From an uncultured Pirellulales bacterium (GTDB taxonomy: Bacteria > Planctomycetota > Phycisphaerae > Sedimentisphaerales > Anaerohalosphaeraceae), in the NCBI GenBank assembly GCA_964630775.1, contig CAZVYY010000014.1:14333-78332 (forward strand): 64,000 nt of DNA, written 5' to 3'. The notes under the pieces are model-generated. The model made no database searches, was not told where the DNA came from, and was given only the letters and a program-made list of their open reading frames with translations. This document shows positions 1 to 64,000 of this stretch, one piece after another. A program made the position numbers and the translations under genes. Numbering within the stretch: the first letter of the stretch is position 1; every line of letters begins with the position of its first letter.

Positions 1-10
1 ACATCTGTCG

Positions 11-253
11 CTATTGATTTTGATTGGTGGTCTTATCCTCAGAAATCAAAGGGGCGACCACATGGACTTGTTTGCCCTGCAATCCCCTGGGGGATTGCAA
101 TTCAGCATATTCCACGACCTGGCCCGGCCTGAGTGTCCGGAATCCATCGCACTGGATATTACTGAAATGGACAAAGACATCCAGCCCTTCTTCGTTTACC
201 ACAAACCCAAAACCTTTTCGATAATCGAACCACTTGACAGTACCTTTGGGCAC
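11..253 (-). CDS. Cold-shock domain protein (CspA family)
   Basis: ORF 11..277 carries GTVKWFDYRKGFGFV and VFVHFS, which are CSD RNP1/RNP2-like motifs. I trimmed the start to the GTG at 251-253. AAGGAGG lies just upstream and this start gives the canonical MPKGTVKWF N-terminus. There is a short C-terminal tail beyond a typical Csp. Confidence 0.85.
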   Translation of the reverse strand: MPKGTVKWFDYRKGFGFVVNEEGLDVFVHFSNIQCDGFRTLRPGQVVEYAELQSPRGLQGKQVHVVAPLISEDKTTNQNQ

Positions 254-416
254 ACAACCTCCTTGCGCATTGCACAATCCGACCGTTTTGTTACGAAGTT
301 GTACCTGTGCCGCGAAACCAGAGTCTCGCAGCTATTATTAAGGGTACTGCTACGACCCCTTAAATCCACCTGATCACACCATCCCGCGCCTGCCGCCCTC
401 ACGACCTCCGTCTGTC

Positions 417-458
417 AAAAACAGCACATCCGGCGGTGTTTGTCACACCGCCGGACAG
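417..458 (-). terminator. Probable intrinsic terminator downstream of pnp
   Basis: On the minus strand, TCCGGCGGTGT / ACACCGCCGGA form an 11-bp perfect stem, extendable by wobble pairs. A U-run (GCUGUUUUUG) follows a few nt later. The site is 17 nt after the pnp stop. Confidence 0.5.
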
Positions 459-474
459 AATTGGCACCGGTACG

Positions 475-2589
475 TTACTTTTTCTCTTTATTCATCTCGA
501 TCATGGCGGCTTTGCGACTCAGTTTAAAGCGACCCTGGTCGTCAATGGCCAGCAGTTTGACCGAAATCATATCGCCTACCTTGCAGACGGCATCGACCGT
601 CTTGACGTAGGAATCTGAAATTTCACTAATATGGCAGAGGCCTTCGACGCCGGGGGCGAATTCCACGAATGCCCCGAATTCCTTGATCGAGACCACCTTG
701 CAGTTATGATAAATGCGACCCACCTGGGGCGGCGTCGTCATCGCTTCAATCATATCGCGGGCCACGAGGTGACCGTTGCCGCCGACACAACTGATGGCCA
801 CGGTGCCGTCTTCTTCGATTTCAATCAGCGAGCCGGTCTGTTCCTGGATACTCTTGATGGTCTTGCCGGACGGTCCGATGACCTTGCCGATATATTCCGG
901 ATCAATCTTGATCGAGACAATCTTCGGAGCATAGACGCTGAGCTGTTCGCGAGGCTTGTCAATCGTCTGCTTCATAATCCCGAGGATTTTCAGACGTGCC
1001 TGACGAGCCTTCTCCATGGCTGCAACCATAATATCGTGCGGCAGGCCTTCGGCCTTGATATCGAGCTGAATCGCCGTGATGCCTTTTTCGGTTCCTGCAA
1101 TCTTGAAATCCATATCGCCAAAATGGTCTTCGTCGCCGATGATATCCGTCAGCAGCTCATAGCGGCTGCCTTCGGTCACCAGGCCGATGGAAATCCCCGC
1201 CACCGGCAATTCCATCGGAACGCCGGCATCCATCATCGCCAGGCTTCCGCCGCACACCGACGCCATCGAACTGGAGCCGTTGGATTCGGTGATATCGGAA
1301 TTGATTTTAATGGTATAAGGGAATTTTTCTTCCGCAGGACGAAGCTGTTCGAGAGCCTTTTCCGCCAGCGCCCCGTGACCGATTTCACGGCGTCCGGGAC
1401 CGCGTACCGGCTTGACTTCGCCGACCGAATACGGCGGGAAGCTGTAATGCAGCATGAATTTCTGGCCGTATTCTTCCGTCAGGCCGTCGATCAACTGCTC
1501 ATCCCGCCCCGTGCCGAGTGTACAGGACACAAGGGCCTGCGTTTCACCGCGAGTAAACAGGGCCGAACCATGCGAACGGGGCAAAACGCCGACTTCACAG
1601 CTAATCGGTCGAATTTCATCATAACCTCTGCCGTCAGGCCTGCGGCCTTCCATCAGCAGTTTGCGGACGGCTTTTTTCTGAACAATTTCCAGAATCCGGC
1701 GGAGCTGAACATTACTGCATCGGGGTTCGGCACCCTCGGCTACAACACAATATTTATCGAACAACGGCTCGGTAATATCACTGATGGCTTTATTCCGATC
1801 CGCCTTGGCCTTGATTTGGTAAGCCTTATAAAGCGGCTCAAAACAGGTTTGCTGCACTTCATCGATCAGCGCCTGTTCGAGCTCAAACACTTCGACTTCT
1901 TTGGGCACACCGCAGAGTTTGACCAGTTCGTCAATCAGATCACAGACCTGACCAATTGCTTCATGGCCGGTCTTGACCGCCTCGGCGGCAACTTGCTCGG
2001 ACACCTGACGGGCATCCACTTCAATCATATTGATCGCATCGCGCTTGCCGCCCAGGATGAGGTTCATTTCGCTGTCCTCGACCTCTTTATAAGTCGGAAA
2101 CAGCACATACTGGCCGTTGATTCGGCTGACGCGAACGGCCCCCAGAGGACCCTGGAACGGAATCTTGCTGATGGACAACGCCGCGCTGGAGGCAATCATC
2201 GCCAGGACATCGGGGTCATTATCGGTATCGGCGCTGATGACCTGCACCATGATCTGCACTTCATTAAAATAGCCGTCCGGAAACAGGGGGCGAATCGGAC
2301 GGTCAATCATACGGGCAGTCAGGACTTCTTTGGTGGAAGGACGCCCTTCACGCTTCATAAATCCGCCGGGAAACTTGCCCGCGGCGCTGTATTTTTCACG
2401 ATAATCAACGCTCAGCGGAAAATAATCAATTTCGTCCCGCGGGGGTGCCGCCACGCAAACCGCCGCAAGAACCATGGTCTGGCCGCAAGACGCTATCACT
2501 GCACCGTGAGCCTGACGCGCAACCCGCCCGGTCTCGAGTGTAATCAACTTGCCGCCGATTTCTTTTTGTACTCGATGAACATTAAACAT
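475..2589 (-). CDS. pnp: Polyribonucleotide nucleotidyltransferase (PNPase)
   Basis: 704-aa ORF with two RNase PH-like halves, a KH region (IGKVIGPSGKTIKSI) and a C-terminal S1 domain (GRIYHNCKVVSIKEFGAFVEF). It follows rpsO in the classical rpsO-pnp order. Confidence 0.97.
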   Translation of the reverse strand: MFNVHRVQKEIGGKLITLETGRVARQAHGAVIASCGQTMVLAAVCVAAPPRDEIDYFPLSVDYREKYSAAGKFPGGFMKREGRPSTKEVLTARMIDRPIRPLFPDGYFNEVQIMVQVISADTDNDPDVLAMIASSAALSISKIPFQGPLGAVRVSRINGQYVLFPTYKEVEDSEMNLILGGKRDAINMIEVDARQVSEQVAAEAVKTGHEAIGQVCDLIDELVKLCGVPKEVEVFELEQALIDEVQQTCFEPLYKAYQIKAKADRNKAISDITEPLFDKYCVVAEGAEPRCSNVQLRRILEIVQKKAVRKLLMEGRRPDGRGYDEIRPISCEVGVLPRSHGSALFTRGETQALVSCTLGTGRDEQLIDGLTEEYGQKFMLHYSFPPYSVGEVKPVRGPGRREIGHGALAEKALEQLRPAEEKFPYTIKINSDITESNGSSSMASVCGGSLAMMDAGVPMELPVAGISIGLVTEGSRYELLTDIIGDEDHFGDMDFKIAGTEKGITAIQLDIKAEGLPHDIMVAAMEKARQARLKILGIMKQTIDKPREQLSVYAPKIVSIKIDPEYIGKVIGPSGKTIKSIQEQTGSLIEIEEDGTVAISCVGGNGHLVARDMIEAMTTPPQVGRIYHNCKVVSIKEFGAFVEFAPGVEGLCHISEISDSYVKTVDAVCKVGDMISVKLLAIDDQGRFKLSRKAAMIEMNKEKK

Positions 2590-2695
2590 ATATCTAATAC
2601 CTTCTAAAGTATGGTTTTTATTATCTATCTACAACGTCGTGTATTCAGCCGCAATTGGATACGGGCTTGAGCAACAACGCTGACGGACCGCTGGT

Positions 2696-2962
2696 TTATT
2701 TGCGGAGTCCGAGCTTGGAAATAATCTGACGATACCGATCCAAGTCCTTGTTGCGTACATATTTAAGTAACGATGTACGGGTACCGACCATCTTCAGAAG
2801 GCCTCTGCGCGAGGAATGATCTTTGGGGTGAACCTTGAGATGTTCCGTAAGTTCATTGATCCGGCCCGTCAGGATGGCAATCTGCACTTCCGGCGAACCG
2901 GTATCATTGGTTGCGGTTTTGTAACCCTCGATAATCTGCTGCTTTTTGTCTTTTGTTAACAT
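2696..2962 (-). CDS. rpsO: 30S ribosomal protein S15
   Basis: [16 protein letters not shown]...[39 protein letters not shown] is a typical S15 sequence. The start was trimmed from the ORF-track start (3010) to the ATG giving an 88-aa protein. Confidence 0.95.
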
Positions 2963-3039
2963 ACTGTAAAAAAACCTTTCAGATACGTCAAGCCGCCCTA
3001 TGCGGCCCATTCAATTTCCCTATTTTCAACAGGGCTATC

Positions 3040-3067
3040 ATTATAACAGCGGTTATTGGCTTTGCAA
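3040..3067 (-). promoter_or_regulatory. Candidate sigma70-type promoter for rpsO-pnp
   Basis: On the minus strand I read TTGCAA, 16 nt of spacer, then TATAAT, about 75 nt upstream of the rpsO ATG. This is a sequence match only. Confidence 0.4.
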
Positions 3068-3464
3068 TGCTTTTTTTGGGCAGAACAGGAACGATTTTGG
3101 CGACAATTCGTGAGATGTGTACTTTTTGTATTTCTGACCGTATTACATCTTGTAATATTCAATAATAAATTTTTATTGATTATTCATCGGAATAAGAGAG
3201 GGAAGCACCCATGCCGAAACGGAGAATTTCACGGCAGTATCCGTATGAATCACCTGCAAGCGAGAGGGTATTCATTTTTAATTTCTGATTTTATCCAGAA
3301 TTGTCATATTGTATTCGGGGAAACGGGACTTTGAGATGGAAATTTCTTAAACCTGCACCAGTTTCTTTTTGGATTAGCGATATGCTAAGGCTATAATCGT
3401 ATCTATCGGATCCTAAAAGCAAACCATCCATCAGGATGGAAAACAAACATTCATTGAAGGGACA

Positions 3465-6400
3465 ATGAAGATGACACGTCTATGTATTGCCCTGGTGCTT
3501 CAGGCTCTGGTCGGATTTGCGTTCGGGAACGAGGATTTAGCGAAGAATTTTGCATCACCCCCGGCAGAGTCCCGTCCCTGGGTGTACTGGTTCTGGCTGA
3601 ACGGGAACCTGACCCGGGAAGGTATGACGGCCGATTTGGAGGCCATGCAGCGTGCGGGTATCGGCGGCGTGCTGATCATGGAAGTCGATCAGGGGGCGCC
3701 GGTGGGGCCGGTGGCATTCATGAGCGATGCGTGGCGAGAGTTGTTCAAGCATGCCGTGTCGGAGGCCCACCGACTGGGACTTGAGGTCAATATGAACAAC
3801 GACGCCGGCTGGAATGGCAGCGGCGGCCCATGGGTGCCGCTGGACAAGACCATGCAGGTGATCGTAACCAGCGAAAAACAGGTTCCTGGAGGCACGAAGT
3901 TTGAGGGCCAGTTGCCCGCCCCCCGCGCCAATGAAGGCTTTTATCGTGATATTGTCGTGCTGGCTTTTCCTACGCCCAAAGATCCTGATAATCCTGCCAA
4001 TCGCATCCAGAATCTTTCTGCTAAAGGCATGTTCTGGAATGGCATTTATGGCGGCAGTCTTAATAATACTCCAGCTACCGGAATTCCAGCCGATTCCATT
4101 GTCGCCCAGGATTTGATTGTGGACCTGTCGGGCCGAATGACAGCAACCGGTATGCTGACCTGGGATGCACCGCTGCTGCCGGACTCCGGCACATGGACTG
4201 TCATTCGTTTCGGACATACCTTCACCGGTGCGAAAAGTCATCCTGCACCCGCCACCGGCGCGGGGCCGGAATGCGATAAACTGAGCAAGGAAGGGATAGA
4301 GGCCAACTACAACGGCATGATAGGCAAGCTGGTTCGGGATGTGGGTCCGCTGGCGGGAAAGACCTTTACTGCAACCCACGTTGATAGCTGGGAAGTCGGT
4401 TCGCAGAACTGGACACCGAAGATGCGAGACGAATTCAAGCGGCTGCGGGGTTACGATATGACGCCGATGCTGCCGGTATTGACAGGTCGAATCGTGGGCA
4501 GCCTGGACATCTCCGAACGTTTTCTTCGTGATGTCAGACAGACCATATCCGACCTGCTGGCGGAAAACTATATCGGCCACCTGCGGACGCTGGCCAACAG
4601 GGACGGCCTGAGACTCTCGATGGAGGCGTATTCAGCACCCGCCAATGATCTCGATGTTGCCAATCATATTGAGGAACCCATCTGCGAATTCTGGTGGCCG
4701 GACGGGGGCGGATTTTACTGGTCGGTCAAGTCCATGGCTTCCGTCGCGCATGTCAACGGTCTGCCGGTGGTCGGGGCCGAAGCCTTCACGGCTGCCGATG
4801 GAGAACGATGGCTGGCGCATCCGGCCAATATCAAGGCACTGGGAGACCGCGCCTTTTGTGACGGCGTAAACCGCTTCATCGTTCATCGTTATGCGATGCA
4901 GCCATGGATTACCAATCGCTGGCCGGGCATGACTATGGGACCCTGGGGCGTGCATTATGAACGTTCAAATACGTGGTGGGAAGAGTCGAAAGCATGGCAC
5001 CGCTATGTTGCCCGCTGTCAATACCTGCTGCGGCAGGGACGATTTGTGGCCGATGTTCTCAGCCTGCAGTCGGAAGAACCAATGCAGCGCTTCAAACCGC
5101 TGAGGTTGACCGGATATGACTACGACGCCATCAGTCCGCAGGCTTTTCTGGAGAAAGTAACAGTCAAAGACGAGTTATTGGAATTGCCATCGGGCATGAA
5201 ATATCGCCTGCTGGTCTTGCCTGAAGACGAATCCATGACACCGCGGATGCTCGAGAAAATTGCGGCCCTGGCCCAAGCCGGGGCGACGATTCTTGGCAAT
5301 CCGCCAGTCAAGGCGCCGGGGCTGTCCGGCTATCCGCAATCGGATGCACAGGTCAAGACGCTGGCGGCGACGTTGTGGGCCACCGGTGCGGATTCCGAAG
5401 GCAAGAGGGTCAAAGGGAGAATTGTGGCCGGTAAGTCCCCTGCCGAAGTGCTGGCTGCGGCAGGCATTGGACCTGATTTTCTGGCCAGCCGGCCCATCCG
5501 TTATATCCATCGTGTTGTGGCCGACAAGGACCTGTATTTTGTCGCCAATCCTGCCCGCATGGCGGTTGAAGCCGTCTGCACCTTCCGGGTCAGCGGCAAG
5601 ACACCGGAGGCCTGGTTTCCCGACACCGGTCGAATCGAGCCGATTTCGGTGTTTCAGGAAAACGATGGATGCACGCGGATTCCGCTTCATTTTGAGCCCT
5701 CTGGTTCGATGTTTATCGTGTTCCACCCGGGCAAATCCCAGGCAGCCGAGCAGATCGTTTCGGTCAAACACGATGGCATGGAGCTGGTGCGGATGGATAC
5801 GGCAAATTTCTCAGCCCAGAACAGCGATGCGGCCAACACCTTTACCATGGCGGCCTGGGTCAGGCCGACTATTGAAATTGCACTTCCCCAGGAGACCAAC
5901 GAGGGGCTTGCGGCCCTCAGTGTGGAGCGGAATGATGTGCTCTATCCGGCACCCGGGCATGAGGTCTGGACGGACAAGGATTCCGGCGCGGGCTTTGGGG
6001 TCGGGACAAACGGCGTCTGCGTGTGCGAGCACGGCGACACCTACTTCCCCTCTGTGCTGGTGTATAAGACACCCATCACCGGCTGGACACACGTAACAAT
6101 TGTGTATCGCGATGGCACACCGAGTCTCTATCTGAACGGCAAGCTGGTCCACACCGGTATGAAGAGCAGGAAGATCGTGCATTCGGGCGTCAGCGTCATC
6201 CATGGCCGGGAGATTAACGAATTCCGCGGACAGGCTGCCGGACTCCAGGATTTCCCCAAGGCGCTATCCGAAAATGAAATCGCCAAACTGGCTCAATCGC
6301 AGCCATCTATTGCAGAGGCTGAACAGGGACCGGCAATGGATTTTGTTCGCCAGGAAGTTTTCAAAAAAGGATTATATGAGCTAAAGACAGCCGACGGCAA

Positions 6401-7007
6401 GACTCGACAAGTAACCGTTTCCAATCTGCCGGCACCTGTCGTCCTCCAGGGGCCATGGGATGTGCAATTCGCACCCGGGCTGGGGGCACCTGAAAAAGTG
6501 GTGTTCGAAGACCTGATGTCGTGGAGTGAACACAGCGAGCCTGGCGTGAAGTACTTCTCCGGGGCAGCCACGTATCGGAAAACCTTCGATTTCAAGCCGG
6601 TCACGATGTCCAATCCGCAGATCAAACCGGTCATTACGCTGGACCTCGGCAAGGTTGCGGTCATAGCCGAAGTCAGCCTGAACGGCAGGAATATCGGCAT
6701 CCTCTGGAAGCCGCCGTACCGCGTGGACATCACCGACGTCATTAAAAGCGGGCAAAACAATCTCGAAATTCGCGTTGTCAGCCTGCCTGTCAACCGCATG
6801 CTCGGGGATGAGCTGCTGCCCGAAGACAGTGATCGGCATGCCAATGGCACGCTCAAGCAATGGCCGCAGTGGCTGCAGGATGGCAAGCCAAGCCCCACAG
6901 GTCGCTTTACCTTCACCAGTTGGCGTTTGTGGAAAAAAGATGAACCACTTCAGGACTCCGGCCTGCTCGGCCCGGTGACTGTGGGTACAAGCGCCCGCAT
7001 CAATTGA
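3465..7007 (+). CDS. Secreted glycoside hydrolase, GH106-like (alpha-L-rhamnosidase-type) with inserted LamG module
   Basis: It has a signal peptide (MKMTRLCIALVLQALVGFAFG). The N-terminal block RPWVYWFWLNGNLTREGMTADLEAMQRAGIGGVLIME is typical of the GH106-type family as I remember it. A LamG/ConA-like module is inserted (FTMAAWVRP...GWTHVTIVYRDGTPSLYLNGKLV). The C-terminus is a galactose-binding-like domain (LDLGKVAVIAEVSLNGRNIG). Confidence 0.75.
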   Translation: MKMTRLCIALVLQALVGFAFGNEDLAKNFASPPAESRPWVYWFWLNGNLTREGMTADLEAMQRAGIGGVLIMEVDQGAPVGPVAFMSDAWRELFKHAVSEAHRLGLEVNMNNDAGWNGSGGPWVPLDKTMQVIVTSEKQVPGGTKFEGQLPAPRANEGFYRDIVVLAFPTPKDPDNPANRIQNLSAKGMFWNGIYGGSLNNTPATGIPADSIVAQDLIVDLSGRMTATGMLTWDAPLLPDSGTWTVIRFGHTFTGAKSHPAPATGAGPECDKLSKEGIEANYNGMIGKLVRDVGPLAGKTFTATHVDSWEVGSQNWTPKMRDEFKRLRGYDMTPMLPVLTGRIVGSLDISERFLRDVRQTISDLLAENYIGHLRTLANRDGLRLSMEAYSAPANDLDVANHIEEPICEFWWPDGGGFYWSVKSMASVAHVNGLPVVGAEAFTAADGERWLAHPANIKALGDRAFCDGVNRFIVHRYAMQPWITNRWPGMTMGPWGVHYERSNTWWEESKAWHRYVARCQYLLRQGRFVADVLSLQSEEPMQRFKPLRLTGYDYDAISPQAFLEKVTVKDELLELPSGMKYRLLVLPEDESMTPRMLEKIAALAQAGATILGNPPVKAPGLSGYPQSDAQVKTLAATLWATGADSEGKRVKGRIVAGKSPAEVLAAAGIGPDFLASRPIRYIHRVVADKDLYFVANPARMAVEAVCTFRVSGKTPEAWFPDTGRIEPISVFQENDGCTRIPLHFEPSGSMFIVFHPGKSQAAEQIVSVKHDGMELVRMDTANFSAQNSDAANTFTMAAWVRPTIEIALPQETNEGLAALSVERNDVLYPAPGHEVWTDKDSGAGFGVGTNGVCVCEHGDTYFPSVLVYKTPITGWTHVTIVYRDGTPSLYLNGKLVHTGMKSRKIVHSGVSVIHGREINEFRGQAAGLQDFPKALSENEIAKLAQSQPSIAEAEQGPAMDFVRQEVFKKGLYELKTADGKTRQVTVSNLPAPVVLQGPWDVQFAPGLGAPEKVVFEDLMSWSEHSEPGVKYFSGAATYRKTFDFKPVTMSNPQIKPVITLDLGKVAVIAEVSLNGRNIGILWKPPYRVDITDVIKSGQNNLEIRVVSLPVNRMLGDELLPEDSDRHANGTLKQWPQWLQDGKPSPTGRFTFTSWRLWKKDEPLQDSGLLGPVTVGTSARIN

Positions 7008-7252
7008 CTTTACCTGCATAAGGAAATATGCAGCGAGCGCTGTGTCTTGCTGCAAAAAAGAAGTTTGACAACGAGAATATGCCAATCAACACCGCTGGGT
7101 GATTTGGCGGACGAGTCTGTTCTGCGGAGCAATTCCAGATATTCATCGACGGAAAAACCAATAATACTCGGGAATCAGCCTTCAACTCAGTATTTCAATA
7201 GGGGTCATTTTGACCCGCCCCCGGCAGGCACCTCGAATGACTCCGAAGGCAT

Positions 7253-7295
7253 AAAAAAAGCGGCACCAGGTAATCCGCAAATTCCTGATACCGCT
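7253..7295 (-). terminator. Intrinsic terminator downstream of tRNA-Pro
   Basis: On the minus strand, AGCGGUAUCAGG pairs with CCUGGUGCCGCU (12 bp including two G-U pairs). The loop is 13 nt and a run of 7 U follows. Confidence 0.7.
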
Positions 7296-7309
7296 GAACT
7301 TACAACGAA

Positions 7310-7384
7310 TCGGGGCGACAGGACTTGAACCTGCGACCTCTTGACCCCCAGTCAAGCGCGCTAGCCAAACTGCGCCACGCCCCG
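7310..7384 (-). tRNA. tRNA-Pro (anticodon GGG)
   Basis: I folded the reverse complement by hand. Acceptor stem CGGGGCG/CGCCCCG, D stem GCGC/GCGC, anticodon stem CUUGA/UCAAG with loop CUGGGGG (anticodon GGG), T arm GCAGG-UUCAAGU-CCUGU, discriminator A. CCA is not encoded. Confidence 0.93.
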
Positions 7385-7554
7385 GTATAAGGGGGGAATT
7401 TTACCACCCCGCGGTGCTTTTCTCAATACAATTTTTCAATTTTACCCAATTCAACGAGGCAACTGCCTGTGTACACAACTATTCCCCCCTTTTTCGCTGT
7501 ATTATATAGGCATGTTCGCAGATTGGAAATTGACTTACCGCATCAGTTTCCAAT

Positions 7555-7588
7555 AAAAAACTCCGGCAGACCTTACAGCCTGCCGGAG
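7555..7588 (-). terminator. Intrinsic terminator downstream of the LamG gene
   Basis: On the minus strand, CTCCGGCAG / CTGCCGGAG form a 9-bp stem with a 10-nt loop, followed by UUUUUU. The site is ~30 nt after the stop at 7617. Confidence 0.75.
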
Positions 7589-7616
7589 CTACACTTTTCA
7601 CATCAAACCAGCCGGT

Positions 7617-9773
7617 TTAGTTGCAGGCACTTTGCGGATAGAGACCGCAATCGAGCCACTGTCCGGCCAGGATGGCAAAGTCATCCAATGTGACCTTGCA
7701 ATCGTTGTTATTATCCGCGGCAGGTTTGGTCATGCACGCCGCCACACCGGAATCAGCGTAATACTGAGCCACAATCTGTTCTGGTGTTAAGGCATAGTTG
7801 TACACGCGAATTTCATCCAGCAGACCTGTGAAGTAATTGTCCGACCAGGCACTCTTGCCGATGTAGTTATTCACGCGGGTTACAAAGTTGGGCAGCGGAA
7901 TGGTCGCGGTAGGAGTAACCGTCGTTCCGTCATTGTTATAGTACTTATACAGGACGCCATCTCTGTAGATTTTGACTGAACCCGCGGTATCCAGCGTTAT
8001 CGTGAACATCTGCCACTGATTCAGAAGGATTGCGCCATTGGCATTGATCGCCGCGTTCTGGGTTGTGCCGTTGGCCGTTCTGAACTGCAGTGCGGTGGAG
8101 GTCCCGTTGCGGCACAGGAAGATGTTGTCGTTCGGGGCGCCGTTGGAGAACTGGATAAAGTTGGCCCAGCTTCCGGCAACCGTCGTATAAGCCCAGAGAT
8201 TGATGGTCAGGCCGGTTCTGAAGTCACTGAAGCCATCGGGCAGATCCACGTAGTTGGCATAAGTGTTCGACAGGCTGATTGCCCGGCCCACTTTACCGGC
8301 AGCAAAGGTCGGCAGAATGTTATTGGGGGCCGCACCGAGGGTTGCCAGTGTTCCATTGAAGCCGTTACCTGAAGCATCATTGGCATTGTCTTCGAAAGGA
8401 TAGTAAGCCAGCAATTGCTTGCAAATCCAGTATGCCGAAGTGGACGTCGCCATACCGCCGGTATTGGAAGCGGTGGCATAATAGGCACCTGCTTCCTCTT
8501 TGGCCATCGATTGAATGGTCAGCGTACTGGTATAGGTGGTGCCGACCACGGTGGTATCGATGAAAATATGAGTTCCATCCGCAATGATTTCCTGGGCAGG
8601 GGTTCCCGCCTTGTACCACTTGAGGGTCAAAGCACCACCGCCGGTATCTTCCGCAACCACAGTCATTGAGGTGGTGTCGCCGGCGAAGTAGCCTTTGTTG
8701 ACCGGATTGGTCGTAAAGGCCGGGGCATTGGGAATCGTCTTGAAGCTTCGGCCGATACCCTGATAGGTAATCCCGTCGATGACTGCATCCACTCTCCAGT
8801 AATAGGTTTTGTCTTTGGTCAGCGTCTGGCCTGCGGGGATGGTATAGCTGTTTGCAGTCAAACCGGTCTGTTTGATCAGTGCAAACGGCGTCAAATTCAC
8901 AACTGCAGGATCGACAATATTGGGGTCAACACCCACATACAAATCATAGGCTGTGGGACTGTAGGCCGGGTCAATTGTCCAGGACAATGTGGGATTGATG
9001 GAAACATTGATTTGTCCATCTGTCGGATTGGTGTCGGTAACAAAGAAAAGGCTGACGGTATCGGGGCCTTTGGCGTAGTTAAACGCCAGCTCACGAGCGC
9101 TCAATACTGAGTTATAGATACGGAATTCATTTACTTTACCGGCAAAAGCAGCGTCCCCGCGATAGGTTGAGCTGCCGATATAAGCAAAGCTGCGTCCCAC
9201 ATTCGTCAACAGGTGGGCGGTCGAGGAGGAATTGACAAACTTGCCATCCTGATACAGGCTGATGGTGGATGTTGCTGCATCATACACACAGGCGACATGG
9301 TAGGTGGTTCCTGTTGTCAAACCTGTACCGATTGCCATATTTTCTCCGTAGTTATAGCCCGGGATGCCGCCAGTGCTGATAACGAACCGGGAATCGTTGC
9401 CGCCGGAGGATGGGGTGTAGAAAATGTAATTGCCGCCCGCGCCTGAAGTTCCGCCGGCTGAATCGCCGAAATCAAACAGACGCTGCCACTGGGACAGGCT
9501 ATCCAGCGAAAACCAGGCTTCAATCGTGACGCTGGTGTAATCCTTCAGGACATCGGACGGCAGGGTCACACACGGGGCCGAATTACTGGTTCCGCCGGCC
9601 AGAACCACCTGTCCATCCACAATGACGGCGCCATTGGTCAGGACGCCGTTGGACGTCCCAACCAAATCGTTGGGGTCCACATTAAAGTTGTACCGGTTGA
9701 CCAGGACTCCGAATGTCGGCAGCGACATCACGAGCATGGCCAGAATCATGACACTTGCACTTACTCTTCTCAT
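7617..9773 (-). CDS. Secreted LamG-domain protein with Ig-like middle region and dockerin-like C-terminal tag
   Basis: It has a signal peptide (MRRVSASVMILAMLVMSLPTFG). There are two LamG/ConA-like modules (VTIEAWFSLDS...WQRLFDFG, and LTINLWAYTT...WANFIQFSNG...LDEIRVYNYAL). The C-terminus is DCKVTLDDFAILAGQWLDC. It is the last gene of the sigma / anti-sigma / LamG cassette. Confidence 0.85.
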   Translation of the reverse strand: MRRVSASVMILAMLVMSLPTFGVLVNRYNFNVDPNDLVGTSNGVLTNGAVIVDGQVVLAGGTSNSAPCVTLPSDVLKDYTSVTIEAWFSLDSLSQWQRLFDFGDSAGGTSGAGGNYIFYTPSSGGNDSRFVISTGGIPGYNYGENMAIGTGLTTGTTYHVACVYDAATSTISLYQDGKFVNSSSTAHLLTNVGRSFAYIGSSTYRGDAAFAGKVNEFRIYNSVLSARELAFNYAKGPDTVSLFFVTDTNPTDGQINVSINPTLSWTIDPAYSPTAYDLYVGVDPNIVDPAVVNLTPFALIKQTGLTANSYTIPAGQTLTKDKTYYWRVDAVIDGITYQGIGRSFKTIPNAPAFTTNPVNKGYFAGDTTSMTVVAEDTGGGALTLKWYKAGTPAQEIIADGTHIFIDTTVVGTTYTSTLTIQSMAKEEAGAYYATASNTGGMATSTSAYWICKQLLAYYPFEDNANDASGNGFNGTLATLGAAPNNILPTFAAGKVGRAISLSNTYANYVDLPDGFSDFRTGLTINLWAYTTVAGSWANFIQFSNGAPNDNIFLCRNGTSTALQFRTANGTTQNAAINANGAILLNQWQMFTITLDTAGSVKIYRDGVLYKYYNNDGTTVTPTATIPLPNFVTRVNNYIGKSAWSDNYFTGLLDEIRVYNYALTPEQIVAQYYADSGVAACMTKPAADNNNDCKVTLDDFAILAGQWLDCGLYPQSACN

Positions 9774-9865
9774 AGCGTTAGACCTCCCAAAATAAAGTAA
9801 TAAAATGGTTTTATATACGCTTAAACTTACCTGTATCGTTCAAACGTTACCTGAACGTCTTTTGG

Positions 9866-11518
9866 CTACTCTAACACTAAAACGGGATTCCAAAATACAC
9901 ACCAGTCACTGTCGATACTCTTCCATCGTGAACCATCCTCATAGAGGCGATTATCAGAATCCCCGCCATCAGTGGCCACCAGCGTCAAAAACCGATCCTC
10001 CGGCTGCAACACCACACAAATCGTATCCCGTTTTCCTATGTTCATGATATTGCGTCTGCTGTATTGCAGCTTTCCATCCACCAGAATCCAGACATCCGCA
10101 TTCGGCGTGCGAGGGGCCAGGGCACTGATATCCAGTTCGGCCTTAAACGCCTTGATATTGATATTGGGCAGCCTGGAGCGAACAGCATCCAGATCAAATG
10201 TAATGCCGAGATTGGCATGCAGCAGCATGCTGGGCTCTTTGGACAGGCTGGCAGCCAATTCCGCATCCGAGACCATAAACTGAGGACGATTGGCGATCTC
10301 GGTGTAATAGTTTCCTTGTGTTGGCGGGCAGGCCTCAAAGACATGCCCCCGGGAACTGATCGTTTGCGGGATTTTGCCATCCGGGACAAACACACCATCC
10401 ACAAACGGATTATGGGGCACCAGGACGTACTCGTTGTCGGCATAGCGATCAACTGTTCGAATTTCAGTGAGCATTCCAGTGGTCGGATCGATTCCGCAGT
10501 TGGTTCTGCCGGTTTCGAAGCCGTCGCCGCCGCCAATCACATCGGCCAGATTCAGCGGCTCTCCCCGCCAGATCAGTTTCCGGGACGAATCCAGACGCCG
10601 GACAAACTGGTTTTCACCCAGCCGCATTTCGCGGGTTTGACCGGTCAGATACTCCACGTATCGCGCCATTCCTGTCGTTAACAGAACACTGCCCTTGCGT
10701 TCGCCCTGCTCGCCGGCCAGCAGCGACGCCTTGCCGTTGAACAGATGAACGCTGCTGGACCCGCTGGATTCGACCTGAACGCCAAACTCCGTCCCGAGGT
10801 CCACCACGCCGGCACTGGGGGTATCCACAACAAATCCCACAGCCTGTGGTGGAATCCGGGCCAGCATCCTGCCGCAATACAGATACATATTCTCTTCCGA
10901 CAGAACAGCAAATTCCGCCGGGCCTTCGACAATAATTTCGGAACCGTAATCAAAGACAATTTTGGCACACCCCGACAGCAGCGATATCCGCCTGCCGTCA
11001 TCATAAAGCCGCTGTCCGGCCTGCAAGGCCCCGGATTCCCCCCAGGTCGCCTGGATGGAATCCGTCAGAACCGCCACCGAACTGGACGCAACACGGGGAT
11101 AGAATGTGGCATAAGCAATCATCATCAGCAGCGCCGCGATCGAGCCGGCAGCCATCCAGAGATTCAGAGGAGTCACCTGCCCGAACAGGCGTCTGTTTCG
11201 AACGTCTTTACCCCCTGATACAATCGGCGTCGAATCGGGCTTCTCAATCTTTGGAGCCCCTTTTTCATTTTCCGCCAGCAGGTTAAACAGGGAATTATAG
11301 CATTCCAGGGAAACGTCTTGCGGTGCGCCTGAAAAGGAGATTTTGCCGGGCTGAGACAATGCCACATAGAGCATGGTAAATTCGATATAATAACAGGCGG
11401 CTTCCGGTTCATGGTCAAGCCATTGCACCAGTTGCTCGTATTCGGCCGGAGTGATGGTGCCCTCCAGCTTTCGGAGAATCAATTCATCCAGTTCAATGGG
11501 CCAGCGACGTTCGTTCAT
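9866..11518 (-). CDS. FecR-like transmembrane anti-sigma factor with long C-terminal extension
   Basis: The N-terminal anti-sigma helix region reads LILRKLEGTITPAEYEQLVQWLDHEPEAACYY. One TM segment is present (LWMAAGSIAALLMMIAYATF), followed by a FecR-type beta domain and ~240 extra residues. The start is set at MNERRW, whose ATG overlaps the sigma-factor TGA as ATGA. Confidence 0.85.
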   Translation of the reverse strand: MNERRWPIELDELILRKLEGTITPAEYEQLVQWLDHEPEAACYYIEFTMLYVALSQPGKISFSGAPQDVSLECYNSLFNLLAENEKGAPKIEKPDSTPIVSGGKDVRNRRLFGQVTPLNLWMAAGSIAALLMMIAYATFYPRVASSSVAVLTDSIQATWGESGALQAGQRLYDDGRRISLLSGCAKIVFDYGSEIIVEGPAEFAVLSEENMYLYCGRMLARIPPQAVGFVVDTPSAGVVDLGTEFGVQVESSGSSSVHLFNGKASLLAGEQGERKGSVLLTTGMARYVEYLTGQTREMRLGENQFVRRLDSSRKLIWRGEPLNLADVIGGGDGFETGRTNCGIDPTTGMLTEIRTVDRYADNEYVLVPHNPFVDGVFVPDGKIPQTISSRGHVFEACPPTQGNYYTEIANRPQFMVSDAELAASLSKEPSMLLHANLGITFDLDAVRSRLPNINIKAFKAELDISALAPRTPNADVWILVDGKLQYSRRNIMNIGKRDTICVVLQPEDRFLTLVATDGGDSDNRLYEDGSRWKSIDSDWCVFWNPVLVLE

Positions 11519-12060
11519 CCCTGCATCTCCCACGCATTCAGGGTCAGCCGGACACAGCGCACCAGCGATCGATGAATTCGCGCCATGACTTTATACATGC
11601 CCGTAACCGGACGCTGCATCTGTTCTGCAATTTGCTTAATCGTCATTCCTTTTTCGTATCGCACCTGAATCAGTCCGCGATCATGATCCTGGAGTTTCAG
11701 AAGACACTGCTGCAACGCCCTGACCTGATCGTCCATCTGTTCGAGTTTTTCCGAGGCAATATGATTGATGTACTCGACGAGGTGATCCGAGAAAAATTCA
11801 TATTCGCTCTTTTTTCGTCGATGATATTCAAGCACCTTATTGCGCGCAATGGTGATGCCCCAGGCGCCGAAATTCGTTCCCGCCTGAAATTCATCGAATT
11901 TCTCCCACATCAGCGCGACGACGTCCTGCATCAGATCTTCAGCATCTGCGGGACGATGGACCATCGCCAGCAAATAGGCATAAATCGGCTTTTGATGAAC
12001 AACAAACAGCCTCAAAAATTCAACACTAAAACTATCTTTTTTTGTTGATATGTCACCCAT
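11515..12060 (-). CDS. ECF (sigma-70 family) RNA polymerase sigma factor
   Basis: 181 aa. Region 2 reads DAEDLMQDVVALMWEKFDEF...FGAWGITIARNKVLEYHRR. Region 4 reads LIQVRYEKGMTIKQIAEQMQRPVTGMYKVMARIHRSL. It resembles the Rhodopirellula/Verrucomicrobium-type ECF family and is translationally coupled to the anti-sigma gene. Confidence 0.9.
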   Translation of the reverse strand: MGDISTKKDSFSVEFLRLFVVHQKPIYAYLLAMVHRPADAEDLMQDVVALMWEKFDEFQAGTNFGAWGITIARNKVLEYHRRKKSEYEFFSDHLVEYINHIASEKLEQMDDQVRALQQCLLKLQDHDRGLIQVRYEKGMTIKQIAEQMQRPVTGMYKVMARIHRSLVRCVRLTLNAWEMQG

Positions 12061-12338
12061 CGCTTCTACCTATCTCCTCTGGCTTCATAATATATATGAC
12101 CTGATCGACACAAATTAGAGCAAGAAAATTTGCCTATTTGTTGTATTTGCACATTTTTCTGGACGCAATAAGTCTATTATTAATGGCTGTCGTGGAAGAA
12201 TAAGCTGAATTTCAGGGATTTGAAATAGCGGCTATGTGACAGGGGTTAATTCTTGACTGAACTGCGCAGCATTTTTTTAATCCCTGGATTTTATCAGGCA
12301 TTTAAAAGAATCGTTTCAGGCGGGCAAAAAGGCGTTTT

Positions 12339-13301
12339 TCAGTGTTGAAAATGAACCGTCGAAATCAGGTATTCGCTGTCGGACAGAAATTGCAGATAGC
12401 CTTCCATCGCAGCGGGCACCAAAAAGGTATCACCGGCCTTGAAAGGGACGGGCGAAAAATCATTGCCCATCCACTGGCCGTGACCGGTCAGAAATACGAT
12501 GGCTTTCATCGTTCCCGGATCGATGAGAACCTGGGCCCCGGCAGTCTGATGCCGTTTGTACACCTGAAATTCGTCGGCATCCACCAGGCAGCCGACAGAG
12601 CGAACCGGCAGTTTGTCGGCGGTCAGATCAAACCGGATGCTCTGCATCGCCTCCTCAACATGGAGCTGGCGGGGTTTGCCGGTGGTGGAATCCACGCGGT
12701 TCCAGTCAAATACACGATAGGTCGTGTCGGATGGCTGCTGAATTTCTGCAATCAAAAGCCCGGCGCCGATGGCATGACAGGTTCCCGAAGGCAGGAAGTG
12801 ACATTCGCCAACCTGTACCGGCACCCGTTCCAGCAGTTCGGCACAAGTACCGTTCTGAACGGCCTGACGAAATTGTTCCGATGTCGTTCCGGGCTTGACG
12901 CCTTTATAGATGGCGGCACCCGGCTCGGCCTGAAGAATATACCAGCACTCGGTCTTGGGGTCGCCCTTGCCCATGGTTTTGCAGGTCTGGGCATCGGGAT
13001 GGACCTGGACGCTGAGATCTTCGCGGGCATCGATGAATTTAATCAGCAGCGGCAGCGGACCTGTGAAATCTTTGTGCCCGGTGATTTGATGCGGATAGCG
13101 ACAGAGGGCTTCGGACAGGGTTAATCCGGCCAGAGGACCATTGTCGATAACGGTTTTGTCTTGCGGTAAATCAACCAGCTCCCAGCTTTCACCGATGAGC
13201 TGGTCTGCCGGCAGGGTTTTGCCGAAAACATCGTGTAATTTCCTCCCTCCCCAGATACGGGACTTGAAGAGGGGTCTGCATTGTAATGGATATAATTTCA
13301 T
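12339..13301 (-). CDS. manA: Mannose-6-phosphate isomerase, class I
   Basis: The N-terminus MKLYPLQCRPLFKSRIWGG, then GESWELVD, LSVQVHPD and a cupin core with HAIGAGLLIAEIQQPSDTTYRVFDW, are typical of type I PMI. Confidence 0.85.
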   Translation of the reverse strand: MKLYPLQCRPLFKSRIWGGRKLHDVFGKTLPADQLIGESWELVDLPQDKTVIDNGPLAGLTLSEALCRYPHQITGHKDFTGPLPLLIKFIDAREDLSVQVHPDAQTCKTMGKGDPKTECWYILQAEPGAAIYKGVKPGTTSEQFRQAVQNGTCAELLERVPVQVGECHFLPSGTCHAIGAGLLIAEIQQPSDTTYRVFDWNRVDSTTGKPRQLHVEEAMQSIRFDLTADKLPVRSVGCLVDADEFQVYKRHQTAGAQVLIDPGTMKAIVFLTGHGQWMGNDFSPVPFKAGDTFLVPAAMEGYLQFLSDSEYLISTVHFQH

Positions 13302-13429
13302 AGGGAGGCATTATAGCAGTCCGGGTTTAATTGTCCACAAAATTGGGGCAAAAACCACGAAATACCTCCTCTGCATACTTTAATCCTTACAACGCAGACC
13401 CATCGCGCTTACCTATCACAAAAATCTGT

Positions 13430-15142
13430 TTATTTGAGCATTTTGAAGGTATTTTCACCGCCGTTGAGCAGATAGACCAGCGGCTGGGGACGATCCGTAC
13501 CTTCGATAAAGGCCGGTCGGGCCGCCCACGGGGCCACACTCAATACGCCGGTCAAATCCATCCAGTATTGCAGACGGGAAACCGGCAGATTCCAGGTCAT
13601 GTGGAAATGGTTGGCGGGGGCAAACTGCTTATACTCGACCATGCTGGCGTATTTAGGAACGACAAAGGTATGCGGCCAGTTCCAGTTGGTCAGGTTGCAC
13701 ATCGCCTGGCCCAGCCTGGTCGGCACGCTGGTCGTATAGGCTTCATCCCAGATGAGGCTGAATTTGTTATTCAGGGCACTGTAAGCCATACGTGCAGCAA
13801 TTCCGTTGATGCCTTCGGGAGTCATGAACGTCACGCTGTTGCCGCCGCCGGGGAAGTAGCCCTCATCGGCCAGAGGCATGGAGATGCCTTTCATAATATC
13901 TTTCTGGCTTGCACCGGGTTTGGCCGCCCAGTCAAAGGCAGCGCTGCCGGAGTTGTCGCCATCAACGAGGCCTTTGACGATAAAATCGGCCTTCGGATTG
14001 ACCTTGACGCCGACTTTTTTGGCCAGGGCGTTGATTTCCCAGCCTTCCCAGACCTTGCGGAAATCCATAAACAGCGGCGGATTGCCGCCGGACAGCCAGG
14101 TCATAAACAGCATGGTCAATAATCCCTGTGCATCCGCTTCGGTCGCATAAGGCAACGGTGCCTTGGGGCCATTGTGGTCGAAGGTGCTGTTGAACATGGA
14201 TTCCATCGCATCGGCCACCGGCATCGGGATGCCCCGACGATCGCTGCCCCATTCCAACTGGCTCATGAATCCGCCGCCGACGGCGTTCAGGTCGGCCATC
14301 AGATCCCGGGTAATCAGATACATCGCAAGGCTCTGATTGAACCGCTGGCTGTCGGCTTCGGTCTTGATTTCAAGACGTTTTCCGATGGAACTGTCGATCC
14401 AGCCTCGAAGGGCCTTGAGTTCTTTCTTATCATAGGATTCCCTGTTGAGCATGTCGGCCAGCAGCTTCATATCGAGGCGTGTGATTTCCAGACCGAAGGT
14501 GTTGCGTGTCGGCAGAACATGAGCCAGGGCGGTTTCCATGCCCATGGAATCATGGCCGAATATCATCACACGCCGGCCGCGCAGTGCCACAGCGGCCACG
14601 GCAGCATAGCACCAGTCAATCAATGCCGTCGCGGTCGCGTCGCTCATTTTGGGATTAAGTCCCGTATCCGGCCAGTTCCCGACATTCAGGTGGACCATCT
14701 TGCCGTACTGGCTGATGGCGCCGGCTGCGGCATGGGCATAGACGACGCCCGGCTTGGGGCCGCTGTTGCCGCAGGTGATATTCAGCGGTGTTTCTTTGGG
14801 GAACTGCTGGAGCAGGGATATGGTGGTCAGCTGCGGAAACGCCCAGGTATCCGGTGCACAGACCAGGATATTGACGCCGGCCTGACGAAATTGCTGAGCA
14901 ACGACATCCGCCTGCGACTCACTGTCCACCAGGACGGACGAATACACCACCGGCACGGGGGTTTTATCCGGCAGAACCACCTGGCCGGAAATCGTATCGG
15001 CAACCATCCCAATAATATTCTGTGCCCGGGTTCGGCTGTCCTGGTCAATACGCGGATCGCAGGGAGCAAAAACGCCAATCACAGGGATTCGCGGTGAGGC
15101 TTTTTTGATATTGTCAAGACATTGTGCTTTTAAAGTTCCCAT
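13430..15142 (-). CDS. fucI: L-fucose isomerase family protein
   Basis: 570 aa. The blocks NSTFDHNG, ATEADAQG, FMDFRKVW, NSGSAAFDW and YFPGGGNSV line up with NSSFDWNG, ATENDSLNG, FADVRTYW, NSGSAALDG and YFRGGGYSS of E. coli FucI as I recall it. It sits next to a GH29 fucosidase. Substrate specificity is not proven. Confidence 0.75.
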   Translation of the reverse strand: MGTLKAQCLDNIKKASPRIPVIGVFAPCDPRIDQDSRTRAQNIIGMVADTISGQVVLPDKTPVPVVYSSVLVDSESQADVVAQQFRQAGVNILVCAPDTWAFPQLTTISLLQQFPKETPLNITCGNSGPKPGVVYAHAAAGAISQYGKMVHLNVGNWPDTGLNPKMSDATATALIDWCYAAVAAVALRGRRVMIFGHDSMGMETALAHVLPTRNTFGLEITRLDMKLLADMLNRESYDKKELKALRGWIDSSIGKRLEIKTEADSQRFNQSLAMYLITRDLMADLNAVGGGFMSQLEWGSDRRGIPMPVADAMESMFNSTFDHNGPKAPLPYATEADAQGLLTMLFMTWLSGGNPPLFMDFRKVWEGWEINALAKKVGVKVNPKADFIVKGLVDGDNSGSAAFDWAAKPGASQKDIMKGISMPLADEGYFPGGGNSVTFMTPEGINGIAARMAYSALNNKFSLIWDEAYTTSVPTRLGQAMCNLTNWNWPHTFVVPKYASMVEYKQFAPANHFHMTWNLPVSRLQYWMDLTGVLSVAPWAARPAFIEGTDRPQPLVYLLNGGENTFKMLK

Positions 15143-15176
15143 CTATATATCCTTCCTTTCATTATGTCATTATTTT

Positions 15177-16961
15177 TTATTTTGCCGGTTTTAAGGTCAG
15201 ACTGCGGATATTAATCGGAGCCCATGCATTATTGTCGGGCTTAATCTGCAGCAGATATTCCCCCGCAGTCTTGATCTCAACTTGTCCAAGCTTCTGGTCG
15301 GCGAAGGAATCATAACCGCCGGTTGATGTTACGGATGCGTTGAGCTTCTGATTATCCACCAGAATCTGGAACTGGCTTTTCTCACTGGCACAGGCAGCAC
15401 TGGCGACGATATCAAATCGTCCGGGCTTTGTAATCTTGAATCCCCAGTCCACCGTCACGCCGGAAGCCGTCCAGAATCCGATATTCGGTATGCCGCCCTT
15501 TTCTTCCACCCGGGCATCAGATCCGTTAAAATTGTGAATATTGGCCTGTATTGCCGACAATACGATGGTGCCGTCTGCGGCCTGTGTCAGCAGTTGTTTC
15601 TCGACTTTCAATTCACCGGAAAGAGGTACAACAACGACTGTCGCAATCGGATCCAGGGCTTGGGCCGGGAGTGTAATGACAACACCTTCATCCGTGGCTT
15701 GCGTCTTCAATGCAGCAGAGTTGGCCAGCAGATACGCGTTTTTCACATCGCTCTTCAGGCCGGGCAGCAGCAGTTTGCCATCCTGCGGCCAGGTAAAGAC
15801 ATGCAGATACAGCGTTGTCCCTTTTGCGGTGACTTTCTTCGTGCAGCGGCCCCATTCCAGCTTGGCAAACGGACTGGCGGTGGTTCCGTAAATGGATTCA
15901 CCATTGACTTTCATCCACGCACCGACTTTCTTCAGACGTTCGATGCTGGGCTGAGGGATTTCGCCTTCGGCGGTCGGGCCGACGTTCAGCAGGTAGTTGC
16001 CGCCCTTGCTGGCAATATCAATCAGGTTGCGAAGCAGGGTCTGGGTCGATTTCCAGTTATCATCATAGCTCTTAAAGCCCCAGGTATCGTTCATGGTCAT
16101 GCAGGTTTCCCAGTCACGGTCTTTGTAGCCGGTAGCCGGGATATGCTGTTCGGGGGTTTCACTGTCGCCGGGGTAGCCGCCGCCCAGGCGGTTGTTGGTG
16201 ATAATGCCGGGGTGTTGTGACATAACCGGCTCAAACATCTGTGCACGTTCTTTGTTCATATCACAGGGCGTATCCCACCAGAGGACAGCAATATCGCCAT
16301 AATTGGACAGGATTTCCTCGACCTGCGGAACCGCGATATTTTTCAGGTACGCATCCATGCCGGTATTTTGTGCAGCCGGGTCCCAGTAACCGCTGCAGGC
16401 GGAACCGCCCTGGCACCAGTCCTGAGCCTGAGAATAATAGAATCCCAGCTTAATGCCATGCTTTTTACAGGCGTCGGCCAGAGGCTTGAGCAGGTCTTTG
16501 CCATAAGGTGTCGCATCAACCACATCCCACTTGGATACCTTGGAATCAAACAAGGCAAATCCATCGTGGTGCTTGGAGGTAATGACAATATATTTCATGC
16601 CGGCTTCTTTGGCCAGTTTGACCCAGGCTTCGGGATCATATTTGACGGGATTGAACTGGGCAGCATATTTCTGATATTCTGCCACGGGAATTTTGCCATG
16701 ACACATAATCCACTCGCCGATGCCGCCGACTTTCGTGCCATTATGCGTACCGGCCGGAACGGCATACACGCCCCAGTGAATGAACATTCCGAAACGAGCC
16801 TCACGCCACCATTCCAGACGTGCATTGCGCTGTTCGGGAGTTTCGTTCTCGTAAGGCCATCGGGCTTCGTTAGCCGCCTTCGAGGTACAGCCGGTCACTA
16901 GTACCATAGCTATAATTTGAATCAAAAGAGGCATGACAAATAACGATCCTTTTTTTCTCAT
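15177..16961 (-). CDS. Alpha-L-fucosidase (GH29) lipoprotein with C-terminal carbohydrate-binding module
   Basis: A lipobox is present (LVTGC). The GH29 core reads WWREARFGMFIHWGVYAVPAG...YIVITSKHHDGFALFDS...YGDIAVLWWD. The C-terminal ~130 aa form a beta-sandwich-like CBM. Confidence 0.9.
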   Translation of the reverse strand: MRKKGSLFVMPLLIQIIAMVLVTGCTSKAANEARWPYENETPEQRNARLEWWREARFGMFIHWGVYAVPAGTHNGTKVGGIGEWIMCHGKIPVAEYQKYAAQFNPVKYDPEAWVKLAKEAGMKYIVITSKHHDGFALFDSKVSKWDVVDATPYGKDLLKPLADACKKHGIKLGFYYSQAQDWCQGGSACSGYWDPAAQNTGMDAYLKNIAVPQVEEILSNYGDIAVLWWDTPCDMNKERAQMFEPVMSQHPGIITNNRLGGGYPGDSETPEQHIPATGYKDRDWETCMTMNDTWGFKSYDDNWKSTQTLLRNLIDIASKGGNYLLNVGPTAEGEIPQPSIERLKKVGAWMKVNGESIYGTTASPFAKLEWGRCTKKVTAKGTTLYLHVFTWPQDGKLLLPGLKSDVKNAYLLANSAALKTQATDEGVVITLPAQALDPIATVVVVPLSGELKVEKQLLTQAADGTIVLSAIQANIHNFNGSDARVEEKGGIPNIGFWTASGVTVDWGFKITKPGRFDIVASAACASEKSQFQILVDNQKLNASVTSTGGYDSFADQKLGQVEIKTAGEYLLQIKPDNNAWAPINIRSLTLKPAK

Positions 16962-17095
16962 ACAGACTCTCCTTAAATTAGTGTTTTCTGGAACAAGTTT
17001 TTCGATGCATAGAGAGTAAACAGGTCAACCTGACAAAACAATGTAAAATTAAAAGTTTTAATGGATTATTTACAGATTTTTATTATTATCCGGAA

Positions 17096-18007
17096 ATGTT
17101 CGGACTCAAACACATAATCGACAATATAGATATCAATATCCTGAATATTGAACATTACACTGTGGGTAAGGAATGGAATTACCGCAACGTGAACAATCCT
17201 TATTCCAGGATTTACTATATTACCAGCGGCTCAGGGCTTATCGAGCATCATAACCAGACTTTTTCGCTGGAACCGGGCCATTTTTATCTGATTCCCTGTT
17301 TTACGCCAGTCAGAATGTATTGCCCGAACCAATTCAGTCACTATTATATCCACTTTACATGCAGAACGCCGACCGGCATGGATATTCTTTCGATGCTGGA
17401 CTGCCATTACCATATCCCCACTCCTTCGGGTTTGATTAACGAAGCCATTTTCAAACGGCTGCTGGAACTGAATCCCAATCGTCAGTTGCCTGAATACGAT
17501 GCCAATAAGCCGATTTATCAGGCCGTGCTGGAAAATGCCAACCAGTTGGATAACGCCAAGTCTCCTGCCAGCCTGATTGAAACCAACGCCCTGATGCGGC
17601 TGCTTTTGTCGGCTTTCTTTGCGGATTATTCGGATACTGAAGTGCAATCGGCCTTGTATGGATTATCGCGTTTTAATGCGGTCATTAACCATATCCATAC
17701 CCGGCTGGACAGTCCAATGACCATCCGCGAACTGGCCAAAATCGTCCATCTGAACCCAACTTATTTCTCGAATTTATTCAGCAAGCTGATGGGGATATCT
17801 CCGATTCAATATATCAATAAAAGACGGGTTGAAAAAGCCCAGTCCCTGCTGCTGACTACAGATGCCACACTTTATACCATCGCCCAAAAGGTCGGCTTCC
17901 AGGATGAATACTACTTCTCACGGATATTCAAGAAGATCACCGGGATTGCACCACAGCATTATCGCCAGCAGAATATCCTGCTGCACCAGCGTGACAGCCG
18001 TGTCTGA
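17096..18007 (+). CDS. AraC family transcriptional regulator
   Basis: The N-terminus is a cupin-like sensor domain. The C-terminus is the double-HTH AraC signature (MTIRELAKIVHLNPTYFSNLFSKLMGISPIQYINKRRVEKAQSLL...GFQDEYYFSRIFKKITG). It is divergent from the GH29 gene across a 134-bp shared region. Confidence 0.92.
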   Translation: MFGLKHIIDNIDINILNIEHYTVGKEWNYRNVNNPYSRIYYITSGSGLIEHHNQTFSLEPGHFYLIPCFTPVRMYCPNQFSHYYIHFTCRTPTGMDILSMLDCHYHIPTPSGLINEAIFKRLLELNPNRQLPEYDANKPIYQAVLENANQLDNAKSPASLIETNALMRLLLSAFFADYSDTEVQSALYGLSRFNAVINHIHTRLDSPMTIRELAKIVHLNPTYFSNLFSKLMGISPIQYINKRRVEKAQSLLLTTDATLYTIAQKVGFQDEYYFSRIFKKITGIAPQHYRQQNILLHQRDSRV

Positions 18008-18016
18008 AAAGTCATC

Positions 18017-21000
18017 CTATTGCTGCTGCAGAATCTTCACGGGACCAAGCAATCCGGAATCTGCGGGTTTCCAGTCCGGTTTAACCTGAATATTCGTATT
18101 GGTAAGCCGCTTTTCTTTGGGGAGTTTTTCGTCTGCCAGCAGGCGATTCCTCCAGGAATTGACCACAGCAATCTCCACTGTATTTGTACCGGATTTGAGT
18201 GCTTTGGTAACATCCACACGGAACGGGCTGGTCCAGACCACACCTAAATCTGTGCCGTTAAGTATGACTCGGGCAATACCGGAGTCTTCGACCCGCCCCA
18301 GATCCAGAAGATACGATGTTGACGAATCTAAACGGTCGATCGTAAATCCTTTGCGATAAACAGCTTTCCCGGAATAATCCTGAATCCCCTGCTGAGGATG
18401 TGATTTCCAACTCATCAGGTCGTCAAAGATAATCTCCTCCGGCCCACCCCATCGGGTATCAAAACGCACTGTCCAGGGGCCGGGGATTTCCATAACTGGT
18501 TGGTAATCGGGGAAATTGGCTTGAGCGGGGCCGGATTGGGTTTGAGGAATCGCTTGGTTAAATACAATAATCTGCGAACCATTCGGAGCAAAACGCAGGG
18601 GGATTGTCGTCCTGCCATCGTGCTGCTGGAAAGCGGATGCCATTTGCCGCTGTCCTGTGAGTGGATTCCACAACTCCGGCTGGCGTCCGGCAACACGGAA
18701 TGTACATTGCACATCCAGCTCTTTTTCCTGTTGATTGCAGACAAAATAGACATCCCTGCCCTGAATTATGTAGTGGATATAATCGATAGTCAAAGAGGGG
18801 AGGTCTGTCTCAAAATCGGGCCGCAGCTTCTGTTCCAAAAGCACCTGCCGGGCAGTCTTGCCCCACAGGATTTTGCCTTTTCCAAACGTATTGGAGCCTG
18901 CTGCATCAGCGGAGCTGCCCCATAATTGGTCCGTAAGCGTTTTAAATTCCGTATCCGAGGCCGGGTAGCCCACAAGGCTGGCCGTCTTTTGCGGCCTGGG
19001 ACCAAGTACAATCCCGCCCTGTTCGACCAGGTCCTTTACTTTTTTGAGGACCGCCAGAGAAAGCACTTTATGGTTGGGTAAAACCAGCAGGCGATATCGC
19101 ACTCCGCTTTTCAGGACGATCTGCCCCTGTTCTACGGATGCAAAGTTCAGCAGAGCTTCTTCATTGATCACGTCATAATCATAGCCCGGCAGCACCCCGG
19201 CCGGATCGGACTCTTTGAGCGGCATCAGGTTCGGGACATGGTCGCCATAGTAATACAGAACATCGGCAACGAACTGCCCCTGCTGAACCAGATACTGACA
19301 GCGCGTCATATAGCTGATAAAGCCCTCGGCTTCATTCCACCAGGTCACCTGCGGATTAAAGTGCGTACCCGCAAAATATTCCTGGCCTGGAAAGCCCATG
19401 GATTCGGGCGAACAGGTAAACGTATGAACAAAGGCCAGATTCAGCCCCGAACAAATCTCATGGTCGAAACTGGGCTTCTGGGCTTTCCACAGGACGTCGT
19501 CCCAGTGCGGGCCGATGGTCGTAAAGGACTCGGCACCCACTAATTTTTTGCCATAGATATGAGCAGCCGAGGACGATTGCTTGACGAAAAACCGCTGTTC
19601 CGGCCTGGGCCGATGCGGTGACGGCGCCCAGAATTCCCCCATCATCATATCGTTGCGTCCAAGGCATTTGATGGCATCGAACGGCCCGGCGTGGGGCCCG
19701 CCGGATTCCGGATGAATGCCCATGTTGTACTTATGGGACAATTCCGCAAAAAGCTGATAATGGTCCGCCACGCAATCCCCCAGTGTCTTGCGGAAATCAG
19801 CCAGGAAGCGATTGCTCAAGTCCCTGCTGCCAACAATCTTTCCGGCAATCACCGGTAGATACGGCAGCAAATCATATCCGCGATAGGCTTGAAATTGCCG
19901 GCGCAAATTCGGTGTCCAATTGGAACCGCCGCATTCCCAACTGTCGGTATGCAGGTACTTGAGCGTCTTGCCGGCCAATGGCCTGATGTCGTTTAAAAGC
20001 GGTTCAACCGCCTGCCGCCAGTAAAAACGCAAAGCCTCCGGATCCATATAATCAATCACCAGTCCCTTCCACTGGCCGCTATAGGTGGACACCTCGGCAC
20101 CATTGACAGTATAACCAAACCGCAGGACCACCCAGTCGCCCGCAGGACAATCCCATTGAAGATTTCCCTGTGAATCCATTTTATCAGTCAAATCGAGAAT
20201 CTGACCGGCCAACACATCCGGCTCGGATTCGACGGCTTCCTCTTCCAGCAGAAAACGACAATCCGGGGCCGACATTCCCAACTCCTGAAACATCGCTTTC
20301 AAAGCCAAATCGCGAAGAGGTCGGGATTGCAATGCTGGTGAAACCGAAACAGGCTGGTTGTCTTTGCCGACAAAATGGATTTCAGCAATCTGGACATTGC
20401 GAGGGGACTGCGATGCATGAGGATCATAGGCATCTGTAATTAACAGGCGAAACAGGGTACAGGCTGAAGGGGTAAATGGTTTCGATGTTTTCTTCCCATC
20501 GTCCAGCGTCATGGAGCCAAGCAAGTTGAACACCACGCCATCGGAAGAGGCCTGTAATTGACACGCTTTGGGGCCATATCCGGGACGCCCCTGAATCGTA
20601 ATGCCGGAAAGGATAGTCGGTTCGGCAAAGCGGACTTCAAGCCACTGCGGCTTCTGAGCCGAAGGCCCCTGCCCTGCTGATGTTCCCTCCGAAACCCAGA
20701 ATGTCTCGATATTTCCATCGATCGCCAGTGCAGCGGGATATTCCGGCTGAGCGGAACTGGAACGAATTTCGGTTTTTCCCCGAACGGAGGCCTTTTTAAC
20801 CGGATAGGCAAGAATCGCGATATCGCGATAATAATTGCTGCGTTTTTTCGGTTCGGCAAGCTTCAGATTAACCTTTTGCGGACCCGAAATCATCTGTTCC
20901 GACCAGGTCAGCATCTTGGCCGCATAATCCGGCGTAATCATCGGGCCGCCGAGGTTCCAGCCGCTCTGGATGCACAGGCTTAGCTCCAGACCAAGCCGGT

Positions 21001-21343
21001 CAGCCTCCCGGACGGCATGTTTGAACAATTCCCGCCATGCATCGGACATATACACCGGGCCTTCGGGGACCTGCTGATTACCCCGCTGTTCGGCCCCGCC
21101 GGCATCGAATATCAGGGCACCGCTGAAGCCTTTGGCCTTCATTTCCTCCAGGTCGCGGGTAATCGCCTGCTTAGTTACATTGCCGTTAAGCCACCACCAG
21201 AAACAGCGAATTCCAAAACGGCTGTCCGGCCGGGCAAATCCTGCCTCCAGACTCTCCGCCCCCCCCAAACATGGCCCGGTCAGGACAAAAAACATCGTCA
21301 TTACCGCAACAATCCCACAATATCCTTTTTCATGTATCATCAT
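18017..21343 (-). CDS. Secreted glycoside hydrolase, GH106-like, with inserted F5/8 type C (discoidin) module
   Basis: It is a paralogue of 3465..7007 (FGIRCFWWWLNGNVTKQAITRDLEEMKAKGFSGALIFD). The discoidin-like insert reads AALAIDGNIETFWVSEG...WLEVRFAEPTILSGITIQ. The same C-terminal galactose-binding-like domain is present. The start was trimmed to ATGATG at 21343, which is preceded by AAGAGG. Confidence 0.75.
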   Translation of the reverse strand: MMIHEKGYCGIVAVMTMFFVLTGPCLGGAESLEAGFARPDSRFGIRCFWWWLNGNVTKQAITRDLEEMKAKGFSGALIFDAGGAEQRGNQQVPEGPVYMSDAWRELFKHAVREADRLGLELSLCIQSGWNLGGPMITPDYAAKMLTWSEQMISGPQKVNLKLAEPKKRSNYYRDIAILAYPVKKASVRGKTEIRSSSAQPEYPAALAIDGNIETFWVSEGTSAGQGPSAQKPQWLEVRFAEPTILSGITIQGRPGYGPKACQLQASSDGVVFNLLGSMTLDDGKKTSKPFTPSACTLFRLLITDAYDPHASQSPRNVQIAEIHFVGKDNQPVSVSPALQSRPLRDLALKAMFQELGMSAPDCRFLLEEEAVESEPDVLAGQILDLTDKMDSQGNLQWDCPAGDWVVLRFGYTVNGAEVSTYSGQWKGLVIDYMDPEALRFYWRQAVEPLLNDIRPLAGKTLKYLHTDSWECGGSNWTPNLRRQFQAYRGYDLLPYLPVIAGKIVGSRDLSNRFLADFRKTLGDCVADHYQLFAELSHKYNMGIHPESGGPHAGPFDAIKCLGRNDMMMGEFWAPSPHRPRPEQRFFVKQSSSAAHIYGKKLVGAESFTTIGPHWDDVLWKAQKPSFDHEICSGLNLAFVHTFTCSPESMGFPGQEYFAGTHFNPQVTWWNEAEGFISYMTRCQYLVQQGQFVADVLYYYGDHVPNLMPLKESDPAGVLPGYDYDVINEEALLNFASVEQGQIVLKSGVRYRLLVLPNHKVLSLAVLKKVKDLVEQGGIVLGPRPQKTASLVGYPASDTEFKTLTDQLWGSSADAAGSNTFGKGKILWGKTARQVLLEQKLRPDFETDLPSLTIDYIHYIIQGRDVYFVCNQQEKELDVQCTFRVAGRQPELWNPLTGQRQMASAFQQHDGRTTIPLRFAPNGSQIIVFNQAIPQTQSGPAQANFPDYQPVMEIPGPWTVRFDTRWGGPEEIIFDDLMSWKSHPQQGIQDYSGKAVYRKGFTIDRLDSSTSYLLDLGRVEDSGIARVILNGTDLGVVWTSPFRVDVTKALKSGTNTVEIAVVNSWRNRLLADEKLPKEKRLTNTNIQVKPDWKPADSGLLGPVKILQQQ

Positions 21344-21653
21344 GACCTCTTTTGAACCGGTTGTTTTATCTATCTTAGTATAGATAATGTTGGCACACAC
21401 AAAAATTAGACATATTTTTTTTCGTTTTGCAGTTTTTTATGAAATTACTGAACACTCGACAAAATATGAACAAAATAGTGCAAAATAAGTCACTTTATCT
21501 CTGTTCAAAAACAAAAAAATACATTGATAATTTTACCCAATTCAGACAATATGGTGACCCAGACAGATACAGAGCATACACAAGGCCTGTACCTGCACTG
21601 TTCTTTGAACCGAGTACACTGAACGATACCAAAAATATCAACCGGGAGTATTT

Positions 21654-22823
21654 ATGAAAGAAACCATGACATCACGTCAGCGGGTTGTAGAAGCCTTAAA
21701 TCATCACACCCCAGACCGCGTCCCGATTGACCTTGGCGGCTTCCAGACGGGCATCCATAAAAAAGCCTACGAAGAGCTGATTGCTTATCTGGGTCTCAAA
21801 GAAGATATTGCGATTCTGGACCCTGTGCAGCAGCTTGCCAAACCCAGCGAAGCCATCTTACAGCGCTTCCATGTGGATACCCGCTATATCACAACCAAAG
21901 GGCCGGACAGCTTTAAAGGCGGTATCGTCAAAAATACCCGTGATGGCCGCGTCTGGCATGACCTGAAAGATGAGTTTGGCGTCGTCTGGTCGATGCCGGA
22001 CGACCAGCCTCTATATATGGATATCTCTCATCACCCGCTGGCCAAAGCAACGCGTGAAGACATTAAAAGTTATCCCTTCCCAAACGGCAGAGATCCGACC
22101 CGATTTACCGGTGTCCGCGAGAAAGCACTGAAGCTGCGAAAAGAAACACCCTACGCCATCAGTACCGGCATCGGCGGGGTTGTCTATGAATACTGCTGGT
22201 ATATGCGGGGGCTGGAGCAATGGTTTGTCGATATGATTGAAAATCCGGCCTTCTGCGAGGCCCTGATCGACCAGACTTGTCAGTTCTGGATGGATTATTA
22301 CACAGGCTATATGAAGGAAGTCGGAGATATTGTTGATGTAATTATGATCGGAGATGACCTGGCCGGGCAATACGGCCCCCTGTTTGCCCCGGACTTTTAC
22401 AGGAAAGTCGTCAAGCCCCGCCAGAAGGCGCTGGTTCAGCACATCAAGTCACTGACCAAAGCCAAAATCTGGTACCATACCTGCGGCGGCTGCAAAGTGT
22501 ATATCCCGGAATTGCTGGATAATGGCGTCGATATTCTTAACCCCGTTCAGACCAGTGCCGAAGGGATGGACCCGGCCGTTCTGAAGAAAGAATTCGGGGC
22601 CAAGATGGTCTTCTGGGGCGGCGGCATTGATTCCCAGCATATCCTCCCCTTTGCCAGCCCGGCCGCCATTCGCAACGAAGTCCGCAAAAACATGGAGATA
22701 TTCAAGACCGGCGGAGGTTATATCTTCAATAATATCCATAATATCCAGGCCGGGGTACCTGCCGAAAATATTGTCGCGATGTATGATGCCGCCTATGAAT
22801 TTGGGTTCTATAACAACAAGTAG
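21654..22823 (+). CDS. Uroporphyrinogen-decarboxylase (URO-D) family protein, MtaA/CmuA-like
   Basis: 389 aa. The N-terminus MTSRQRVVEALNHHTPDRVPIDLGG and the C-terminal TIM-barrel blocks (IWYHTCGG...LNPVQTSAEGMDP..LKKEFG.KMVFWGGGIDSQ) are typical of the non-HemE branch of the URO-D superfamily. Confidence 0.75.
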   Translation: MKETMTSRQRVVEALNHHTPDRVPIDLGGFQTGIHKKAYEELIAYLGLKEDIAILDPVQQLAKPSEAILQRFHVDTRYITTKGPDSFKGGIVKNTRDGRVWHDLKDEFGVVWSMPDDQPLYMDISHHPLAKATREDIKSYPFPNGRDPTRFTGVREKALKLRKETPYAISTGIGGVVYEYCWYMRGLEQWFVDMIENPAFCEALIDQTCQFWMDYYTGYMKEVGDIVDVIMIGDDLAGQYGPLFAPDFYRKVVKPRQKALVQHIKSLTKAKIWYHTCGGCKVYIPELLDNGVDILNPVQTSAEGMDPAVLKKEFGAKMVFWGGGIDSQHILPFASPAAIRNEVRKNMEIFKTGGGYIFNNIHNIQAGVPAENIVAMYDAAYEFGFYNNK

Positions 22824-22907
22824 GAGTAATTTGCCACTGTACAATAAGCAGTGCTTATGGTAAGATACCATCCCGTTGTTAACTCTATACTCAATGGATG
22901 GTAAATT

Positions 22908-24614
22908 ATGGCAGAACAAGACAATATGAACACAAACAACGGGATGCCGGAGCGAATCGACTTCATCCGGCAAATCGTTATCGACGACAATAAAACCGGC
23001 AAATGGGACAATCGGGTTCACACCCGCTTTCCACCTGAACCCAATGGCTATCTTCATATCGGCCACGCCAAGAGCATCTGTCTGAATTTCGGCATTGCGG
23101 CCGAGTTTGGCGGCAAATGCAATCTGCGATTTGACGACACAAATCCCTCCAAAGAAGAGCAGGAATATGTAGATTCCATCATCTACGATGTCAAATGGCT
23201 CGGCTGGGACTGGCAGGATCGGCTGTTTTTCGCCTCCGACTACTTCGAGCAGATGTATCAATGGGCACTGGATTTGATCCGCAAGGGCGTGGCGTATGTC
23301 TGCGACCTCAATGGTGACCAGGTTCGTGAACATCGCGGCACGCTGACCCAGCCCGGCAAGGAAAGCCCCTACCGCAACCGCAGCGTTCAGGAGAATCTGG
23401 ACCTGTTTGAGCGGATGCGAAAAGGCGAATTTCCGGATGGTTCCCGGACATTGCGTGCCAAAATCGACATGGCCCATCCCAATCTGAACATGCGTGACCC
23501 GATCATGTACCGGATTATGCACACCAGCCACCACCGCACCGGCGATGCCTGGTGCATTTACCCCACCTACGACTGGTCGCACGGATTGGAAGACTCCATC
23601 GAAGGCATCACGCATTCGATTTGCACACTGGAATTCGAAAACCACCGGCCGCTGTACGACTGGTTCCTTGACCAACTGGGCATCTATCACCCCCAGCAGA
23701 TTGAATTTGCCCGGCTGAACCTGACTTACACCGTCATGAGCAAACGCAAGCTGCTGCAATTAGTCAAGGACAACTATGTCAACGGCTGGGATGATCCGCG
23801 TATGCCCACCATTTCCGGAATGCGGCGTCGCGGCTTCAGTCCCTCGGGCATCCGGTCCTTCGCCAAAGTTATCGGCGTCAACAAAACCAACAGCACCGTC
23901 GATGTCGCCCTGCTGGAGCACTGCATCCGCGAAGACCTGAATAAGACGTCTCCGCGTGTAATGGCCGTGCTGAAACCGCTTAAGGTCGTTATCACCAATT
24001 ATCCGGACGGCCAGGTGGAATGGATGGATGCGGTCAATAATCCCGAAGATCCGTCGGCGGGAACCCGCAAGGTGCCCTTCTCGAAGGTCGTTTATATCGA
24101 GCAGGACGACTTCATGGAAAATCCGCCGAGCAAGTTTTTCCGCCTGTCGCCGGGCAAGGAAGTCCGTCTGCGGTATGCCTATTTCATCAAATGCGAAAAG
24201 GCCGTCAAAGATGCTGCGGGTAATATTGTCGAATTGCACTGCACCTACGATCCTGCCACACGCGGCGGCGATTCGCCGGATGGCCGCAAGGTCAAGGCAA
24301 CCCTCCACTGGGTCGCGGATTCCAATGCCCTCGATGCAGAAATCCGGCTCTATAGCCATTTGTTTACCAGGGAAAATCCGGAAGATACACCCGAAGGCGA
24401 ACATTTTACGACCAATCTGAATCCGGATTCGCTGCAGGTTCTGACCGGCTGCAAAATCGAGCCGCACGTAAAAGACACCAAGGCCCTCGACCGCTGGCAG
24501 TTTGAGCGAATGGGCTATTTCTGTACAGACCCCGACAGCCGCAACGGCAAACTGGTCTTTAACCGAACCCTGACCCTAAAAGACACCTGGGCCAAGATCC
24601 AGCAGAAAGGGTAA
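22908..24614 (+). CDS. glnS: Glutamine--tRNA ligase
   Basis: The HIGH motif ([17 protein letters not shown]) and KMSKS-type motif (VMSKRKL) are present. Size and the C-terminal anticodon-binding beta-barrels fit GlnRS. Confidence 0.95.
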
Positions 24615-24634
24615 AACTCTCCAAATAGTCATAA

Positions 24635-24681
24635 ACCGCTGCAATTAATCGAACTACAGGTTAATTGCAGCGGTTTTTTGT
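24635..24681 (+). terminator. Intrinsic terminator downstream of glnS
   Basis: ACCGCTGCAATTAA / TTAATTGCAGCGGT form a 14-bp perfect stem with a 12-nt loop, followed by TTTTTT. Confidence 0.85.
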
Positions 24682-24888
24682 ATATTCTTTTTGAATAAAT
24701 TTAAAACAAAGTTATACGCTGTATAAATCATCTCCTGTCTTTTTATAAACTTTTCCTATATATTGACTTTCCGAGTCCATTTTGCTATTTTAACAGTAGG
24801 GAATGAACTTTTACAGGGAAGGTGCTGGAAATCCATCTAAGCTACCTAACGGCATACGCATCTATGTTGACAAAAAGATGGAATAAAG

Positions 24889-26469
24889 ATGAATTTCGGG
24901 AGACGCAGGATGAAGATAATGCCGGTCCTTATTTGTTTCAGCATTGCCGCAGTTTGTGCCGCTATTCCGGCCTTCCCCGGGGCCGAAGGATATGGTGCCG
25001 TCGCCACAGGCGGCCGGGGCGGTGTAGTCTATGAGGTCACTAACCTGAACGATTCCGGCGCCGGCTCCCTGCGGGACGCCCTCAATCACAACACCCCGCG
25101 CACCATCGTATTTCGCGTCTCAGGAACCATCCACCTCAAGTCCAATTTAAGCCTCAAATACGGCAATGTGACCATCGCGGGCCAGACCGCCCCCGGCGAT
25201 GGCATCTGCATCGCCAACGGCAGTCTGTATGCGGGCTATGACAACGTCATTATCCGCTATATTCGCTGCCGCCTGGGGGACCAGTGGCCCGATGGGACCG
25301 AAAACGGCGACGATGACGCCACATGGGGCCGCTATGGCGACAGAATCATCCTGGACCATGTCACGGCAAGCTGGTCGGTGGATGAAGCCTTCTCTTATTA
25401 TGTCAATACCAACTTCACCGCCCAGTGGTGCCTGATATCAGAGAGCCTCCGCTATTCGCATCATGAAAAAGGCGCCCACGGCTACGGCGGCATCTGGGGC
25501 GGTACCAACAGCTCATGGCACCACAACCTGCTGGCCCATCACAGTTCGCGGAATCCGCGGATCGAAGGCGATATCGCCAACAATGTTGACCTGTGCAATA
25601 ATGTCATTTACAACTGGGGATTCAATAGCTGTTATGGAGGCGAAAAAGCCACCGTGAATATCGTCAACTGCTACTATAAATACGGCCCCGCAACCGACTC
25701 CGGCAAACGCTACTGGATCGTCAATCCGAGCTATACCACCGATTCTGTTTCCGGCGCTCGTGTTTATGGTCTATGGTACATCGCAGGCAACTACGTACAC
25801 GGCTATCCGGCCATCACGGCGGATAACTGGAATGGCGGCGTTCAGCCTCAGGGCGGCACGGGAGATATCCCCTTATGCAAATCAACGACACCTTTCCCAG
25901 TGGCCGCGACGTATCCGGTTACAGTGCAGACAGCAATGGAAGCCTATAATGACGTTCTGAATGACGCCGGTTGCAGCCTGGTCCGAGATTCCGTCGATAC
26001 CCGCATCATCAGCGAAGTGCGAACCGGCACAGCCACCTACGGCGGACAGACCGGTGCCAACAAGGGGATTATTGACTCCCAGACGACCGTCGGCGGATGG
26101 CCGACACTGAATTCATTGCCGGCTCTTGACGACAGCGATCACGACGGGATGCCCGATGTGTGGGAAAGTCCGCGGGGACTGAATCCGAACCAGCCCGCAG
26201 ACCGCAACGGCGACCGGGATGGAGACGGCTATACCAATCTGGAAGAATATCTCAACTGGCTGGTCACGCCCGCCGCCAGGGCCGACATCAACCGCAACTG
26301 CATGATTGATCTTGACGACTTCCATATCCTGGCCGCGTCGTGGATAAGTCAATCGGACAGCCCCAACTGGAATCCGGCCTGTGATATCGCCAGACCCGCC
26401 GATGGTATCGTCAATACCGCTGACTTAGTCATCCTCGTTGATAACTGGCTGTGGCCAAATGAATGGTAA
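24889..26469 (+). CDS. Pectate lyase (PL1-like) with Ca-binding TSP3-like repeats and double dockerin-like C-terminus
   Basis: It has a signal peptide. The PL1-type blocks are FPGAEGYGAVATGGRGGVVYEVTNLNDSGAGSLRDAL, ILDHVTASWSVDEAFS and HHSSRNPRI. The Ca-binding repeats are DDSDHDGMPDVWE and DRDGDGYTNLEEY. The C-terminus reads NCMIDLDDFHILAASWI...GIVNTADLVILVDNWL. Confidence 0.85.
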   Translation: MNFGRRRMKIMPVLICFSIAAVCAAIPAFPGAEGYGAVATGGRGGVVYEVTNLNDSGAGSLRDALNHNTPRTIVFRVSGTIHLKSNLSLKYGNVTIAGQTAPGDGICIANGSLYAGYDNVIIRYIRCRLGDQWPDGTENGDDDATWGRYGDRIILDHVTASWSVDEAFSYYVNTNFTAQWCLISESLRYSHHEKGAHGYGGIWGGTNSSWHHNLLAHHSSRNPRIEGDIANNVDLCNNVIYNWGFNSCYGGEKATVNIVNCYYKYGPATDSGKRYWIVNPSYTTDSVSGARVYGLWYIAGNYVHGYPAITADNWNGGVQPQGGTGDIPLCKSTTPFPVAATYPVTVQTAMEAYNDVLNDAGCSLVRDSVDTRIISEVRTGTATYGGQTGANKGIIDSQTTVGGWPTLNSLPALDDSDHDGMPDVWESPRGLNPNQPADRNGDRDGDGYTNLEEYLNWLVTPAARADINRNCMIDLDDFHILAASWISQSDSPNWNPACDIARPADGIVNTADLVILVDNWLWPNEW

Positions 26470-26490
26470 TTTCTGCTGCTGGACTCTTCG

Positions 26491-27798
26491 TCATTGAACG
26501 CTGATATAGATCGGAGCACCAGAAACAGGCACTGCTGCCCTGCCCTCAGCAATTTTAACCTCGATGGCCTCGGCTTTACCCTCGGTCAGCGGCATGCGTT
26601 GGGCACCTGATATTTTTTCCTGTCCTATGGGAAAAGTAATTTCAGCAGTCTTGTCTGTTCCGCAGGGAATCCACGCCGCATAGATCTTACTCGCCTGTCC
26701 TTGGGCAGTCTGCCCACGCGTATATTCATAGACGTATGCTTCCGACGTCTCCATCACCTTGCGAGAAAACCGATACTCACCCAGCGTTGCATATAAATGC
26801 GCCACCGCCCAGAAAGAGGGCTTGGGCTGATAATTTCGCGTCAGCCCCGCTGCCCCATGCACCTGAGGCTTGTCATCATCGTTAAACCAGAACATATAAG
26901 CCCGGTCCAAATCCATCGCCGAAAACACCAGCCACGAACGAACCAGATAGCGAGCCTGTTCAGTCTCGGTAGAACCTTTCCAGTCCTTGAATGTGCCTTC
27001 CGCCGGGGCCGGCTTGGTCGAGGCATCCCAGCCGAATTCCGTCAGCCAGACTTCCTTGCCGACGGCGTTCCGGTTTCGCCAGTCGATAACCGCCTGGATA
27101 TCCTTGAGATAGACAATACTCGAATCTTCCGGAAACGACCGCTCCCACGTCGGCCAGCCCTTGACCTCCGCATAACTGTGCACATTGATTACATCGTACA
27201 GACTTTCCAGCCCCTTGACGCAGGACAGGCTCTTGGCATATTTATGGCTGTCTCCGGCAATCGCCGCACAGGTCGCAATCTTCATCTGACTGTCGCCGGC
27301 ACGGATACCCCTGGCCATCGCTTCGAAAATGAGCCGATACTGCGGATCGGTATAATGCCCCGGCTCGTTGCCGATTTCCACGGAAGTCACCAGATTCCGT
27401 CCCTGCGGCCCGAAAAACCGTGCGAATGCAAAGCCGTAGGTCTCGGCATCCCGTGCGGGATTCTTCCATTTTTCGTATGGCGTGGCGCCGAACATAATGC
27501 TGGCGCTGATTTCGTAGCCGGACTGCACCCATTGGCCGTACATCGTCCCCCAATCCACCCGATTGCGTGCAAAGGGAAATACCGGCCAGAAATTGGTCTC
27601 GTCCCCCAGATCCCACTCCAGCCCGTGATAATCCCGCACCAGCCGGCAGACCGGTTTATAAAGCTCAGGCTTGAACTGGACCGTATGGACGCACATCCCC
27701 ATAAAATCCTTCATCAGCGGCTTGGCTTTCTGCGCCTCGGCGGCAAAGCACGGACCCGCCGCAATTGCCATTCCAACCCATACAAGCCATCGTTTCAT
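26491..27798 (-). CDS. Secreted clan GH-A (TIM-barrel) glycoside hydrolase
   Basis: It has a signal peptide (MKRWLVWVGMAIAAGPCFAAEA). The candidate acid/base is in VEIGNEPGHY and the candidate nucleophile in KEVWLTEFGWD. The GH family could not be assigned by eye. Confidence 0.7.
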   Translation of the reverse strand: MKRWLVWVGMAIAAGPCFAAEAQKAKPLMKDFMGMCVHTVQFKPELYKPVCRLVRDYHGLEWDLGDETNFWPVFPFARNRVDWGTMYGQWVQSGYEISASIMFGATPYEKWKNPARDAETYGFAFARFFGPQGRNLVTSVEIGNEPGHYTDPQYRLIFEAMARGIRAGDSQMKIATCAAIAGDSHKYAKSLSCVKGLESLYDVINVHSYAEVKGWPTWERSFPEDSSIVYLKDIQAVIDWRNRNAVGKEVWLTEFGWDASTKPAPAEGTFKDWKGSTETEQARYLVRSWLVFSAMDLDRAYMFWFNDDDKPQVHGAAGLTRNYQPKPSFWAVAHLYATLGEYRFSRKVMETSEAYVYEYTRGQTAQGQASKIYAAWIPCGTDKTAEITFPIGQEKISGAQRMPLTEGKAEAIEVKIAEGRAAVPVSGAPIYISVQ

Positions 27799-27828
27799 CT
27801 TTCAACCCCTTTCACATATCAAAATAGG

Positions 27829-28635
27829 TTATCGCGGTTTGACCAGCAGCAGATTCCAGATTGCCAGTACAAGAATCACAATAAACAGGACTCGTACCAC
27901 ATTGCGCGGCAATCGATGCATCAGATGGCCGCCGATATACCCGCCAATCAGGCCGGTGGGAATCACCCAGATTGCAATCTTCAAAGATTCAGTCACCGCA
28001 ATCCCGTGCTCCGGCAGCGTCCAGTTCTTATAAATCGCCCCAATCCACGAAATTCCAACAATGATTGCAGCGGAATTACTCATGGCCCGTCGAATCGGCA
28101 GTTTCAGAATGACCTGCTGCAGCGGTGTAGAAATCGTCCCAGCACCAATACCAAGGACTCCTGCCCCGATTCCCGTAATAAGCCCAATCACCGCCGACCA
28201 GAGCGGATAGCCTTTGGGCAGGTGTGCCACAGCGTCATCATGCGTCGGTCGGGCGGGCTGAAACAACCGCCAGCAATTGTAAATCAGTACATAAATCAGA
28301 AAGACACCAAAACATCGAGCCAGCCAGACGCTGTTGCGGCCTTCAAAAAAGGAAACATTACTGATTGCCACACCCAGCAGAATGCCCATAACCGCCATGG
28401 GAATCAGAGATTTCAAAATTGGTTTGACTAAGGCCTGTGACTTCCAATGCGGCACCAGCGAAGAAATCCCCACGACAAAATTGCAGATCATCGCCGCCGC
28501 CTGATAGAGATGCTGATTTTCGCCGAAAACCATCACCAGTGCGGGAATCATAATCGTCGAACCGCCCAATCCCAGAAGCCCGCCAAACAGCCCCATCGCA
28601 AGACCTGTCAACAATAATTGAATGATTTCCAGCAT
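27829..28635 (-). CDS. TauE/SafE family sulfite/anion exporter-like membrane protein
   Basis: 268 aa and polytopic. The repeated G-rich helices (GLFGGLLGLGGSTIMIPAL, and GIGAGVLGIGAGTISTPLL) are typical of the family. Confidence 0.8.
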   Translation of the reverse strand: MLEIIQLLLTGLAMGLFGGLLGLGGSTIMIPALVMVFGENQHLYQAAAMICNFVVGISSLVPHWKSQALVKPILKSLIPMAVMGILLGVAISNVSFFEGRNSVWLARCFGVFLIYVLIYNCWRLFQPARPTHDDAVAHLPKGYPLWSAVIGLITGIGAGVLGIGAGTISTPLQQVILKLPIRRAMSNSAAIIVGISWIGAIYKNWTLPEHGIAVTESLKIAIWVIPTGLIGGYIGGHLMHRLPRNVVRVLFIVILVLAIWNLLLVKPR

Positions 28636-28671
28636 AGTTTTGACTTGCGAGCGGATTACAGACTTACCTGC

Positions 28672-29484
28672 TTACCGCTCCGGCTCAAACAATTCCCGGA
28701 ACTTGTCTTCGATACTGTAGCTGGCACACAGGGTCTCCCCAATCAATACCGCCCCCACGCCGACATTGACCAGCTTTCGCACATCCTGACGCGTTTTGAT
28801 GCCGCTTTCGGAAACCAGTTCGCGTTTGTCGTCCACCAGCTCGGCCAGACGGCTGGTCGTATTCAAATCCACGGTCATCGTGTTCAAATCGCGGTTATTG
28901 ATACCCAGCAGCGTATAATGCTTTTGCGGAAATCCCACCATGCTGCGGACTTTCAGCAGCGTATCGGCCTCATGTGCCTCAATCAGCACCGACAGGGTCA
29001 GCTCATTGGCCAGAATCAGTAAATCCATCAAATGGCCCGCCGGCAGGGCCTCGGCAATGAGCAGAATCGCATCCGCACCGGCCGCCTTGGCTTCAAACAC
29101 CTGATACGGATCGACGATGAAATCCTTCCGCAAAACCGGAATCGACACGGCCTCTTTGACCGCTGTCAGATAGTCCAGCCTGCCCTGAAAATATTTTTCA
29201 TCGGTCAGGACGCTGATTGCATCCGCACCGCATTGTTCATACGTCCGGGCAATCGCCACCGGGTCAAAATCCGCCCGAATCACCCCCGCCGACGGCGAAG
29301 CCTTCTTCACCTCGGCAATGACATTCAGACCCCGCGGATGAGACTTGGTCACCGCCCGGTAAAAATTACGGCACTTCGGCGAGGCCATCGCCTTTTCACT
29401 GACCACCTCCAGCGGAATCTGCTGCTTGCGGAGCTGGACTTCCTGTACCTTGTCACGGATGATTTTGACCAAAATGGCACTCAT
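28672..29484 (-). CDS. trpC: Indole-3-glycerol phosphate synthase
   Basis: IAEVKKASPSAGVIR, ISVLTDEKYFQG, PVLRKDFIVDPYQV and INNRDL are TrpC signature blocks. No other trp genes are nearby. Confidence 0.92.
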   Translation of the reverse strand: MSAILVKIIRDKVQEVQLRKQQIPLEVVSEKAMASPKCRNFYRAVTKSHPRGLNVIAEVKKASPSAGVIRADFDPVAIARTYEQCGADAISVLTDEKYFQGRLDYLTAVKEAVSIPVLRKDFIVDPYQVFEAKAAGADAILLIAEALPAGHLMDLLILANELTLSVLIEAHEADTLLKVRSMVGFPQKHYTLLGINNRDLNTMTVDLNTTSRLAELVDDKRELVSESGIKTRQDVRKLVNVGVGAVLIGETLCASYSIEDKFRELFEPER

Positions 29485-30302
29485 GCGGGCTTGACTCCTG
29501 TTGCCTTGAAGAATGTATAGTTAAACACCCCATCCGCCTCGGCCGTACGGTACAGGTCGGCAACCGCCTGCTTCCAACTGGCCGAATCCATCATGCCGGA
29601 GGCGATGGCTTGTTTTTCCACCCCTTCGACCATCGCAGTAAAGGTGTTTTTGGTGAATCCCTCGACCCATTGCGGGCGAGACGAATCCACATAAATCACA
29701 CGCGGCGAAACCGTCACGTTTTCAAAACCAGCCCCTGCCAGAAGCGGATATAATCTTCGTCCAATCAGGGCATCTCCTCCTGCCGACGCCTGCAAATCCA
29801 CCAGGCACTGGATTGCCCGACGAGCAAAGGCACTTTCCGGATAAAAATAGGCACTGCCGTGGTCCCCTTCAATAGCGGTGATGGTTTTCCCCGGCTTGAC
29901 AACGCGTTTCAATTCCGCCAGGGCCTTGAGCGGTTGGGACAGATGCTCCAGCACAAAACAGACAAACACCGCATCAAATGTGTTGTCAGCAAACGGCAGA
30001 TGAAAAAGATCGGCCTGCTGAAATCGCACATTGCTAAAGCCAGCCGCCTGAACCGCTGTCTTTGCATGTTCAAGGGATGCCGGCGAAATATCCACTGACA
30101 GAAATGAAACTTTAGGGTTATTGCCTGCCAGAAAGACCGTCTGTGCCCCGACGCCGCAGCCCGCCTCCAGAACCAGCGAACCCTCGGGGTACCGCTGGTC
30201 ATGGTGCAGCAATTCGGCCAGCGTCGTCGCCTGATCCCCCAAACGCAGCGATTCCCGCTCTGAATACCCATGTACATAAGGTCTGGATGCTGCCATAATC
30301 AC
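29481..30302 (-). CDS. Class I SAM-dependent methyltransferase
   Basis: Motif I is VLEAGCGVGAQTVFLA and the post-I/II region is FDAVFVCFVLEHL. Its stop overlaps the trpC start by 4 nt. Confidence 0.85.
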   Translation of the reverse strand: MIMAASRPYVHGYSERESLRLGDQATTLAELLHHDQRYPEGSLVLEAGCGVGAQTVFLAGNNPKVSFLSVDISPASLEHAKTAVQAAGFSNVRFQQADLFHLPFADNTFDAVFVCFVLEHLSQPLKALAELKRVVKPGKTITAIEGDHGSAYFYPESAFARRAIQCLVDLQASAGGDALIGRRLYPLLAGAGFENVTVSPRVIYVDSSRPQWVEGFTKNTFTAMVEGVEKQAIASGMMDSASWKQAVADLYRTAEADGVFNYTFFKATGVKPA

Positions 30303-30306
30303 CTCA

Positions 30307-30690
30307 TCAGGCCCTGCGTGTTAACTGGACAAATATCATCCGCAATTGACCGAGGCTGCCCTGCAGAATTTTCTGCTCGTCATCCGTCAGGTTGCCTTTG
30401 CACTTGGTTTCCAGCATGCCGAGTATATCAATATTGAACTTGGCCATCTCAAAATCCGGCTCGATGTCCTTGTCCTGGTCTTCCTGCGGACGGATCAGGC
30501 CCAGCGCCAGATAAGCCTGCGTCGTGAAAATCGAGACCAGCCCTTCAAAATCCGCCGGCGGAAGCTGACGCGAAGACCCGGTTTCTTCGGCCTGCTCGAT
30601 CTTCTCTTCGAGGGTTTCCTTTTCCTTCTGGGCCTGATTTTTCCAGTCTTCGTCGATAATCACTTTTTTGGGTTCGTTTTGTTCGGCCAT
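30307..30690 (-). CDS. DUF1844-like small acidic protein
   Basis: The N-terminus is charged (KVIIDEDWKNQAQKEKE) and the central block is FEGLVSIFTTQAYLALGLI. The family call is from memory. The start was trimmed to MAEQNEPKK. Confidence 0.6.
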   Translation of the reverse strand: MAEQNEPKKVIIDEDWKNQAQKEKETLEEKIEQAEETGSSRQLPPADFEGLVSIFTTQAYLALGLIRPQEDQDKDIEPDFEMAKFNIDILGMLETKCKGNLTDDEQKILQGSLGQLRMIFVQLTRRA

Positions 30691-30782
30691 GTTCCCGCCT
30701 TTCACTTAATGTTTTTAAAGTCCTGGGACACCAGAGGATAGACGTATCTTACAGGATGTTCTCGCCATCCAAATCAGTCCCG

Positions 30783-31259
30783 TTACAAATATTTTTTAAT
30801 CCGCCCCATATCCCGTTTCTGGTCTTTATCCTGAATTTTCTGACGCTTATCATATTGCCGCTTACCCCGAGCCAGTCCCAGTTCACATTTGGCAATGCCC
30901 CGGTCATTAAAATAAATACGCAGCGGAACCAGGGTATAGCCCCGCTGTTCCAGCTTGGTTTTGAGCTTTCGAATCTGGATTTTATGCAGCAGCAGCTTGC
31001 GTTTCCGCGTGGGATCATGATTGGCAGTATTTGCAGCCTGGGCATACTGGGCAATCTTGCAGCCGACCAGCCAGACCTCTTCGCCGTTAATCCGGGCGTA
31101 GGCGGCATCCAGCTCGCACAGCTTATCCCGCAGACTCTTAACCTCGGTCCCCACCAGCGCAAGCCCGGCTTCGACCTTTTCCACCAGTTCAAAGTTGAAA
31201 AAGGCCTTTTTATTCTGAATCACCGGCCCAGACTGTTTTTTATCCTGTTTTTGCGTCAT
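30783..31259 (-). CDS. smpB: SsrA-binding protein
   Basis: NKKAFFNFELVEKVEAGLALVGTEVKSLR...YFNDRGIAKCELGLARGKRQYDKRQ is the typical SmpB sequence. Confidence 0.95.
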   Translation of the reverse strand: MTQKQDKKQSGPVIQNKKAFFNFELVEKVEAGLALVGTEVKSLRDKLCELDAAYARINGEEVWLVGCKIAQYAQAANTANHDPTRKRKLLLHKIQIRKLKTKLEQRGYTLVPLRIYFNDRGIAKCELGLARGKRQYDKRQKIQDKDQKRDMGRIKKYL

Positions 31260-31343
31260 AAGTGTCTATCTTACCTGAAATTCCGTATTTTGCAAGGCCG
31301 GTATCCAGAAACATCCATGGTCATCTCTTCCCATTTTATCCAT

Positions 31344-31369
31344 AAAAAAAGCCGGGTTGTAAGCCCGGC
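31344..31369 (-). terminator. Intrinsic terminator downstream of the DUF4870 gene
   Basis: On the minus strand, GCCGGG / CCCGGC form the stem with a 7-nt loop, followed by UUUUUUU. An A-run on the other side makes it potentially bidirectional. Confidence 0.65.
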
Positions 31370-31397
31370 CTGAAAAAAAACTTTCGAAAAATAAGTG

Positions 31398-31790
31398 TTA
31401 CTTAACCAGCCGCAGGCAGAAGGGATATTTATAATATTCGCCCTTGGACGCCGCCAGTGAAGCAATAATACTGAAAATAAGGTCAAGCAATCCCAGCACG
31501 GGAACAAGTACCACACCAATCGCACACATAAATGAAAGGCCTGCCACAAAAAAAGCGATTGCCAACGTAATTTGGAAATTCAAAGCCTCCTTGCCATGAT
31601 AATCCACATAAGACATGGTATCTTTCTTAATCAGCCAGATAACCAGTGGTCCGACAAAACTGGTAAAAAAGCCCAATAAATGACATAACATGCCAAGGTT
31701 TTTTGCATCGTTGGAAATGTCGGCCTTCTGAGCCTGGGCCGGCTGAACTGGTGTTTGTTCGGGCTGCCCCGTTGTATTCTGCTGTTCCAC
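31398..31790 (-). CDS. DUF4870-like small membrane protein
   Basis: NLGMLCHLLGFFTSFVGPLVIWLIKKD...VDYHGKEALNFQITLAI followed by two further TM helices fits the DUF4870/TM2-like pattern as I recall it. Confidence 0.7.
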   Translation of the reverse strand: MEQQNTTGQPEQTPVQPAQAQKADISNDAKNLGMLCHLLGFFTSFVGPLVIWLIKKDTMSYVDYHGKEALNFQITLAIAFFVAGLSFMCAIGVVLVPVLGLLDLIFSIIASLAASKGEYYKYPFCLRLVK

Positions 31791-31934
31791 GGTTTTACCT
31801 CCTAAATCAAACTTTTATGGTCTTGTTTTATCTATATATCTACCACTATTTTCAGACTTGTCAAAGAAAAAAATGCCTTGTTCTGATAAAAAGCCACTGC
31901 TTTACATTGGACAATTTCCGGGTATAATATAGGT

Positions 31935-32123
31935 ATGATTGAAAAAGTTGTTCACAAGGCAAAATTTTCTGAGCATAACGAAATCCGCCAGAATCTGGAA
32001 TACTGGCTCAGCCGCCCGGCTGAGGAAAGGCTGGCGGCGGTGGAGTTTTACAGAAGGCAGGTCTATGGAACTATCCCGCGACTTCAAAGAGTGGCTCGAG
32101 TTATTAAACGCACACAAGGTTGA
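31935..32123 (+). CDS. Small hypothetical protein (62 aa) overlapping the downstream nucleotidyltransferase gene
   Basis: It starts with ATG. The sequence FSEHNEIRQNLEYWLSRPAEERLAAVEFYRRQVYG...RLQRVARVIKR resembles small proteins I have seen next to NTase-fold genes. It overlaps the next gene by 59 nt in another frame. Confidence 0.45.
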   Translation: MIEKVVHKAKFSEHNEIRQNLEYWLSRPAEERLAAVEFYRRQVYGTIPRLQRVARVIKRTQG

Positions 32124-32520
32124 GTACATCGTTGTCGGCGCACATGCTCTGGCTTTCTATGGCTCCCCCCGATTTACCGGAGACCTTGACATTCTTATCA
32201 AACCCGACAAAGCCAATGCCCGTAAGGTCCTGGACACTCTGGCTGAATTTGGTTTCGGATCGCTTCAATTGACCGAAGAGGATTTTTGCCAACAGGAATC
32301 CGTCGTACAGTTAGGTTATCCGCCTTCCCGAATTGATATTATGACAACATTAACCGGCCTGACATGGGAACAGGTTCTTGCCGGCAAAATTGCGGGCACA
32401 TTAGCTTCTATCCCGGTTTTTTTCATCGGCAAAAAAGAGCTTATTATCAACAAAAAGACCCTCGGCAGGAATAAAGACCTTGCCGATATTGAAGCTCTTG
32501 AAGACAAATCGAATCAATAG
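32065..32520 (+). CDS. Nucleotidyltransferase-fold protein (Pol-beta superfamily, MNT/DUF6036-like)
   Basis: The start is set at MELSRDFKEWLELLNAHKVEYIVVGAHALAFYGSPRFTGDLDILI, which contains the G-S ... D-x-D NTase motif. The upstream part of ORF 31939..32520 has no protein-like features. Confidence 0.7.
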   Translation: MELSRDFKEWLELLNAHKVEYIVVGAHALAFYGSPRFTGDLDILIKPDKANARKVLDTLAEFGFGSLQLTEEDFCQQESVVQLGYPPSRIDIMTTLTGLTWEQVLAGKIAGTLASIPVFFIGKKELIINKKTLGRNKDLADIEALEDKSNQ

Positions 32521-32522
32521 AT

Positions 32523-32630
32523 ATACTGATCCTACTTGAAATTTTCCGGTTCGTCGCGGCTAAGTACAGCAGCTCCAACCACGTGCTTCTTTTGCTCGCG
32601 GAATAATCATACCCCTTGGGTATATTACTC
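32523..32630 (+). repeat. Copy A of a ~108-nt intergenic repeat / candidate structured RNA element
   Basis: About 89 percent identical by my hand alignment to 37355..37462. Conserved blocks, read on the + strand, are GAAATTTTCCGG, CGCGGCTAAG, CTCGCGG, and the hairpin ATACCC-CTT-GGGTAT. It lies between convergent stop codons, and its last few nt overlap the end of the MetF-fusion ORF. The functional strand is unknown. Confidence 0.8.
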
Positions 32631-35075
32631 CGGCTTGCGCACTGAGGCACAGAACTGGCCCATCTTCATCATCGCATCATTGAGTTTGTCCATCGAGCCG
32701 TCAAGCTGGACGAACGCATTAACCAAATCCAGCAATTCCGGATCGGCGGGCTTTTCGCCGTAATGATGTTCAATATTGACAATCCCCGCATCCAGGCCAT
32801 ACTCCATCGCCTTGGCGACATACGCCCGACAAATGCCGATTTTTCGGCCGGGCAGGTCACGACAGCAGTTGCTGACACCCAGTGAGAAATGGCAGCCCTT
32901 CATCTGCGGATCGGATTTGATCTTCCGGATGGTATTGAATGCCCGGTAAGTATAGCCCGGCACACCCGGCTCCATCGGCATATCAATCGCCAGCGGAAAG
33001 ACCGTCGAATCAAAGAAGATTTCCTCGGGCTTAAAGCCAAAGGTCATCGCCTTCCGGAACAATTCTTTTGCCAGGCCGAACAATTCATCCACGGAATGCG
33101 AACCGCCTGGGCCGGTGGGCTTTTCTTCACTGACCAGCAGGCCGATGAATGAAAAGTTGTATTCTTTTTTCAGCGGCATCATTTTATCCGCAGTATAGAC
33201 TTTAATCGAATTCATCAGCGGCGCCCTGACCGGCTGATCGGTATTGTACCATTCTTTCAGGCCGGCAATCAGCACCTCATCATTGCTGCTGTCCAGGCAA
33301 ATCGGCACCCCCATGCCCCACTTACGAACCAGGCGGACATACTGTTTCATCATCCCCACCGCCGCATTCGCATCGGATTCACCAAAAGCATCCAGGTTGA
33401 CGGCGATATAGCTTGCTCCATCCGAGGCCTGCGATTCAATCAACGCGCGGATATAGTCCAACTGCGGGCTTGGCTTGGTATAAGCATCCGGTCCAAGCTC
33501 CTGCAGTTGCTTCATAATTGCTCCGGTCTTGGGGATCGAAGCGTGTATCGATTCGCCGATTTCAATCAACGGACGTTTCATTGTATGGTCCCTTCCAAAC
33601 AGATAATTCACAATCGAACTGGTATGCTCCAGCGCCGGAATGCGGGGACGATTGCTGGTCTGCCGCAGCCGCTGCCGACCGCCAACCTCGGCGGCTGCCG
33701 AACCATAGACCTTCTCACCAATACACAACCGATCCTGATTATTGCCGCAATAACCCTTTACCGTGGCATCGCCGCAGGGGACATTATCCAGTCCTTTCTC
33801 ACAGCCGCCAATGGTGCAATAGCCGAAATTTTCAGGCAGGTAACAGTCTCCGCATTCCTGACACTCAAAAGCAAGGTATTTAAAGCCCTTTTCTATAGCA
33901 TTAAACGCCTTGTATGTACAGCTTTTTTCCTTGTCGGCCCGCACCCAGTGCACACATTTGCGAAATGCCCGGAAGCCGCTGTATTTGGGGTCCAGAATCG
34001 CCCGGTGCATGAAATTAAAGAATTTCTCATTGAACCGCTTCTTTGGCCGCGATAACTCCACTGCCCTGCCGCTGTCATCATACAGATAAAACGCCTTCTC
34101 CGCCGGCCAGTACAAATTATCCTTATACTGCCGCCACTGGTCGCCGATTTGGGCAGCCCGCCGCAGAATCTTCACGAAAATATCAAAATCGTGCACTCCG
34201 CCGATGTCCACCCCTGCAGCCCCAATCGACCGATACATCGCCACCTGCTGGGCCGCCCGTTCGATATGCTCGTCCACCGTTTCCGACTGCAGCTTGGCCA
34301 GCAGCGCATCGCTGACAAAGCAGCCCGGCAGCTTGATATCGTGCATCAGCCGCGGGGCCGGCGTCAGCGTCGTCAGCCAATAGACATTGCCCAGCACAGG
34401 GACTTCAATCCGATTATCCCTGAGATACTGCATCAACTCCATCGACTTTTTCCAGTCCCAGCCGACCTGAGTCACCAGAAACTCCGCTCCGGCGGCAATC
34501 TTCTTCTCCATTTTATAATACTGCTGCATCAGGGAAGCCTCGGTGTATTTAAAAGGCGACACCGCCGCTCCGGCAAAAATCAGCCGTGTCTGAGCCAACT
34601 GCTCTGGAGTGGATTTGATCAGGGCACTGTTGTTCATTTTGTGGATTTGGCTCAACAGCCCCACCGATTCGACCTCAAACACCCCTTTGGCCTTCACCGG
34701 CTTATCCCCAGTCAGAGCCAGCAGCGTTTCCACGCCGCGCTGACGGTACCCCACCAGCGTGCTGGTCAGCCCATCTGCATTGCTGTCTTTGCAGCTCAGA
34801 TGCGGAATAAAATCCAAATCCCCCAGCAAGTTCTTCTGCGTAAGCACGGCCAGTACATCGGACGGGTCGATATTGGCTACTCCGCCGGGATTTTGCGGCA
34901 GCATGATACCGGTAAAATCAAAGCCGCTCGGAATCACCCCCGCCCCGGCCTGCTGATACCCTGTCAGGAATTTCTCAATCGGGGCGAAGCTGTACCCCGG
35001 CCCGCCCGTCAGCTCGGCAACAATGATAAAATCCTTTTTTGCCCGCAGTTGCGCCTTTAATCTCTTTTGAGCCAC
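32625..35075 (-). CDS. Three-domain fusion: methylenetetrahydrofolate reductase (MetF-like) + MTHFR C-terminal Zn-ribbon domain + pterin-binding (MeTr/MetH-like) domain
   Basis: The start is GTG, 8 nt after GGAG. The N-terminal part is a MetF-like barrel (DFIIVAELTGGPGYS...LSCKD...LALTGD). The middle part is the Cys-rich MTHFR_C block (FECQECGDCYLPENFGYCTIGGCEKGLDNVPCGD). The C-terminal part is the pterin-binding barrel (LIEIGESIHASIPKTG...YIAVNLD...PICLDSSN...PLMNSIK). Confidence 0.8.
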   Translation of the reverse strand: MAQKRLKAQLRAKKDFIIVAELTGGPGYSFAPIEKFLTGYQQAGAGVIPSGFDFTGIMLPQNPGGVANIDPSDVLAVLTQKNLLGDLDFIPHLSCKDSNADGLTSTLVGYRQRGVETLLALTGDKPVKAKGVFEVESVGLLSQIHKMNNSALIKSTPEQLAQTRLIFAGAAVSPFKYTEASLMQQYYKMEKKIAAGAEFLVTQVGWDWKKSMELMQYLRDNRIEVPVLGNVYWLTTLTPAPRLMHDIKLPGCFVSDALLAKLQSETVDEHIERAAQQVAMYRSIGAAGVDIGGVHDFDIFVKILRRAAQIGDQWRQYKDNLYWPAEKAFYLYDDSGRAVELSRPKKRFNEKFFNFMHRAILDPKYSGFRAFRKCVHWVRADKEKSCTYKAFNAIEKGFKYLAFECQECGDCYLPENFGYCTIGGCEKGLDNVPCGDATVKGYCGNNQDRLCIGEKVYGSAAAEVGGRQRLRQTSNRPRIPALEHTSSIVNYLFGRDHTMKRPLIEIGESIHASIPKTGAIMKQLQELGPDAYTKPSPQLDYIRALIESQASDGASYIAVNLDAFGESDANAAVGMMKQYVRLVRKWGMGVPICLDSSNDEVLIAGLKEWYNTDQPVRAPLMNSIKVYTADKMMPLKKEYNFSFIGLLVSEEKPTGPGGSHSVDELFGLAKELFRKAMTFGFKPEEIFFDSTVFPLAIDMPMEPGVPGYTYRAFNTIRKIKSDPQMKGCHFSLGVSNCCRDLPGRKIGICRAYVAKAMEYGLDAGIVNIEHHYGEKPADPELLDLVNAFVQLDGSMDKLNDAMMKMGQFCASVRKPE

Positions 35076-35121
35076 AGCAGAATCTCCAAATGTCTATTGT
35101 CTAAGGTTTCTGTTCCTGAAC

Positions 35122-35208
35122 GAAATTGTCCGCCCGAGGCGCGGCTAAGATCCGTTTCAATATATTCTGTGGCCATCCTCGCGGCAAAATATACTTGTTA
35201 AGTATACC
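35122..35208 (+). repeat. Copy C (diverged) of the intergenic repeat / candidate structured RNA element
   Basis: The same blocks occur in the same order and at similar spacing: GAAATTGTCCG, then CGCGGCTAAG, then 28 nt (30 nt in copy A), then CTCGCGG, then the hairpin ATACTT-GTT-AAGTAT. Compared with A and B, the hairpin shows two compensatory base-pair changes. Confidence 0.6.
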
Positions 35209-35300
35209 TGAGCATTCATTATAGAGAAAATGTAACGACAGCGTACCCGAATGCAACTTGTTTTTTGTCTTTTCTTGCTCTTATTCAGGCAAAATCGACA

Positions 35301-36254
35301 TCACGAATAGAAAACCGGTTTTTTCTTGAACTCGCGTACCGTCGGCAGCAGAGCATAATCACAAATACGGTATTCCTCAGCAAGTTCATCGATAAACCGC
35401 TGTACATCCTCCATCCGTCCGGCGTGAATCATCGCAAACAGATTATACGGCCAGCCGGCAAAAGTCTTTCGCTGATAACAATGGCTGACCGCCGCACGCG
35501 ACGCCATCGCCTTGCCCGCTGCATCCATCCGGGCTTTCTCCACGACCGTCGCCAGCATCACATTGACTGTATAGCCCAGCTTACGGTGGTCCAGCACCGC
35601 AACGATACGCCGGATTACGCCCTTATCGGACAACTCCTGTGCAATTTTCAGCAAATCCGGACTCAACGGGCTTTGGGTCAATACGATATCGTCCTGCATA
35701 AGACGCAATGCCTGCCGCTGGTCTGCCGTCAATTCCACAACTCCGCCCGGCTCACCCACAGGCTGATACTCCCCCGCCAGAAAATCCTTCGCTGAAGGCC
35801 CGGCCGGGTCAAAACGCACATCCAGCTTATAAACCGTCTCGGCCGGCAAGGCCTGGAATTCCACCCCGGTTTGCTGCGTCAGTTTGTCTAAAATGGCTTC
35901 GATTCGCTCGAAGGATTCATCCTGACAGGTAAACCAAAGATTGAACTTGTGATTCCGCAGATAATTATGCGACACCCCCTCAAGCGCATTGACCGCCTCA
36001 GCCACCGCGTCCAGCTTTTCTGTCGGCACACTGGCCGTAACCAGCGTCGCCACACGGCCCAGCCGTTTATAATCCAACTGCGCCCGGTATCGGCGGATAT
36101 ACCCCTGTTCTTTGAGCCGTCGGATTGCAGCGATCGCATCGGCCTCCGAACAGCCCGCCTGCTGTGCTAATGCCCGAAACGGCCGCTCCGTCAGCGGCAA
36201 GGGGTTCTGCACCCATTGCAATACACAGTTGTCTAACTCAGAACGTCCGGTCAT
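35301..36254 (-). CDS. Fused AhbA/AhbB-like (NirDL-like) siroheme decarboxylase, two Lrp/AsnC-type modules
   Basis: There are two tandem repeats of an HTH plus AsnC-type ligand domain. The first reads LQWVQNPLPLTERPFRALAQQAGCSEADAIAAIRRLKEQGYIRRY...GVSHNYLR. The second reads LRLMQDDIVLTQSPL...LSDKGVIRRI...AVSHCYQR. The start overlaps the upstream gene's stop as ATGA. Confidence 0.7.
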   Translation of the reverse strand: MTGRSELDNCVLQWVQNPLPLTERPFRALAQQAGCSEADAIAAIRRLKEQGYIRRYRAQLDYKRLGRVATLVTASVPTEKLDAVAEAVNALEGVSHNYLRNHKFNLWFTCQDESFERIEAILDKLTQQTGVEFQALPAETVYKLDVRFDPAGPSAKDFLAGEYQPVGEPGGVVELTADQRQALRLMQDDIVLTQSPLSPDLLKIAQELSDKGVIRRIVAVLDHRKLGYTVNVMLATVVEKARMDAAGKAMASRAAVSHCYQRKTFAGWPYNLFAMIHAGRMEDVQRFIDELAEEYRICDYALLPTVREFKKKPVFYS

Positions 36255-37285
36255 TTCACTTTATCCATACTCGTTTGCCCAAGCACACACAAGGGATCCT
36301 GCCCCAGCAGGTGGCCGTTAGCAATCAGGGCCCGCGCCCGGCAGCCCCGGCAGTCGGCCAAAAAACCGCATCGTCCGCAGAAATCCTGATACTGCGATAA
36401 ATCCCGTATCGACCGCAGCAGCGGGCTGTTGTGCCAGATATCCACCAGATTATACCCGTTTTGCACCAGATTACCCGCCTGAAGTTCCAGGAATCCGCAG
36501 GTCTGCACATCCCCCTGATAGCTGATAAACGCAAATCCGCTGGCCGCCAGACACCCACGAACATGGTCGGCGCCCGGGATGTTCTTCTGCCGGGCGACGC
36601 GGGCAAACTGCGGCCCGCAGGTCACACGCAATTCAATCGGATAGGTCGCCTTCATCGACGCCAGCGTCTCCAGAACCTGCTCATACCGCTTCGGCTCCAG
36701 CAGCAATTGCGTATCCTGCTCGGCCCGCCCCACCGGCACCAACACAAACGGATTCCAGCAGGACGCCCCCAGCTCCACCGCCAGCCGGGCAATCGCATCC
36801 AACTGCTCCACATTCACCCCCGTCAGGGTTGTGTTGATTTGAAACCGCAGGTTGGCCTTGCGGGCCTTTTCGATGGCCTTGAGCGTCGTTTCAAATGCCT
36901 CCGGCACCTGCCGAAACGCATCATGGCTGGCCGCATCCGGCCCATCCAGCGAAAACGAAAACGACAGCAATCCCGCCCGTTTGAACCGTTGAACCGCAGC
37001 ATCATCCAGCAGCGCCCCGCAGGTCGCTATCGCCATCCGCAGGCCCAGCGATTTGCCGTAATCGGTCAGGTCAAAGATATCCTGCCGCATCATCGGCTCC
37101 CCGCCGGTCAGCACGACTACGCACTTTTTCAGTTCCGCTATCGCTTCCAGAATCTTTCGGCACTGGTCCGTCGAAAGGACATCCTGTTCACGGGTCGTGG
37201 CCGACGCCCGGCAATGCCGACATCGCAGCACACACCGCCGCGTCACTTCAAATGCAATTATCGTGGGTTTTATAATTTCAGCCAT
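36251..37285 (-). CDS. Radical SAM/SPASM enzyme of the AhbC/AhbD/NirJ family
   Basis: The radical SAM cluster motif is CVLRCRHC (CxxxCxxC). The C-terminal SPASM-type cysteines are in YQDFCGRCGFLADCRGC. The start was trimmed to the ATG giving MAEIIKPTIIAFEVTRRC, because the ORF-track start is a TTG inside a repeat-rich spacer. I cannot tell AhbC from AhbD by eye. Confidence 0.75.
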   Translation of the reverse strand: MAEIIKPTIIAFEVTRRCVLRCRHCRASATTREQDVLSTDQCRKILEAIAELKKCVVVLTGGEPMMRQDIFDLTDYGKSLGLRMAIATCGALLDDAAVQRFKRAGLLSFSFSLDGPDAASHDAFRQVPEAFETTLKAIEKARKANLRFQINTTLTGVNVEQLDAIARLAVELGASCWNPFVLVPVGRAEQDTQLLLEPKRYEQVLETLASMKATYPIELRVTCGPQFARVARQKNIPGADHVRGCLAASGFAFISYQGDVQTCGFLELQAGNLVQNGYNLVDIWHNSPLLRSIRDLSQYQDFCGRCGFLADCRGCRARALIANGHLLGQDPLCVLGQTSMDKVK

Positions 37286-37354
37286 AACATCTTTCAAGGT
37301 AAAGGGCAAAAGGTAAAAGGTAAAAGTATGGATAGCCCTTCGGGCTAAATATCT

Positions 37355-37462
37355 ATACTGACCCTACTTAAATTTTTCTGGTTCGTCGCGGCTAAGTACA
37401 GTGGCATCAACCACTTGCTGCTTTTGCTCGCGGAATAATCATACCCGTTGGGTATAATTCTC
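37355..37462 (+). repeat. Copy B of the ~108-nt intergenic repeat / candidate structured RNA element
   Basis: See copy A. The hairpin is ATACCC-GTT-GGGTAT. It lies in the hemB to radical-SAM spacer. Confidence 0.8.
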
Positions 37463-37481
37463 AAACTGGCCGACCCGACTT

Positions 37482-37550
37482 GTCATACCCGCGGAGGCGG
37501 GTATCCAGCTTTTGCTTGAAACTCTGGATTCCCGCTTTCGCGGGAATGAC
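37482..37550. repeat. Two inverted REP-like 27-nt palindromic units
   Basis: The units are GTCATACCCGCGGAGGCGGGTATCCAG (37482..37508) and the reverse complement of GTCATTCCCGCGAAAGCGGGAATCCAG (37524..37550). Each forms an 8-bp GC-rich hairpin. Translating them yields the spurious LDSRFRGND peptide of ORF 37512..37742. Confidence 0.8.
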
Positions 37551-37639
37551 AATATGCAATACCTATTCACTTGTGAGTTTATCGTTTCAATATTCGTTCA
37601 TTTTGAGTTATTGAATTTTTCCCTTTACCTTTTTCCTTT

Positions 37640-38674
37640 TTACTTTAACATCTTCGCTGCTTCCGGAGCAAAATACGTAATAATAATATCCGCCCCCGCC
37701 CGCTTGATCGACAGCAGGCTTTCCATCATCGCTGCCTCATAATCCAGCAGACCGGCCTTGGCGGCGGCATGAATCATCATGTATTCCCCGGATACATTAT
37801 ACGCCGCAATCGGTACATCAAAATGATGCCGGGCCAGGGCGATGATATCCAGATACGGCAAGGCGGGCTTGACCATCACAATATCGGCCCCCTGCACAAT
37901 ATCCTCTTCCATCTGGCGAAGCCCCTGCCTGCCGCAGGCCGGGTCGATTTGGTGCGTCCGGCGGTCGCCGAAACTCGGCGTGCTCTGGGCGGCATCGCGG
38001 AACGGCCCGTAAAACGCCGAGGCAAACTTGGACGAATAGGACATGATCCCGCATTCGACATAGCCTTCGGTATCCAGCGTCTCCCGAATCAGCCCCACCC
38101 GGCCATCCATCATATCCGACGGCGCCACGATATCCGCCCCCGCCCGGGCGTGGGCCAGGGCCATCGACGCCAGCACCTCAATCGTGCTGTCGTTGTCGAT
38201 ATGGCCTTCATATTGCTGAACCGCCGGCGTCGCAAACGGCGACGGTTTGCGTTTGGGTTTCGCATCCGCCGCCATAATCAGCCCGCAGTGGCCGTGGTCG
38301 GTATAGGCACACAGGCAGACATCCGTAATCACCAGCAGTTGCGGACACTTGGCCTTGATTTTGGCAATCGCCTGGCAGACCGCCGAATCCATCGCCGAGG
38401 CCCGCGAGGCGACGGCGTCTTTTTTCTCTTTAGTCCCGAACAGCAGGATGGCGGGAATGCCCAACTCAGCCATCGCAGCCGCCTCTTTAGCCGCCAGGTC
38501 GGGCGAAAACCGATAGCAATTGGCCATCGCCTCAATCGGCTCCTTGACCTGCTTGCCCGGACAGACAAACATCGGATAAACCAGGTCATCGACCGACAGC
38601 CGAACCTCGCTGACCATCCGCCGCATCGTCGCATTCACCCGCAACCGCCGAAATCGTGTTTGTGGAAAGGACAT
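37640..38674 (-). CDS. hemB: Porphobilinogen synthase (delta-aminolevulinate dehydratase)
   Basis: RFRRLRVNATMRRMVSEVRLSVDDLVYPMFV, the Zn-type cysteines DVCLCAYTDHGHCG, the active-site region VAPSDMMDGRV, and YSSKFASAFYGPFRDA fit HemB. Confidence 0.95.
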   Translation of the reverse strand: MSFPQTRFRRLRVNATMRRMVSEVRLSVDDLVYPMFVCPGKQVKEPIEAMANCYRFSPDLAAKEAAAMAELGIPAILLFGTKEKKDAVASRASAMDSAVCQAIAKIKAKCPQLLVITDVCLCAYTDHGHCGLIMAADAKPKRKPSPFATPAVQQYEGHIDNDSTIEVLASMALAHARAGADIVAPSDMMDGRVGLIRETLDTEGYVECGIMSYSSKFASAFYGPFRDAAQSTPSFGDRRTHQIDPACGRQGLRQMEEDIVQGADIVMVKPALPYLDIIALARHHFDVPIAAYNVSGEYMMIHAAAKAGLLDYEAAMMESLLSIKRAGADIIITYFAPEAAKMLK

Positions 38675-38715
38675 TGTTATTCTCCGTACATTTTATAGAA
38701 TGGATTTTAGCCCAT

Positions 38716-39246
38716 TCAGTTATTCTTATACTTAAATTCCGAATTCCATGCCTCTCTTTTCTCATTTTCCATCTGTTGACATAATGTATCATAGTAATGG
38801 CCAGATGTAAAAACATAGATGATTTTATCGTCTTGCTGCTTCATGCTGACAGGAAGATTTTGTTCCGAGAATTCTCGATTCAGTTTTGAAGCCAAATACA
38901 GCGAATACATTGCTGCAATAAAACTGGGAAGCCCCAAATACCAGACATTTTGGATAAACAGATAAAAACCAAGGCTAAGACAGACAAGAAACAGCACTAT
39001 GGACAACCAAGCTTTTTTATTCGGGAAAAACAGGTTAAATTTACATCGAAAACAAAAAGGCACTGAAATCTTACTCGGACTGAAGATTTTGACTAATTCA
39101 AAAAAAGGTATAAATGTCGAGGCCACAGCAATTGCCATGTCTTGATTATCAAGATAATATCGCCCTCTTGTTTTTCGACCACATCGAATACAATAGGGTT
39201 CAAATGGTACTGGTTTTGGATTTTCTAAAAAAATTGGATCATTCAT
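38716..39246 (-). CDS. Hypothetical membrane protein with N-terminal CxxC...CxxC pairs, in an AT-rich island
   Basis: 176 aa. The cysteine pairs are CIRCGRKT...CFRCKF. Two TM helices are present (LSIVLFLVCLSLGFYLFI, and LGLPSFIAAMYSLYLA). The region is visibly more AT-rich than its neighbours. I recognise no family. Confidence 0.55.
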   Translation of the reverse strand: MNDPIFLENPKPVPFEPYCIRCGRKTRGRYYLDNQDMAIAVASTFIPFFELVKIFSPSKISVPFCFRCKFNLFFPNKKAWLSIVLFLVCLSLGFYLFIQNVWYLGLPSFIAAMYSLYLASKLNREFSEQNLPVSMKQQDDKIIYVFTSGHYYDTLCQQMENEKREAWNSEFKYKNN

Positions 39247-39547
39247 AATTTTTCAAAACTAAATACAACTTGTTTTCACCACTCCTTCGGACCTTGATTA
39301 ACCGCCTCAACACCAAGACCACAAATGATTTTCAGAACAATCTAATCCGCAATAAGCGATATCATCGGCTTTGTTTTCAAGCATTTTATACTCCCTAACT
39401 ATCCTTATGAATGGTTGTGATAACGCAATCACAAGCTGGGCTTCAAGTTTACATAAAGCCTGATTTTCGACTGAATTATACTATAAATCCCCCGCCTTGT
39501 TCCAGTTCTATCTTGAAATCCGGCTTGAAAACAGGGATAATCCCGAC

Positions 39548-39781
39548 ATGACACAACCCCAGCTATTGACACTACCCGACTCCGTCTTAGAGGATCTGGA
39601 CGGCCTGATTGCCCGCTATCCGGCCCTGGCCGAGGCGGCGGCCTACGGTATCGATATCTCCCTGCTGATCGACAACCTCCGCCGTCCCGTCGAAGAACGC
39701 ATCCGCCGGCACCAGCAGGCCCTCAACGCCATCCGGCAGCTTCGAAAAGCCAAACTAATCGACCCCAAACAGACGCCCTGA
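39548..39781 (+). CDS. Small hypothetical protein (77 aa)
   Basis: The ATG at 39548 lies within ORF 39497..39781. The sequence is helical and charged (LPDSVLEDLDGLIARYP...GIDISLLIDNLRRPVEERIRRHQQALNAIRQLRKA). I recognise no family with confidence. Confidence 0.5.
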   Translation: MTQPQLLTLPDSVLEDLDGLIARYPALAEAAAYGIDISLLIDNLRRPVEERIRRHQQALNAIRQLRKAKLIDPKQTP

Positions 39782-39803
39782 CCCGCTCGTTGCGGGTATA
39801 GGT

Positions 39804-40376
39804 TTAATGTGCAATCCTCCAATCCGTACGGTCGTTATTCACAGACACGACCTCGGCATTGGTAATCCGCCAGATGTCTCCGGCCTCTTTCTGAAATCCC
39901 ACCGTCATCTCGGCAAAAAACAGCCCGCCCGCCGCGGCATACGAGCTTTTAGGGTCCAGAAAAACCGCCATATTTAATTTCGCCTGGGCCGTCCCCTGAA
40001 AGATGTTGATGGTCAGTTCCTGAAACCGCACCTTGGAAATGGCCGCACTCCTGAAAATCCCGCCGATATCGTCCATAAAAACGGCCTTATTCGGATGAAG
40101 CACGTCTTTATATCGCTGTGAAATCAGCGGCTCGATGGTTCGTGCATCTCTGGCCACCGCCGCATCTCGGCACGTCAGGACAATCCCCCGTACCTGCTCG
40201 TAATCGGTCTTGACTAAATAATCCAGCCCGAAGCCCGCTGCGACAATCAGCACCCCCAGAATAATCGCCAAAAGACCGTTTTTCTCCGATACATTATTGC
40301 GAACCCATACGCCGATAATCAGTGTGACAATGCCCACAATCAACAGCAGCCACGGATCCTCAAATACATTCCACAT
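39804..40376 (-). CDS. Hypothetical membrane-anchored protein (two N-terminal TM helices + NTF2/SnoaL-like-looking domain)
   Basis: The TM helices are WLLLIVGIVTLIIGVWV and LLAIILGVLIVAAGFGL. A ~120-aa alpha+beta region follows. The fold guess is weak. Confidence 0.6.
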   Translation of the reverse strand: MWNVFEDPWLLLIVGIVTLIIGVWVRNNVSEKNGLLAIILGVLIVAAGFGLDYLVKTDYEQVRGIVLTCRDAAVARDARTIEPLISQRYKDVLHPNKAVFMDDIGGIFRSAAISKVRFQELTINIFQGTAQAKLNMAVFLDPKSSYAAAGGLFFAEMTVGFQKEAGDIWRITNAEVVSVNNDRTDWRIAH

Positions 40377-40389
40377 AAAACTCCTTCCT

Positions 40390-41154
40390 TTATTTAGATT
40401 GTTTTAGTCTCCTGGCTAAGCGTTCGTTGCCCGTCGGTTCCGTCAAATTGAGACGCAGCGAGGTCAGCGTAATGTACCCCGCCGCGATGGCCGTGGTATC
40501 GGTCCAGTTATTTTCATCATGGGTGTCGCGGTGGTTTCCCCCCGCCAGCCGATATACCGCCTGGTCTTCCTGTTCATCCACAACCTGATAGAATTCATCA
40601 AATCCGCAGGTCGATTGCGGCACGACTTTAATTCCGCAGGGTTTGCCTCTGGACAATCGGGGGATGTTGATGCTGACGACCTCCCGCGGCTGAATCGGCA
40701 AAATCTGCTTGATAACGTCGAGGGCCAAATCGGCGGCCTGTTCGCTGTCCCACGGCTCATCCATCGCCGCACTGACCGCAATGGCCGGCAGGTCATAAAA
40801 CGCCCCTTCGATGGCCCCCGCCACGGTGCCTGAATAAAACACGTTAATCCCCACATTGGCTCCATGATTCATCCCGGAAACAAGCAGGTCAATCGGTTTG
40901 TCCTTCGGGACCAGTTTATTAATCGCCACCTTGACGCAATCAGCCGGGGAACCATCCACGCTATAGCCGCTGAATTTGCCGACAATATCCAGCAACTGGC
41001 AGGTCAAATCCCGTAGCGAGATACTGTGGCCGGCGCCGGACTGAACATCGGCGGGAGCAACCACAGTCACTTTGCCCAGTGTGGCCAGCCGTTTATATAA
41101 CGCCGCCAGTCCCGGCGCGAAAATACCGTCATCATTGGTCAAAAGTATATGCAT
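40390..41154 (-). CDS. surE: 5'/3'-nucleotidase SurE
   Basis: MHILLTNDDGIFAPGLAAL...SGMNHGANVGINVFYSGTVAGAIEG is the SurE signature. The start was trimmed to MHILLTNDDG. Confidence 0.93.
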   Translation of the reverse strand: MHILLTNDDGIFAPGLAALYKRLATLGKVTVVAPADVQSGAGHSISLRDLTCQLLDIVGKFSGYSVDGSPADCVKVAINKLVPKDKPIDLLVSGMNHGANVGINVFYSGTVAGAIEGAFYDLPAIAVSAAMDEPWDSEQAADLALDVIKQILPIQPREVVSINIPRLSRGKPCGIKVVPQSTCGFDEFYQVVDEQEDQAVYRLAGGNHRDTHDENNWTDTTAIAAGYITLTSLRLNLTEPTGNERLARRLKQSK

Positions 41155-41285
41155 ATCAATCCCTTGGCAAAAGTTTTCCTCATGCGCCATACTCTACCGG
41201 CATAGCGGCATAAAGTCAATTGACCAATCCGGAGACATACAATATAATCCGCCCTATGATTTTCTGGCAGCCTTACAATACGACG

Positions 41286-41954
41286 ATGCATTCCATCCTG
41301 ACCCGTCAGCAGGTACGGGATTACGATGCCTGGGCCATCCGGCAGATGGCGATTCCCGGCGTGGCCCTGATGGAAAATGCCGGACGCAGTGCCGCTGAGA
41401 TTGCCCTGGCTATGCTGGGCAAAAACAGCCATTCCAAAGTGTGTATCTTCTGCGGGGCGGGGAATAATGGCGGTGATGGGTTTGTGATTGCCCGCCATCT
41501 GGCCAACAGCGGCGTTCGCGTGCAGATTATCTGCTGTGCCCCCCGTGAGAAAATCACCGGTGATGCCCTCATTAATCTAACAATTTGTGAAAAGATGAAT
41601 CTGCCGATGGCTTGGCTGGAACAGTCTGAAAAAACCATCTGTCCACAGCTTCATGGGTTATGCGATGGATGCAATCTGATTATCGATGCCATTTTCGGCA
41701 CAGGGCTTAAGGGGGAATTGTCCAGCTTTTTCGTCGCTCTGATTAGCTGCATCAACAGCCTGAAAGTCCCGATTCTTGCCGTTGATATTCCCTCCGGCCT
41801 CGATTGCGATAATGGAATTCCGCTTCCGGTGTGTATTGAAGCTGCTGCGACCGTCAGCTTTGTCGCCGCCAAGCCTGGCTTTTTTGAACAGGGCAAGAGC
41901 CTGCCTGTTCTGGGGGAATTGTATATCGCATCGATTGGGATTGTAAAACAATAA
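41286..41954 (+). CDS. nnrE: NAD(P)H-hydrate epimerase (YjeF N-terminal domain only)
   Basis: LMENAGRSAAE...VCIFCGAGNNGGDGFVIARHL...IIDAIFGTGL...AVDIPSGLDCDNG fits the family. There is no C-terminal dehydratase domain. The start is uncertain (ATG at 41256 or 41286; the ORF-track start is a TTG). Confidence 0.85.
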   Translation: MHSILTRQQVRDYDAWAIRQMAIPGVALMENAGRSAAEIALAMLGKNSHSKVCIFCGAGNNGGDGFVIARHLANSGVRVQIICCAPREKITGDALINLTICEKMNLPMAWLEQSEKTICPQLHGLCDGCNLIIDAIFGTGLKGELSSFFVALISCINSLKVPILAVDIPSGLDCDNGIPLPVCIEAAATVSFVAAKPGFFEQGKSLPVLGELYIASIGIVKQ

Positions 41955-41982
41955 CTATCAATAATACGACATTTTCTCGCTT

Positions 41983-43068
41983 TTAGGCGGGTGTCTTCTG
42001 CGGTGCAAAAACGCATACCCGGCCTTTGCCCGCCTGTTTGGCCGCATAGAGAGCCTGGTCCGTTGCTTTGGTCACATCGCCCGGCTGTGTATCCGGGTCA
42101 TATTGTCCCACGCCCACACTGATGGACAGCTTGATTCGCTGGTCTTCCCATATCATCGGATTGTTGCAGACCATCTGAACCATGCGTTCGGCAACGACCG
42201 TCGCATCCGCCAGCGAGGTGCTCGGCAGAATAATGGCAAATTCATCGCCGCCGTAACGGGCCGCAAGGTCGATCTGCCGAATACAGGCTAAAAGCCGACG
42301 GGCGATCTGCTTGATGGCCATATCCCCCGCCCGATGCCCATAATTATCATTAATCGGCTTGAGGTTGTCGATGTCGGCCATGATAATCGACAGCTTGCCG
42401 CCGTAACGCTGGGCCCGGCGAAGTTCCACCTCCATCGCCTCATAAAAGGTACGATGATTCAGCATTCCCGTCAGGCCGTCGGTCCGTGCCTGGCGCTGAG
42501 TCTTTTCGAATAAATGAATGTTGCCGATGGATGCGCCGACAAGCTGCCGGAACAACTCGACAATCGCAATGTCTTCCTGAGTGAAAATACCGCCGGTTTC
42601 TTTATCGCTGAGGTTGAGTACGCCGACCACGCGTCCATGACAAATCAGCGGGGCAATGACGCAACTCCTTGTCGAGTAATTCTTTGCAAAACTGCGGTGT
42701 ACATTTCCAACTCCCGCCGACTGAGCATCGTCCATATCATTGATAATCAGCAGCTCCTTGCTACGAACGGCCGCAACCATCGGAGAAGGCGGATTTTGGT
42801 TTAACGACACGACATTATTAATCAGGAATGGATGATTATGACGTTCCAGATGCAGTATATCGCTTGTCTCGTCAAGTATATACAGTGAGGCCAGTTTCGA
42901 GCTGATTAACTTCGGGATTTCGCTGACGCAGATTTCCGCTATCCGCTTGACATCCAGACAGTTGATCTTCTTGGCTAAGGGGGTAATGATATCCAGCCGA
43001 CAGGTGCTGCTCCCCGAACAGCCCAGTATCTGTTTGTCTGTTTCGCCCTGACTCATATCGTTTAACAA
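41983..43068 (-). CDS. GAF-domain diguanylate cyclase (GGDEF)
   Basis: The N-terminal GAF-like region contains VIAPLICHGRVVGVLNLSD. The GGDEF domain reads RTDGLTGMLNHRTF...IMADIDNLKPINDNYGHRAGD...RYGGDEFAIIL, with an intact GGDEF motif. An RxxD site (RQID) lies 5 residues upstream, in the I-site position. Confidence 0.92.
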   Translation of the reverse strand: MLNDMSQGETDKQILGCSGSSTCRLDIITPLAKKINCLDVKRIAEICVSEIPKLISSKLASLYILDETSDILHLERHNHPFLINNVVSLNQNPPSPMVAAVRSKELLIINDMDDAQSAGVGNVHRSFAKNYSTRSCVIAPLICHGRVVGVLNLSDKETGGIFTQEDIAIVELFRQLVGASIGNIHLFEKTQRQARTDGLTGMLNHRTFYEAMEVELRRAQRYGGKLSIIMADIDNLKPINDNYGHRAGDMAIKQIARRLLACIRQIDLAARYGGDEFAIILPSTSLADATVVAERMVQMVCNNPMIWEDQRIKLSISVGVGQYDPDTQPGDVTKATDQALYAAKQAGKGRVCVFAPQKTPA

Positions 43069-43398
43069 TCCTTTATATCGGACTCAGTTTTTGATTTAAA
43101 TTCAGATGTTCCCAGTATCGGTAATTATTTGGCCCCGGTTAACATGGAAGCCTGCAAGAACTCGGAACTTCTGAAAATATAGAAAATATTTTTCGAGATT
43201 AAAAATCGACAGAATCCGGATTCGATGAGAAATATTTCAGCAAAATTCTGATAACAATATGCGGGCTGAATTGATCTTTCTTTTTCCTATTATTTCTATA
43301 GGTTTTTTGATGTTTGCTCGTTCTTATGTCATATTATTGTGATTTTTTCCACAACAAAGCTTTTGAAAAAATATTCACATTTTTTTACCAATTTTTCT

Positions 43399-43454
43399 TG
43401 ACGCACCTGCGAATGTGTTTTACATTTTATAAAACGTCAAATATGATTTGACGG
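43399..43454 (+). promoter_or_regulatory. Candidate sigma70-type promoter plus palindromic operator upstream of the MerR-family gene
   Basis: TTGACG (43399-43404), 17 nt of spacer, then TACATT (43422-43427). Immediately downstream is the perfect inverted repeat CGTCAA-ATATGAT-TTGACG (43436-43454). This is a sequence match only. Confidence 0.35.
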
Positions 43455-43629
43455 GGTCGCAATCATTTTCGTTCCAGCACGTTTTATGGATGGATAAGGG
43501 CTGGATTTATTTGCGGCGTTAAGCAACAAGAACAGATGGGCATACTATCGATCGTAAGGTACTGTGTTTGCCCGGAGGGTAAGTCGTTTGGTTGTCTTGA
43601 ATATACGTCAACGGTGTGTTTCTGGCTCT

Positions 43630-43902
43630 ATGACTCAAAGCAGCAATCATGGTTTTATTACGCCCCCCAAGCTGTATCGTATTGGGGATATCGTTCGGAG
43701 TACCCCTTTTACTCGCCAGACAATCCATAACTATACGGTTATGGGACTTATTCAGGAAAGCGACTGGACCGAAGGCGGACATCGGTTGTATGACGAGTCC
43801 GTATTTGAACGTCTGTGGCGAATCCAGCAGTTGCGTGAAACCAAGACGTTGTCTGAAATTCGTGATATGTTTCAATCGGAGCAGGCCATAAAAGCCTCAT
43901 AA
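43630..43902 (+). CDS. MerR-family helix-turn-helix transcriptional regulator (short)
   Basis: YRIGDIVRSTPFTRQTIHNYTVMGLI...GGHRLYDESVFERLWRIQQLRE is a MerR-type wHTH. The start was trimmed to the ATG at 43630, because the ORF-track start is a GTG. Confidence 0.75.
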   Translation: MTQSSNHGFITPPKLYRIGDIVRSTPFTRQTIHNYTVMGLIQESDWTEGGHRLYDESVFERLWRIQQLRETKTLSEIRDMFQSEQAIKAS

Positions 43903-43934
43903 ACGGAGAACTCTTTTTTGCCAAGGATGGCTGT

Positions 43935-44363
43935 ATGAACCTTAATGTCTCCCCTGTTACGGACAATCTTACAGAGCTTTTAAATCGCATTATCGATTTT
44001 ACCGAACGACGGAAAGAGGTTTTGACACGAAATCTCTTTGATTATCGATCTGCGGGTTTTGAGCCAATGGATTTGCCGGTTCACGAGTTCGCCGACACCC
44101 TGACGCGGGGACTGGCCGAATATATTCGCAATAAACGGCTTGTTCTTGAAGACGGCCCCAACGTTCATTTTCATGACCAGGGCGAGTTTGAGGCCGCGGC
44201 AGTCGTGGATAACAAATCTCTGGAATTGCTGCGGAATGACACCCATGCTTATGTCCAGGAACAAATCCAGCGGTTATCGGAAAATCTGATCCATAATCGC
44301 CTTGCCGTGGAATTACTGCGGCAAAAGCGTAAAAAAGAAACGCAGTTTGCAAATCTGCAATGA
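43935..44363 (+). CDS. Hypothetical protein, possibly a divergent FlgB-like flagellar rod protein
   Basis: The segment RRKEVLTRNLFDYRSAGFEPMDL loosely follows the FlgB pattern (N-[IL]-x-[ND]-x-x-[ST]-x-G-[FY]-x-x-x-D). It sits directly upstream of flhG-fliA. The functional call is weak. Confidence 0.45.
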   Translation: MNLNVSPVTDNLTELLNRIIDFTERRKEVLTRNLFDYRSAGFEPMDLPVHEFADTLTRGLAEYIRNKRLVLEDGPNVHFHDQGEFEAAAVVDNKSLELLRNDTHAYVQEQIQRLSENLIHNRLAVELLRQKRKKETQFANLQ

Positions 44364-44566
44364 TGTTTATGGACTATCTATAACGATTAATCGTAAAAAA
44401 AGTCGTGTTTAAAACAAAAAACCCTGCTTTTAGGCGGGGATTTGGTTTGAAAAAATGCACAACTTGATTTATACAACGTGAGTTTTACAAGTAAATACGC
44501 ATCTGGAAGTCAAGATGGCCAGTGCGGGATGTGCAGCAGGAAATAACAACACGGTGGGAGCGGGCG

Positions 44567-45415
44567 ATGGACCCGGGCCGAATAAATTATTTGCGGCAGA
44601 TTGTTGAAACCCGTCCGGAACGGGCACAGACCCTCGCTGTAACCAGCGGCAAGGGAGGTGTCGGCAAGACGAATATTGCAGCCAATTTGGCGATTTGTCT
44701 TGCCCAGATTCGCAGGAGAGTCGTCCTGATGGACGCCGATTTGGGGCTTGGAAATCTTGACGTGGTTATGAATCTCAACAGCCGGTTCAATCTCAGTCAT
44801 GTTTTGAATGGTCGAAAAAGCCTTGAAGAAATCATTCAACCTGGGCCGGCGGGAATTGAGATCATTTGCGGCGGTTCCGGGATTGAAGATTTGGCCAATA
44901 TCCATCCATTTCAGCGACAACGACTTGTGGATGAAATGGACCAGCTTCAGCATCGGGCCGACTTGATTATGTTCGATACAGGGGCCGGAATTCATTCCAC
45001 CGTCATCGCCTTTTGTATGGCAGCAGACCATACGCTGGTGGTCACGACTCCGGAACCTTCAGCGATGACCGATGCGTATGCAATGATTAAGATTTTAAGC
45101 GGCAGAAAGTACCAGGGGCGAATCAGCCTTCTGGTCAATATGGCCGAAACCATTGCCGAAGGGCGTAAAACCTATCGGCAAATTTCAGAAGCGGCAGCGC
45201 GATTTCTGACCACTGCCGTTTATGACGCTGGCGTGTTATGCAGGGATGAATTAATAGCCAGCGCCATTCGTCGCCGGGAGCCGGTCGTTCTGGCTTACCC
45301 GCGTTCGAGTATTACAGAGCATTTTGCGGCAATCAGCGCCCGGTTAGGCAATGTCAGCCGCAGGAGTTCGGAAAAGGATGGATTTTTCCGAAAAGTCGTA
45401 AATTGGTTATTTTAA
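44567..45415 (+). CDS. flhG: MinD/ParA-family ATPase, FlhG (YlxH)-like
   Basis: The deviant Walker A is LAVTSGKGGVGKTNIAANLA. The switch regions are VVLMDADLGLGNLD and MFDTGAGI. It is immediately upstream of fliA. The start was trimmed to the ATG at 44567. Confidence 0.8.
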   Translation: MDPGRINYLRQIVETRPERAQTLAVTSGKGGVGKTNIAANLAICLAQIRRRVVLMDADLGLGNLDVVMNLNSRFNLSHVLNGRKSLEEIIQPGPAGIEIICGGSGIEDLANIHPFQRQRLVDEMDQLQHRADLIMFDTGAGIHSTVIAFCMAADHTLVVTTPEPSAMTDAYAMIKILSGRKYQGRISLLVNMAETIAEGRKTYRQISEAAARFLTTAVYDAGVLCRDELIASAIRRREPVVLAYPRSSITEHFAAISARLGNVSRRSSEKDGFFRKVVNWLF

Positions 45416-45418
45416 GGT

Positions 45419-45445
45419 TAATCCGCTTGTCAGTTTGGCCGAAAT
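45419..45445 (+). promoter_or_regulatory. Candidate sigma28 (FliA)-type promoter upstream of fliA
   Basis: TAAT, 15 nt of spacer, then GCCGAAAT, versus the TAAA-N15-GCCGATAA consensus. It lies ~115 nt upstream of the fliA ATG. Match only, with two mismatches. Confidence 0.3.
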
Positions 45446-45558
45446 GAACGTGTTGCGGTGTGTATTAATGCCGCAAATGTGCAGTTGAATGCCCACCGGT
45501 TATCGGACGCTGATAAGTGAAACAAAAACGCGAATTACAGACATGGAGGTCTTTAAAG

Positions 45559-46341
45559 ATGCGTGGGACCCGGTCACAGAATATAGAACAGGTTTGGCAG
45601 GATTTCTTCCGTTCACGAAGTGATGATGCCAGAAATACGCTCATGGAACATTATCTGTCGCTGGTCAAATACACAGCGGACAGGATTTGTGCCAAATTGC
45701 CGGACAAGGTTGAGTTGGATGACCTGGTCAGCGCAGGCATCTTTGGCCTCAAAGATGCCATTGAGGCATTTGACCCGGGGCGGGGGGTAAAATTTGAAAC
45801 CTACTGCACACCGCGTATTCGGGGCAGCATTCTCGACGAACTTCGCAATATGGACTGGGTACCTCGCCTTGTTCGGGCACGCTCCCACCGCCTTGAAAAA
45901 GCTCTGCAGACCCTGGAAGCCCAACTGGGCAGACTGCCTAATGAACGGGAATTAGCCCAGGAAATGGAAATGCCGATGGATGAATTCCATCGTTTGCAGC
46001 GGGATGCCAGCGCCATTGGACTGGTTTCACTGAATAATAAGTTCAATGAGAGCGAGGGCGAAAAAGATATCCGCGAAATCGACATTATTGAAGACCAGCG
46101 AAGCCAGAACCCGGTGATTGAGGCTCAGAAGCGGGACTTGAAGAATCTTTTGACCAAAGGACTGACCCGCGCCGAGAAGCTGATTATTATTCTGTATTAT
46201 TACGAAGAAATGACGATGAAGGAAATTGGTGCCACGCTGGATTTGTCGGAGTCGCGTGTGTCTCAGATGCATTCGTCGATTATTGCCCGGCTGAAAGCCC
46301 AGATGAACAGCCGGAAAAAAGAATTCGCGGTCTCAACCTAA
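45559..46341 (+). CDS. fliA: Flagellar sigma factor FliA/WhiG (sigma-28)
   Basis: The region 2 blocks are YLSLVKYTADRI and DLVSAGIFGLKDAIEAFDP..GVKFETYCTPRIRGSILDELR. Region 4 is LTRAEKLIIILYYYEEMTMKEIGATLDLSESRVSQMHS. GGAGG precedes the ATG at 45559. Confidence 0.9.
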   Translation: MRGTRSQNIEQVWQDFFRSRSDDARNTLMEHYLSLVKYTADRICAKLPDKVELDDLVSAGIFGLKDAIEAFDPGRGVKFETYCTPRIRGSILDELRNMDWVPRLVRARSHRLEKALQTLEAQLGRLPNERELAQEMEMPMDEFHRLQRDASAIGLVSLNNKFNESEGEKDIREIDIIEDQRSQNPVIEAQKRDLKNLLTKGLTRAEKLIIILYYYEEMTMKEIGATLDLSESRVSQMHSSIIARLKAQMNSRKKEFAVST

Positions 46342-48560
46342 TCCGCCTGCATCGTCTCAAGCGACAGCATCCATTCATTTGCCATCGCTGATAAATCATA
46401 CATATTGACATGGCAATCCGGCCGGCCTTCCGGACCGCTGACGTCTGCCGCCAATCCATATCCCGCGTTAATTACATCAACACAGGTACTCAGGGGTCTG
46501 GAAATCAAAACCGCATCCACAGCCACATATCCGTCAGTACCCGCATTGGAAATCACAACCGTGCCTGTGCCAGCGGAAAACCGATACCGCCCCAGCAGAT
46601 TCCATTTGCCCCCATTCGATTTCTGATTGACCACATGGCTTGCCGCCCCCGCGTCATGATGGACCGTCACCGGAACATTTGACGCCCGGTTGTCGTGGGA
46701 GGTCCATCGCAGATAGACATCATACGGCCCGGCGGCGGGCACATTGAGTTGAAACGTAACGGACTTTTGCCCCTTTCCCGCGTTCTCATCATGAAGATAA
46801 TTCTGGCCGTAATAGCCGGACACCGAACTGCTGGCCGGCCAGGCTCCCACCCTGACCACGCCATTGTCATCTTCGGAATCAATCACAGTGCCTTCGATCT
46901 CCTCGATCGGATCCCCCCAGTCAATCCGCTGGCCGCGCTGGATGAGGGTTTTCTGAAGCTGTGGAACGTCCACCTCCTGAAGCCCGATATTGCCGCGTCC
47001 AATCGCCTGAGCAACCGCAACCGCCGAAGACTGCCCCAGAATCATAAAGACCGGCTCCATTCGCACCGAACCATAGGCGATATGCGACGCAGACACACAG
47101 ACTGGAATCGCCAGATTGGAACACTGGCCGCTGCGCGGGATTATCGCCCGGTATGACAATCGATAGGGGGTATTACCGCCGATCTGCACATCGCCTTCAT
47201 TTTTGACAAATCCGGATGCATTGACAAAACGATAGCAGTTATGCGAATCCATATTATAGGATGCCAGCCCCACGGAATCTTTGGGCCGGGTCTTGCCCAG
47301 GAAATCATGTTCAGTAATTACATAATCCGACACCATCCGGCGGGCTTCACGGATATACAACTGGCAAGGCCAGTTTCCGGTTTCGGTAAATTCATCCGCC
47401 GCCAGGCCCCAATTCTGCATTTTGGCCTGAATGGTCGGCGCCACCTGCCCGACCGCCGGGTCGTTGGCGACAAACCACCAGTAGCCCTGAATATAGGTCA
47501 CATGCCGCTGGAAGATGGTTTCTCGTTCCTGATAGCTGCCGTTGGGCCAGTTGAAGTTCTGACCAATAAAATCCGTGGAAACGGCACCATGGTTATTGGT
47601 GTCGGTTTTCCCGTTTTTAATCCGGTCGAATTTGTTAAAGAAGTTGTCAAACTCCGTCCCGAATCCCGCCGCAAGATAGCGTTCCAGCAGAACATACCAG
47701 CTCCGGTCGTAGTTGGCCGGCTTCGGGAAAGGCACACGGTTAGCCGCCACATCGGTCATGCAAATCCGGAAGTTGTAGGCCTGGATGCGATGATCCCCCT
47801 GCCCGGCAACAGGGACGGCGGTTTCGATACCCGGAAGCAATCCGCTGCTGGAATCACCGGCGATGACATAAGGACTCACATCGCGGAGAAACTGATGTGT
47901 GTTTCGTACCTGCTGGCCGTTATAGGTTTCACCATAGGCCGCATTGCTTTCCCGGCCTGTAACATAAGTGACACCCGCAGCCGCCATCAGGTCGCCTTCA
48001 TAGGTGGCGTCGATAAAGTAATCGGCATTGACCGTCAGACCGTGTTCGGTGGTAATCCGCACGATACGTCCGCCGGACATCACCACGCCGCTGCTGCGAT
48101 TCAGGAAGGCCTTGTAATAGACTTGCACTCCGGCTTCCTGCACCATATCCTGAAACACGGCCAGGGCAACCGACGGTTCAAACGCCCAATTCTCGGCCGT
48201 TCCGTATTTGGCCCCCACACGTTGATAGAATTCCCGTGCGATCCCCTGCACTGCCTCCTTGTTGCCAAAGTCCGTCCAGCCCAGCCCCCCCGCCGACAGA
48301 CCGCCCAGCCGGATACCCGGATGAACAATCACGGAACTGATGCCCAGGCGTTTCAATTCGAGCGCCGCAACCACACCCGATGAGGTGCCTCCATAAATGC
48401 AGACCTGCGTGGTAATCGTTTTGTTGAGATTCTGCTCCGGCGGAAAGTAATAACGCAGTAAATTATTTGCCTGTACCGGCGACGGCAAAAAGACCGCAGC
48501 CAGAATACCCAGGACAGAACATCCTATCGCTCGTATCGAACCGTTCAAACGCATCCACAA
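46338..48560 (-). CDS. Secreted FAD-dependent oxidoreductase-family protein with C-terminal binding module and dockerin-like tag
   Basis: It has a signal peptide. The dinucleotide-binding motif is VCIYGGTSSGVVAALE. The long FAD_oxidored-type body is of a kind often mis-annotated as xanthan lyase. The C-terminal beta-sandwich reads GYYGQNYLHDEN...YDVYLRWTSHDNRASNVPV and the tag reads DCHVNMYDLSAMANEWM. Its stop codon overlaps the fliA stop on the opposite strand. Confidence 0.8.
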   Translation of the reverse strand: MWMRLNGSIRAIGCSVLGILAAVFLPSPVQANNLLRYYFPPEQNLNKTITTQVCIYGGTSSGVVAALELKRLGISSVIVHPGIRLGGLSAGGLGWTDFGNKEAVQGIAREFYQRVGAKYGTAENWAFEPSVALAVFQDMVQEAGVQVYYKAFLNRSSGVVMSGGRIVRITTEHGLTVNADYFIDATYEGDLMAAAGVTYVTGRESNAAYGETYNGQQVRNTHQFLRDVSPYVIAGDSSSGLLPGIETAVPVAGQGDHRIQAYNFRICMTDVAANRVPFPKPANYDRSWYVLLERYLAAGFGTEFDNFFNKFDRIKNGKTDTNNHGAVSTDFIGQNFNWPNGSYQERETIFQRHVTYIQGYWWFVANDPAVGQVAPTIQAKMQNWGLAADEFTETGNWPCQLYIREARRMVSDYVITEHDFLGKTRPKDSVGLASYNMDSHNCYRFVNASGFVKNEGDVQIGGNTPYRLSYRAIIPRSGQCSNLAIPVCVSASHIAYGSVRMEPVFMILGQSSAVAVAQAIGRGNIGLQEVDVPQLQKTLIQRGQRIDWGDPIEEIEGTVIDSEDDNGVVRVGAWPASSSVSGYYGQNYLHDENAGKGQKSVTFQLNVPAAGPYDVYLRWTSHDNRASNVPVTVHHDAGAASHVVNQKSNGGKWNLLGRYRFSAGTGTVVISNAGTDGYVAVDAVLISRPLSTCVDVINAGYGLAADVSGPEGRPDCHVNMYDLSAMANEWMLSLETMQAD

Positions 48561-48738
48561 TCCTTTCTTTCAAGCATAGTCCCATCCGCATGCAATTCTG
48601 CGAATGCATGATTAATGACAATTGTATCAGCCGGGCCACGCGATACAAATTACTTTTGCACAAAGCAAATTCATAATCCGGATATTTCTACATCCCAGCC
48701 AGCTGTCGAGGTTCTATGGCATTACCTCCAGAATTTTT

Positions 48739-48769
48739 CCGAGACCCCGACGTCAAGCCGGGGTCTCGG
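48739..48769 (-). terminator. GC-rich hairpin downstream of the second LamG gene (non-canonical terminator candidate)
   Basis: CCGAGACCCCG / CGGGGTCTCGG form an 11-bp perfect stem with a 9-nt loop, 45 nt after the stop at 48814. No U-tract follows on the minus strand; the T-run is on the wrong side. Confidence 0.3.
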
Positions 48770-48813
48770 AGGAAGAAACCATTTCTGTATGAATGAACAA
48801 ACATCCGGGTCTG

Positions 48814-50967
48814 CTACAGCGAACAGCCTTCGCCTTCGGGGTCATTGCATTGCAGCCATTCTGAGGCCAGAACCGATAAATCATAGATATTGACATAGCA
48901 GTCCGGCTTGCCTTCCGGTCCGCCGATATCGGAGGTCATCAGCGGATTCAGGTAACGTCCGACCACCTCATTATAGACCAGCAAATCCCCACAAACCGGT
49001 TCGTTGACGGTAATGACGATTTCATCATAAATATCTCCATCGAGTCCCGCCAGTCCGTCATGGACCGCCAGCCGCAGGGTATAGACTCCCGCCTGACTGA
49101 ATGTGGCGGTCGTCTGAACGGCATTGGGATTACCGAAGCTGACAAAAGCCGTCTGTTCGGGATTGGTCACTGTCCAGACAGCCGTGATCGTATCACCCGT
49201 ATTGAAGTCGGCGACATCCGCATCCAGTGTGACGGTATCATTGAATTGCTTAATCAGCTCGGTCGGAATATCCGGATCGATGGTCACACGGGGAATGGCG
49301 TTGATACCCTGCTGAACGAGGCCGACAATGGCAGCCGGACTCAAAGCATAGCTGTATAGACGCACATCATCGGCCATGCCATTGAGCGAATGGCTTGCAT
49401 CTCGACGACCACCGATTGACATTTTTGAGGTTGCGCTATAGCGGATTAACTCCTGTGTCTGCACACTGGCATCTTCCCGGCCATCCACATAAAGCACCGC
49501 GCGCTGCCCGTCAAATGTCCCGGCCAGATGATGCCAGTAGCCATCCAGAATATTGGTCTTGCCGGTCACCCAGACTTGCCCGGTATCGCCCTGCAGAACA
49601 AATTCAGCCGTTTTGGCGTTTTCGGTTTTACGCAAAATCCAGTTAAACGGAGCCGTTCTGCCGATCAAGGTGCGATAGCCCGTGCTTCTCACATCCGCCT
49701 TAATCCAGCCGGCCGCAGTCATTTCCCAGCGTAATCCCGTCACATTGGGATCCTGCGCAGTCACATCATTGACATCGACTATCCCCTTGCCGAGAAATCC
49801 CAGGGCGCCATTGCCCACCCAGCCGGAAACCCAGCTCGGCACTGAATTCGGATCAGCCAGCCCGGCCAGATAGCCGTTGTCAGCCACGGTATTGCCTGCC
49901 GCCGCATCCAGCATATCCGCGGCCAGAGTCGCCTGGGGCATGTCTTCAAAGCCCCACCGCCCCAGCAGCACGTCATCCACCGCGGTATTTTTGACACGCA
50001 CAGATACTGTATCTTCGCCCGTATAATTGTGAGCATCCGTGACAGAGACCTTCAAAACATACTCGCCGCGTCCGCCGATAAAATTCACGCGGGCATTCAG
50101 GTCATGGTCGGTTTCGCCGACAGCCGTACCAAACGACACTGCCGGGCCGCTGACTTTGGTCCACCGCACAATCAGATTGGCTGACGGGGTATCGGTATTG
50201 GTTACCACCGGCTGCATCACCAGTGAATTCTGCGGAAGAACCAGAGTCGTATTGGCACCGGTTTCGACAACCGGGGCAAATGGATTGGATGAATATACAC
50301 CAACATTATCGAGCAGAATCCGGTTGGCCCCGCGACTTAAATCAAAATTGACCGCATTAAAAGAAGCGGCGGTGGTGCTTTGGTAGTAATTCAGCCCGGT
50401 CTCTTCAAGAATGACCGTATTGGTTTTAAGATTGACAATTTTCAGCGAATAGGTTCCCTTCCAGGTGCCTTCGATAATCATACGATACGGATTGATAATC
50501 CCGCTGTCAAAATTGCTGGCTGTCAGAAGTCCTGTAGAATCCACAGCGATCCAGGCGCTTCCATTATAAATCGCGATCGTCGTTCCCTCATATCGGAGAT
50601 TGAACACCGACGATGTGGCCGAGGAGGTATTATTCTGCAAATTGAAATTGATATCACGACCGGTTGGTGCATCTTCGAAGGCGAAATCAAATGTAACGTA
50701 AAAATAGGCAGAAATCGGCGTCAATCCCTGTCGGAAAAAATATGTTGCCGATTGATTGTTATTCAGCGACGTCAGCCGTACCGAAGAGGTCCCGTTCAGC
50801 AGGCTCGACTGAGCCAGCGTCACAGGGCCGCCTTTGCTCCATCCGTCGGGAATGCCGGCCGTCCACAGTTCGAAATCTCCATTGGTAATCACTAACGCCG
50901 CCTGTGCCTGCGACAACAACACAAACAATACCATAACCATCCACCATGTACCTTTTTTCATGATCAT
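48814..50967 (-). CDS. Secreted LamG-domain protein with Ig/PKD-like region and dockerin-like C-terminal tag
   Basis: It has a signal peptide (MIMKKGTWWMVMVLFVLLSQAQA), and GGAG lies 4 nt before the ATG at 50967. The LamG block is MTAAGWIKADV...GYWHHLAGTFDGQRAVLYVDG...ADDVRLYSYALS. The C-terminus is DCYVNIYDLSVLASEWLQC. Confidence 0.85.
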   Translation of the reverse strand: MIMKKGTWWMVMVLFVLLSQAQAALVITNGDFELWTAGIPDGWSKGGPVTLAQSSLLNGTSSVRLTSLNNNQSATYFFRQGLTPISAYFYVTFDFAFEDAPTGRDINFNLQNNTSSATSSVFNLRYEGTTIAIYNGSAWIAVDSTGLLTASNFDSGIINPYRMIIEGTWKGTYSLKIVNLKTNTVILEETGLNYYQSTTAASFNAVNFDLSRGANRILLDNVGVYSSNPFAPVVETGANTTLVLPQNSLVMQPVVTNTDTPSANLIVRWTKVSGPAVSFGTAVGETDHDLNARVNFIGGRGEYVLKVSVTDAHNYTGEDTVSVRVKNTAVDDVLLGRWGFEDMPQATLAADMLDAAAGNTVADNGYLAGLADPNSVPSWVSGWVGNGALGFLGKGIVDVNDVTAQDPNVTGLRWEMTAAGWIKADVRSTGYRTLIGRTAPFNWILRKTENAKTAEFVLQGDTGQVWVTGKTNILDGYWHHLAGTFDGQRAVLYVDGREDASVQTQELIRYSATSKMSIGGRRDASHSLNGMADDVRLYSYALSPAAIVGLVQQGINAIPRVTIDPDIPTELIKQFNDTVTLDADVADFNTGDTITAVWTVTNPEQTAFVSFGNPNAVQTTATFSQAGVYTLRLAVHDGLAGLDGDIYDEIVITVNEPVCGDLLVYNEVVGRYLNPLMTSDIGGPEGKPDCYVNIYDLSVLASEWLQCNDPEGEGCSL

Positions 50968-51023
50968 CGTCTCCACTAAAGGGTTTATCTTGATTGAATT
51001 AAACAACATCAATTTATCGCATA

Positions 51024-52736
51024 TTACTTCGTTGATTCCTTGGATTGAACCCCCAAAACAGGCACGCCCAGGAAACAGCGGTCCGAGTTGATGGGATCCT
51101 TTTCAGAACTGATCATGTGATCGGTTGTGATAATAGTCAGGAAACGGTCTTGCGGCTGTATCGGGATACGGACCATTTCGGACGAATCGATAGGCATGGC
51201 TGTCAGGCTTTTTCGCACCTGGCCATCCACCACAATCCAGAAATCCGCCCGCCCGGCCTGGGATTCCGACGCAGCCGGCTGATTCAGAGTGGGGTTGGGT
51301 GCAATCGCACAGAGTGTTTCAAAAGAGACAATCTCCAAATCCGTCAAATCGTTTCGGATCGCGTCCAAATCAAAGGTAATACCGGCGTTGGCGTGCATCG
51401 TTATGGCCGGCAATCCCGGATATCCGTAACTCGTGTCGCCAATGGTCAGGCGACCGCGTTCGGAATCATAGACATTGCTCAGCACAGATATATCTTTACG
51501 AATATTTCCCGAGGTATCCGGGCATTCTTTGAACAATGTGCCCTCGGAACTGACCACAATCGGCCCGTCGCCGCCATCCGGCACAAACACCCCATCCACA
51601 TACTTCAGACCGTCCACTTTTGAATAGGGGGAAGCTGCCCTGCGTATCGCAACCCCGCGCTGAACGTACTCCATGTATTGCCCATTCGTGGGGTCAATGA
51701 CCATCTGCGGATTACCGCCGCCAAAGCCTCTGCCCCCGGTGACGATATCAGCCAGGTCAAGCCCGCTGCCCCGCCAGATCAGCCCCGTCCGGGAATCAAT
51801 GCTGCGTACAAACTCCCTGGTCTCAACTGGGATCGTAACCACCTGCCCGGCACGATTAACCCGCCGGGCCTGGTCCACCTGCAAAAGCTGGCTGCTGCTC
51901 ACCGCTTGTCCCTTGGACCCTGGAATCAGAGACGCTTTGCCTTTAAACAAATGCACATCACTGGTCCCGTCAAAATCCACCTTGACCGCAAATTCCGTCC
52001 CCAGGTCGATAACCGTCGCCATCGGTGTTTCGACCTTGAATCCCTGTGAACGAGTCGGCACATGGGCAAACAACCGCCCGGACCGCAGAGTCATATCATC
52101 GGCCGCATTCAGCACAAACTCGGCTGGCGCCTCGATCACCACCTCGGCACCATAATCAAACGCGACTTTGACAATCCCTTTCTGGAGCCAGAAAGACTCG
52201 GAACCGCTTGCCAGCCGGCTTCCGGCTGGACAGGTTTGTCCGCCCGAAAAGACCGCATCGATACTATCGGTCAGCGTAGCTACTTTTACCGCACCCTGCG
52301 GATTAAAACGCAGAAACAGGATAATCAGCACCGTCGCGGCTGCCGAAGCAAAAAGCGTCAGCACCGAAGACCGGCTCATTTTATAAACCACCTTCTCGCG
52401 TTTGACCTGCCGGATGAGTTCTTTGCCCGAATCCGTCTTGGCTTCGGCAATACACACCGTCGGTGCGGTGATTTCTTCGCGGGCCAGCGATTGCAAAAGC
52501 GTGGTGTAATCTTCAGACTGTTCCTGGCCGGCCTGCTCTGTGCTCGACAGACGACCCGCATCTCCATACGGCGACAATTCGCCATACAGACGCATGAAAT
52601 CCAGGTATTGCCCTCGCGCCCGGGCATCCTCCACCAGCAGACGATTCAGCATTGCGGCCTGCTCGGCGGTTATATCCCCTTCCAGGGCACGCAGCAGCAA
52701 TTCATTGAACTGAGTATGTCGGTCGTCGAATTTCAT
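51024..52736 (-). CDS. FecR-like transmembrane anti-sigma factor with long C-terminal extension (paralogue of 9866..11518)
   Basis: MKFDDRHTQFNELLLRALEGDITAEQAAMLNRLL is followed by a TM segment (VLTLFASAAATVLIILFL), a FecR domain, and an extension sharing LIWRG, VDGVFVPDG, HANAGITFDLDAIR and DRFLTI with the first copy. Its ATG overlaps the sigma gene's TGA as ATGA. Confidence 0.85.
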   Translation of the reverse strand: MKFDDRHTQFNELLLRALEGDITAEQAAMLNRLLVEDARARGQYLDFMRLYGELSPYGDAGRLSSTEQAGQEQSEDYTTLLQSLAREEITAPTVCIAEAKTDSGKELIRQVKREKVVYKMSRSSVLTLFASAAATVLIILFLRFNPQGAVKVATLTDSIDAVFSGGQTCPAGSRLASGSESFWLQKGIVKVAFDYGAEVVIEAPAEFVLNAADDMTLRSGRLFAHVPTRSQGFKVETPMATVIDLGTEFAVKVDFDGTSDVHLFKGKASLIPGSKGQAVSSSQLLQVDQARRVNRAGQVVTIPVETREFVRSIDSRTGLIWRGSGLDLADIVTGGRGFGGGNPQMVIDPTNGQYMEYVQRGVAIRRAASPYSKVDGLKYVDGVFVPDGGDGPIVVSSEGTLFKECPDTSGNIRKDISVLSNVYDSERGRLTIGDTSYGYPGLPAITMHANAGITFDLDAIRNDLTDLEIVSFETLCAIAPNPTLNQPAASESQAGRADFWIVVDGQVRKSLTAMPIDSSEMVRIPIQPQDRFLTIITTDHMISSEKDPINSDRCFLGVPVLGVQSKESTK

Positions 52737-53284
52737 TGAGTATCCCACACAGTAAGAGTCCGATGAATGCATCGCTGCAGGTTGGTATGAATGGCCGTCA
52801 TGGTTTTATAAATCATCGCAACAGACCGATTCATCTTTTCTGCAATCGTTTGATAGGTCAGATTGTCTTCATACCGCAGGCTCAAAAAATATCTTTCCCG
52901 CTCGTTGAGTTTTTTGATGCAACCTTCCAGCGCGGGCAGCCGGAAATCCGAATCGCCCGGCATGCGGCTGGACTCGTTTAAAACAATCTGGAAGGCTTCG
53001 TCACTGAGGAAAACGGCCTTTTCCCGGTGCTGCTTTTCACGATATTTAAGAACCCGAAACCTTGCTATCGCCATCCCCCAGGCCGTGAAATTCGACTCCG
53101 CCTCGAAATGATCAAACTGCTTCCACATCTCCATCATCGTTTGCTGAAGCAGGTCCTCAGCATCCTGACGGACCGGCACAAGGCTTAAAATGAACACGAA
53201 TATCCGCTTTTGATTGACGGAATAGAGCTTCAAAAACTGCTCATAGCGGTCCGGCCGAGTTTTGTCCTGTTTTTCGATTTCCAT
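52733..53284 (-). CDS. ECF (sigma-70 family) RNA polymerase sigma factor (paralogue of 11515..12060)
   Basis: It has the same block structure as the first copy: DAEDLLQQTMMEMWKQFDHF...FTAWGMAIARFRVLKYRE, and YFLSLRYEDNLTYQTIAEKMNRSVAMIYKTMTAIHTNL. Confidence 0.9.
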   Translation of the reverse strand: MEIEKQDKTRPDRYEQFLKLYSVNQKRIFVFILSLVPVRQDAEDLLQQTMMEMWKQFDHFEAESNFTAWGMAIARFRVLKYREKQHREKAVFLSDEAFQIVLNESSRMPGDSDFRLPALEGCIKKLNERERYFLSLRYEDNLTYQTIAEKMNRSVAMIYKTMTAIHTNLQRCIHRTLTVWDTQ

Positions 53285-53537
53285 TATCCATTGGCTGTAA
53301 AATCTGTTCTTCTGCCACGATTATAAAGGAAAGACCGTCAAATCGATTTTTTTTCACCCTTTTTCAGAAAAAATGGAAAATAAAATGATTTCAGGATATT
53401 CCTGCACCACATTTTGCCAATTGCACATGACTACGACCGTTCTGATAATGCCATATTGAAATGTAACATTCCGTACAAAATGTGAATCTGCACAGCCCCC
53501 TCCGGCCAGGCCTCGCACTTTAGACCGTCAGCTTATA

Positions 53538-53867
53538 TCAGGTCTCCCCCGGCATCTGATAGCTCAGCCCGCCGGACGGCGTGTGATAGGCATAGACCGT
53601 CTCATTCCGACCCAAAGGAATCGCCGCCACAGGGCCGGTCTGGTACTCATGATACAGTCGGTCGGTCCCGGGATAATAATCATAAGTGGTTTCCAGCGTG
53701 CCATTGGGAGCAATCACCGTCCGACCCAGCCGGTTGCCCACCAGATCATACGCATATCCGGCCTCAAATCCCGTCGTCCCGTTATGCTTATTGCTTTCGC
53801 CAACCAGACGATTCAGGCCGTCATAATCATATTCAACCACCGGCGACTGATGAAAGCAGTCAGTCAA
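53538..53867 (-). pseudogene. Orphan Rhs/YD-repeat core fragment (truncated at both ends)
   Basis: YDYDGLNRLVGES...GYAYDLVGNRLGRTV...YDYYPGTDRLYHEY...AAIPLGRNE parallels YQYDNLGRLVQEDS...RYAYDLAGNRLGRQV...YDSGNRLRKEQ...AAIPWDNDR of the large Rhs gene. There is no ATG: the open frame begins right after an upstream stop, and the ORF-track start is a TTG. It ends before any core-end motif. Confidence 0.75.
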
Positions 53868-53936
53868 TAGTCAAATAATTTTGACCCATCGCCATTGAAG
53901 TAATTTGTGTCTCATCAATAAATTACTGTGTCATAA

Positions 53937-54674
53937 TTACCGCTGATTATTGTCCCAAAGATTCTGACCAGTCAATCTGGCATATTCCCATTTTGCCAGA
54001 AAGTACTCATATTCCAAAATAGCACGTTTGTCGGCTGAATACGCAGCTTTAAAATGCTTAATAGCCTGCTCTTGGTTCTGATCCAACAGTTTCATTCCAA
54101 CCCAGAAATGAGCACGACAAAGACGACGTACCTCCAGAACCTCCGACCCATCCCATTTCCATTTAACCAAGAAATCTTCTTGGGGAATCTGATCCAAAAG
54201 GAATCCGGCTATAGCCTGTGTCCCGGGCCACTTAACAATTTTTCGACAATCTGTTACTTTCCAAAAAGACTTAAGCTTTCGTAAAGATAATTTAATAAGC
54301 TTATCATCTTTCAATCGGCAACCGGCATACCAAATGTTTAATGGCCCATTAATTGCACCGGCCAAGTCCGCATATTCGGTATCCATAGATTGCATCCAAA
54401 AATTAACTCCTGATATCTGATTACCCATGAACCACTCGGCCATCCCTGATATAATAAAATCCAACTCGTGACTATCTTTAGACTTTTTGATGATGACTTC
54501 ACAATTGTCTTTGACACGTTGCCAGCTACCATTGTCTAATAGAATAAGATCAAGATTAAATAGAATCGGCAAGTCGCCTGTTCGATTGTATTCATCTTGT
54601 AAAATCTGAATTGCTTCCGTGTTTGAACCATTTATCAAATCTGTAAATTTTACCATCATAATATATACCACCAT
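53937..54674 (-). CDS. Candidate Rhs immunity protein (hypothetical, helical-repeat-like)
   Basis: The first ATG (MVVYIMMVKF) begins 1 nt after the Rhs TAG (TAGTATG). Alternative ATGs are at 54659 and 54656. The region is AT-rich like the Rhs C-terminal tip. There is no signal peptide. The C-terminal half looks TPR/Sel1-like (QEQAIKHFKAAYSADKRAILEYEYFLAKW). The longer ORF-track version (to 54830) overlaps the Rhs gene and was rejected. Confidence 0.6.
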   Translation of the reverse strand: MVVYIMMVKFTDLINGSNTEAIQILQDEYNRTGDLPILFNLDLILLDNGSWQRVKDNCEVIIKKSKDSHELDFIISGMAEWFMGNQISGVNFWMQSMDTEYADLAGAINGPLNIWYAGCRLKDDKLIKLSLRKLKSFWKVTDCRKIVKWPGTQAIAGFLLDQIPQEDFLVKWKWDGSEVLEVRRLCRAHFWVGMKLLDQNQEQAIKHFKAAYSADKRAILEYEYFLAKWEYARLTGQNLWDNNQR

Positions 54675-54675
54675 A

Positions 54676-57600
54676 CTATTGTTTAATTTGACCTGTCTGA
54701 GGATCATATAGTATCCGCAATGTATTCGAAGGCAATTTGAGTGCATTGCCCGTAGGCGTATCCGGTTTAAAATCGGCTTGATTAATTCCTGCCGGCCAGA
54801 TTGAATTGGGGTATGTCGATGGATGATCACCTCCTTTCCAAGTCACATCGATTTTACCTTGCCCACGTTTTGCGAAATCAAATAGCGTATTCGGATATCT
54901 TTGTTGTATCTGTGTTGGCCCTCCTTCATGGGTATATCTTGTTGAATCTGTCAGCTTATCATAATGCACTCGATTTCCCACTCCAACTGCTTGCCTTACT
55001 CTTGGATCATTTGTTCCACGTAGTCCTGAACTCCGCACACTGCTTAGAGTTGGAGACTGTTGCCACAATGGCGGCAATTCAAACATTATAAACATTTCTA
55101 TAAACAACACAATATTTAAAATCGCAGCAATTTCTGCAACAAATTCGCAAGGTGGAATAATCCCTATCATTTGCATAATCATGTGAGTCAAACATGCCAG
55201 CCACATTGAGATAGTAATTTCCGTCATCGCCCAAATACCTGCCGCAACTTTGGGGCCATAATCTATTGAAAACAGCCAAGCACGAGTGGATATCACGCTT
55301 AAAACTTCAGAGATTCCACCTATAAGCATTCCACTTGGATCAACATTATTCACCGGATTCGCTTGGCAATACAGGTACTTATGCAGGCTCTGCGGATCGC
55401 TGGTGTTTCCGGCATACGGATCCATCTGCGTAAATCGTCCATTCAACGGATCATAATACCGGGCACGCAGATAATAACTCTGCGCCGCCGTATCGAATTG
55501 TTCCCCCGTATAAAGCAGCTTGGTCGCAGCGGGCGCCGCCGGAGTCGGATTGCCCCCCAGCAGAATCCCGTACCCATCATAATTATAGCTCTCCACAACC
55601 GAAAGATTGGTCCGCGACAACTGACGTGTCGAGCCCTGTCCATCAACCAGCAGATACTCGGTATCATAGACCGTCCCCATCACCCACGCAGAGGTCCCCG
55701 AATCCCAGGTCCAGTCCGACCTGGTCTGACTGATGACATCATCGCCGATGATATAATGGATACGGCCCTGCGTCGTCGGCACATCGGAAGAATTAAACGA
55801 GGTCGTGCGATCCTCCAGCACCTGGGCATAGCCGGTCGGATTGGCCGGATCAATCAGGTAATCTGTTATCTTCTTTTCCTGAGCCGCCCCGCCGTTGATC
55901 GTCCTGTAGGTATAGCTGCCCGTCCGTATGCCGTCCGGATTATACGCATATTCCGTCACGACGCGAATCACATCCGATCCGACAATGGAATACTGTGTCA
56001 ATCGCGACAGGCGATTCTGTAAATTGTACTCGCTCTTGTCGTATTTCAGGCTGGTATTGGCCGCAACGATGGCCGCCGGATCGCCGGAGGTGGAGACATC
56101 CGCATAGATTTTATAGGTCTGCGAACCGTTGCTATCATAGAAGTAGGTGATAACCTGCCCTGCATGTCCCCACGCCTGCGTGCTGAGCTGGTGATATTGC
56201 ACATCCGCATAAGCCAGATACTGGAATGTCTCGGGTCCTATCAGGAAAATATAAGCCAGCAGCACACAAAGGCATCTATGATAAAGACTTAAAGACACTC
56301 TTTCTACTGGCGGAACCAGCCGGCAGGTCTTATACAGCCACTGTGTCATCGCAGGCCACAGGAACACCACGGGGACCAAAATCATCACAATAGCCAGCAG
56401 CCAGCGATTCCAGACCGAAGGCAATCCCGCCCAAAACGCCTTAAATTGTCCCAGAGAAATCGCGTTATCAGAGGATTGATACGTAAAACCGCCGCTGCCG
56501 TCGGCACAGGCAAAGATGCGATCATTGTCCCATGGTATCGCCGCAAAAATGGCCTGTTCAAGGCTTTGTTCCTTACGAAGACGGTTGCCGCTGTCGTATT
56601 CGATATATTCCGTGGACAGGATTTCGCTGGTCGGGTCCATGGAATTGCGGACCACCTGAACCTGCCGCCCAAGACGATTCCCCGCCAGATCATAAGCATA
56701 TCTGGCAGTATAGCCATCATCCGCCGCCGGATTCAGACTGGCCGTGCTGTAGCTGTCTTCCTGAACCAGCCGACCCAAATTATCATACTGATAAGCCAGA
56801 TAACGATTCTGATTGACAAATTCACCAGCCCCCTTCCGCATCCCCGACGCGTTAAGCTGATAGGAATAGGAACCCACCACCGTGGTCTTGGCTGTCGTCT
56901 GGTAATGCACCAGGTCCGTCAGCCGGTTCAGGCCGTTATAGCTGTATTCCGTATAAACCCCATTGGGCAGGGTTGCAGACTTGCGATTGCCCACCAGATC
57001 ATACTCATACGTCGTCAATTCCGTCGGGCTTAATAGCTGCCCGTTGCGAACCATCGCCCGCGTGGTCTTGAGCCGACCCAGCTCATCATAACCATACTCC
57101 GTCGCAAGTTCTCCACCCTTGCGGGTAAAGCTCTTCCGGCCCGTCGTCGGGTGATAATCATAATGGACCGTCCCCTGCGGCGTGACAATCGTCGTCACAT
57201 TGCCTTCATCATCATAACTGTAACTGGCATAATAGGTTACCGTCGACGTGCCGGTATAATTCGTCACCGTTTCAGTCAATTTCCGACCGAGATTGTCGTA
57301 GGTATAGTGCAAGACTTCGGCCGGAGTCGATGGGTAATGGCTGTTCTGGAAATCGCCCGGCGTCGCGTCAGCCGCATAATACCGCTTGTACTCCAGACGG
57401 CCGAGGGCATCATAGGCATACCCCGTCACCTGCTCCTTAAAGTCCATTTCCCACTGCAACCGGTTATGGCCGTCATAGCCCTTGTATTCCGTGCCGCAGC
57501 CCGGAACCGTCCGAGAAATCTGCCGATGCAGGCCGTCGTATGCAAACACAGTCTGGCGGGCATAGGCCGACACAATGTCAGTGGCCGGGTCGAAAGTTGA

Positions 57601-60600
57601 CTCCCACGAACGCTTAAGCTGATAGAGATTCTCCCGTATGATGCTCTGATTGCCATAAGCATCATACGCATATTCATACCGCGGATAAACCCAGATCGAA
57701 TCCGCCCCCGGTGTCGTCGGATCATCGATCTCCACCAGCGGCAAAACCACCGCAATCAGCCGCCCCGCGGAATCATACTCAAATTCCTTGGTGTTGACAC
57801 TCTTATACAACGCTACATGCGCTGGATTGCTACGATCAATATCAGGATCGCCGGGTCCAATATAAGACTCAATCGTCGTCTGTTCGGCTTCCCACCACTT
57901 CCGTCCCAGGCTGTCATAGCCGACGTGGGAATACGTCTCCACAGGCGTGGTTCCGGAGCCTTCGACAAGCGAGGCTGGATGGATGGTCGTGATCACCCGG
58001 CCGAGGGCATCGTAGTCAAACGAAGTAGTATGCCCCAGGCCGTCGGTGACGGACTGCCGGCGGGCGCCGTCATACACAGTCACCGTCTCGGACCGCTTGC
58101 CCGTGGTATCATTGGGCAGCGTAATAGTCCGAATCTGCCTGCCGGCGGTATCATAGCGATATTCCGCCGTACAGATTTCCGCATTGGATTCATTGAGGCT
58201 GTACGACTTCCACACCCGCCCCGCCGCATCGTATTCCGTCCGGCTGTAGGACAGCGGCCCGGCCTGCCACCATGCCAGATTCGCCGTAATCACCGGCACC
58301 TTGCCGCCGCTGGTCCAGGCAAGCTGTGTCTGCCCCGGCGTACTCGTCCACGCATTGCCCGCCACACGATCCTGGGCCAGCGTGACATACAGCAGCTCGC
58401 CGGATTTCATCACATAATCAAACAGAATATCCACATCCGCCCATCGCCGGGTCTGTTCCACCCGGCCAAGGTCATCATAGACCGTCTCCGTCCCGACCGG
58501 CGAGTGCTCGGTATCGGCCGGATCATACGGCCCGACAGCGACAATCGCCCGCCCTTCCGTATCATAAAGGGTGCGGGATATCGTCAAAATCCCCGTCGTA
58601 TTCCCGGTAGTCAGGTAATTGGTGTAATGGGTCTGATACGCTGCAAATGAGGAATAAACCAGCGTCTCGGCAAGATTGCCTGTCTCATCATAATGGTACT
58701 GAGTCAGAATCCCGTTTTCATCGATGCTGGTATTGACCTTCCCGATGGAGTTATAATCGGAGTACGATAACGCAATCGCTTCCACACCTGCCTGCTGCTC
58801 ATTGATATGCGCCAGCAATACGGCAACATCCATCGGCGTTCCTGCGACCGTCAAATCCTGAACCACACGATAAGTCGCAATGGTCCGCCCCTGAACATCC
58901 GGCCGGTTATAAGTCAGTATCCGCTTATCAGGATTGGCACCAGTCGCGGTGTCATCCCACAGTGTCCAACTGGCAAGCTGATGATTGTCGGCATCATACC
59001 AGAAATACTGCGTCTGCCCATCCGGCCCGGTTACCGAATACGGCTGATCCGGCGAGTAGCCCGAATCAGTGGTATACTCAAAATAGGTGTACGAGGTAAC
59101 ACTGCTGTTACTGGCATTAGCATTCCAGCTATTGAACAACTCACTGTACGACTTCGGCTCGTTGGTCGAATCCATCAATTGCGACACAATCGAATGATCC
59201 ATCTTGACCTGCACCGACTCCAGAATCCGGCCGCTGGCATCATACCGTGTCAAACTGATGGAATGCCATACCATAGCCAAGCCCTCTCCGGTCGTTGTGC
59301 CCGTGAAATACGGCAGATTCTTGAGTCCGGAGGCATCATCGGTTCGGATATACGCAGTCCGCGTAGTCAACACTTCGACATAAGCACTTGTACTTTCATC
59401 CCATTTCTTTTGTGTTACACGGATAACATTACCATTCGTGTCATATTCCGTTTCTGAAAGATTCTTCGCCGGATCAATAACAGTCTGTGTTCTCAACCGT
59501 CCATATTCCGGCTCATTCGGATAATCATCATAATATGCGTAATCATAAAGCGTTACCGCATCCACAAGCTGCGACAGATCGTCCGGATTCGGAACCCGAG
59601 TCGTCACCGAAAGCTGACGGTCCGGGCCAAACCGATTTTCCGAATCATAGGTGTATCGCGTCACTTTCCCGGCCGAATCGGTCACCGACAGCACATTCCC
59701 CCGCTTGTCATATTCATAAATGGTGGGATTGCCGGCACGATCCGTAACGATCTCCTGCCGACTGCTGACGTTATGAGTAATCGCAATCCGATTGCCTTTG
59801 GCATCCACCGTGGCAATCAGGCGGCCGGCCGCATCATATTCATACCGAATCGGCTGCAAACCCCGCGGATCGATAATCGCGGTAACATAGTGGTCCGATG
59901 GAATATGGGTTCCATCCGCATAGCTGTAAGTCAGCGTTTCATATTGTGAATTCGGATCAGCATTCGGCTTGACCAGCTTGGAAACTTTCCATAAATTCCC
60001 CGCGGTATCATAGGCATATTTCACCGTCGGCAATGCCCCGCCCTGTTCCCTGGGGCCCCAGACTTCCACAATGCGTCCGTAGGTATCATAACCAATCTTG
60101 ATCGCCTTGGTCGGAGCGCCGAGTAAATCGATATGTTCCACACCCGCTGAATCAATCTGCCCAATCCGCCCATTCGATAAATTGACATTCAAATCAATCC
60201 GTTCTCCCGTCGGCAGGCCAATCTCAGACAAATACAGCGGTCCTTTGGGTTCAACATAGGCAACCGAATTCCCATACTCAACAAAATCCTCTCCGACATA
60301 CGACCGTCTGAACACATACGACGTCCCGTCCTCCATGACCAGACGATAGCCTTCAAATTCATAGAATCCCGGATCAGAATAATTGCCCGAGCCGCTGACA
60401 AAGCTGGCCGTCTTCTGGTTCGCCCAGGTATTCAGCAGTGTCAGCCGTTCTTCACTCAGCGTCTCCAGCCGTGCTGACACTCCTTCCGGCGAGGTATACT
60501 TGACAACATAGTACTGCATTTGGCCGTTGTAAAGCTCCGGCTTTTTCAACTCCAGTCCGAATGCAAATGTCACCCGTCTGCCATCCGGCAGCGTCAGGGT

Positions 60601-63600
60601 CACGTCCCGGTCGTAATTATCCCCCACACGGACCGACATTGTCGAACTGCCCATATAAACTTGCATCGGCTGGCGGGTTTCATTAAGCTGAATATCCATA
60701 TTGGCGATGGAATAACTCCATCCATAACCGAATTCGCCGTTCTTATCCTTCTGGAAGCTGTTATAGGTCCGCACCACCCGCAGTGGAACCCCGCCCACAT
60801 CAATCGCCACGTCTTCCTGCGAAAATTTGAGATTGCCGATCTTGAGCGGACTATTCAGCTTAATCTTCTTATAAACATAAGAATAGGCAAAAGCAGTATT
60901 CTCGTCCGGCCTCGAACGAACCGTCAAAAGCAGACAATATGTCCCGTTCTCGACGCCGGTCAAATCCAACTGCCCGAATGAACCGATTTCATACCCCAGG
61001 CTGTTCGCATTATTTCGTAAGCCAACAGGACCAGCATAGTAACTATGATCCTCAACTGACCGTTCATAATTTGAATCTTCGAGGGTGACATTCTGTATCA
61101 GATAATCCGGATAAGGCGGATTCTGACCGTTTAATGTCGCCCAGCTCTCCGGGACATATCCAACCACCGCCTCATCATATAACGCAAACTTGAACTCTAC
61201 ACTTTGATTGGAATTCGGATGACAAGCCAGACCTTTGACCTCATATAAACCATCTGTAATCTCCGGCAAGACGACCTGTTCTCCCAGCTTGCCGATGTTT
61301 ACCCTTGCAGGTTCCAGATTGGAAATCCATGCAAACGGTTTTCCAGTCGGATTATCCACATCCCGGCCCACCGTAAAAGCAACCGTCTGCTCGGTGATAT
61401 TATTTGCCCGGTCTGCAGCAGTCAGCTTGACAGAGTGCGATCCTGTGGCTAATTTCATAATCTCAAGACACCATGTGACTTGCATTTGCGAGGGATATTC
61501 CGGGTCTGTATTCGAAAAGTCAAAATTCTTCACCAGAGTCGTGATAGTATTGCAGGTATCCTCGATTTTGACGGATTTGAGCCTTGATCCGGCATCAAGG
61601 GCATAAATATCAAGTGCAACGGACCCGGTCTTAATAACCGCAGTGGATTCAGGCATGGTTTGAAGTTTATTCGCATCATCCAGGAGACCCGGCGTCAGAG
61701 TAAGAATCGGAGGCGTAGTATCCGAATCCAGACCCGGGTCGCCGCTGGTTACGGCCTGAATGGTCACACTGGCCGAGCCGAGCAGAGTGCTCCCCTGAGA
61801 TACCTTGAGGGTCAATTCATAAGATTTGGCCAGACCTGCCGCAAAAAGAACGGTGGGCTGCAAGGCATCTGAAGTTTTGCCTTCGTCTGAAGATGGGTAA
61901 AATAAAACATGTTGTTCATCGTCTGAAGACCACTCGACGGTCAGTGGCGTATTCTTACTATACCAGACATAGGCATCTTCCAGGGTAAACGCCCGACCTG
62001 CCAGAACCGGCCCATAATTCCCCGTCCGAATCAGCAGCGAATCAACCGGCTGCGGATGAACCGTAATTTCAACCTCATCCTCCGCCGTTTCCTGCCCGCG
62101 TGCGGCCTTTAATTTATAACGATAAATACCCGGCTGCGTAAACGTCAACGTGGAATTCACCGACGTCGCCCCCGCGATAGGCATGTCGCTCTGGTCATAC
62201 CACTGAACAGTAACACCTTCAACCGGATAGACAAAGGCCTTTTGAGGAACAACCTCTGCCGCATTGTTATTAAGAACACAATTGAGATTTACCCCGGCCT
62301 CAACTGTCAGCGGAATATCCTTGGTGTCAATAATCACCATCAAATCATCGACCACACAACCCGACGGATTTGTCACGGCAAACTGAAGCTGATAAATTCC
62401 GGGCTTTGTGAATGTTGCCTGCGGGTTTTGAATAGTACTTTCTGTCAATCCCTCATTGCTGCCCGGGTTAAACTGTAATCCGCCCGCCGGCCCCTTTACA
62501 AATCGCCACAAATACGACTCATTTCCCACACTATAAGGAAGCAATCTGCCGGACAAAGGCACACTAATTGGATTATTCTGCCACGGAATAGTGATATCCG
62601 GCCCCGCATCGGCCTGATACGCCAGTTCAGCAACTTTAACCATAATGACATCTTCAGCAATAATATCACCTCGCAAATCAAGTAGCTGCAGGCGAATTTC
62701 ATAATCCCCCGGCAGATAAAACAGTGCAGAAGTCGAAGTGTGATAGACTCCATCCTGCTCAGCCAGATCAGATACCGGCCCCAGAATGGCCTCTGTCGGA
62801 ACAAGCCAAAGAATCTGAACCGCCTGCGGGTCAATTCCGCGGATGGTACCCTGCAACTCCACTTCCGCTTTGACCTGACCTGTATCAGCATCATATTGCA
62901 GATGTACTTCGGAAACAGGATCAATTTTCACATTGAGTTCAGCCGTGACAGTCACAACATCGCTGTCAACCCACGCTCCTTGCCCATCATACAAATTTAT
63001 CCGGAAGACGTATTTACCGGGAACATCCAGTCGCCAGCCGGGATTGATTAATCCTGCCAACTGCCATGGAATGAAGAATCCTGAGCCGGTCGGTCTTTCC
63101 AGCAACTCCCATTGCACACCATAAGGCCAGATGTCGGTACAGGCAGAACCATCCTTATAGACTGCCGCATCGTCCATAAACACGATTTCGCTGATGCCAA
63201 CCGTTTTATCCTGTCCGGCCTCAACAGCATAGGCGATATACTCATTGGCGCCCAAATCAATCCTTGAATCCGCAATACGCCGTTTGGATTCTATATCCCA
63301 CTTTGCCAAATACTGAACCCATGGCTCATTCGGCAGAGGACAACCTTCATTAATACAGTTATTCGGGTCATCATCCTCATTGGGATCGGTGATTTCCCTG
63401 TCCAGGAATGCCGGATTGAGCGGAAAATAATGCCACTCACTCGTATCCGCAAAGGCGGAACCTTCATTATCTATAATAGCCTTATGACAAAGGCTTTTCG
63501 GTACGAATTGCCCTTCCTGAATTGCGCAATAATCCATGTTAATAAATGGACTCGATAACCTAAGATTCCTATCTGCTCCCGTCCCATTTCCCCAGAAAAC

Positions 63601-64000
63601 ACAATTTCGTATAACCGGCTTCAATGCCGACACGGCTTCTAATTGAATCCCAAGTGATAGGTTTTTGACGACCGTATTATTCCACAATTCAATTCCCGAA
63701 GATTGAGACACAATCCCAACTGCATTGTATCTGATCAAGTTCCCAGCAATGATTGAGGCTGATGTGTCATCACAACATATACCGCCGGCAAAATATATTC
63801 GCAGGTCATCAATAAATTCCGTATAATTATTTTCGATAACATTGTTGATGATTAATGCACGATCGGAGCCGGCACAATATACTCCCATGCGAGAATTATC
63901 TTTTATGATATTCTGGGTTATGACAGCATCAGCACCCTGTAACTTAATGCCATAATTCCCTCCCGTAATAATCAAACCCTTAATTTGTGAATGGTTATTA
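54676..64000 (-). CDS. Giant Rhs/YD-repeat polymorphic toxin (5' end beyond window; >3100 aa)
   Basis: The frame stays open to the window edge, and the ORF-track M is a TTG. From the N-terminus: parallel beta-helix repeats (ITQNIIKDNSRMGVYCAGSDRALIINNVIENN), several Ig/PKD-like modules, a DUF6531-like entry block (LKFSQEDVAIDVGGVPLRVVRTYNSFQ...FGYGWSYS), and dozens of YD repeats (YxYDxxGNL / YDxxGR). The Rhs core end is RARYYDPLNGRFTQMDPYAGN...ANPVNNVDPSGM, followed by a 216-aa C-terminal tip. Confidence 0.93.
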   Translation of the reverse strand, partial: NNHSQIKGLIITGGNYGIKLQGADAVITQNIIKDNSRMGVYCAGSDRALIINNVIENNYTEFIDDLRIYFAGGICCDDTSASIIAGNLIRYNAVGIVSQSSGIELWNNTVVKNLSLGIQLEAVSALKPVIRNCVFWGNGTGADRNLRLSSPFINMDYCAIQEGQFVPKSLCHKAIIDNEGSAFADTSEWHYFPLNPAFLDREITDPNEDDDPNNCINEGCPLPNEPWVQYLAKWDIESKRRIADSRIDLGANEYIAYAVEAGQDKTVGISEIVFMDDAAVYKDGSACTDIWPYGVQWELLERPTGSGFFIPWQLAGLINPGWRLDVPGKYVFRINLYDGQGAWVDSDVVTVTAELNVKIDPVSEVHLQYDADTGQVKAEVELQGTIRGIDPQAVQILWLVPTEAILGPVSDLAEQDGVYHTSTSALFYLPGDYEIRLQLLDLRGDIIAEDVIMVKVAELAYQADAGPDITIPWQNNPISVPLSGRLLPYSVGNESYLWRFVKGPAGGLQFNPGSNEGLTESTIQNPQATFTKPGIYQLQFAVTNPSGCVVDDLMVIIDTKDIPLTVEAGVNLNCVLNNNAAEVVPQKAFVYPVEGVTVQWYDQSDMPIAGATSVNSTLTFTQPGIYRYKLKAARGQETAEDEVEITVHPQPVDSLLIRTGNYGPVLAGRAFTLEDAYVWYSKNTPLTVEWSSDDEQHVLFYPSSDEGKTSDALQPTVLFAAGLAKSYELTLKVSQGSTLLGSASVTIQAVTSGDPGLDSDTTPPILTLTPGLLDDANKLQTMPESTAVIKTGSVALDIYALDAGSRLKSVKIEDTCNTITTLVKNFDFSNTDPEYPSQMQVTWCLEIMKLATGSHSVKLTAADRANNITEQTVAFTVGRDVDNPTGKPFAWISNLEPARVNIGKLGEQVVLPEITDGLYEVKGLACHPNSNQSVEFKFALYDEAVVGYVPESWATLNGQNPPYPDYLIQNVTLEDSNYERSVEDHSYYAGPVGLRNNANSLGYEIGSFGQLDLTGVENGTYCLLLTVRSRPDENTAFAYSYVYKKIKLNSPLKIGNLKFSQEDVAIDVGGVPLRVVRTYNSFQKDKNGEFGYGWSYSIANMDIQLNETRQPMQVYMGSSTMSVRVGDNYDRDVTLTLPDGRRVTFAFGLELKKPELYNGQMQYYVVKYTSPEGVSARLETLSEERLTLLNTWANQKTASFVSGSGNYSDPGFYEFEGYRLVMEDGTSYVFRRSYVGEDFVEYGNSVAYVEPKGPLYLSEIGLPTGERIDLNVNLSNGRIGQIDSAGVEHIDLLGAPTKAIKIGYDTYGRIVEVWGPREQGGALPTVKYAYDTAGNLWKVSKLVKPNADPNSQYETLTYSYADGTHIPSDHYVTAIIDPRGLQPIRYEYDAAGRLIATVDAKGNRIAITHNVSSRQEIVTDRAGNPTIYEYDKRGNVLSVTDSAGKVTRYTYDSENRFGPDRQLSVTTRVPNPDDLSQLVDAVTLYDYAYYDDYPNEPEYGRLRTQTVIDPAKNLSETEYDTNGNVIRVTQKKWDESTSAYVEVLTTRTAYIRTDDASGLKNLPYFTGTTTGEGLAMVWHSISLTRYDASGRILESVQVKMDHSIVSQLMDSTNEPKSYSELFNSWNANASNSSVTSYTYFEYTTDSGYSPDQPYSVTGPDGQTQYFWYDADNHQLASWTLWDDTATGANPDKRILTYNRPDVQGRTIATYRVVQDLTVAGTPMDVAVLLAHINEQQAGVEAIALSYSDYNSIGKVNTSIDENGILTQYHYDETGNLAETLVYSSFAAYQTHYTNYLTTGNTTGILTISRTLYDTEGRAIVAVGPYDPADTEHSPVGTETVYDDLGRVEQTRRWADVDILFDYVMKSGELLYVTLAQDRVAGNAWTSTPGQTQLAWTSGGKVPVITANLAWWQAGPLSYSRTEYDAAGRVWKSYSLNESNAEICTAEYRYDTAGRQIRTITLPNDTTGKRSETVTVYDGARRQSVTDGLGHTTSFDYDALGRVITTIHPASLVEGSGTTPVETYSHVGYDSLGRKWWEAEQTTIESYIGPGDPDIDRSNPAHVALYKSVNTKEFEYDSAGRLIAVVLPLVEIDDPTTPGADSIWVYPRYEYAYDAYGNQSIIRENLYQLKRSWESTFDPATDIVSAYARQTVFAYDGLHRQISRTVPGCGTEYKGYDGHNRLQWEMDFKEQVTGYAYDALGRLEYKRYYAADATPGDFQNSHYPSTPAEVLHYTYDNLGRKLTETVTNYTGTSTVTYYASYSYDDEGNVTTIVTPQGTVHYDYHPTTGRKSFTRKGGELATEYGYDELGRLKTTRAMVRNGQLLSPTELTTYEYDLVGNRKSATLPNGVYTEYSYNGLNRLTDLVHYQTTAKTTVVGSYSYQLNASGMRKGAGEFVNQNRYLAYQYDNLGRLVQEDSYSTASLNPAADDGYTARYAYDLAGNRLGRQVQVVRNSMDPTSEILSTEYIEYDSGNRLRKEQSLEQAIFAAIPWDNDRIFACADGSGGFTYQSSDNAISLGQFKAFWAGLPSVWNRWLLAIVMILVPVVFLWPAMTQWLYKTCRLVPPVERVSLSLYHRCLCVLLAYIFLIGPETFQYLAYADVQYHQLSTQAWGHAGQVITYFYDSNGSQTYKIYADVSTSGDPAAIVAANTSLKYDKSEYNLQNRLSRLTQYSIVGSDVIRVVTEYAYNPDGIRTGSYTYRTINGGAAQEKKITDYLIDPANPTGYAQVLEDRTTSFNSSDVPTTQGRIHYIIGDDVISQTRSDWTWDSGTSAWVMGTVYDTEYLLVDGQGSTRQLSRTNLSVVESYNYDGYGILLGGNPTPAAPAATKLLYTGEQFDTAAQSYYLRARYYDPLNGRFTQMDPYAGNTSDPQSLHKYLYCQANPVNNVDPSGMLIGGISEVLSVISTRAWLFSIDYGPKVAAGIWAMTEITISMWLACLTHMIMQMIGIIPPCEFVAEIAAILNIVLFIEMFIMFELPPLWQQSPTLSSVRSSGLRGTNDPRVRQAVGVGNRVHYDKLTDSTRYTHEGGPTQIQQRYPNTLFDFAKRGQGKIDVTWKGGDHPSTYPNSIWPAGINQADFKPDTPTGNALKLPSNTLRILYDPQTGQIKQ

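Follow-up and report, generated by a model that had tools for sequence, protein, structure and literature searches.

The 64-kb stretch of DNA analysed here (the window) holds three copies of a short element, A, B and C, which very probably inserted independently of one another and belong to a small mobile repeat that is non-coding and non-autonomous. In one group of anaerobic planctomycetes each genome carries ~100 copies of this repeat or more; as far as sampled, it is confined to the Anaerohalosphaeraceae/Sedimentisphaerales (Phycisphaerae, Planctomycetota). Our literature search found no publication describing it: the family itself is new, and its kind (MITE/REP-like) is already known. Within the hemB-ahb-MTHFR gene string the copies appear to be passengers. 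The features of the window are:

32522-32624, plus strand: copy A, subfamily I, 103 nt, TATAC...GGGTATA, 96% identity to the family consensus
37354-37456, plus strand: copy B, subfamily I variant with GTGGCATCAACCAC...GCTGC, 91% identity to the consensus
35106-35206, plus strand: copy C, subfamily II, ~101 nt, hairpin ATACTT/AAGTAT
32625-35075, minus strand: MTHFR-DUF5981-pterin-binding fusion, gene context
35301-36254, minus strand: NirD/L-like siroheme decarboxylase fusion, gene context
36251-37309, minus strand: radical-SAM/SPASM gene, gene context
37640-38674, minus strand: hemB, gene context
36267-36277, plus strand: possible remnant of the family hairpin (ATACTCGTT-TG), in the last codons of the radical-SAM gene
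3210-3247, minus strand: weak left-end-like remnant (GATACTGCCGTGAAATTCTCCGTTTCGGCATGG) beside rpsO, of marginal significance (E=0.053)
21364-21365, no strand: empty site; the orthologous spacer is filled by subfamily I in L078 (758-867) and L071 (5246-5355)

All the genes of the string lie on the minus strand, in agreement with the preliminary description. Copy A fills the spacer between two convergent stops, the TAG of a plus-strand NTase-like ORF (32518-32520) and the TAA of the minus-strand MTHFR fusion (32625-32627); without A this spacer would be ~3 nt (A-TA). Copy B occupies the spacer between hemB and ahbD, where ~45 nt separate it from the downstream start of the minus-strand radical-SAM ORF, and C ends 31 nt ahead of the GTG at which the minus-strand MTHFR fusion starts. 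The three copies are probably co-transcribed as their reverse complement; a role in the processing or stability of mRNA would be putative and secondary.

Copies A and B share 89.2% identity over the element proper, TATAC...GTATA, matching the ~89% originally estimated by hand; a repeat search recovers them as 115 nt with 87% ungapped identity, in the same orientation and 4832 bp apart. The blocks CGCGGCTAAG and CTCGCGGnAnAAT have three exact occurrences each in the 64-kb window, and all six lie on the plus strand, inside A, B and C, with equal spacing. Copy C additionally carries GAAATTnTCCG and the hairpin ATACTT/AAGTAT. An nhmmer profile made from A and B only misses C, and the local-alignment score of C (32.5) is no better than that of two chance matches; the preliminary description had proposed comparison with shuffled controls as a check on C, and generic alignment scores alone fail to separate it from chance. 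A type II profile was built from four type II copies from other genomes, with the window left out. This profile recovers C nearly full length at E=8.1e-31, as well as A (6.4e-9) and B (1e-7), and C is 90% identical to L008:6289-6396. Judged by sequence, C is a true homologue of A and B, which upholds its earlier reading as a diverged copy. Because its 5' terminus has degenerated (GTTTCTGTTCC in place of the family's TATACTGATCC), C is probably an immobile fossil. The positions first given for the three copies are confirmed, with slightly narrower refined limits.

A pattern scan of GTDB genomes yielded at least 105 loci in six Phycisphaerae (Sedimentisphaerales/Anaerohalosphaeraceae) assemblies, a collection in which conservation of the family is overestimated and diverged subfamilies are undersampled, since the collecting pattern demanded conserved blocks. 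In these pattern-selected 8-kb loci (0.72 Mb in total) nhmmer finds 139 matches, 114 of them full length, and the flanks are unrelated. The 124 near-full copies occupy 110 distinct sites, only 12 of which are common to more than one genome. Besides the copy that selected each locus, the 0.72 Mb contain ~34 others; the resulting density of ~47 per Mb is also that of the window (3 in 64 kb). Thus, with at least 105 loci in unrelated flanks, the option of a REP/MITE-like family, one of several entertained at the outset, is the one that holds. Read depth in the source sludge metagenome is ~1000x at A and B, ~30 times that of the flanks (35x), and 150x at C. In the metagenome many different sequences adjoin the ends of the element; numerous contigs continue into unrelated sequence at the edges of A (32521/22 and 32626/27), and Logan contigs stop inside each copy. 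Source-metagenome runs that carry the label RNA-Seq look the same as the DNA ones. Three subfamilies have common ends and are defined by an exchangeable middle. Subfamily I (103 nt) includes A and B, subfamily II (101 nt) includes C, and subfamily III measures ~172 nt.

Comparison of orthologous loci reveals insertion polymorphism. Locus L037, 92% identical to the window, cleanly lacks B (...GGGCTAATCTTT|TAATTCTCAA...), and B reads as a lineage-specific insertion. Near C, a type I copy of L037 lies 10 nt from the C position, on the far side of the CCTGAGCAT block, and the locus carries an extra, 5'-truncated copy of 90 nt at the ahbD|ahbA/B junction (5365-5454, E=3e-20). This extra copy aligns at the position of the window remnant 36267-36277, and the L037 ahbD reading frame runs into it. 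Conversely, the window is empty at 21364|21365, where L071 and L078 are filled. Both empty/filled comparisons, L037 at B and the site 21364|21365, differ by a few bases at the junctions. The absence of B, the shifted type I copy near C and the extra copy at ahbD|ahbA/B in L037 indicate that the element moves; for the same reasons the suggestion that the copies delimit every transcription unit of the cluster, as signals specific to it, finds no support.

It could be argued that the copies are riboswitch- or attenuator-like cis-regulatory or leader RNAs dedicated to the hemB/ahb/MTHFR cluster and marking its transcription units, given that only 30-50 nt separate B and C from the minus-strand start codons downstream of them and that the hairpin is kept by compensatory change. 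We consider this highly improbable: at least 100 copies stand beside unrelated genes in several genomes, L037 lacks B, does not keep the position of C and has another copy at ahbD|ahbA/B, and A, between convergent stops, has no downstream gene to lead. Nor does Rfam bear it out: in the window A, B and C go unmatched both at the gathering score and at E<=10, and the type III copies have no match either. Since they belong to a dispersed mobile family, the copies are not regulatory signals specific to a heme/C1 cluster.

We give still less credence to the idea that A and B are direct-repeat recombination sites, or a local duplication, bracketing an excisable or mobile 4.8-kb ahb-MTHFR segment. 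The two copies do lie in the same orientation, and some metagenome contigs seem to join A-like to B-like sequence. However, these joints extend for only 25-31 nt on their shorter side, at approximately single-copy depth, and they are explained by other family copies that are A-like in one part and B-like in another, so they are not deletions. In addition, A and B are different sequence variants, each nearer to copies elsewhere than to the other (A is 96% identical to copies of other genomes and 89% to B), and L037 has equal gene order without B. The proposal of recombination sites around the segment accordingly finds no support.

The mobile repeat has conserved and dissimilar ends. The left ~45 nt read TATACTGATCCTACTTGAAATTTTCCGnTTCGTCGCGGCTAA, and the right ~28 nt consist of CGCGGAATAATC followed by the hairpin ATACCC-GTT-GGGTAT and a final A. 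Copies are almost always found in short A/T-rich intergenic spacers; 83-94% have TA on both flanks, a dinucleotide that could belong to the element or to its target, plus three A/T-rich positions on each side. In L073 a type II copy is directly followed by one of type I, with one TA common to both (...GTA-TA-TAC...). Aligning the left end to the reverse complement of the right end, we detect no significant terminal inverted repeat beyond 5 nt (TATAC/GTATA) in subfamilies I, II or III (p=0.56, 0.09 and 0.34; 2814, 470 and 1696 of 5000 shuffles, respectively, score at least as high as observed).

The right-end hairpin shows changes on both sides in three of its six pairs at the family level, a value reached by none of 500 shuffles, with most of this compensatory-change signal coming from a single subfamily split (type II). 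The original claim of a hairpin maintained by compensatory change, as opposed to a decaying one, thus stands for the family, without RNA function having to follow from it: the conservation can equally be read as recognition by transposition machinery. Where only one side of the hairpin has changed, wobbles are as many on one strand as on the other. The consensus yields no covarying structure other than this hairpin and an invariant CGCGG/UCGCG stem, and its fold contains no hairpin at the left end; only the right end has a conserved one.

Orientation of the copies is far from random. Between tandem genes, the element, read along the plus strand of A, B and C, is antisense to its neighbours at 52 distinct sites and sense at 11 (p=1.7e-7); the complementary strand is usually co-directional with the flanking genes and on the G-rich strand. 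Once the coding-strand effect is removed, residual GC skew is negative in the element orientation for 89 of 121 copies (p=2e-7), and in convergent or divergent contexts 25 of 31 copies are on the C-rich strand. In a logistic fit, flanking-gene direction and skew are both independently significant and the flanking-gene term is the stronger, with the proviso that these statistics are based on crude gene calls on 8-kb loci, use GC skew as a proxy for replication direction, and do not fully separate transcription from replication effects.

This bias may have arisen through selection and not insertion: an element of mobile origin would be kept in one orientation since its transcribed reverse complement acts in operons as a REP-like RNA stabiliser or processing site. 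The 52:11 ratio, the stronger flanking-gene term and the placement of copies in tandem gene strings, at a median of ~29 nt from both neighbour genes, point in this direction, and for A and B the fold of the reverse-complement strand is a little better than that of shuffled sequences (z=-2.1 to -3.0). Against it, there is no covarying consensus structure beyond the terminal hairpin and the invariant stem, the middle is exchangeable between subfamilies, the wobbles are equal on both strands, and the 25 of 31 convergent or divergent copies follow the skew-defined strand though gene direction gives no cue. On balance, we find selection at the RNA level unlikely as the source of the bias.

An enzyme whose gene lies elsewhere in the genome would move the repeat in trans, and would take as putative recognition signals the conserved ends together with the terminal hairpin, which is conserved in structure. 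Because the ends are asymmetric, there is no real terminal inverted repeat and orientation tracks the replication/transcription strand, we lean, tentatively, towards a strand-specific ssDNA mechanism of the HUH/Y1 type, as in IS200/IS605-derived elements and REPINs. However, the TA flanks and the symmetric A/T-rich context suit a TA-duplicating DDE mechanism as well or better, and a clear hairpin at only one end is unlike IS200/IS605 ends. Cut-and-paste by an IS630/Tc1-like DDE enzyme, with orientation later shaped by selection, is the other serious possibility, albeit one to which we assign less than an even chance. In a classical form, the repeat would be a MITE that bears terminal inverted repeats and derives from a TA-duplicating, IS630/Tc1-mariner-like DDE transposon, in keeping with the TA shared by the tandem elements of L073 and with a small, non-coding, many-copy element showing insertion polymorphism. 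This classical form, to which we give similar weight, has to contend with inverted repeats beyond TATAC/GTATA that are no better than shuffles in any subfamily, with the strong asymmetry of the ends (45 nt at the left; 28 nt with the hairpin at the right), and with a strand and orientation bias unexpected from symmetric cut-and-paste; moreover, a parent IS with the same ends was not found in 0.78 Mb of loci plus the scanned part of the window. Neither the recurrent neighbour proteins of the loci nor the intervals between left-end/right-end pairs (0.78 Mb of loci) include a transposase or autonomous partner, the scanned part of the window has none, and the collected loci have no RAYT gene. More speculatively, the family might represent a new type of strand-specific ssDNA-mobilised element in Planctomycetota, with asymmetric ends, one structure-recognised terminal hairpin, TA-adjacent cleavage and replication-coupled insertion. 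The driver would be either an HUH enzyme, possibly a single-copy one domesticated by the host, or a different non-DDE recombinase, and the orientation in which the element is transcribed may have been co-opted as an operon-internal RNA element.

A, B and C carry no particular message on heme or C1 metabolism. As a repeat family that has been active recently in a little-studied lineage of anaerobic planctomycetes, the element supplies strain-level insertion markers, and it deserves masking or labelling in the annotation of Anaerohalosphaeraceae/Sedimentisphaerales genomes. It breaks short-read assemblies, its copies could be mistaken for cluster-specific regulatory RNA, and they can change gene ends, as in the ahbD frame of L037. 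The asymmetric ends and the strand bias pose a tractable question: which enzyme mobilises the element.

Among known systems, we rejected integron attC sites: by inspection the consensus lacks the R'' (RYYYAAC) and R' (GTTRRRY) cores, and copies are scattered among housekeeping genes on many contigs, not in same-orientation cassette arrays. With BOX of Streptococcus pneumoniae and ERIC/IRU of enterobacteria the family has in common conserved end modules, an exchangeable middle (types I, II and III) and probable transcription within neighbouring operons. Sequences and hosts are unrelated, however, and neither architecture matches, ERIC being an imperfect palindrome throughout and BOX being made of repeated boxB units.

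TA-target MITEs (for example Neisseria Correia/NEMIS and IS630-derived elements) are likewise ~100-150 nt, non-coding and present in tens to hundreds of intergenic copies, with TA at both flanks, presence/absence between close relatives and internal length-variant subfamilies. The defining feature of Correia and other MITEs is a pair of terminal inverted repeats of 20-30 bp. The element described here has only 5 nt inverted (TATAC/GTATA), short of the ~10 bp or more expected of a MITE, and differs also in its asymmetric ends, strong orientation bias, lack of sequence similarity and host phylum.

A REP is a palindrome of 20-40 nt headed by GTAG/CGTC and usually arranged in inverted doublets, and in IS200/IS605 both ends bear similar subterminal hairpins. 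In contrast, our element is 103 nt long, its copies are single, its consensus has neither GTAG nor CGTC head, its one clear 15-nt hairpin sits directly at the right terminus only, unlike in PATEs, and no RAYT or TnpA is linked to it among the loci collected. Nevertheless, it resembles REP/REPIN-RAYT systems and the IS200/IS605-derived PATEs (HUH Y1) in having a structurally conserved end hairpin, no terminal inverted repeat and a place between genes, often within an operon or where two genes converge, and, like PATEs, in an orientation tied to the replication strand (by the GC-skew proxy), as expected of ssDNA transposition.

The three copies of the element are present where the preliminary description had placed them. 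Comparison across the whole family refined their boundaries, and with the genes of the window they are arranged as follows:

7310-7384, tRNA-Pro, the sole product of the tRNA/tmRNA scan
31939-32520, plus strand, nucleotidyltransferase-like ORF, convergent with the MTHFR fusion
32522-32624, plus strand, copy A
32625-35075, minus strand, MTHFR-DUF5981 (MTHFR C-terminal)-pterin-binding fusion, 816 aa
35106-35206, plus strand, copy C
35301-36254, minus strand, NirD/L-like siroheme-decarboxylase fusion (ahbA/B)
36251-37309, minus strand, radical-SAM/SPASM protein (ahbD-like; start at 37285 in the public gene call)
37354-37456, plus strand, copy B
37640-38674, minus strand, hemB (ALAD)

Copy A fills the gap between two convergent stop codons, a spacer that would otherwise be about 3 nt long, and a 4-nt overlap (ATGA) joins ahbD to ahbA/B. 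The MTHFR-DUF5981-pterin-binding fusion lies directly downstream of the ahb-like genes and hemB; both the domain fusion and the neighbourhood are unusual.

A and B agree at 87% of positions in a 115-nt ungapped alignment and at 89% across the element proper. A profile based solely on A and B does not recover copy C in the window, and in generic local alignment the score of C is equalled by two chance matches there. The exact blocks CGCGGCTAAG and CTCGCGGnAnAAT are, within the window, confined to A, B and C, with identical strand and spacing. A profile built from only four C-like copies of other genomes matches almost the whole of C (E=8e-31), and also finds A (E=6e-9) and B (E=1e-7); moreover, C is 90% identical to one copy from another assembly. 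C is therefore not a decayed A/B copy but belongs to a second subfamily, and its homology to A and B, as originally proposed, is upheld by the type II profile despite the failure of the generic tests.

The family is modular. Subfamily I (103 nt; A and B) has the consensus TATACTGATCCTACTTGAAATTTTCCGTTTCGTCGCGGCTAAGTACAGCAGCTTCAACCACTTGCTTCTTTTGCTCGCGGAATAATCATACCCGTTGGGTATA. Subfamily II (101 nt; C and at least four others) retains both CGCGG blocks and the ends, but its middle differs and its hairpin is ATACTT/AAGTAT, while subfamily III (about 172 nt) has a 45-nt left end and a 28-nt right end like those of the others and a longer, hairpin-rich middle. What had been described as a variable spacer is indeed there, but it is the exchangeable middle of an element whose three subfamilies have common ends.

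Several lines of evidence establish that A, B and C are members of a dispersed repeat. In Logan contigs of sludge metagenomes containing the source genome, assembly breaks within each of A, B and C; across 31.8-38.8 kb, genes are covered about 35x, the bins of A and B about 1000x and that of C about 150x, and at precisely 32521/22, 32626/27 and 37457/58 more than 100 contig ends lead into sequence unrelated to the window. For two runs labelled 'METAGENOMIC RNA-Seq' (X4 and X5), contigs, depths and numbers of records are identical to those of X1 and X2, the DNA runs of their respective samples; X4 and X5 are apparently either copies of those data or DNA, and are uninformative about expression. 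Scanning GTDB for the element's pattern, with each species represented by one genome, returned at least 105 loci. Among the matches listed, all loci come from six Phycisphaerae assemblies: UBA7708, CAZKAI01, the Anaerohalosphaeraceae 8_bin.82 and ADS3, a Sedimentisphaerales MAG and the isolate U12dextr. Among these, UBA7708, CAZKAI and 8_bin.82 have dozens of copies and U12dextr has few. Searching these loci with nhmmer gave at least 139 matches, all in unrelated surroundings, of which 114 are full length; 124 near-full copies among the matches listed represent 110 distinct sites, only 12 of which are common to more than one genome. Besides the copy that selected each locus there are about 34 in 0.72 Mb, and the window holds three in 64 kb; both suggest a density of roughly 47 copies per Mb and, as a rough figure, some 100 or more copies in each genome. 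No copy was matched in the viral contigs searched.

The element moves. The locus L037 of 8_bin.82, about 8 kb long, is orthologous to window 33.7-40.3 kb at about 92% identity and differs at each element site: it is cleanly without B (...GGGCTAATCTTT|TAATTCTCAA...), carries near C a consensus-like type I copy across the CCTGAGCAT block, a separate insertion about 10 nt away, and has a 5'-truncated copy between ahbD and ahbA/B, where the window keeps only ATACTCGTT. The reverse is seen at 21364|21365, a site that is filled in two other genomes and empty in the window. The radical-SAM (ahbD-like) frame of L037 (4358-5413, plus strand in locus coordinates) enters an inserted repeat and stops within it, giving a C-terminal tail different from that of the window's protein.

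The family consensus is 96% identical to A, and copies of other genomes are nearer to A than B is; A and B are therefore independent insertions and not products of a local duplication. The proposal that they are recombination sites flanking the 4.8-kb segment is accordingly not supported. Neither are the readings of the copies as punctuation of the cluster's transcription units or as its regulatory RNA; the reading that is supported is the REP/MITE-like one.

The consensus fold supports two helices only: an invariant CGCGG/UCGCG stem that encloses the element's middle, and the terminal hairpin. In the hairpin, both-side changes occur at three of six pairs (10 cells), a result equalled in none of 500 shuffles; nine of these cells come from five type II copies and thus amount to one evolutionary split. 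Two loci provide independent compensated hairpins, ATATCC/GGATAT (L053) and ATGCCC/GGGCAT (L036), and we conclude, in line with the preliminary description, that the hairpin is maintained as a structure. Counts of G·U versus C·A, which bear on which strand folds, are balanced. The elements had no match in Rfam, either at the gathering threshold across the window or at a permissive E-value across 32.3-37.8 kb and four loci with type III copies, nor in the tRNA/tmRNA scan of the window. Scans for sigma-70 promoters and intrinsic terminators gave weak, flank-dependent matches at B and C only, with no T-run after the hairpin; from the consensus, a portable promoter or terminator was rejected as a general feature of the element.

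Five solo ATACCC...GGGTAT hairpins lie outside elements and look like a small hairpin family of their own. Between hemB and copy B the window also has two GC-rich hairpins (37485-37504 and 37527-37546), ATACCCGC-GGAG-GCGGGTAT and ATTCCCGC-TTTC-GCGGGAAT, with the same outer stem as the element's hairpin; they are kept in L037, and Logan contigs break at them too. Elsewhere there are solo hairpins like ATACCCGC...GCGGGTAT, and after two of these comes GACAAGTC. GC-rich hairpin sites beyond the window are:

L037, 4239-4258
L003, 5615-5634
L102, 2332-2350

The GC-rich hairpins by copy B and the solo ones like them look like a separate REP-like hairpin family, or terminators. A second small repeat of about 90-130 nt with two hairpins (...TGTAGCTCAAGCCTCCGTGCTTGAGGTCATTCAGCCTCGCCGAAGGCGAATCC...), probably another mobile intergenic repeat family of the clade, lies just downstream of the hemB ortholog in L037 (about 3950-4060), is absent from the window near 37640, and splits a family left end in locus L096 (about 5717-5780). 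The entire region between hemB and ahbD, with copy B and both GC-rich hairpins in it, is enclosed by a 33-nt inverted repeat (37293-37325 / 37616-37648; 79% complementary), one arm of which consists of purine-rich units resembling GGTAAAAG and the other of the complementary units; both arms are kept in L037. At a distance of 4 nt from the subfamily I copy at 2510-2618 of locus L003 there is a match to the Rfam Acido-Lenti-1 RNA (2622-2667, minus strand; 42.5 bits against a gathering score of 37, E=1.2e-6).

In 83-94% of copies TA flanks the element on both sides, and the next three positions are A/T-rich in the same way on either side; in locus L073 a single TA is common to two abutting elements. 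The ends themselves are asymmetric: beyond TATAC/GTATA, no inverted repeat rises above shuffles in any subfamily. Between tandem genes, the strand on which A, B and C lie is antisense at 52 distinct sites and sense at 11 (p=1.7e-7); this bias, with flanking genes that are all on the minus strand, accounts for the common orientation of the window copies. Once the coding-strand effect is subtracted, 89 of 121 copies show a negative residual GC skew when read in the orientation of the element; in a logistic fit the direction of flanking genes and the skew of non-flanking genes are each independently significant, and in convergent or divergent contexts the C-rich strand carries 25 of 31 copies. 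These orientation statistics are based on our simple gene caller and 8-kb loci, with skew as a proxy for replication direction. The asymmetric ends, structure-conserved terminal hairpin and strand bias make us lean toward a mechanism that acts on single-stranded DNA (HUH/Y1-like); a TA-duplicating DDE mechanism would account about equally well for the TA flanks. In the two comparisons of empty and filled sites a few bases differ at the junction itself.

Neither the surroundings of copies, nor the intervals between end pairs, nor the scanned parts of the window yielded a transposase; clusters of neighbouring proteins comprise pseudopilin-like proteins, ECF sigma/anti-sigma pairs, histidine kinases and similar, and no transposase. 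Pairing left with right ends in search of an autonomous parent yielded only the 100-110-nt and about 172-nt classes plus artefacts; in locus L066 a type III copy is truncated and host genes follow. Paralogous pairs of a small, putatively ECF-sigma-like protein and a putatively FecR-like one of about 555-580 aa, families suggested by sequence, lie at 9866-12060 and 51024-53284 (minus strand), and such pairs adjoin many element-bearing loci (protein clusters of 8). An ORF of more than 3100 aa (54676-63999, minus strand) with many degenerate internal repeats runs off the window end; the repeats at 53.7-60.0 kb (families D2-D4, D7 and D10, e.g. ...CCAGATCATACGCATAT...) are suggestive of a possible Rhs/YD-type repeat protein.

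We found no publication on repeats of this clade, and Rfam has no family for the element. In Anaerohalosphaeraceae it is of use for strain typing, annotation and assembly, and its asymmetric ends and strand bias make it mildly intriguing. It behaves like MITE/REP-like non-autonomous elements but lacks the TIRs of classical MITEs, the palindrome with GTAG head and the doublets of REP/REPINs, and the hairpin at both ends of IS200/IS605 derivatives; nor is it an attC site. The element is thus a new family of a known, MITE/REP-like kind.
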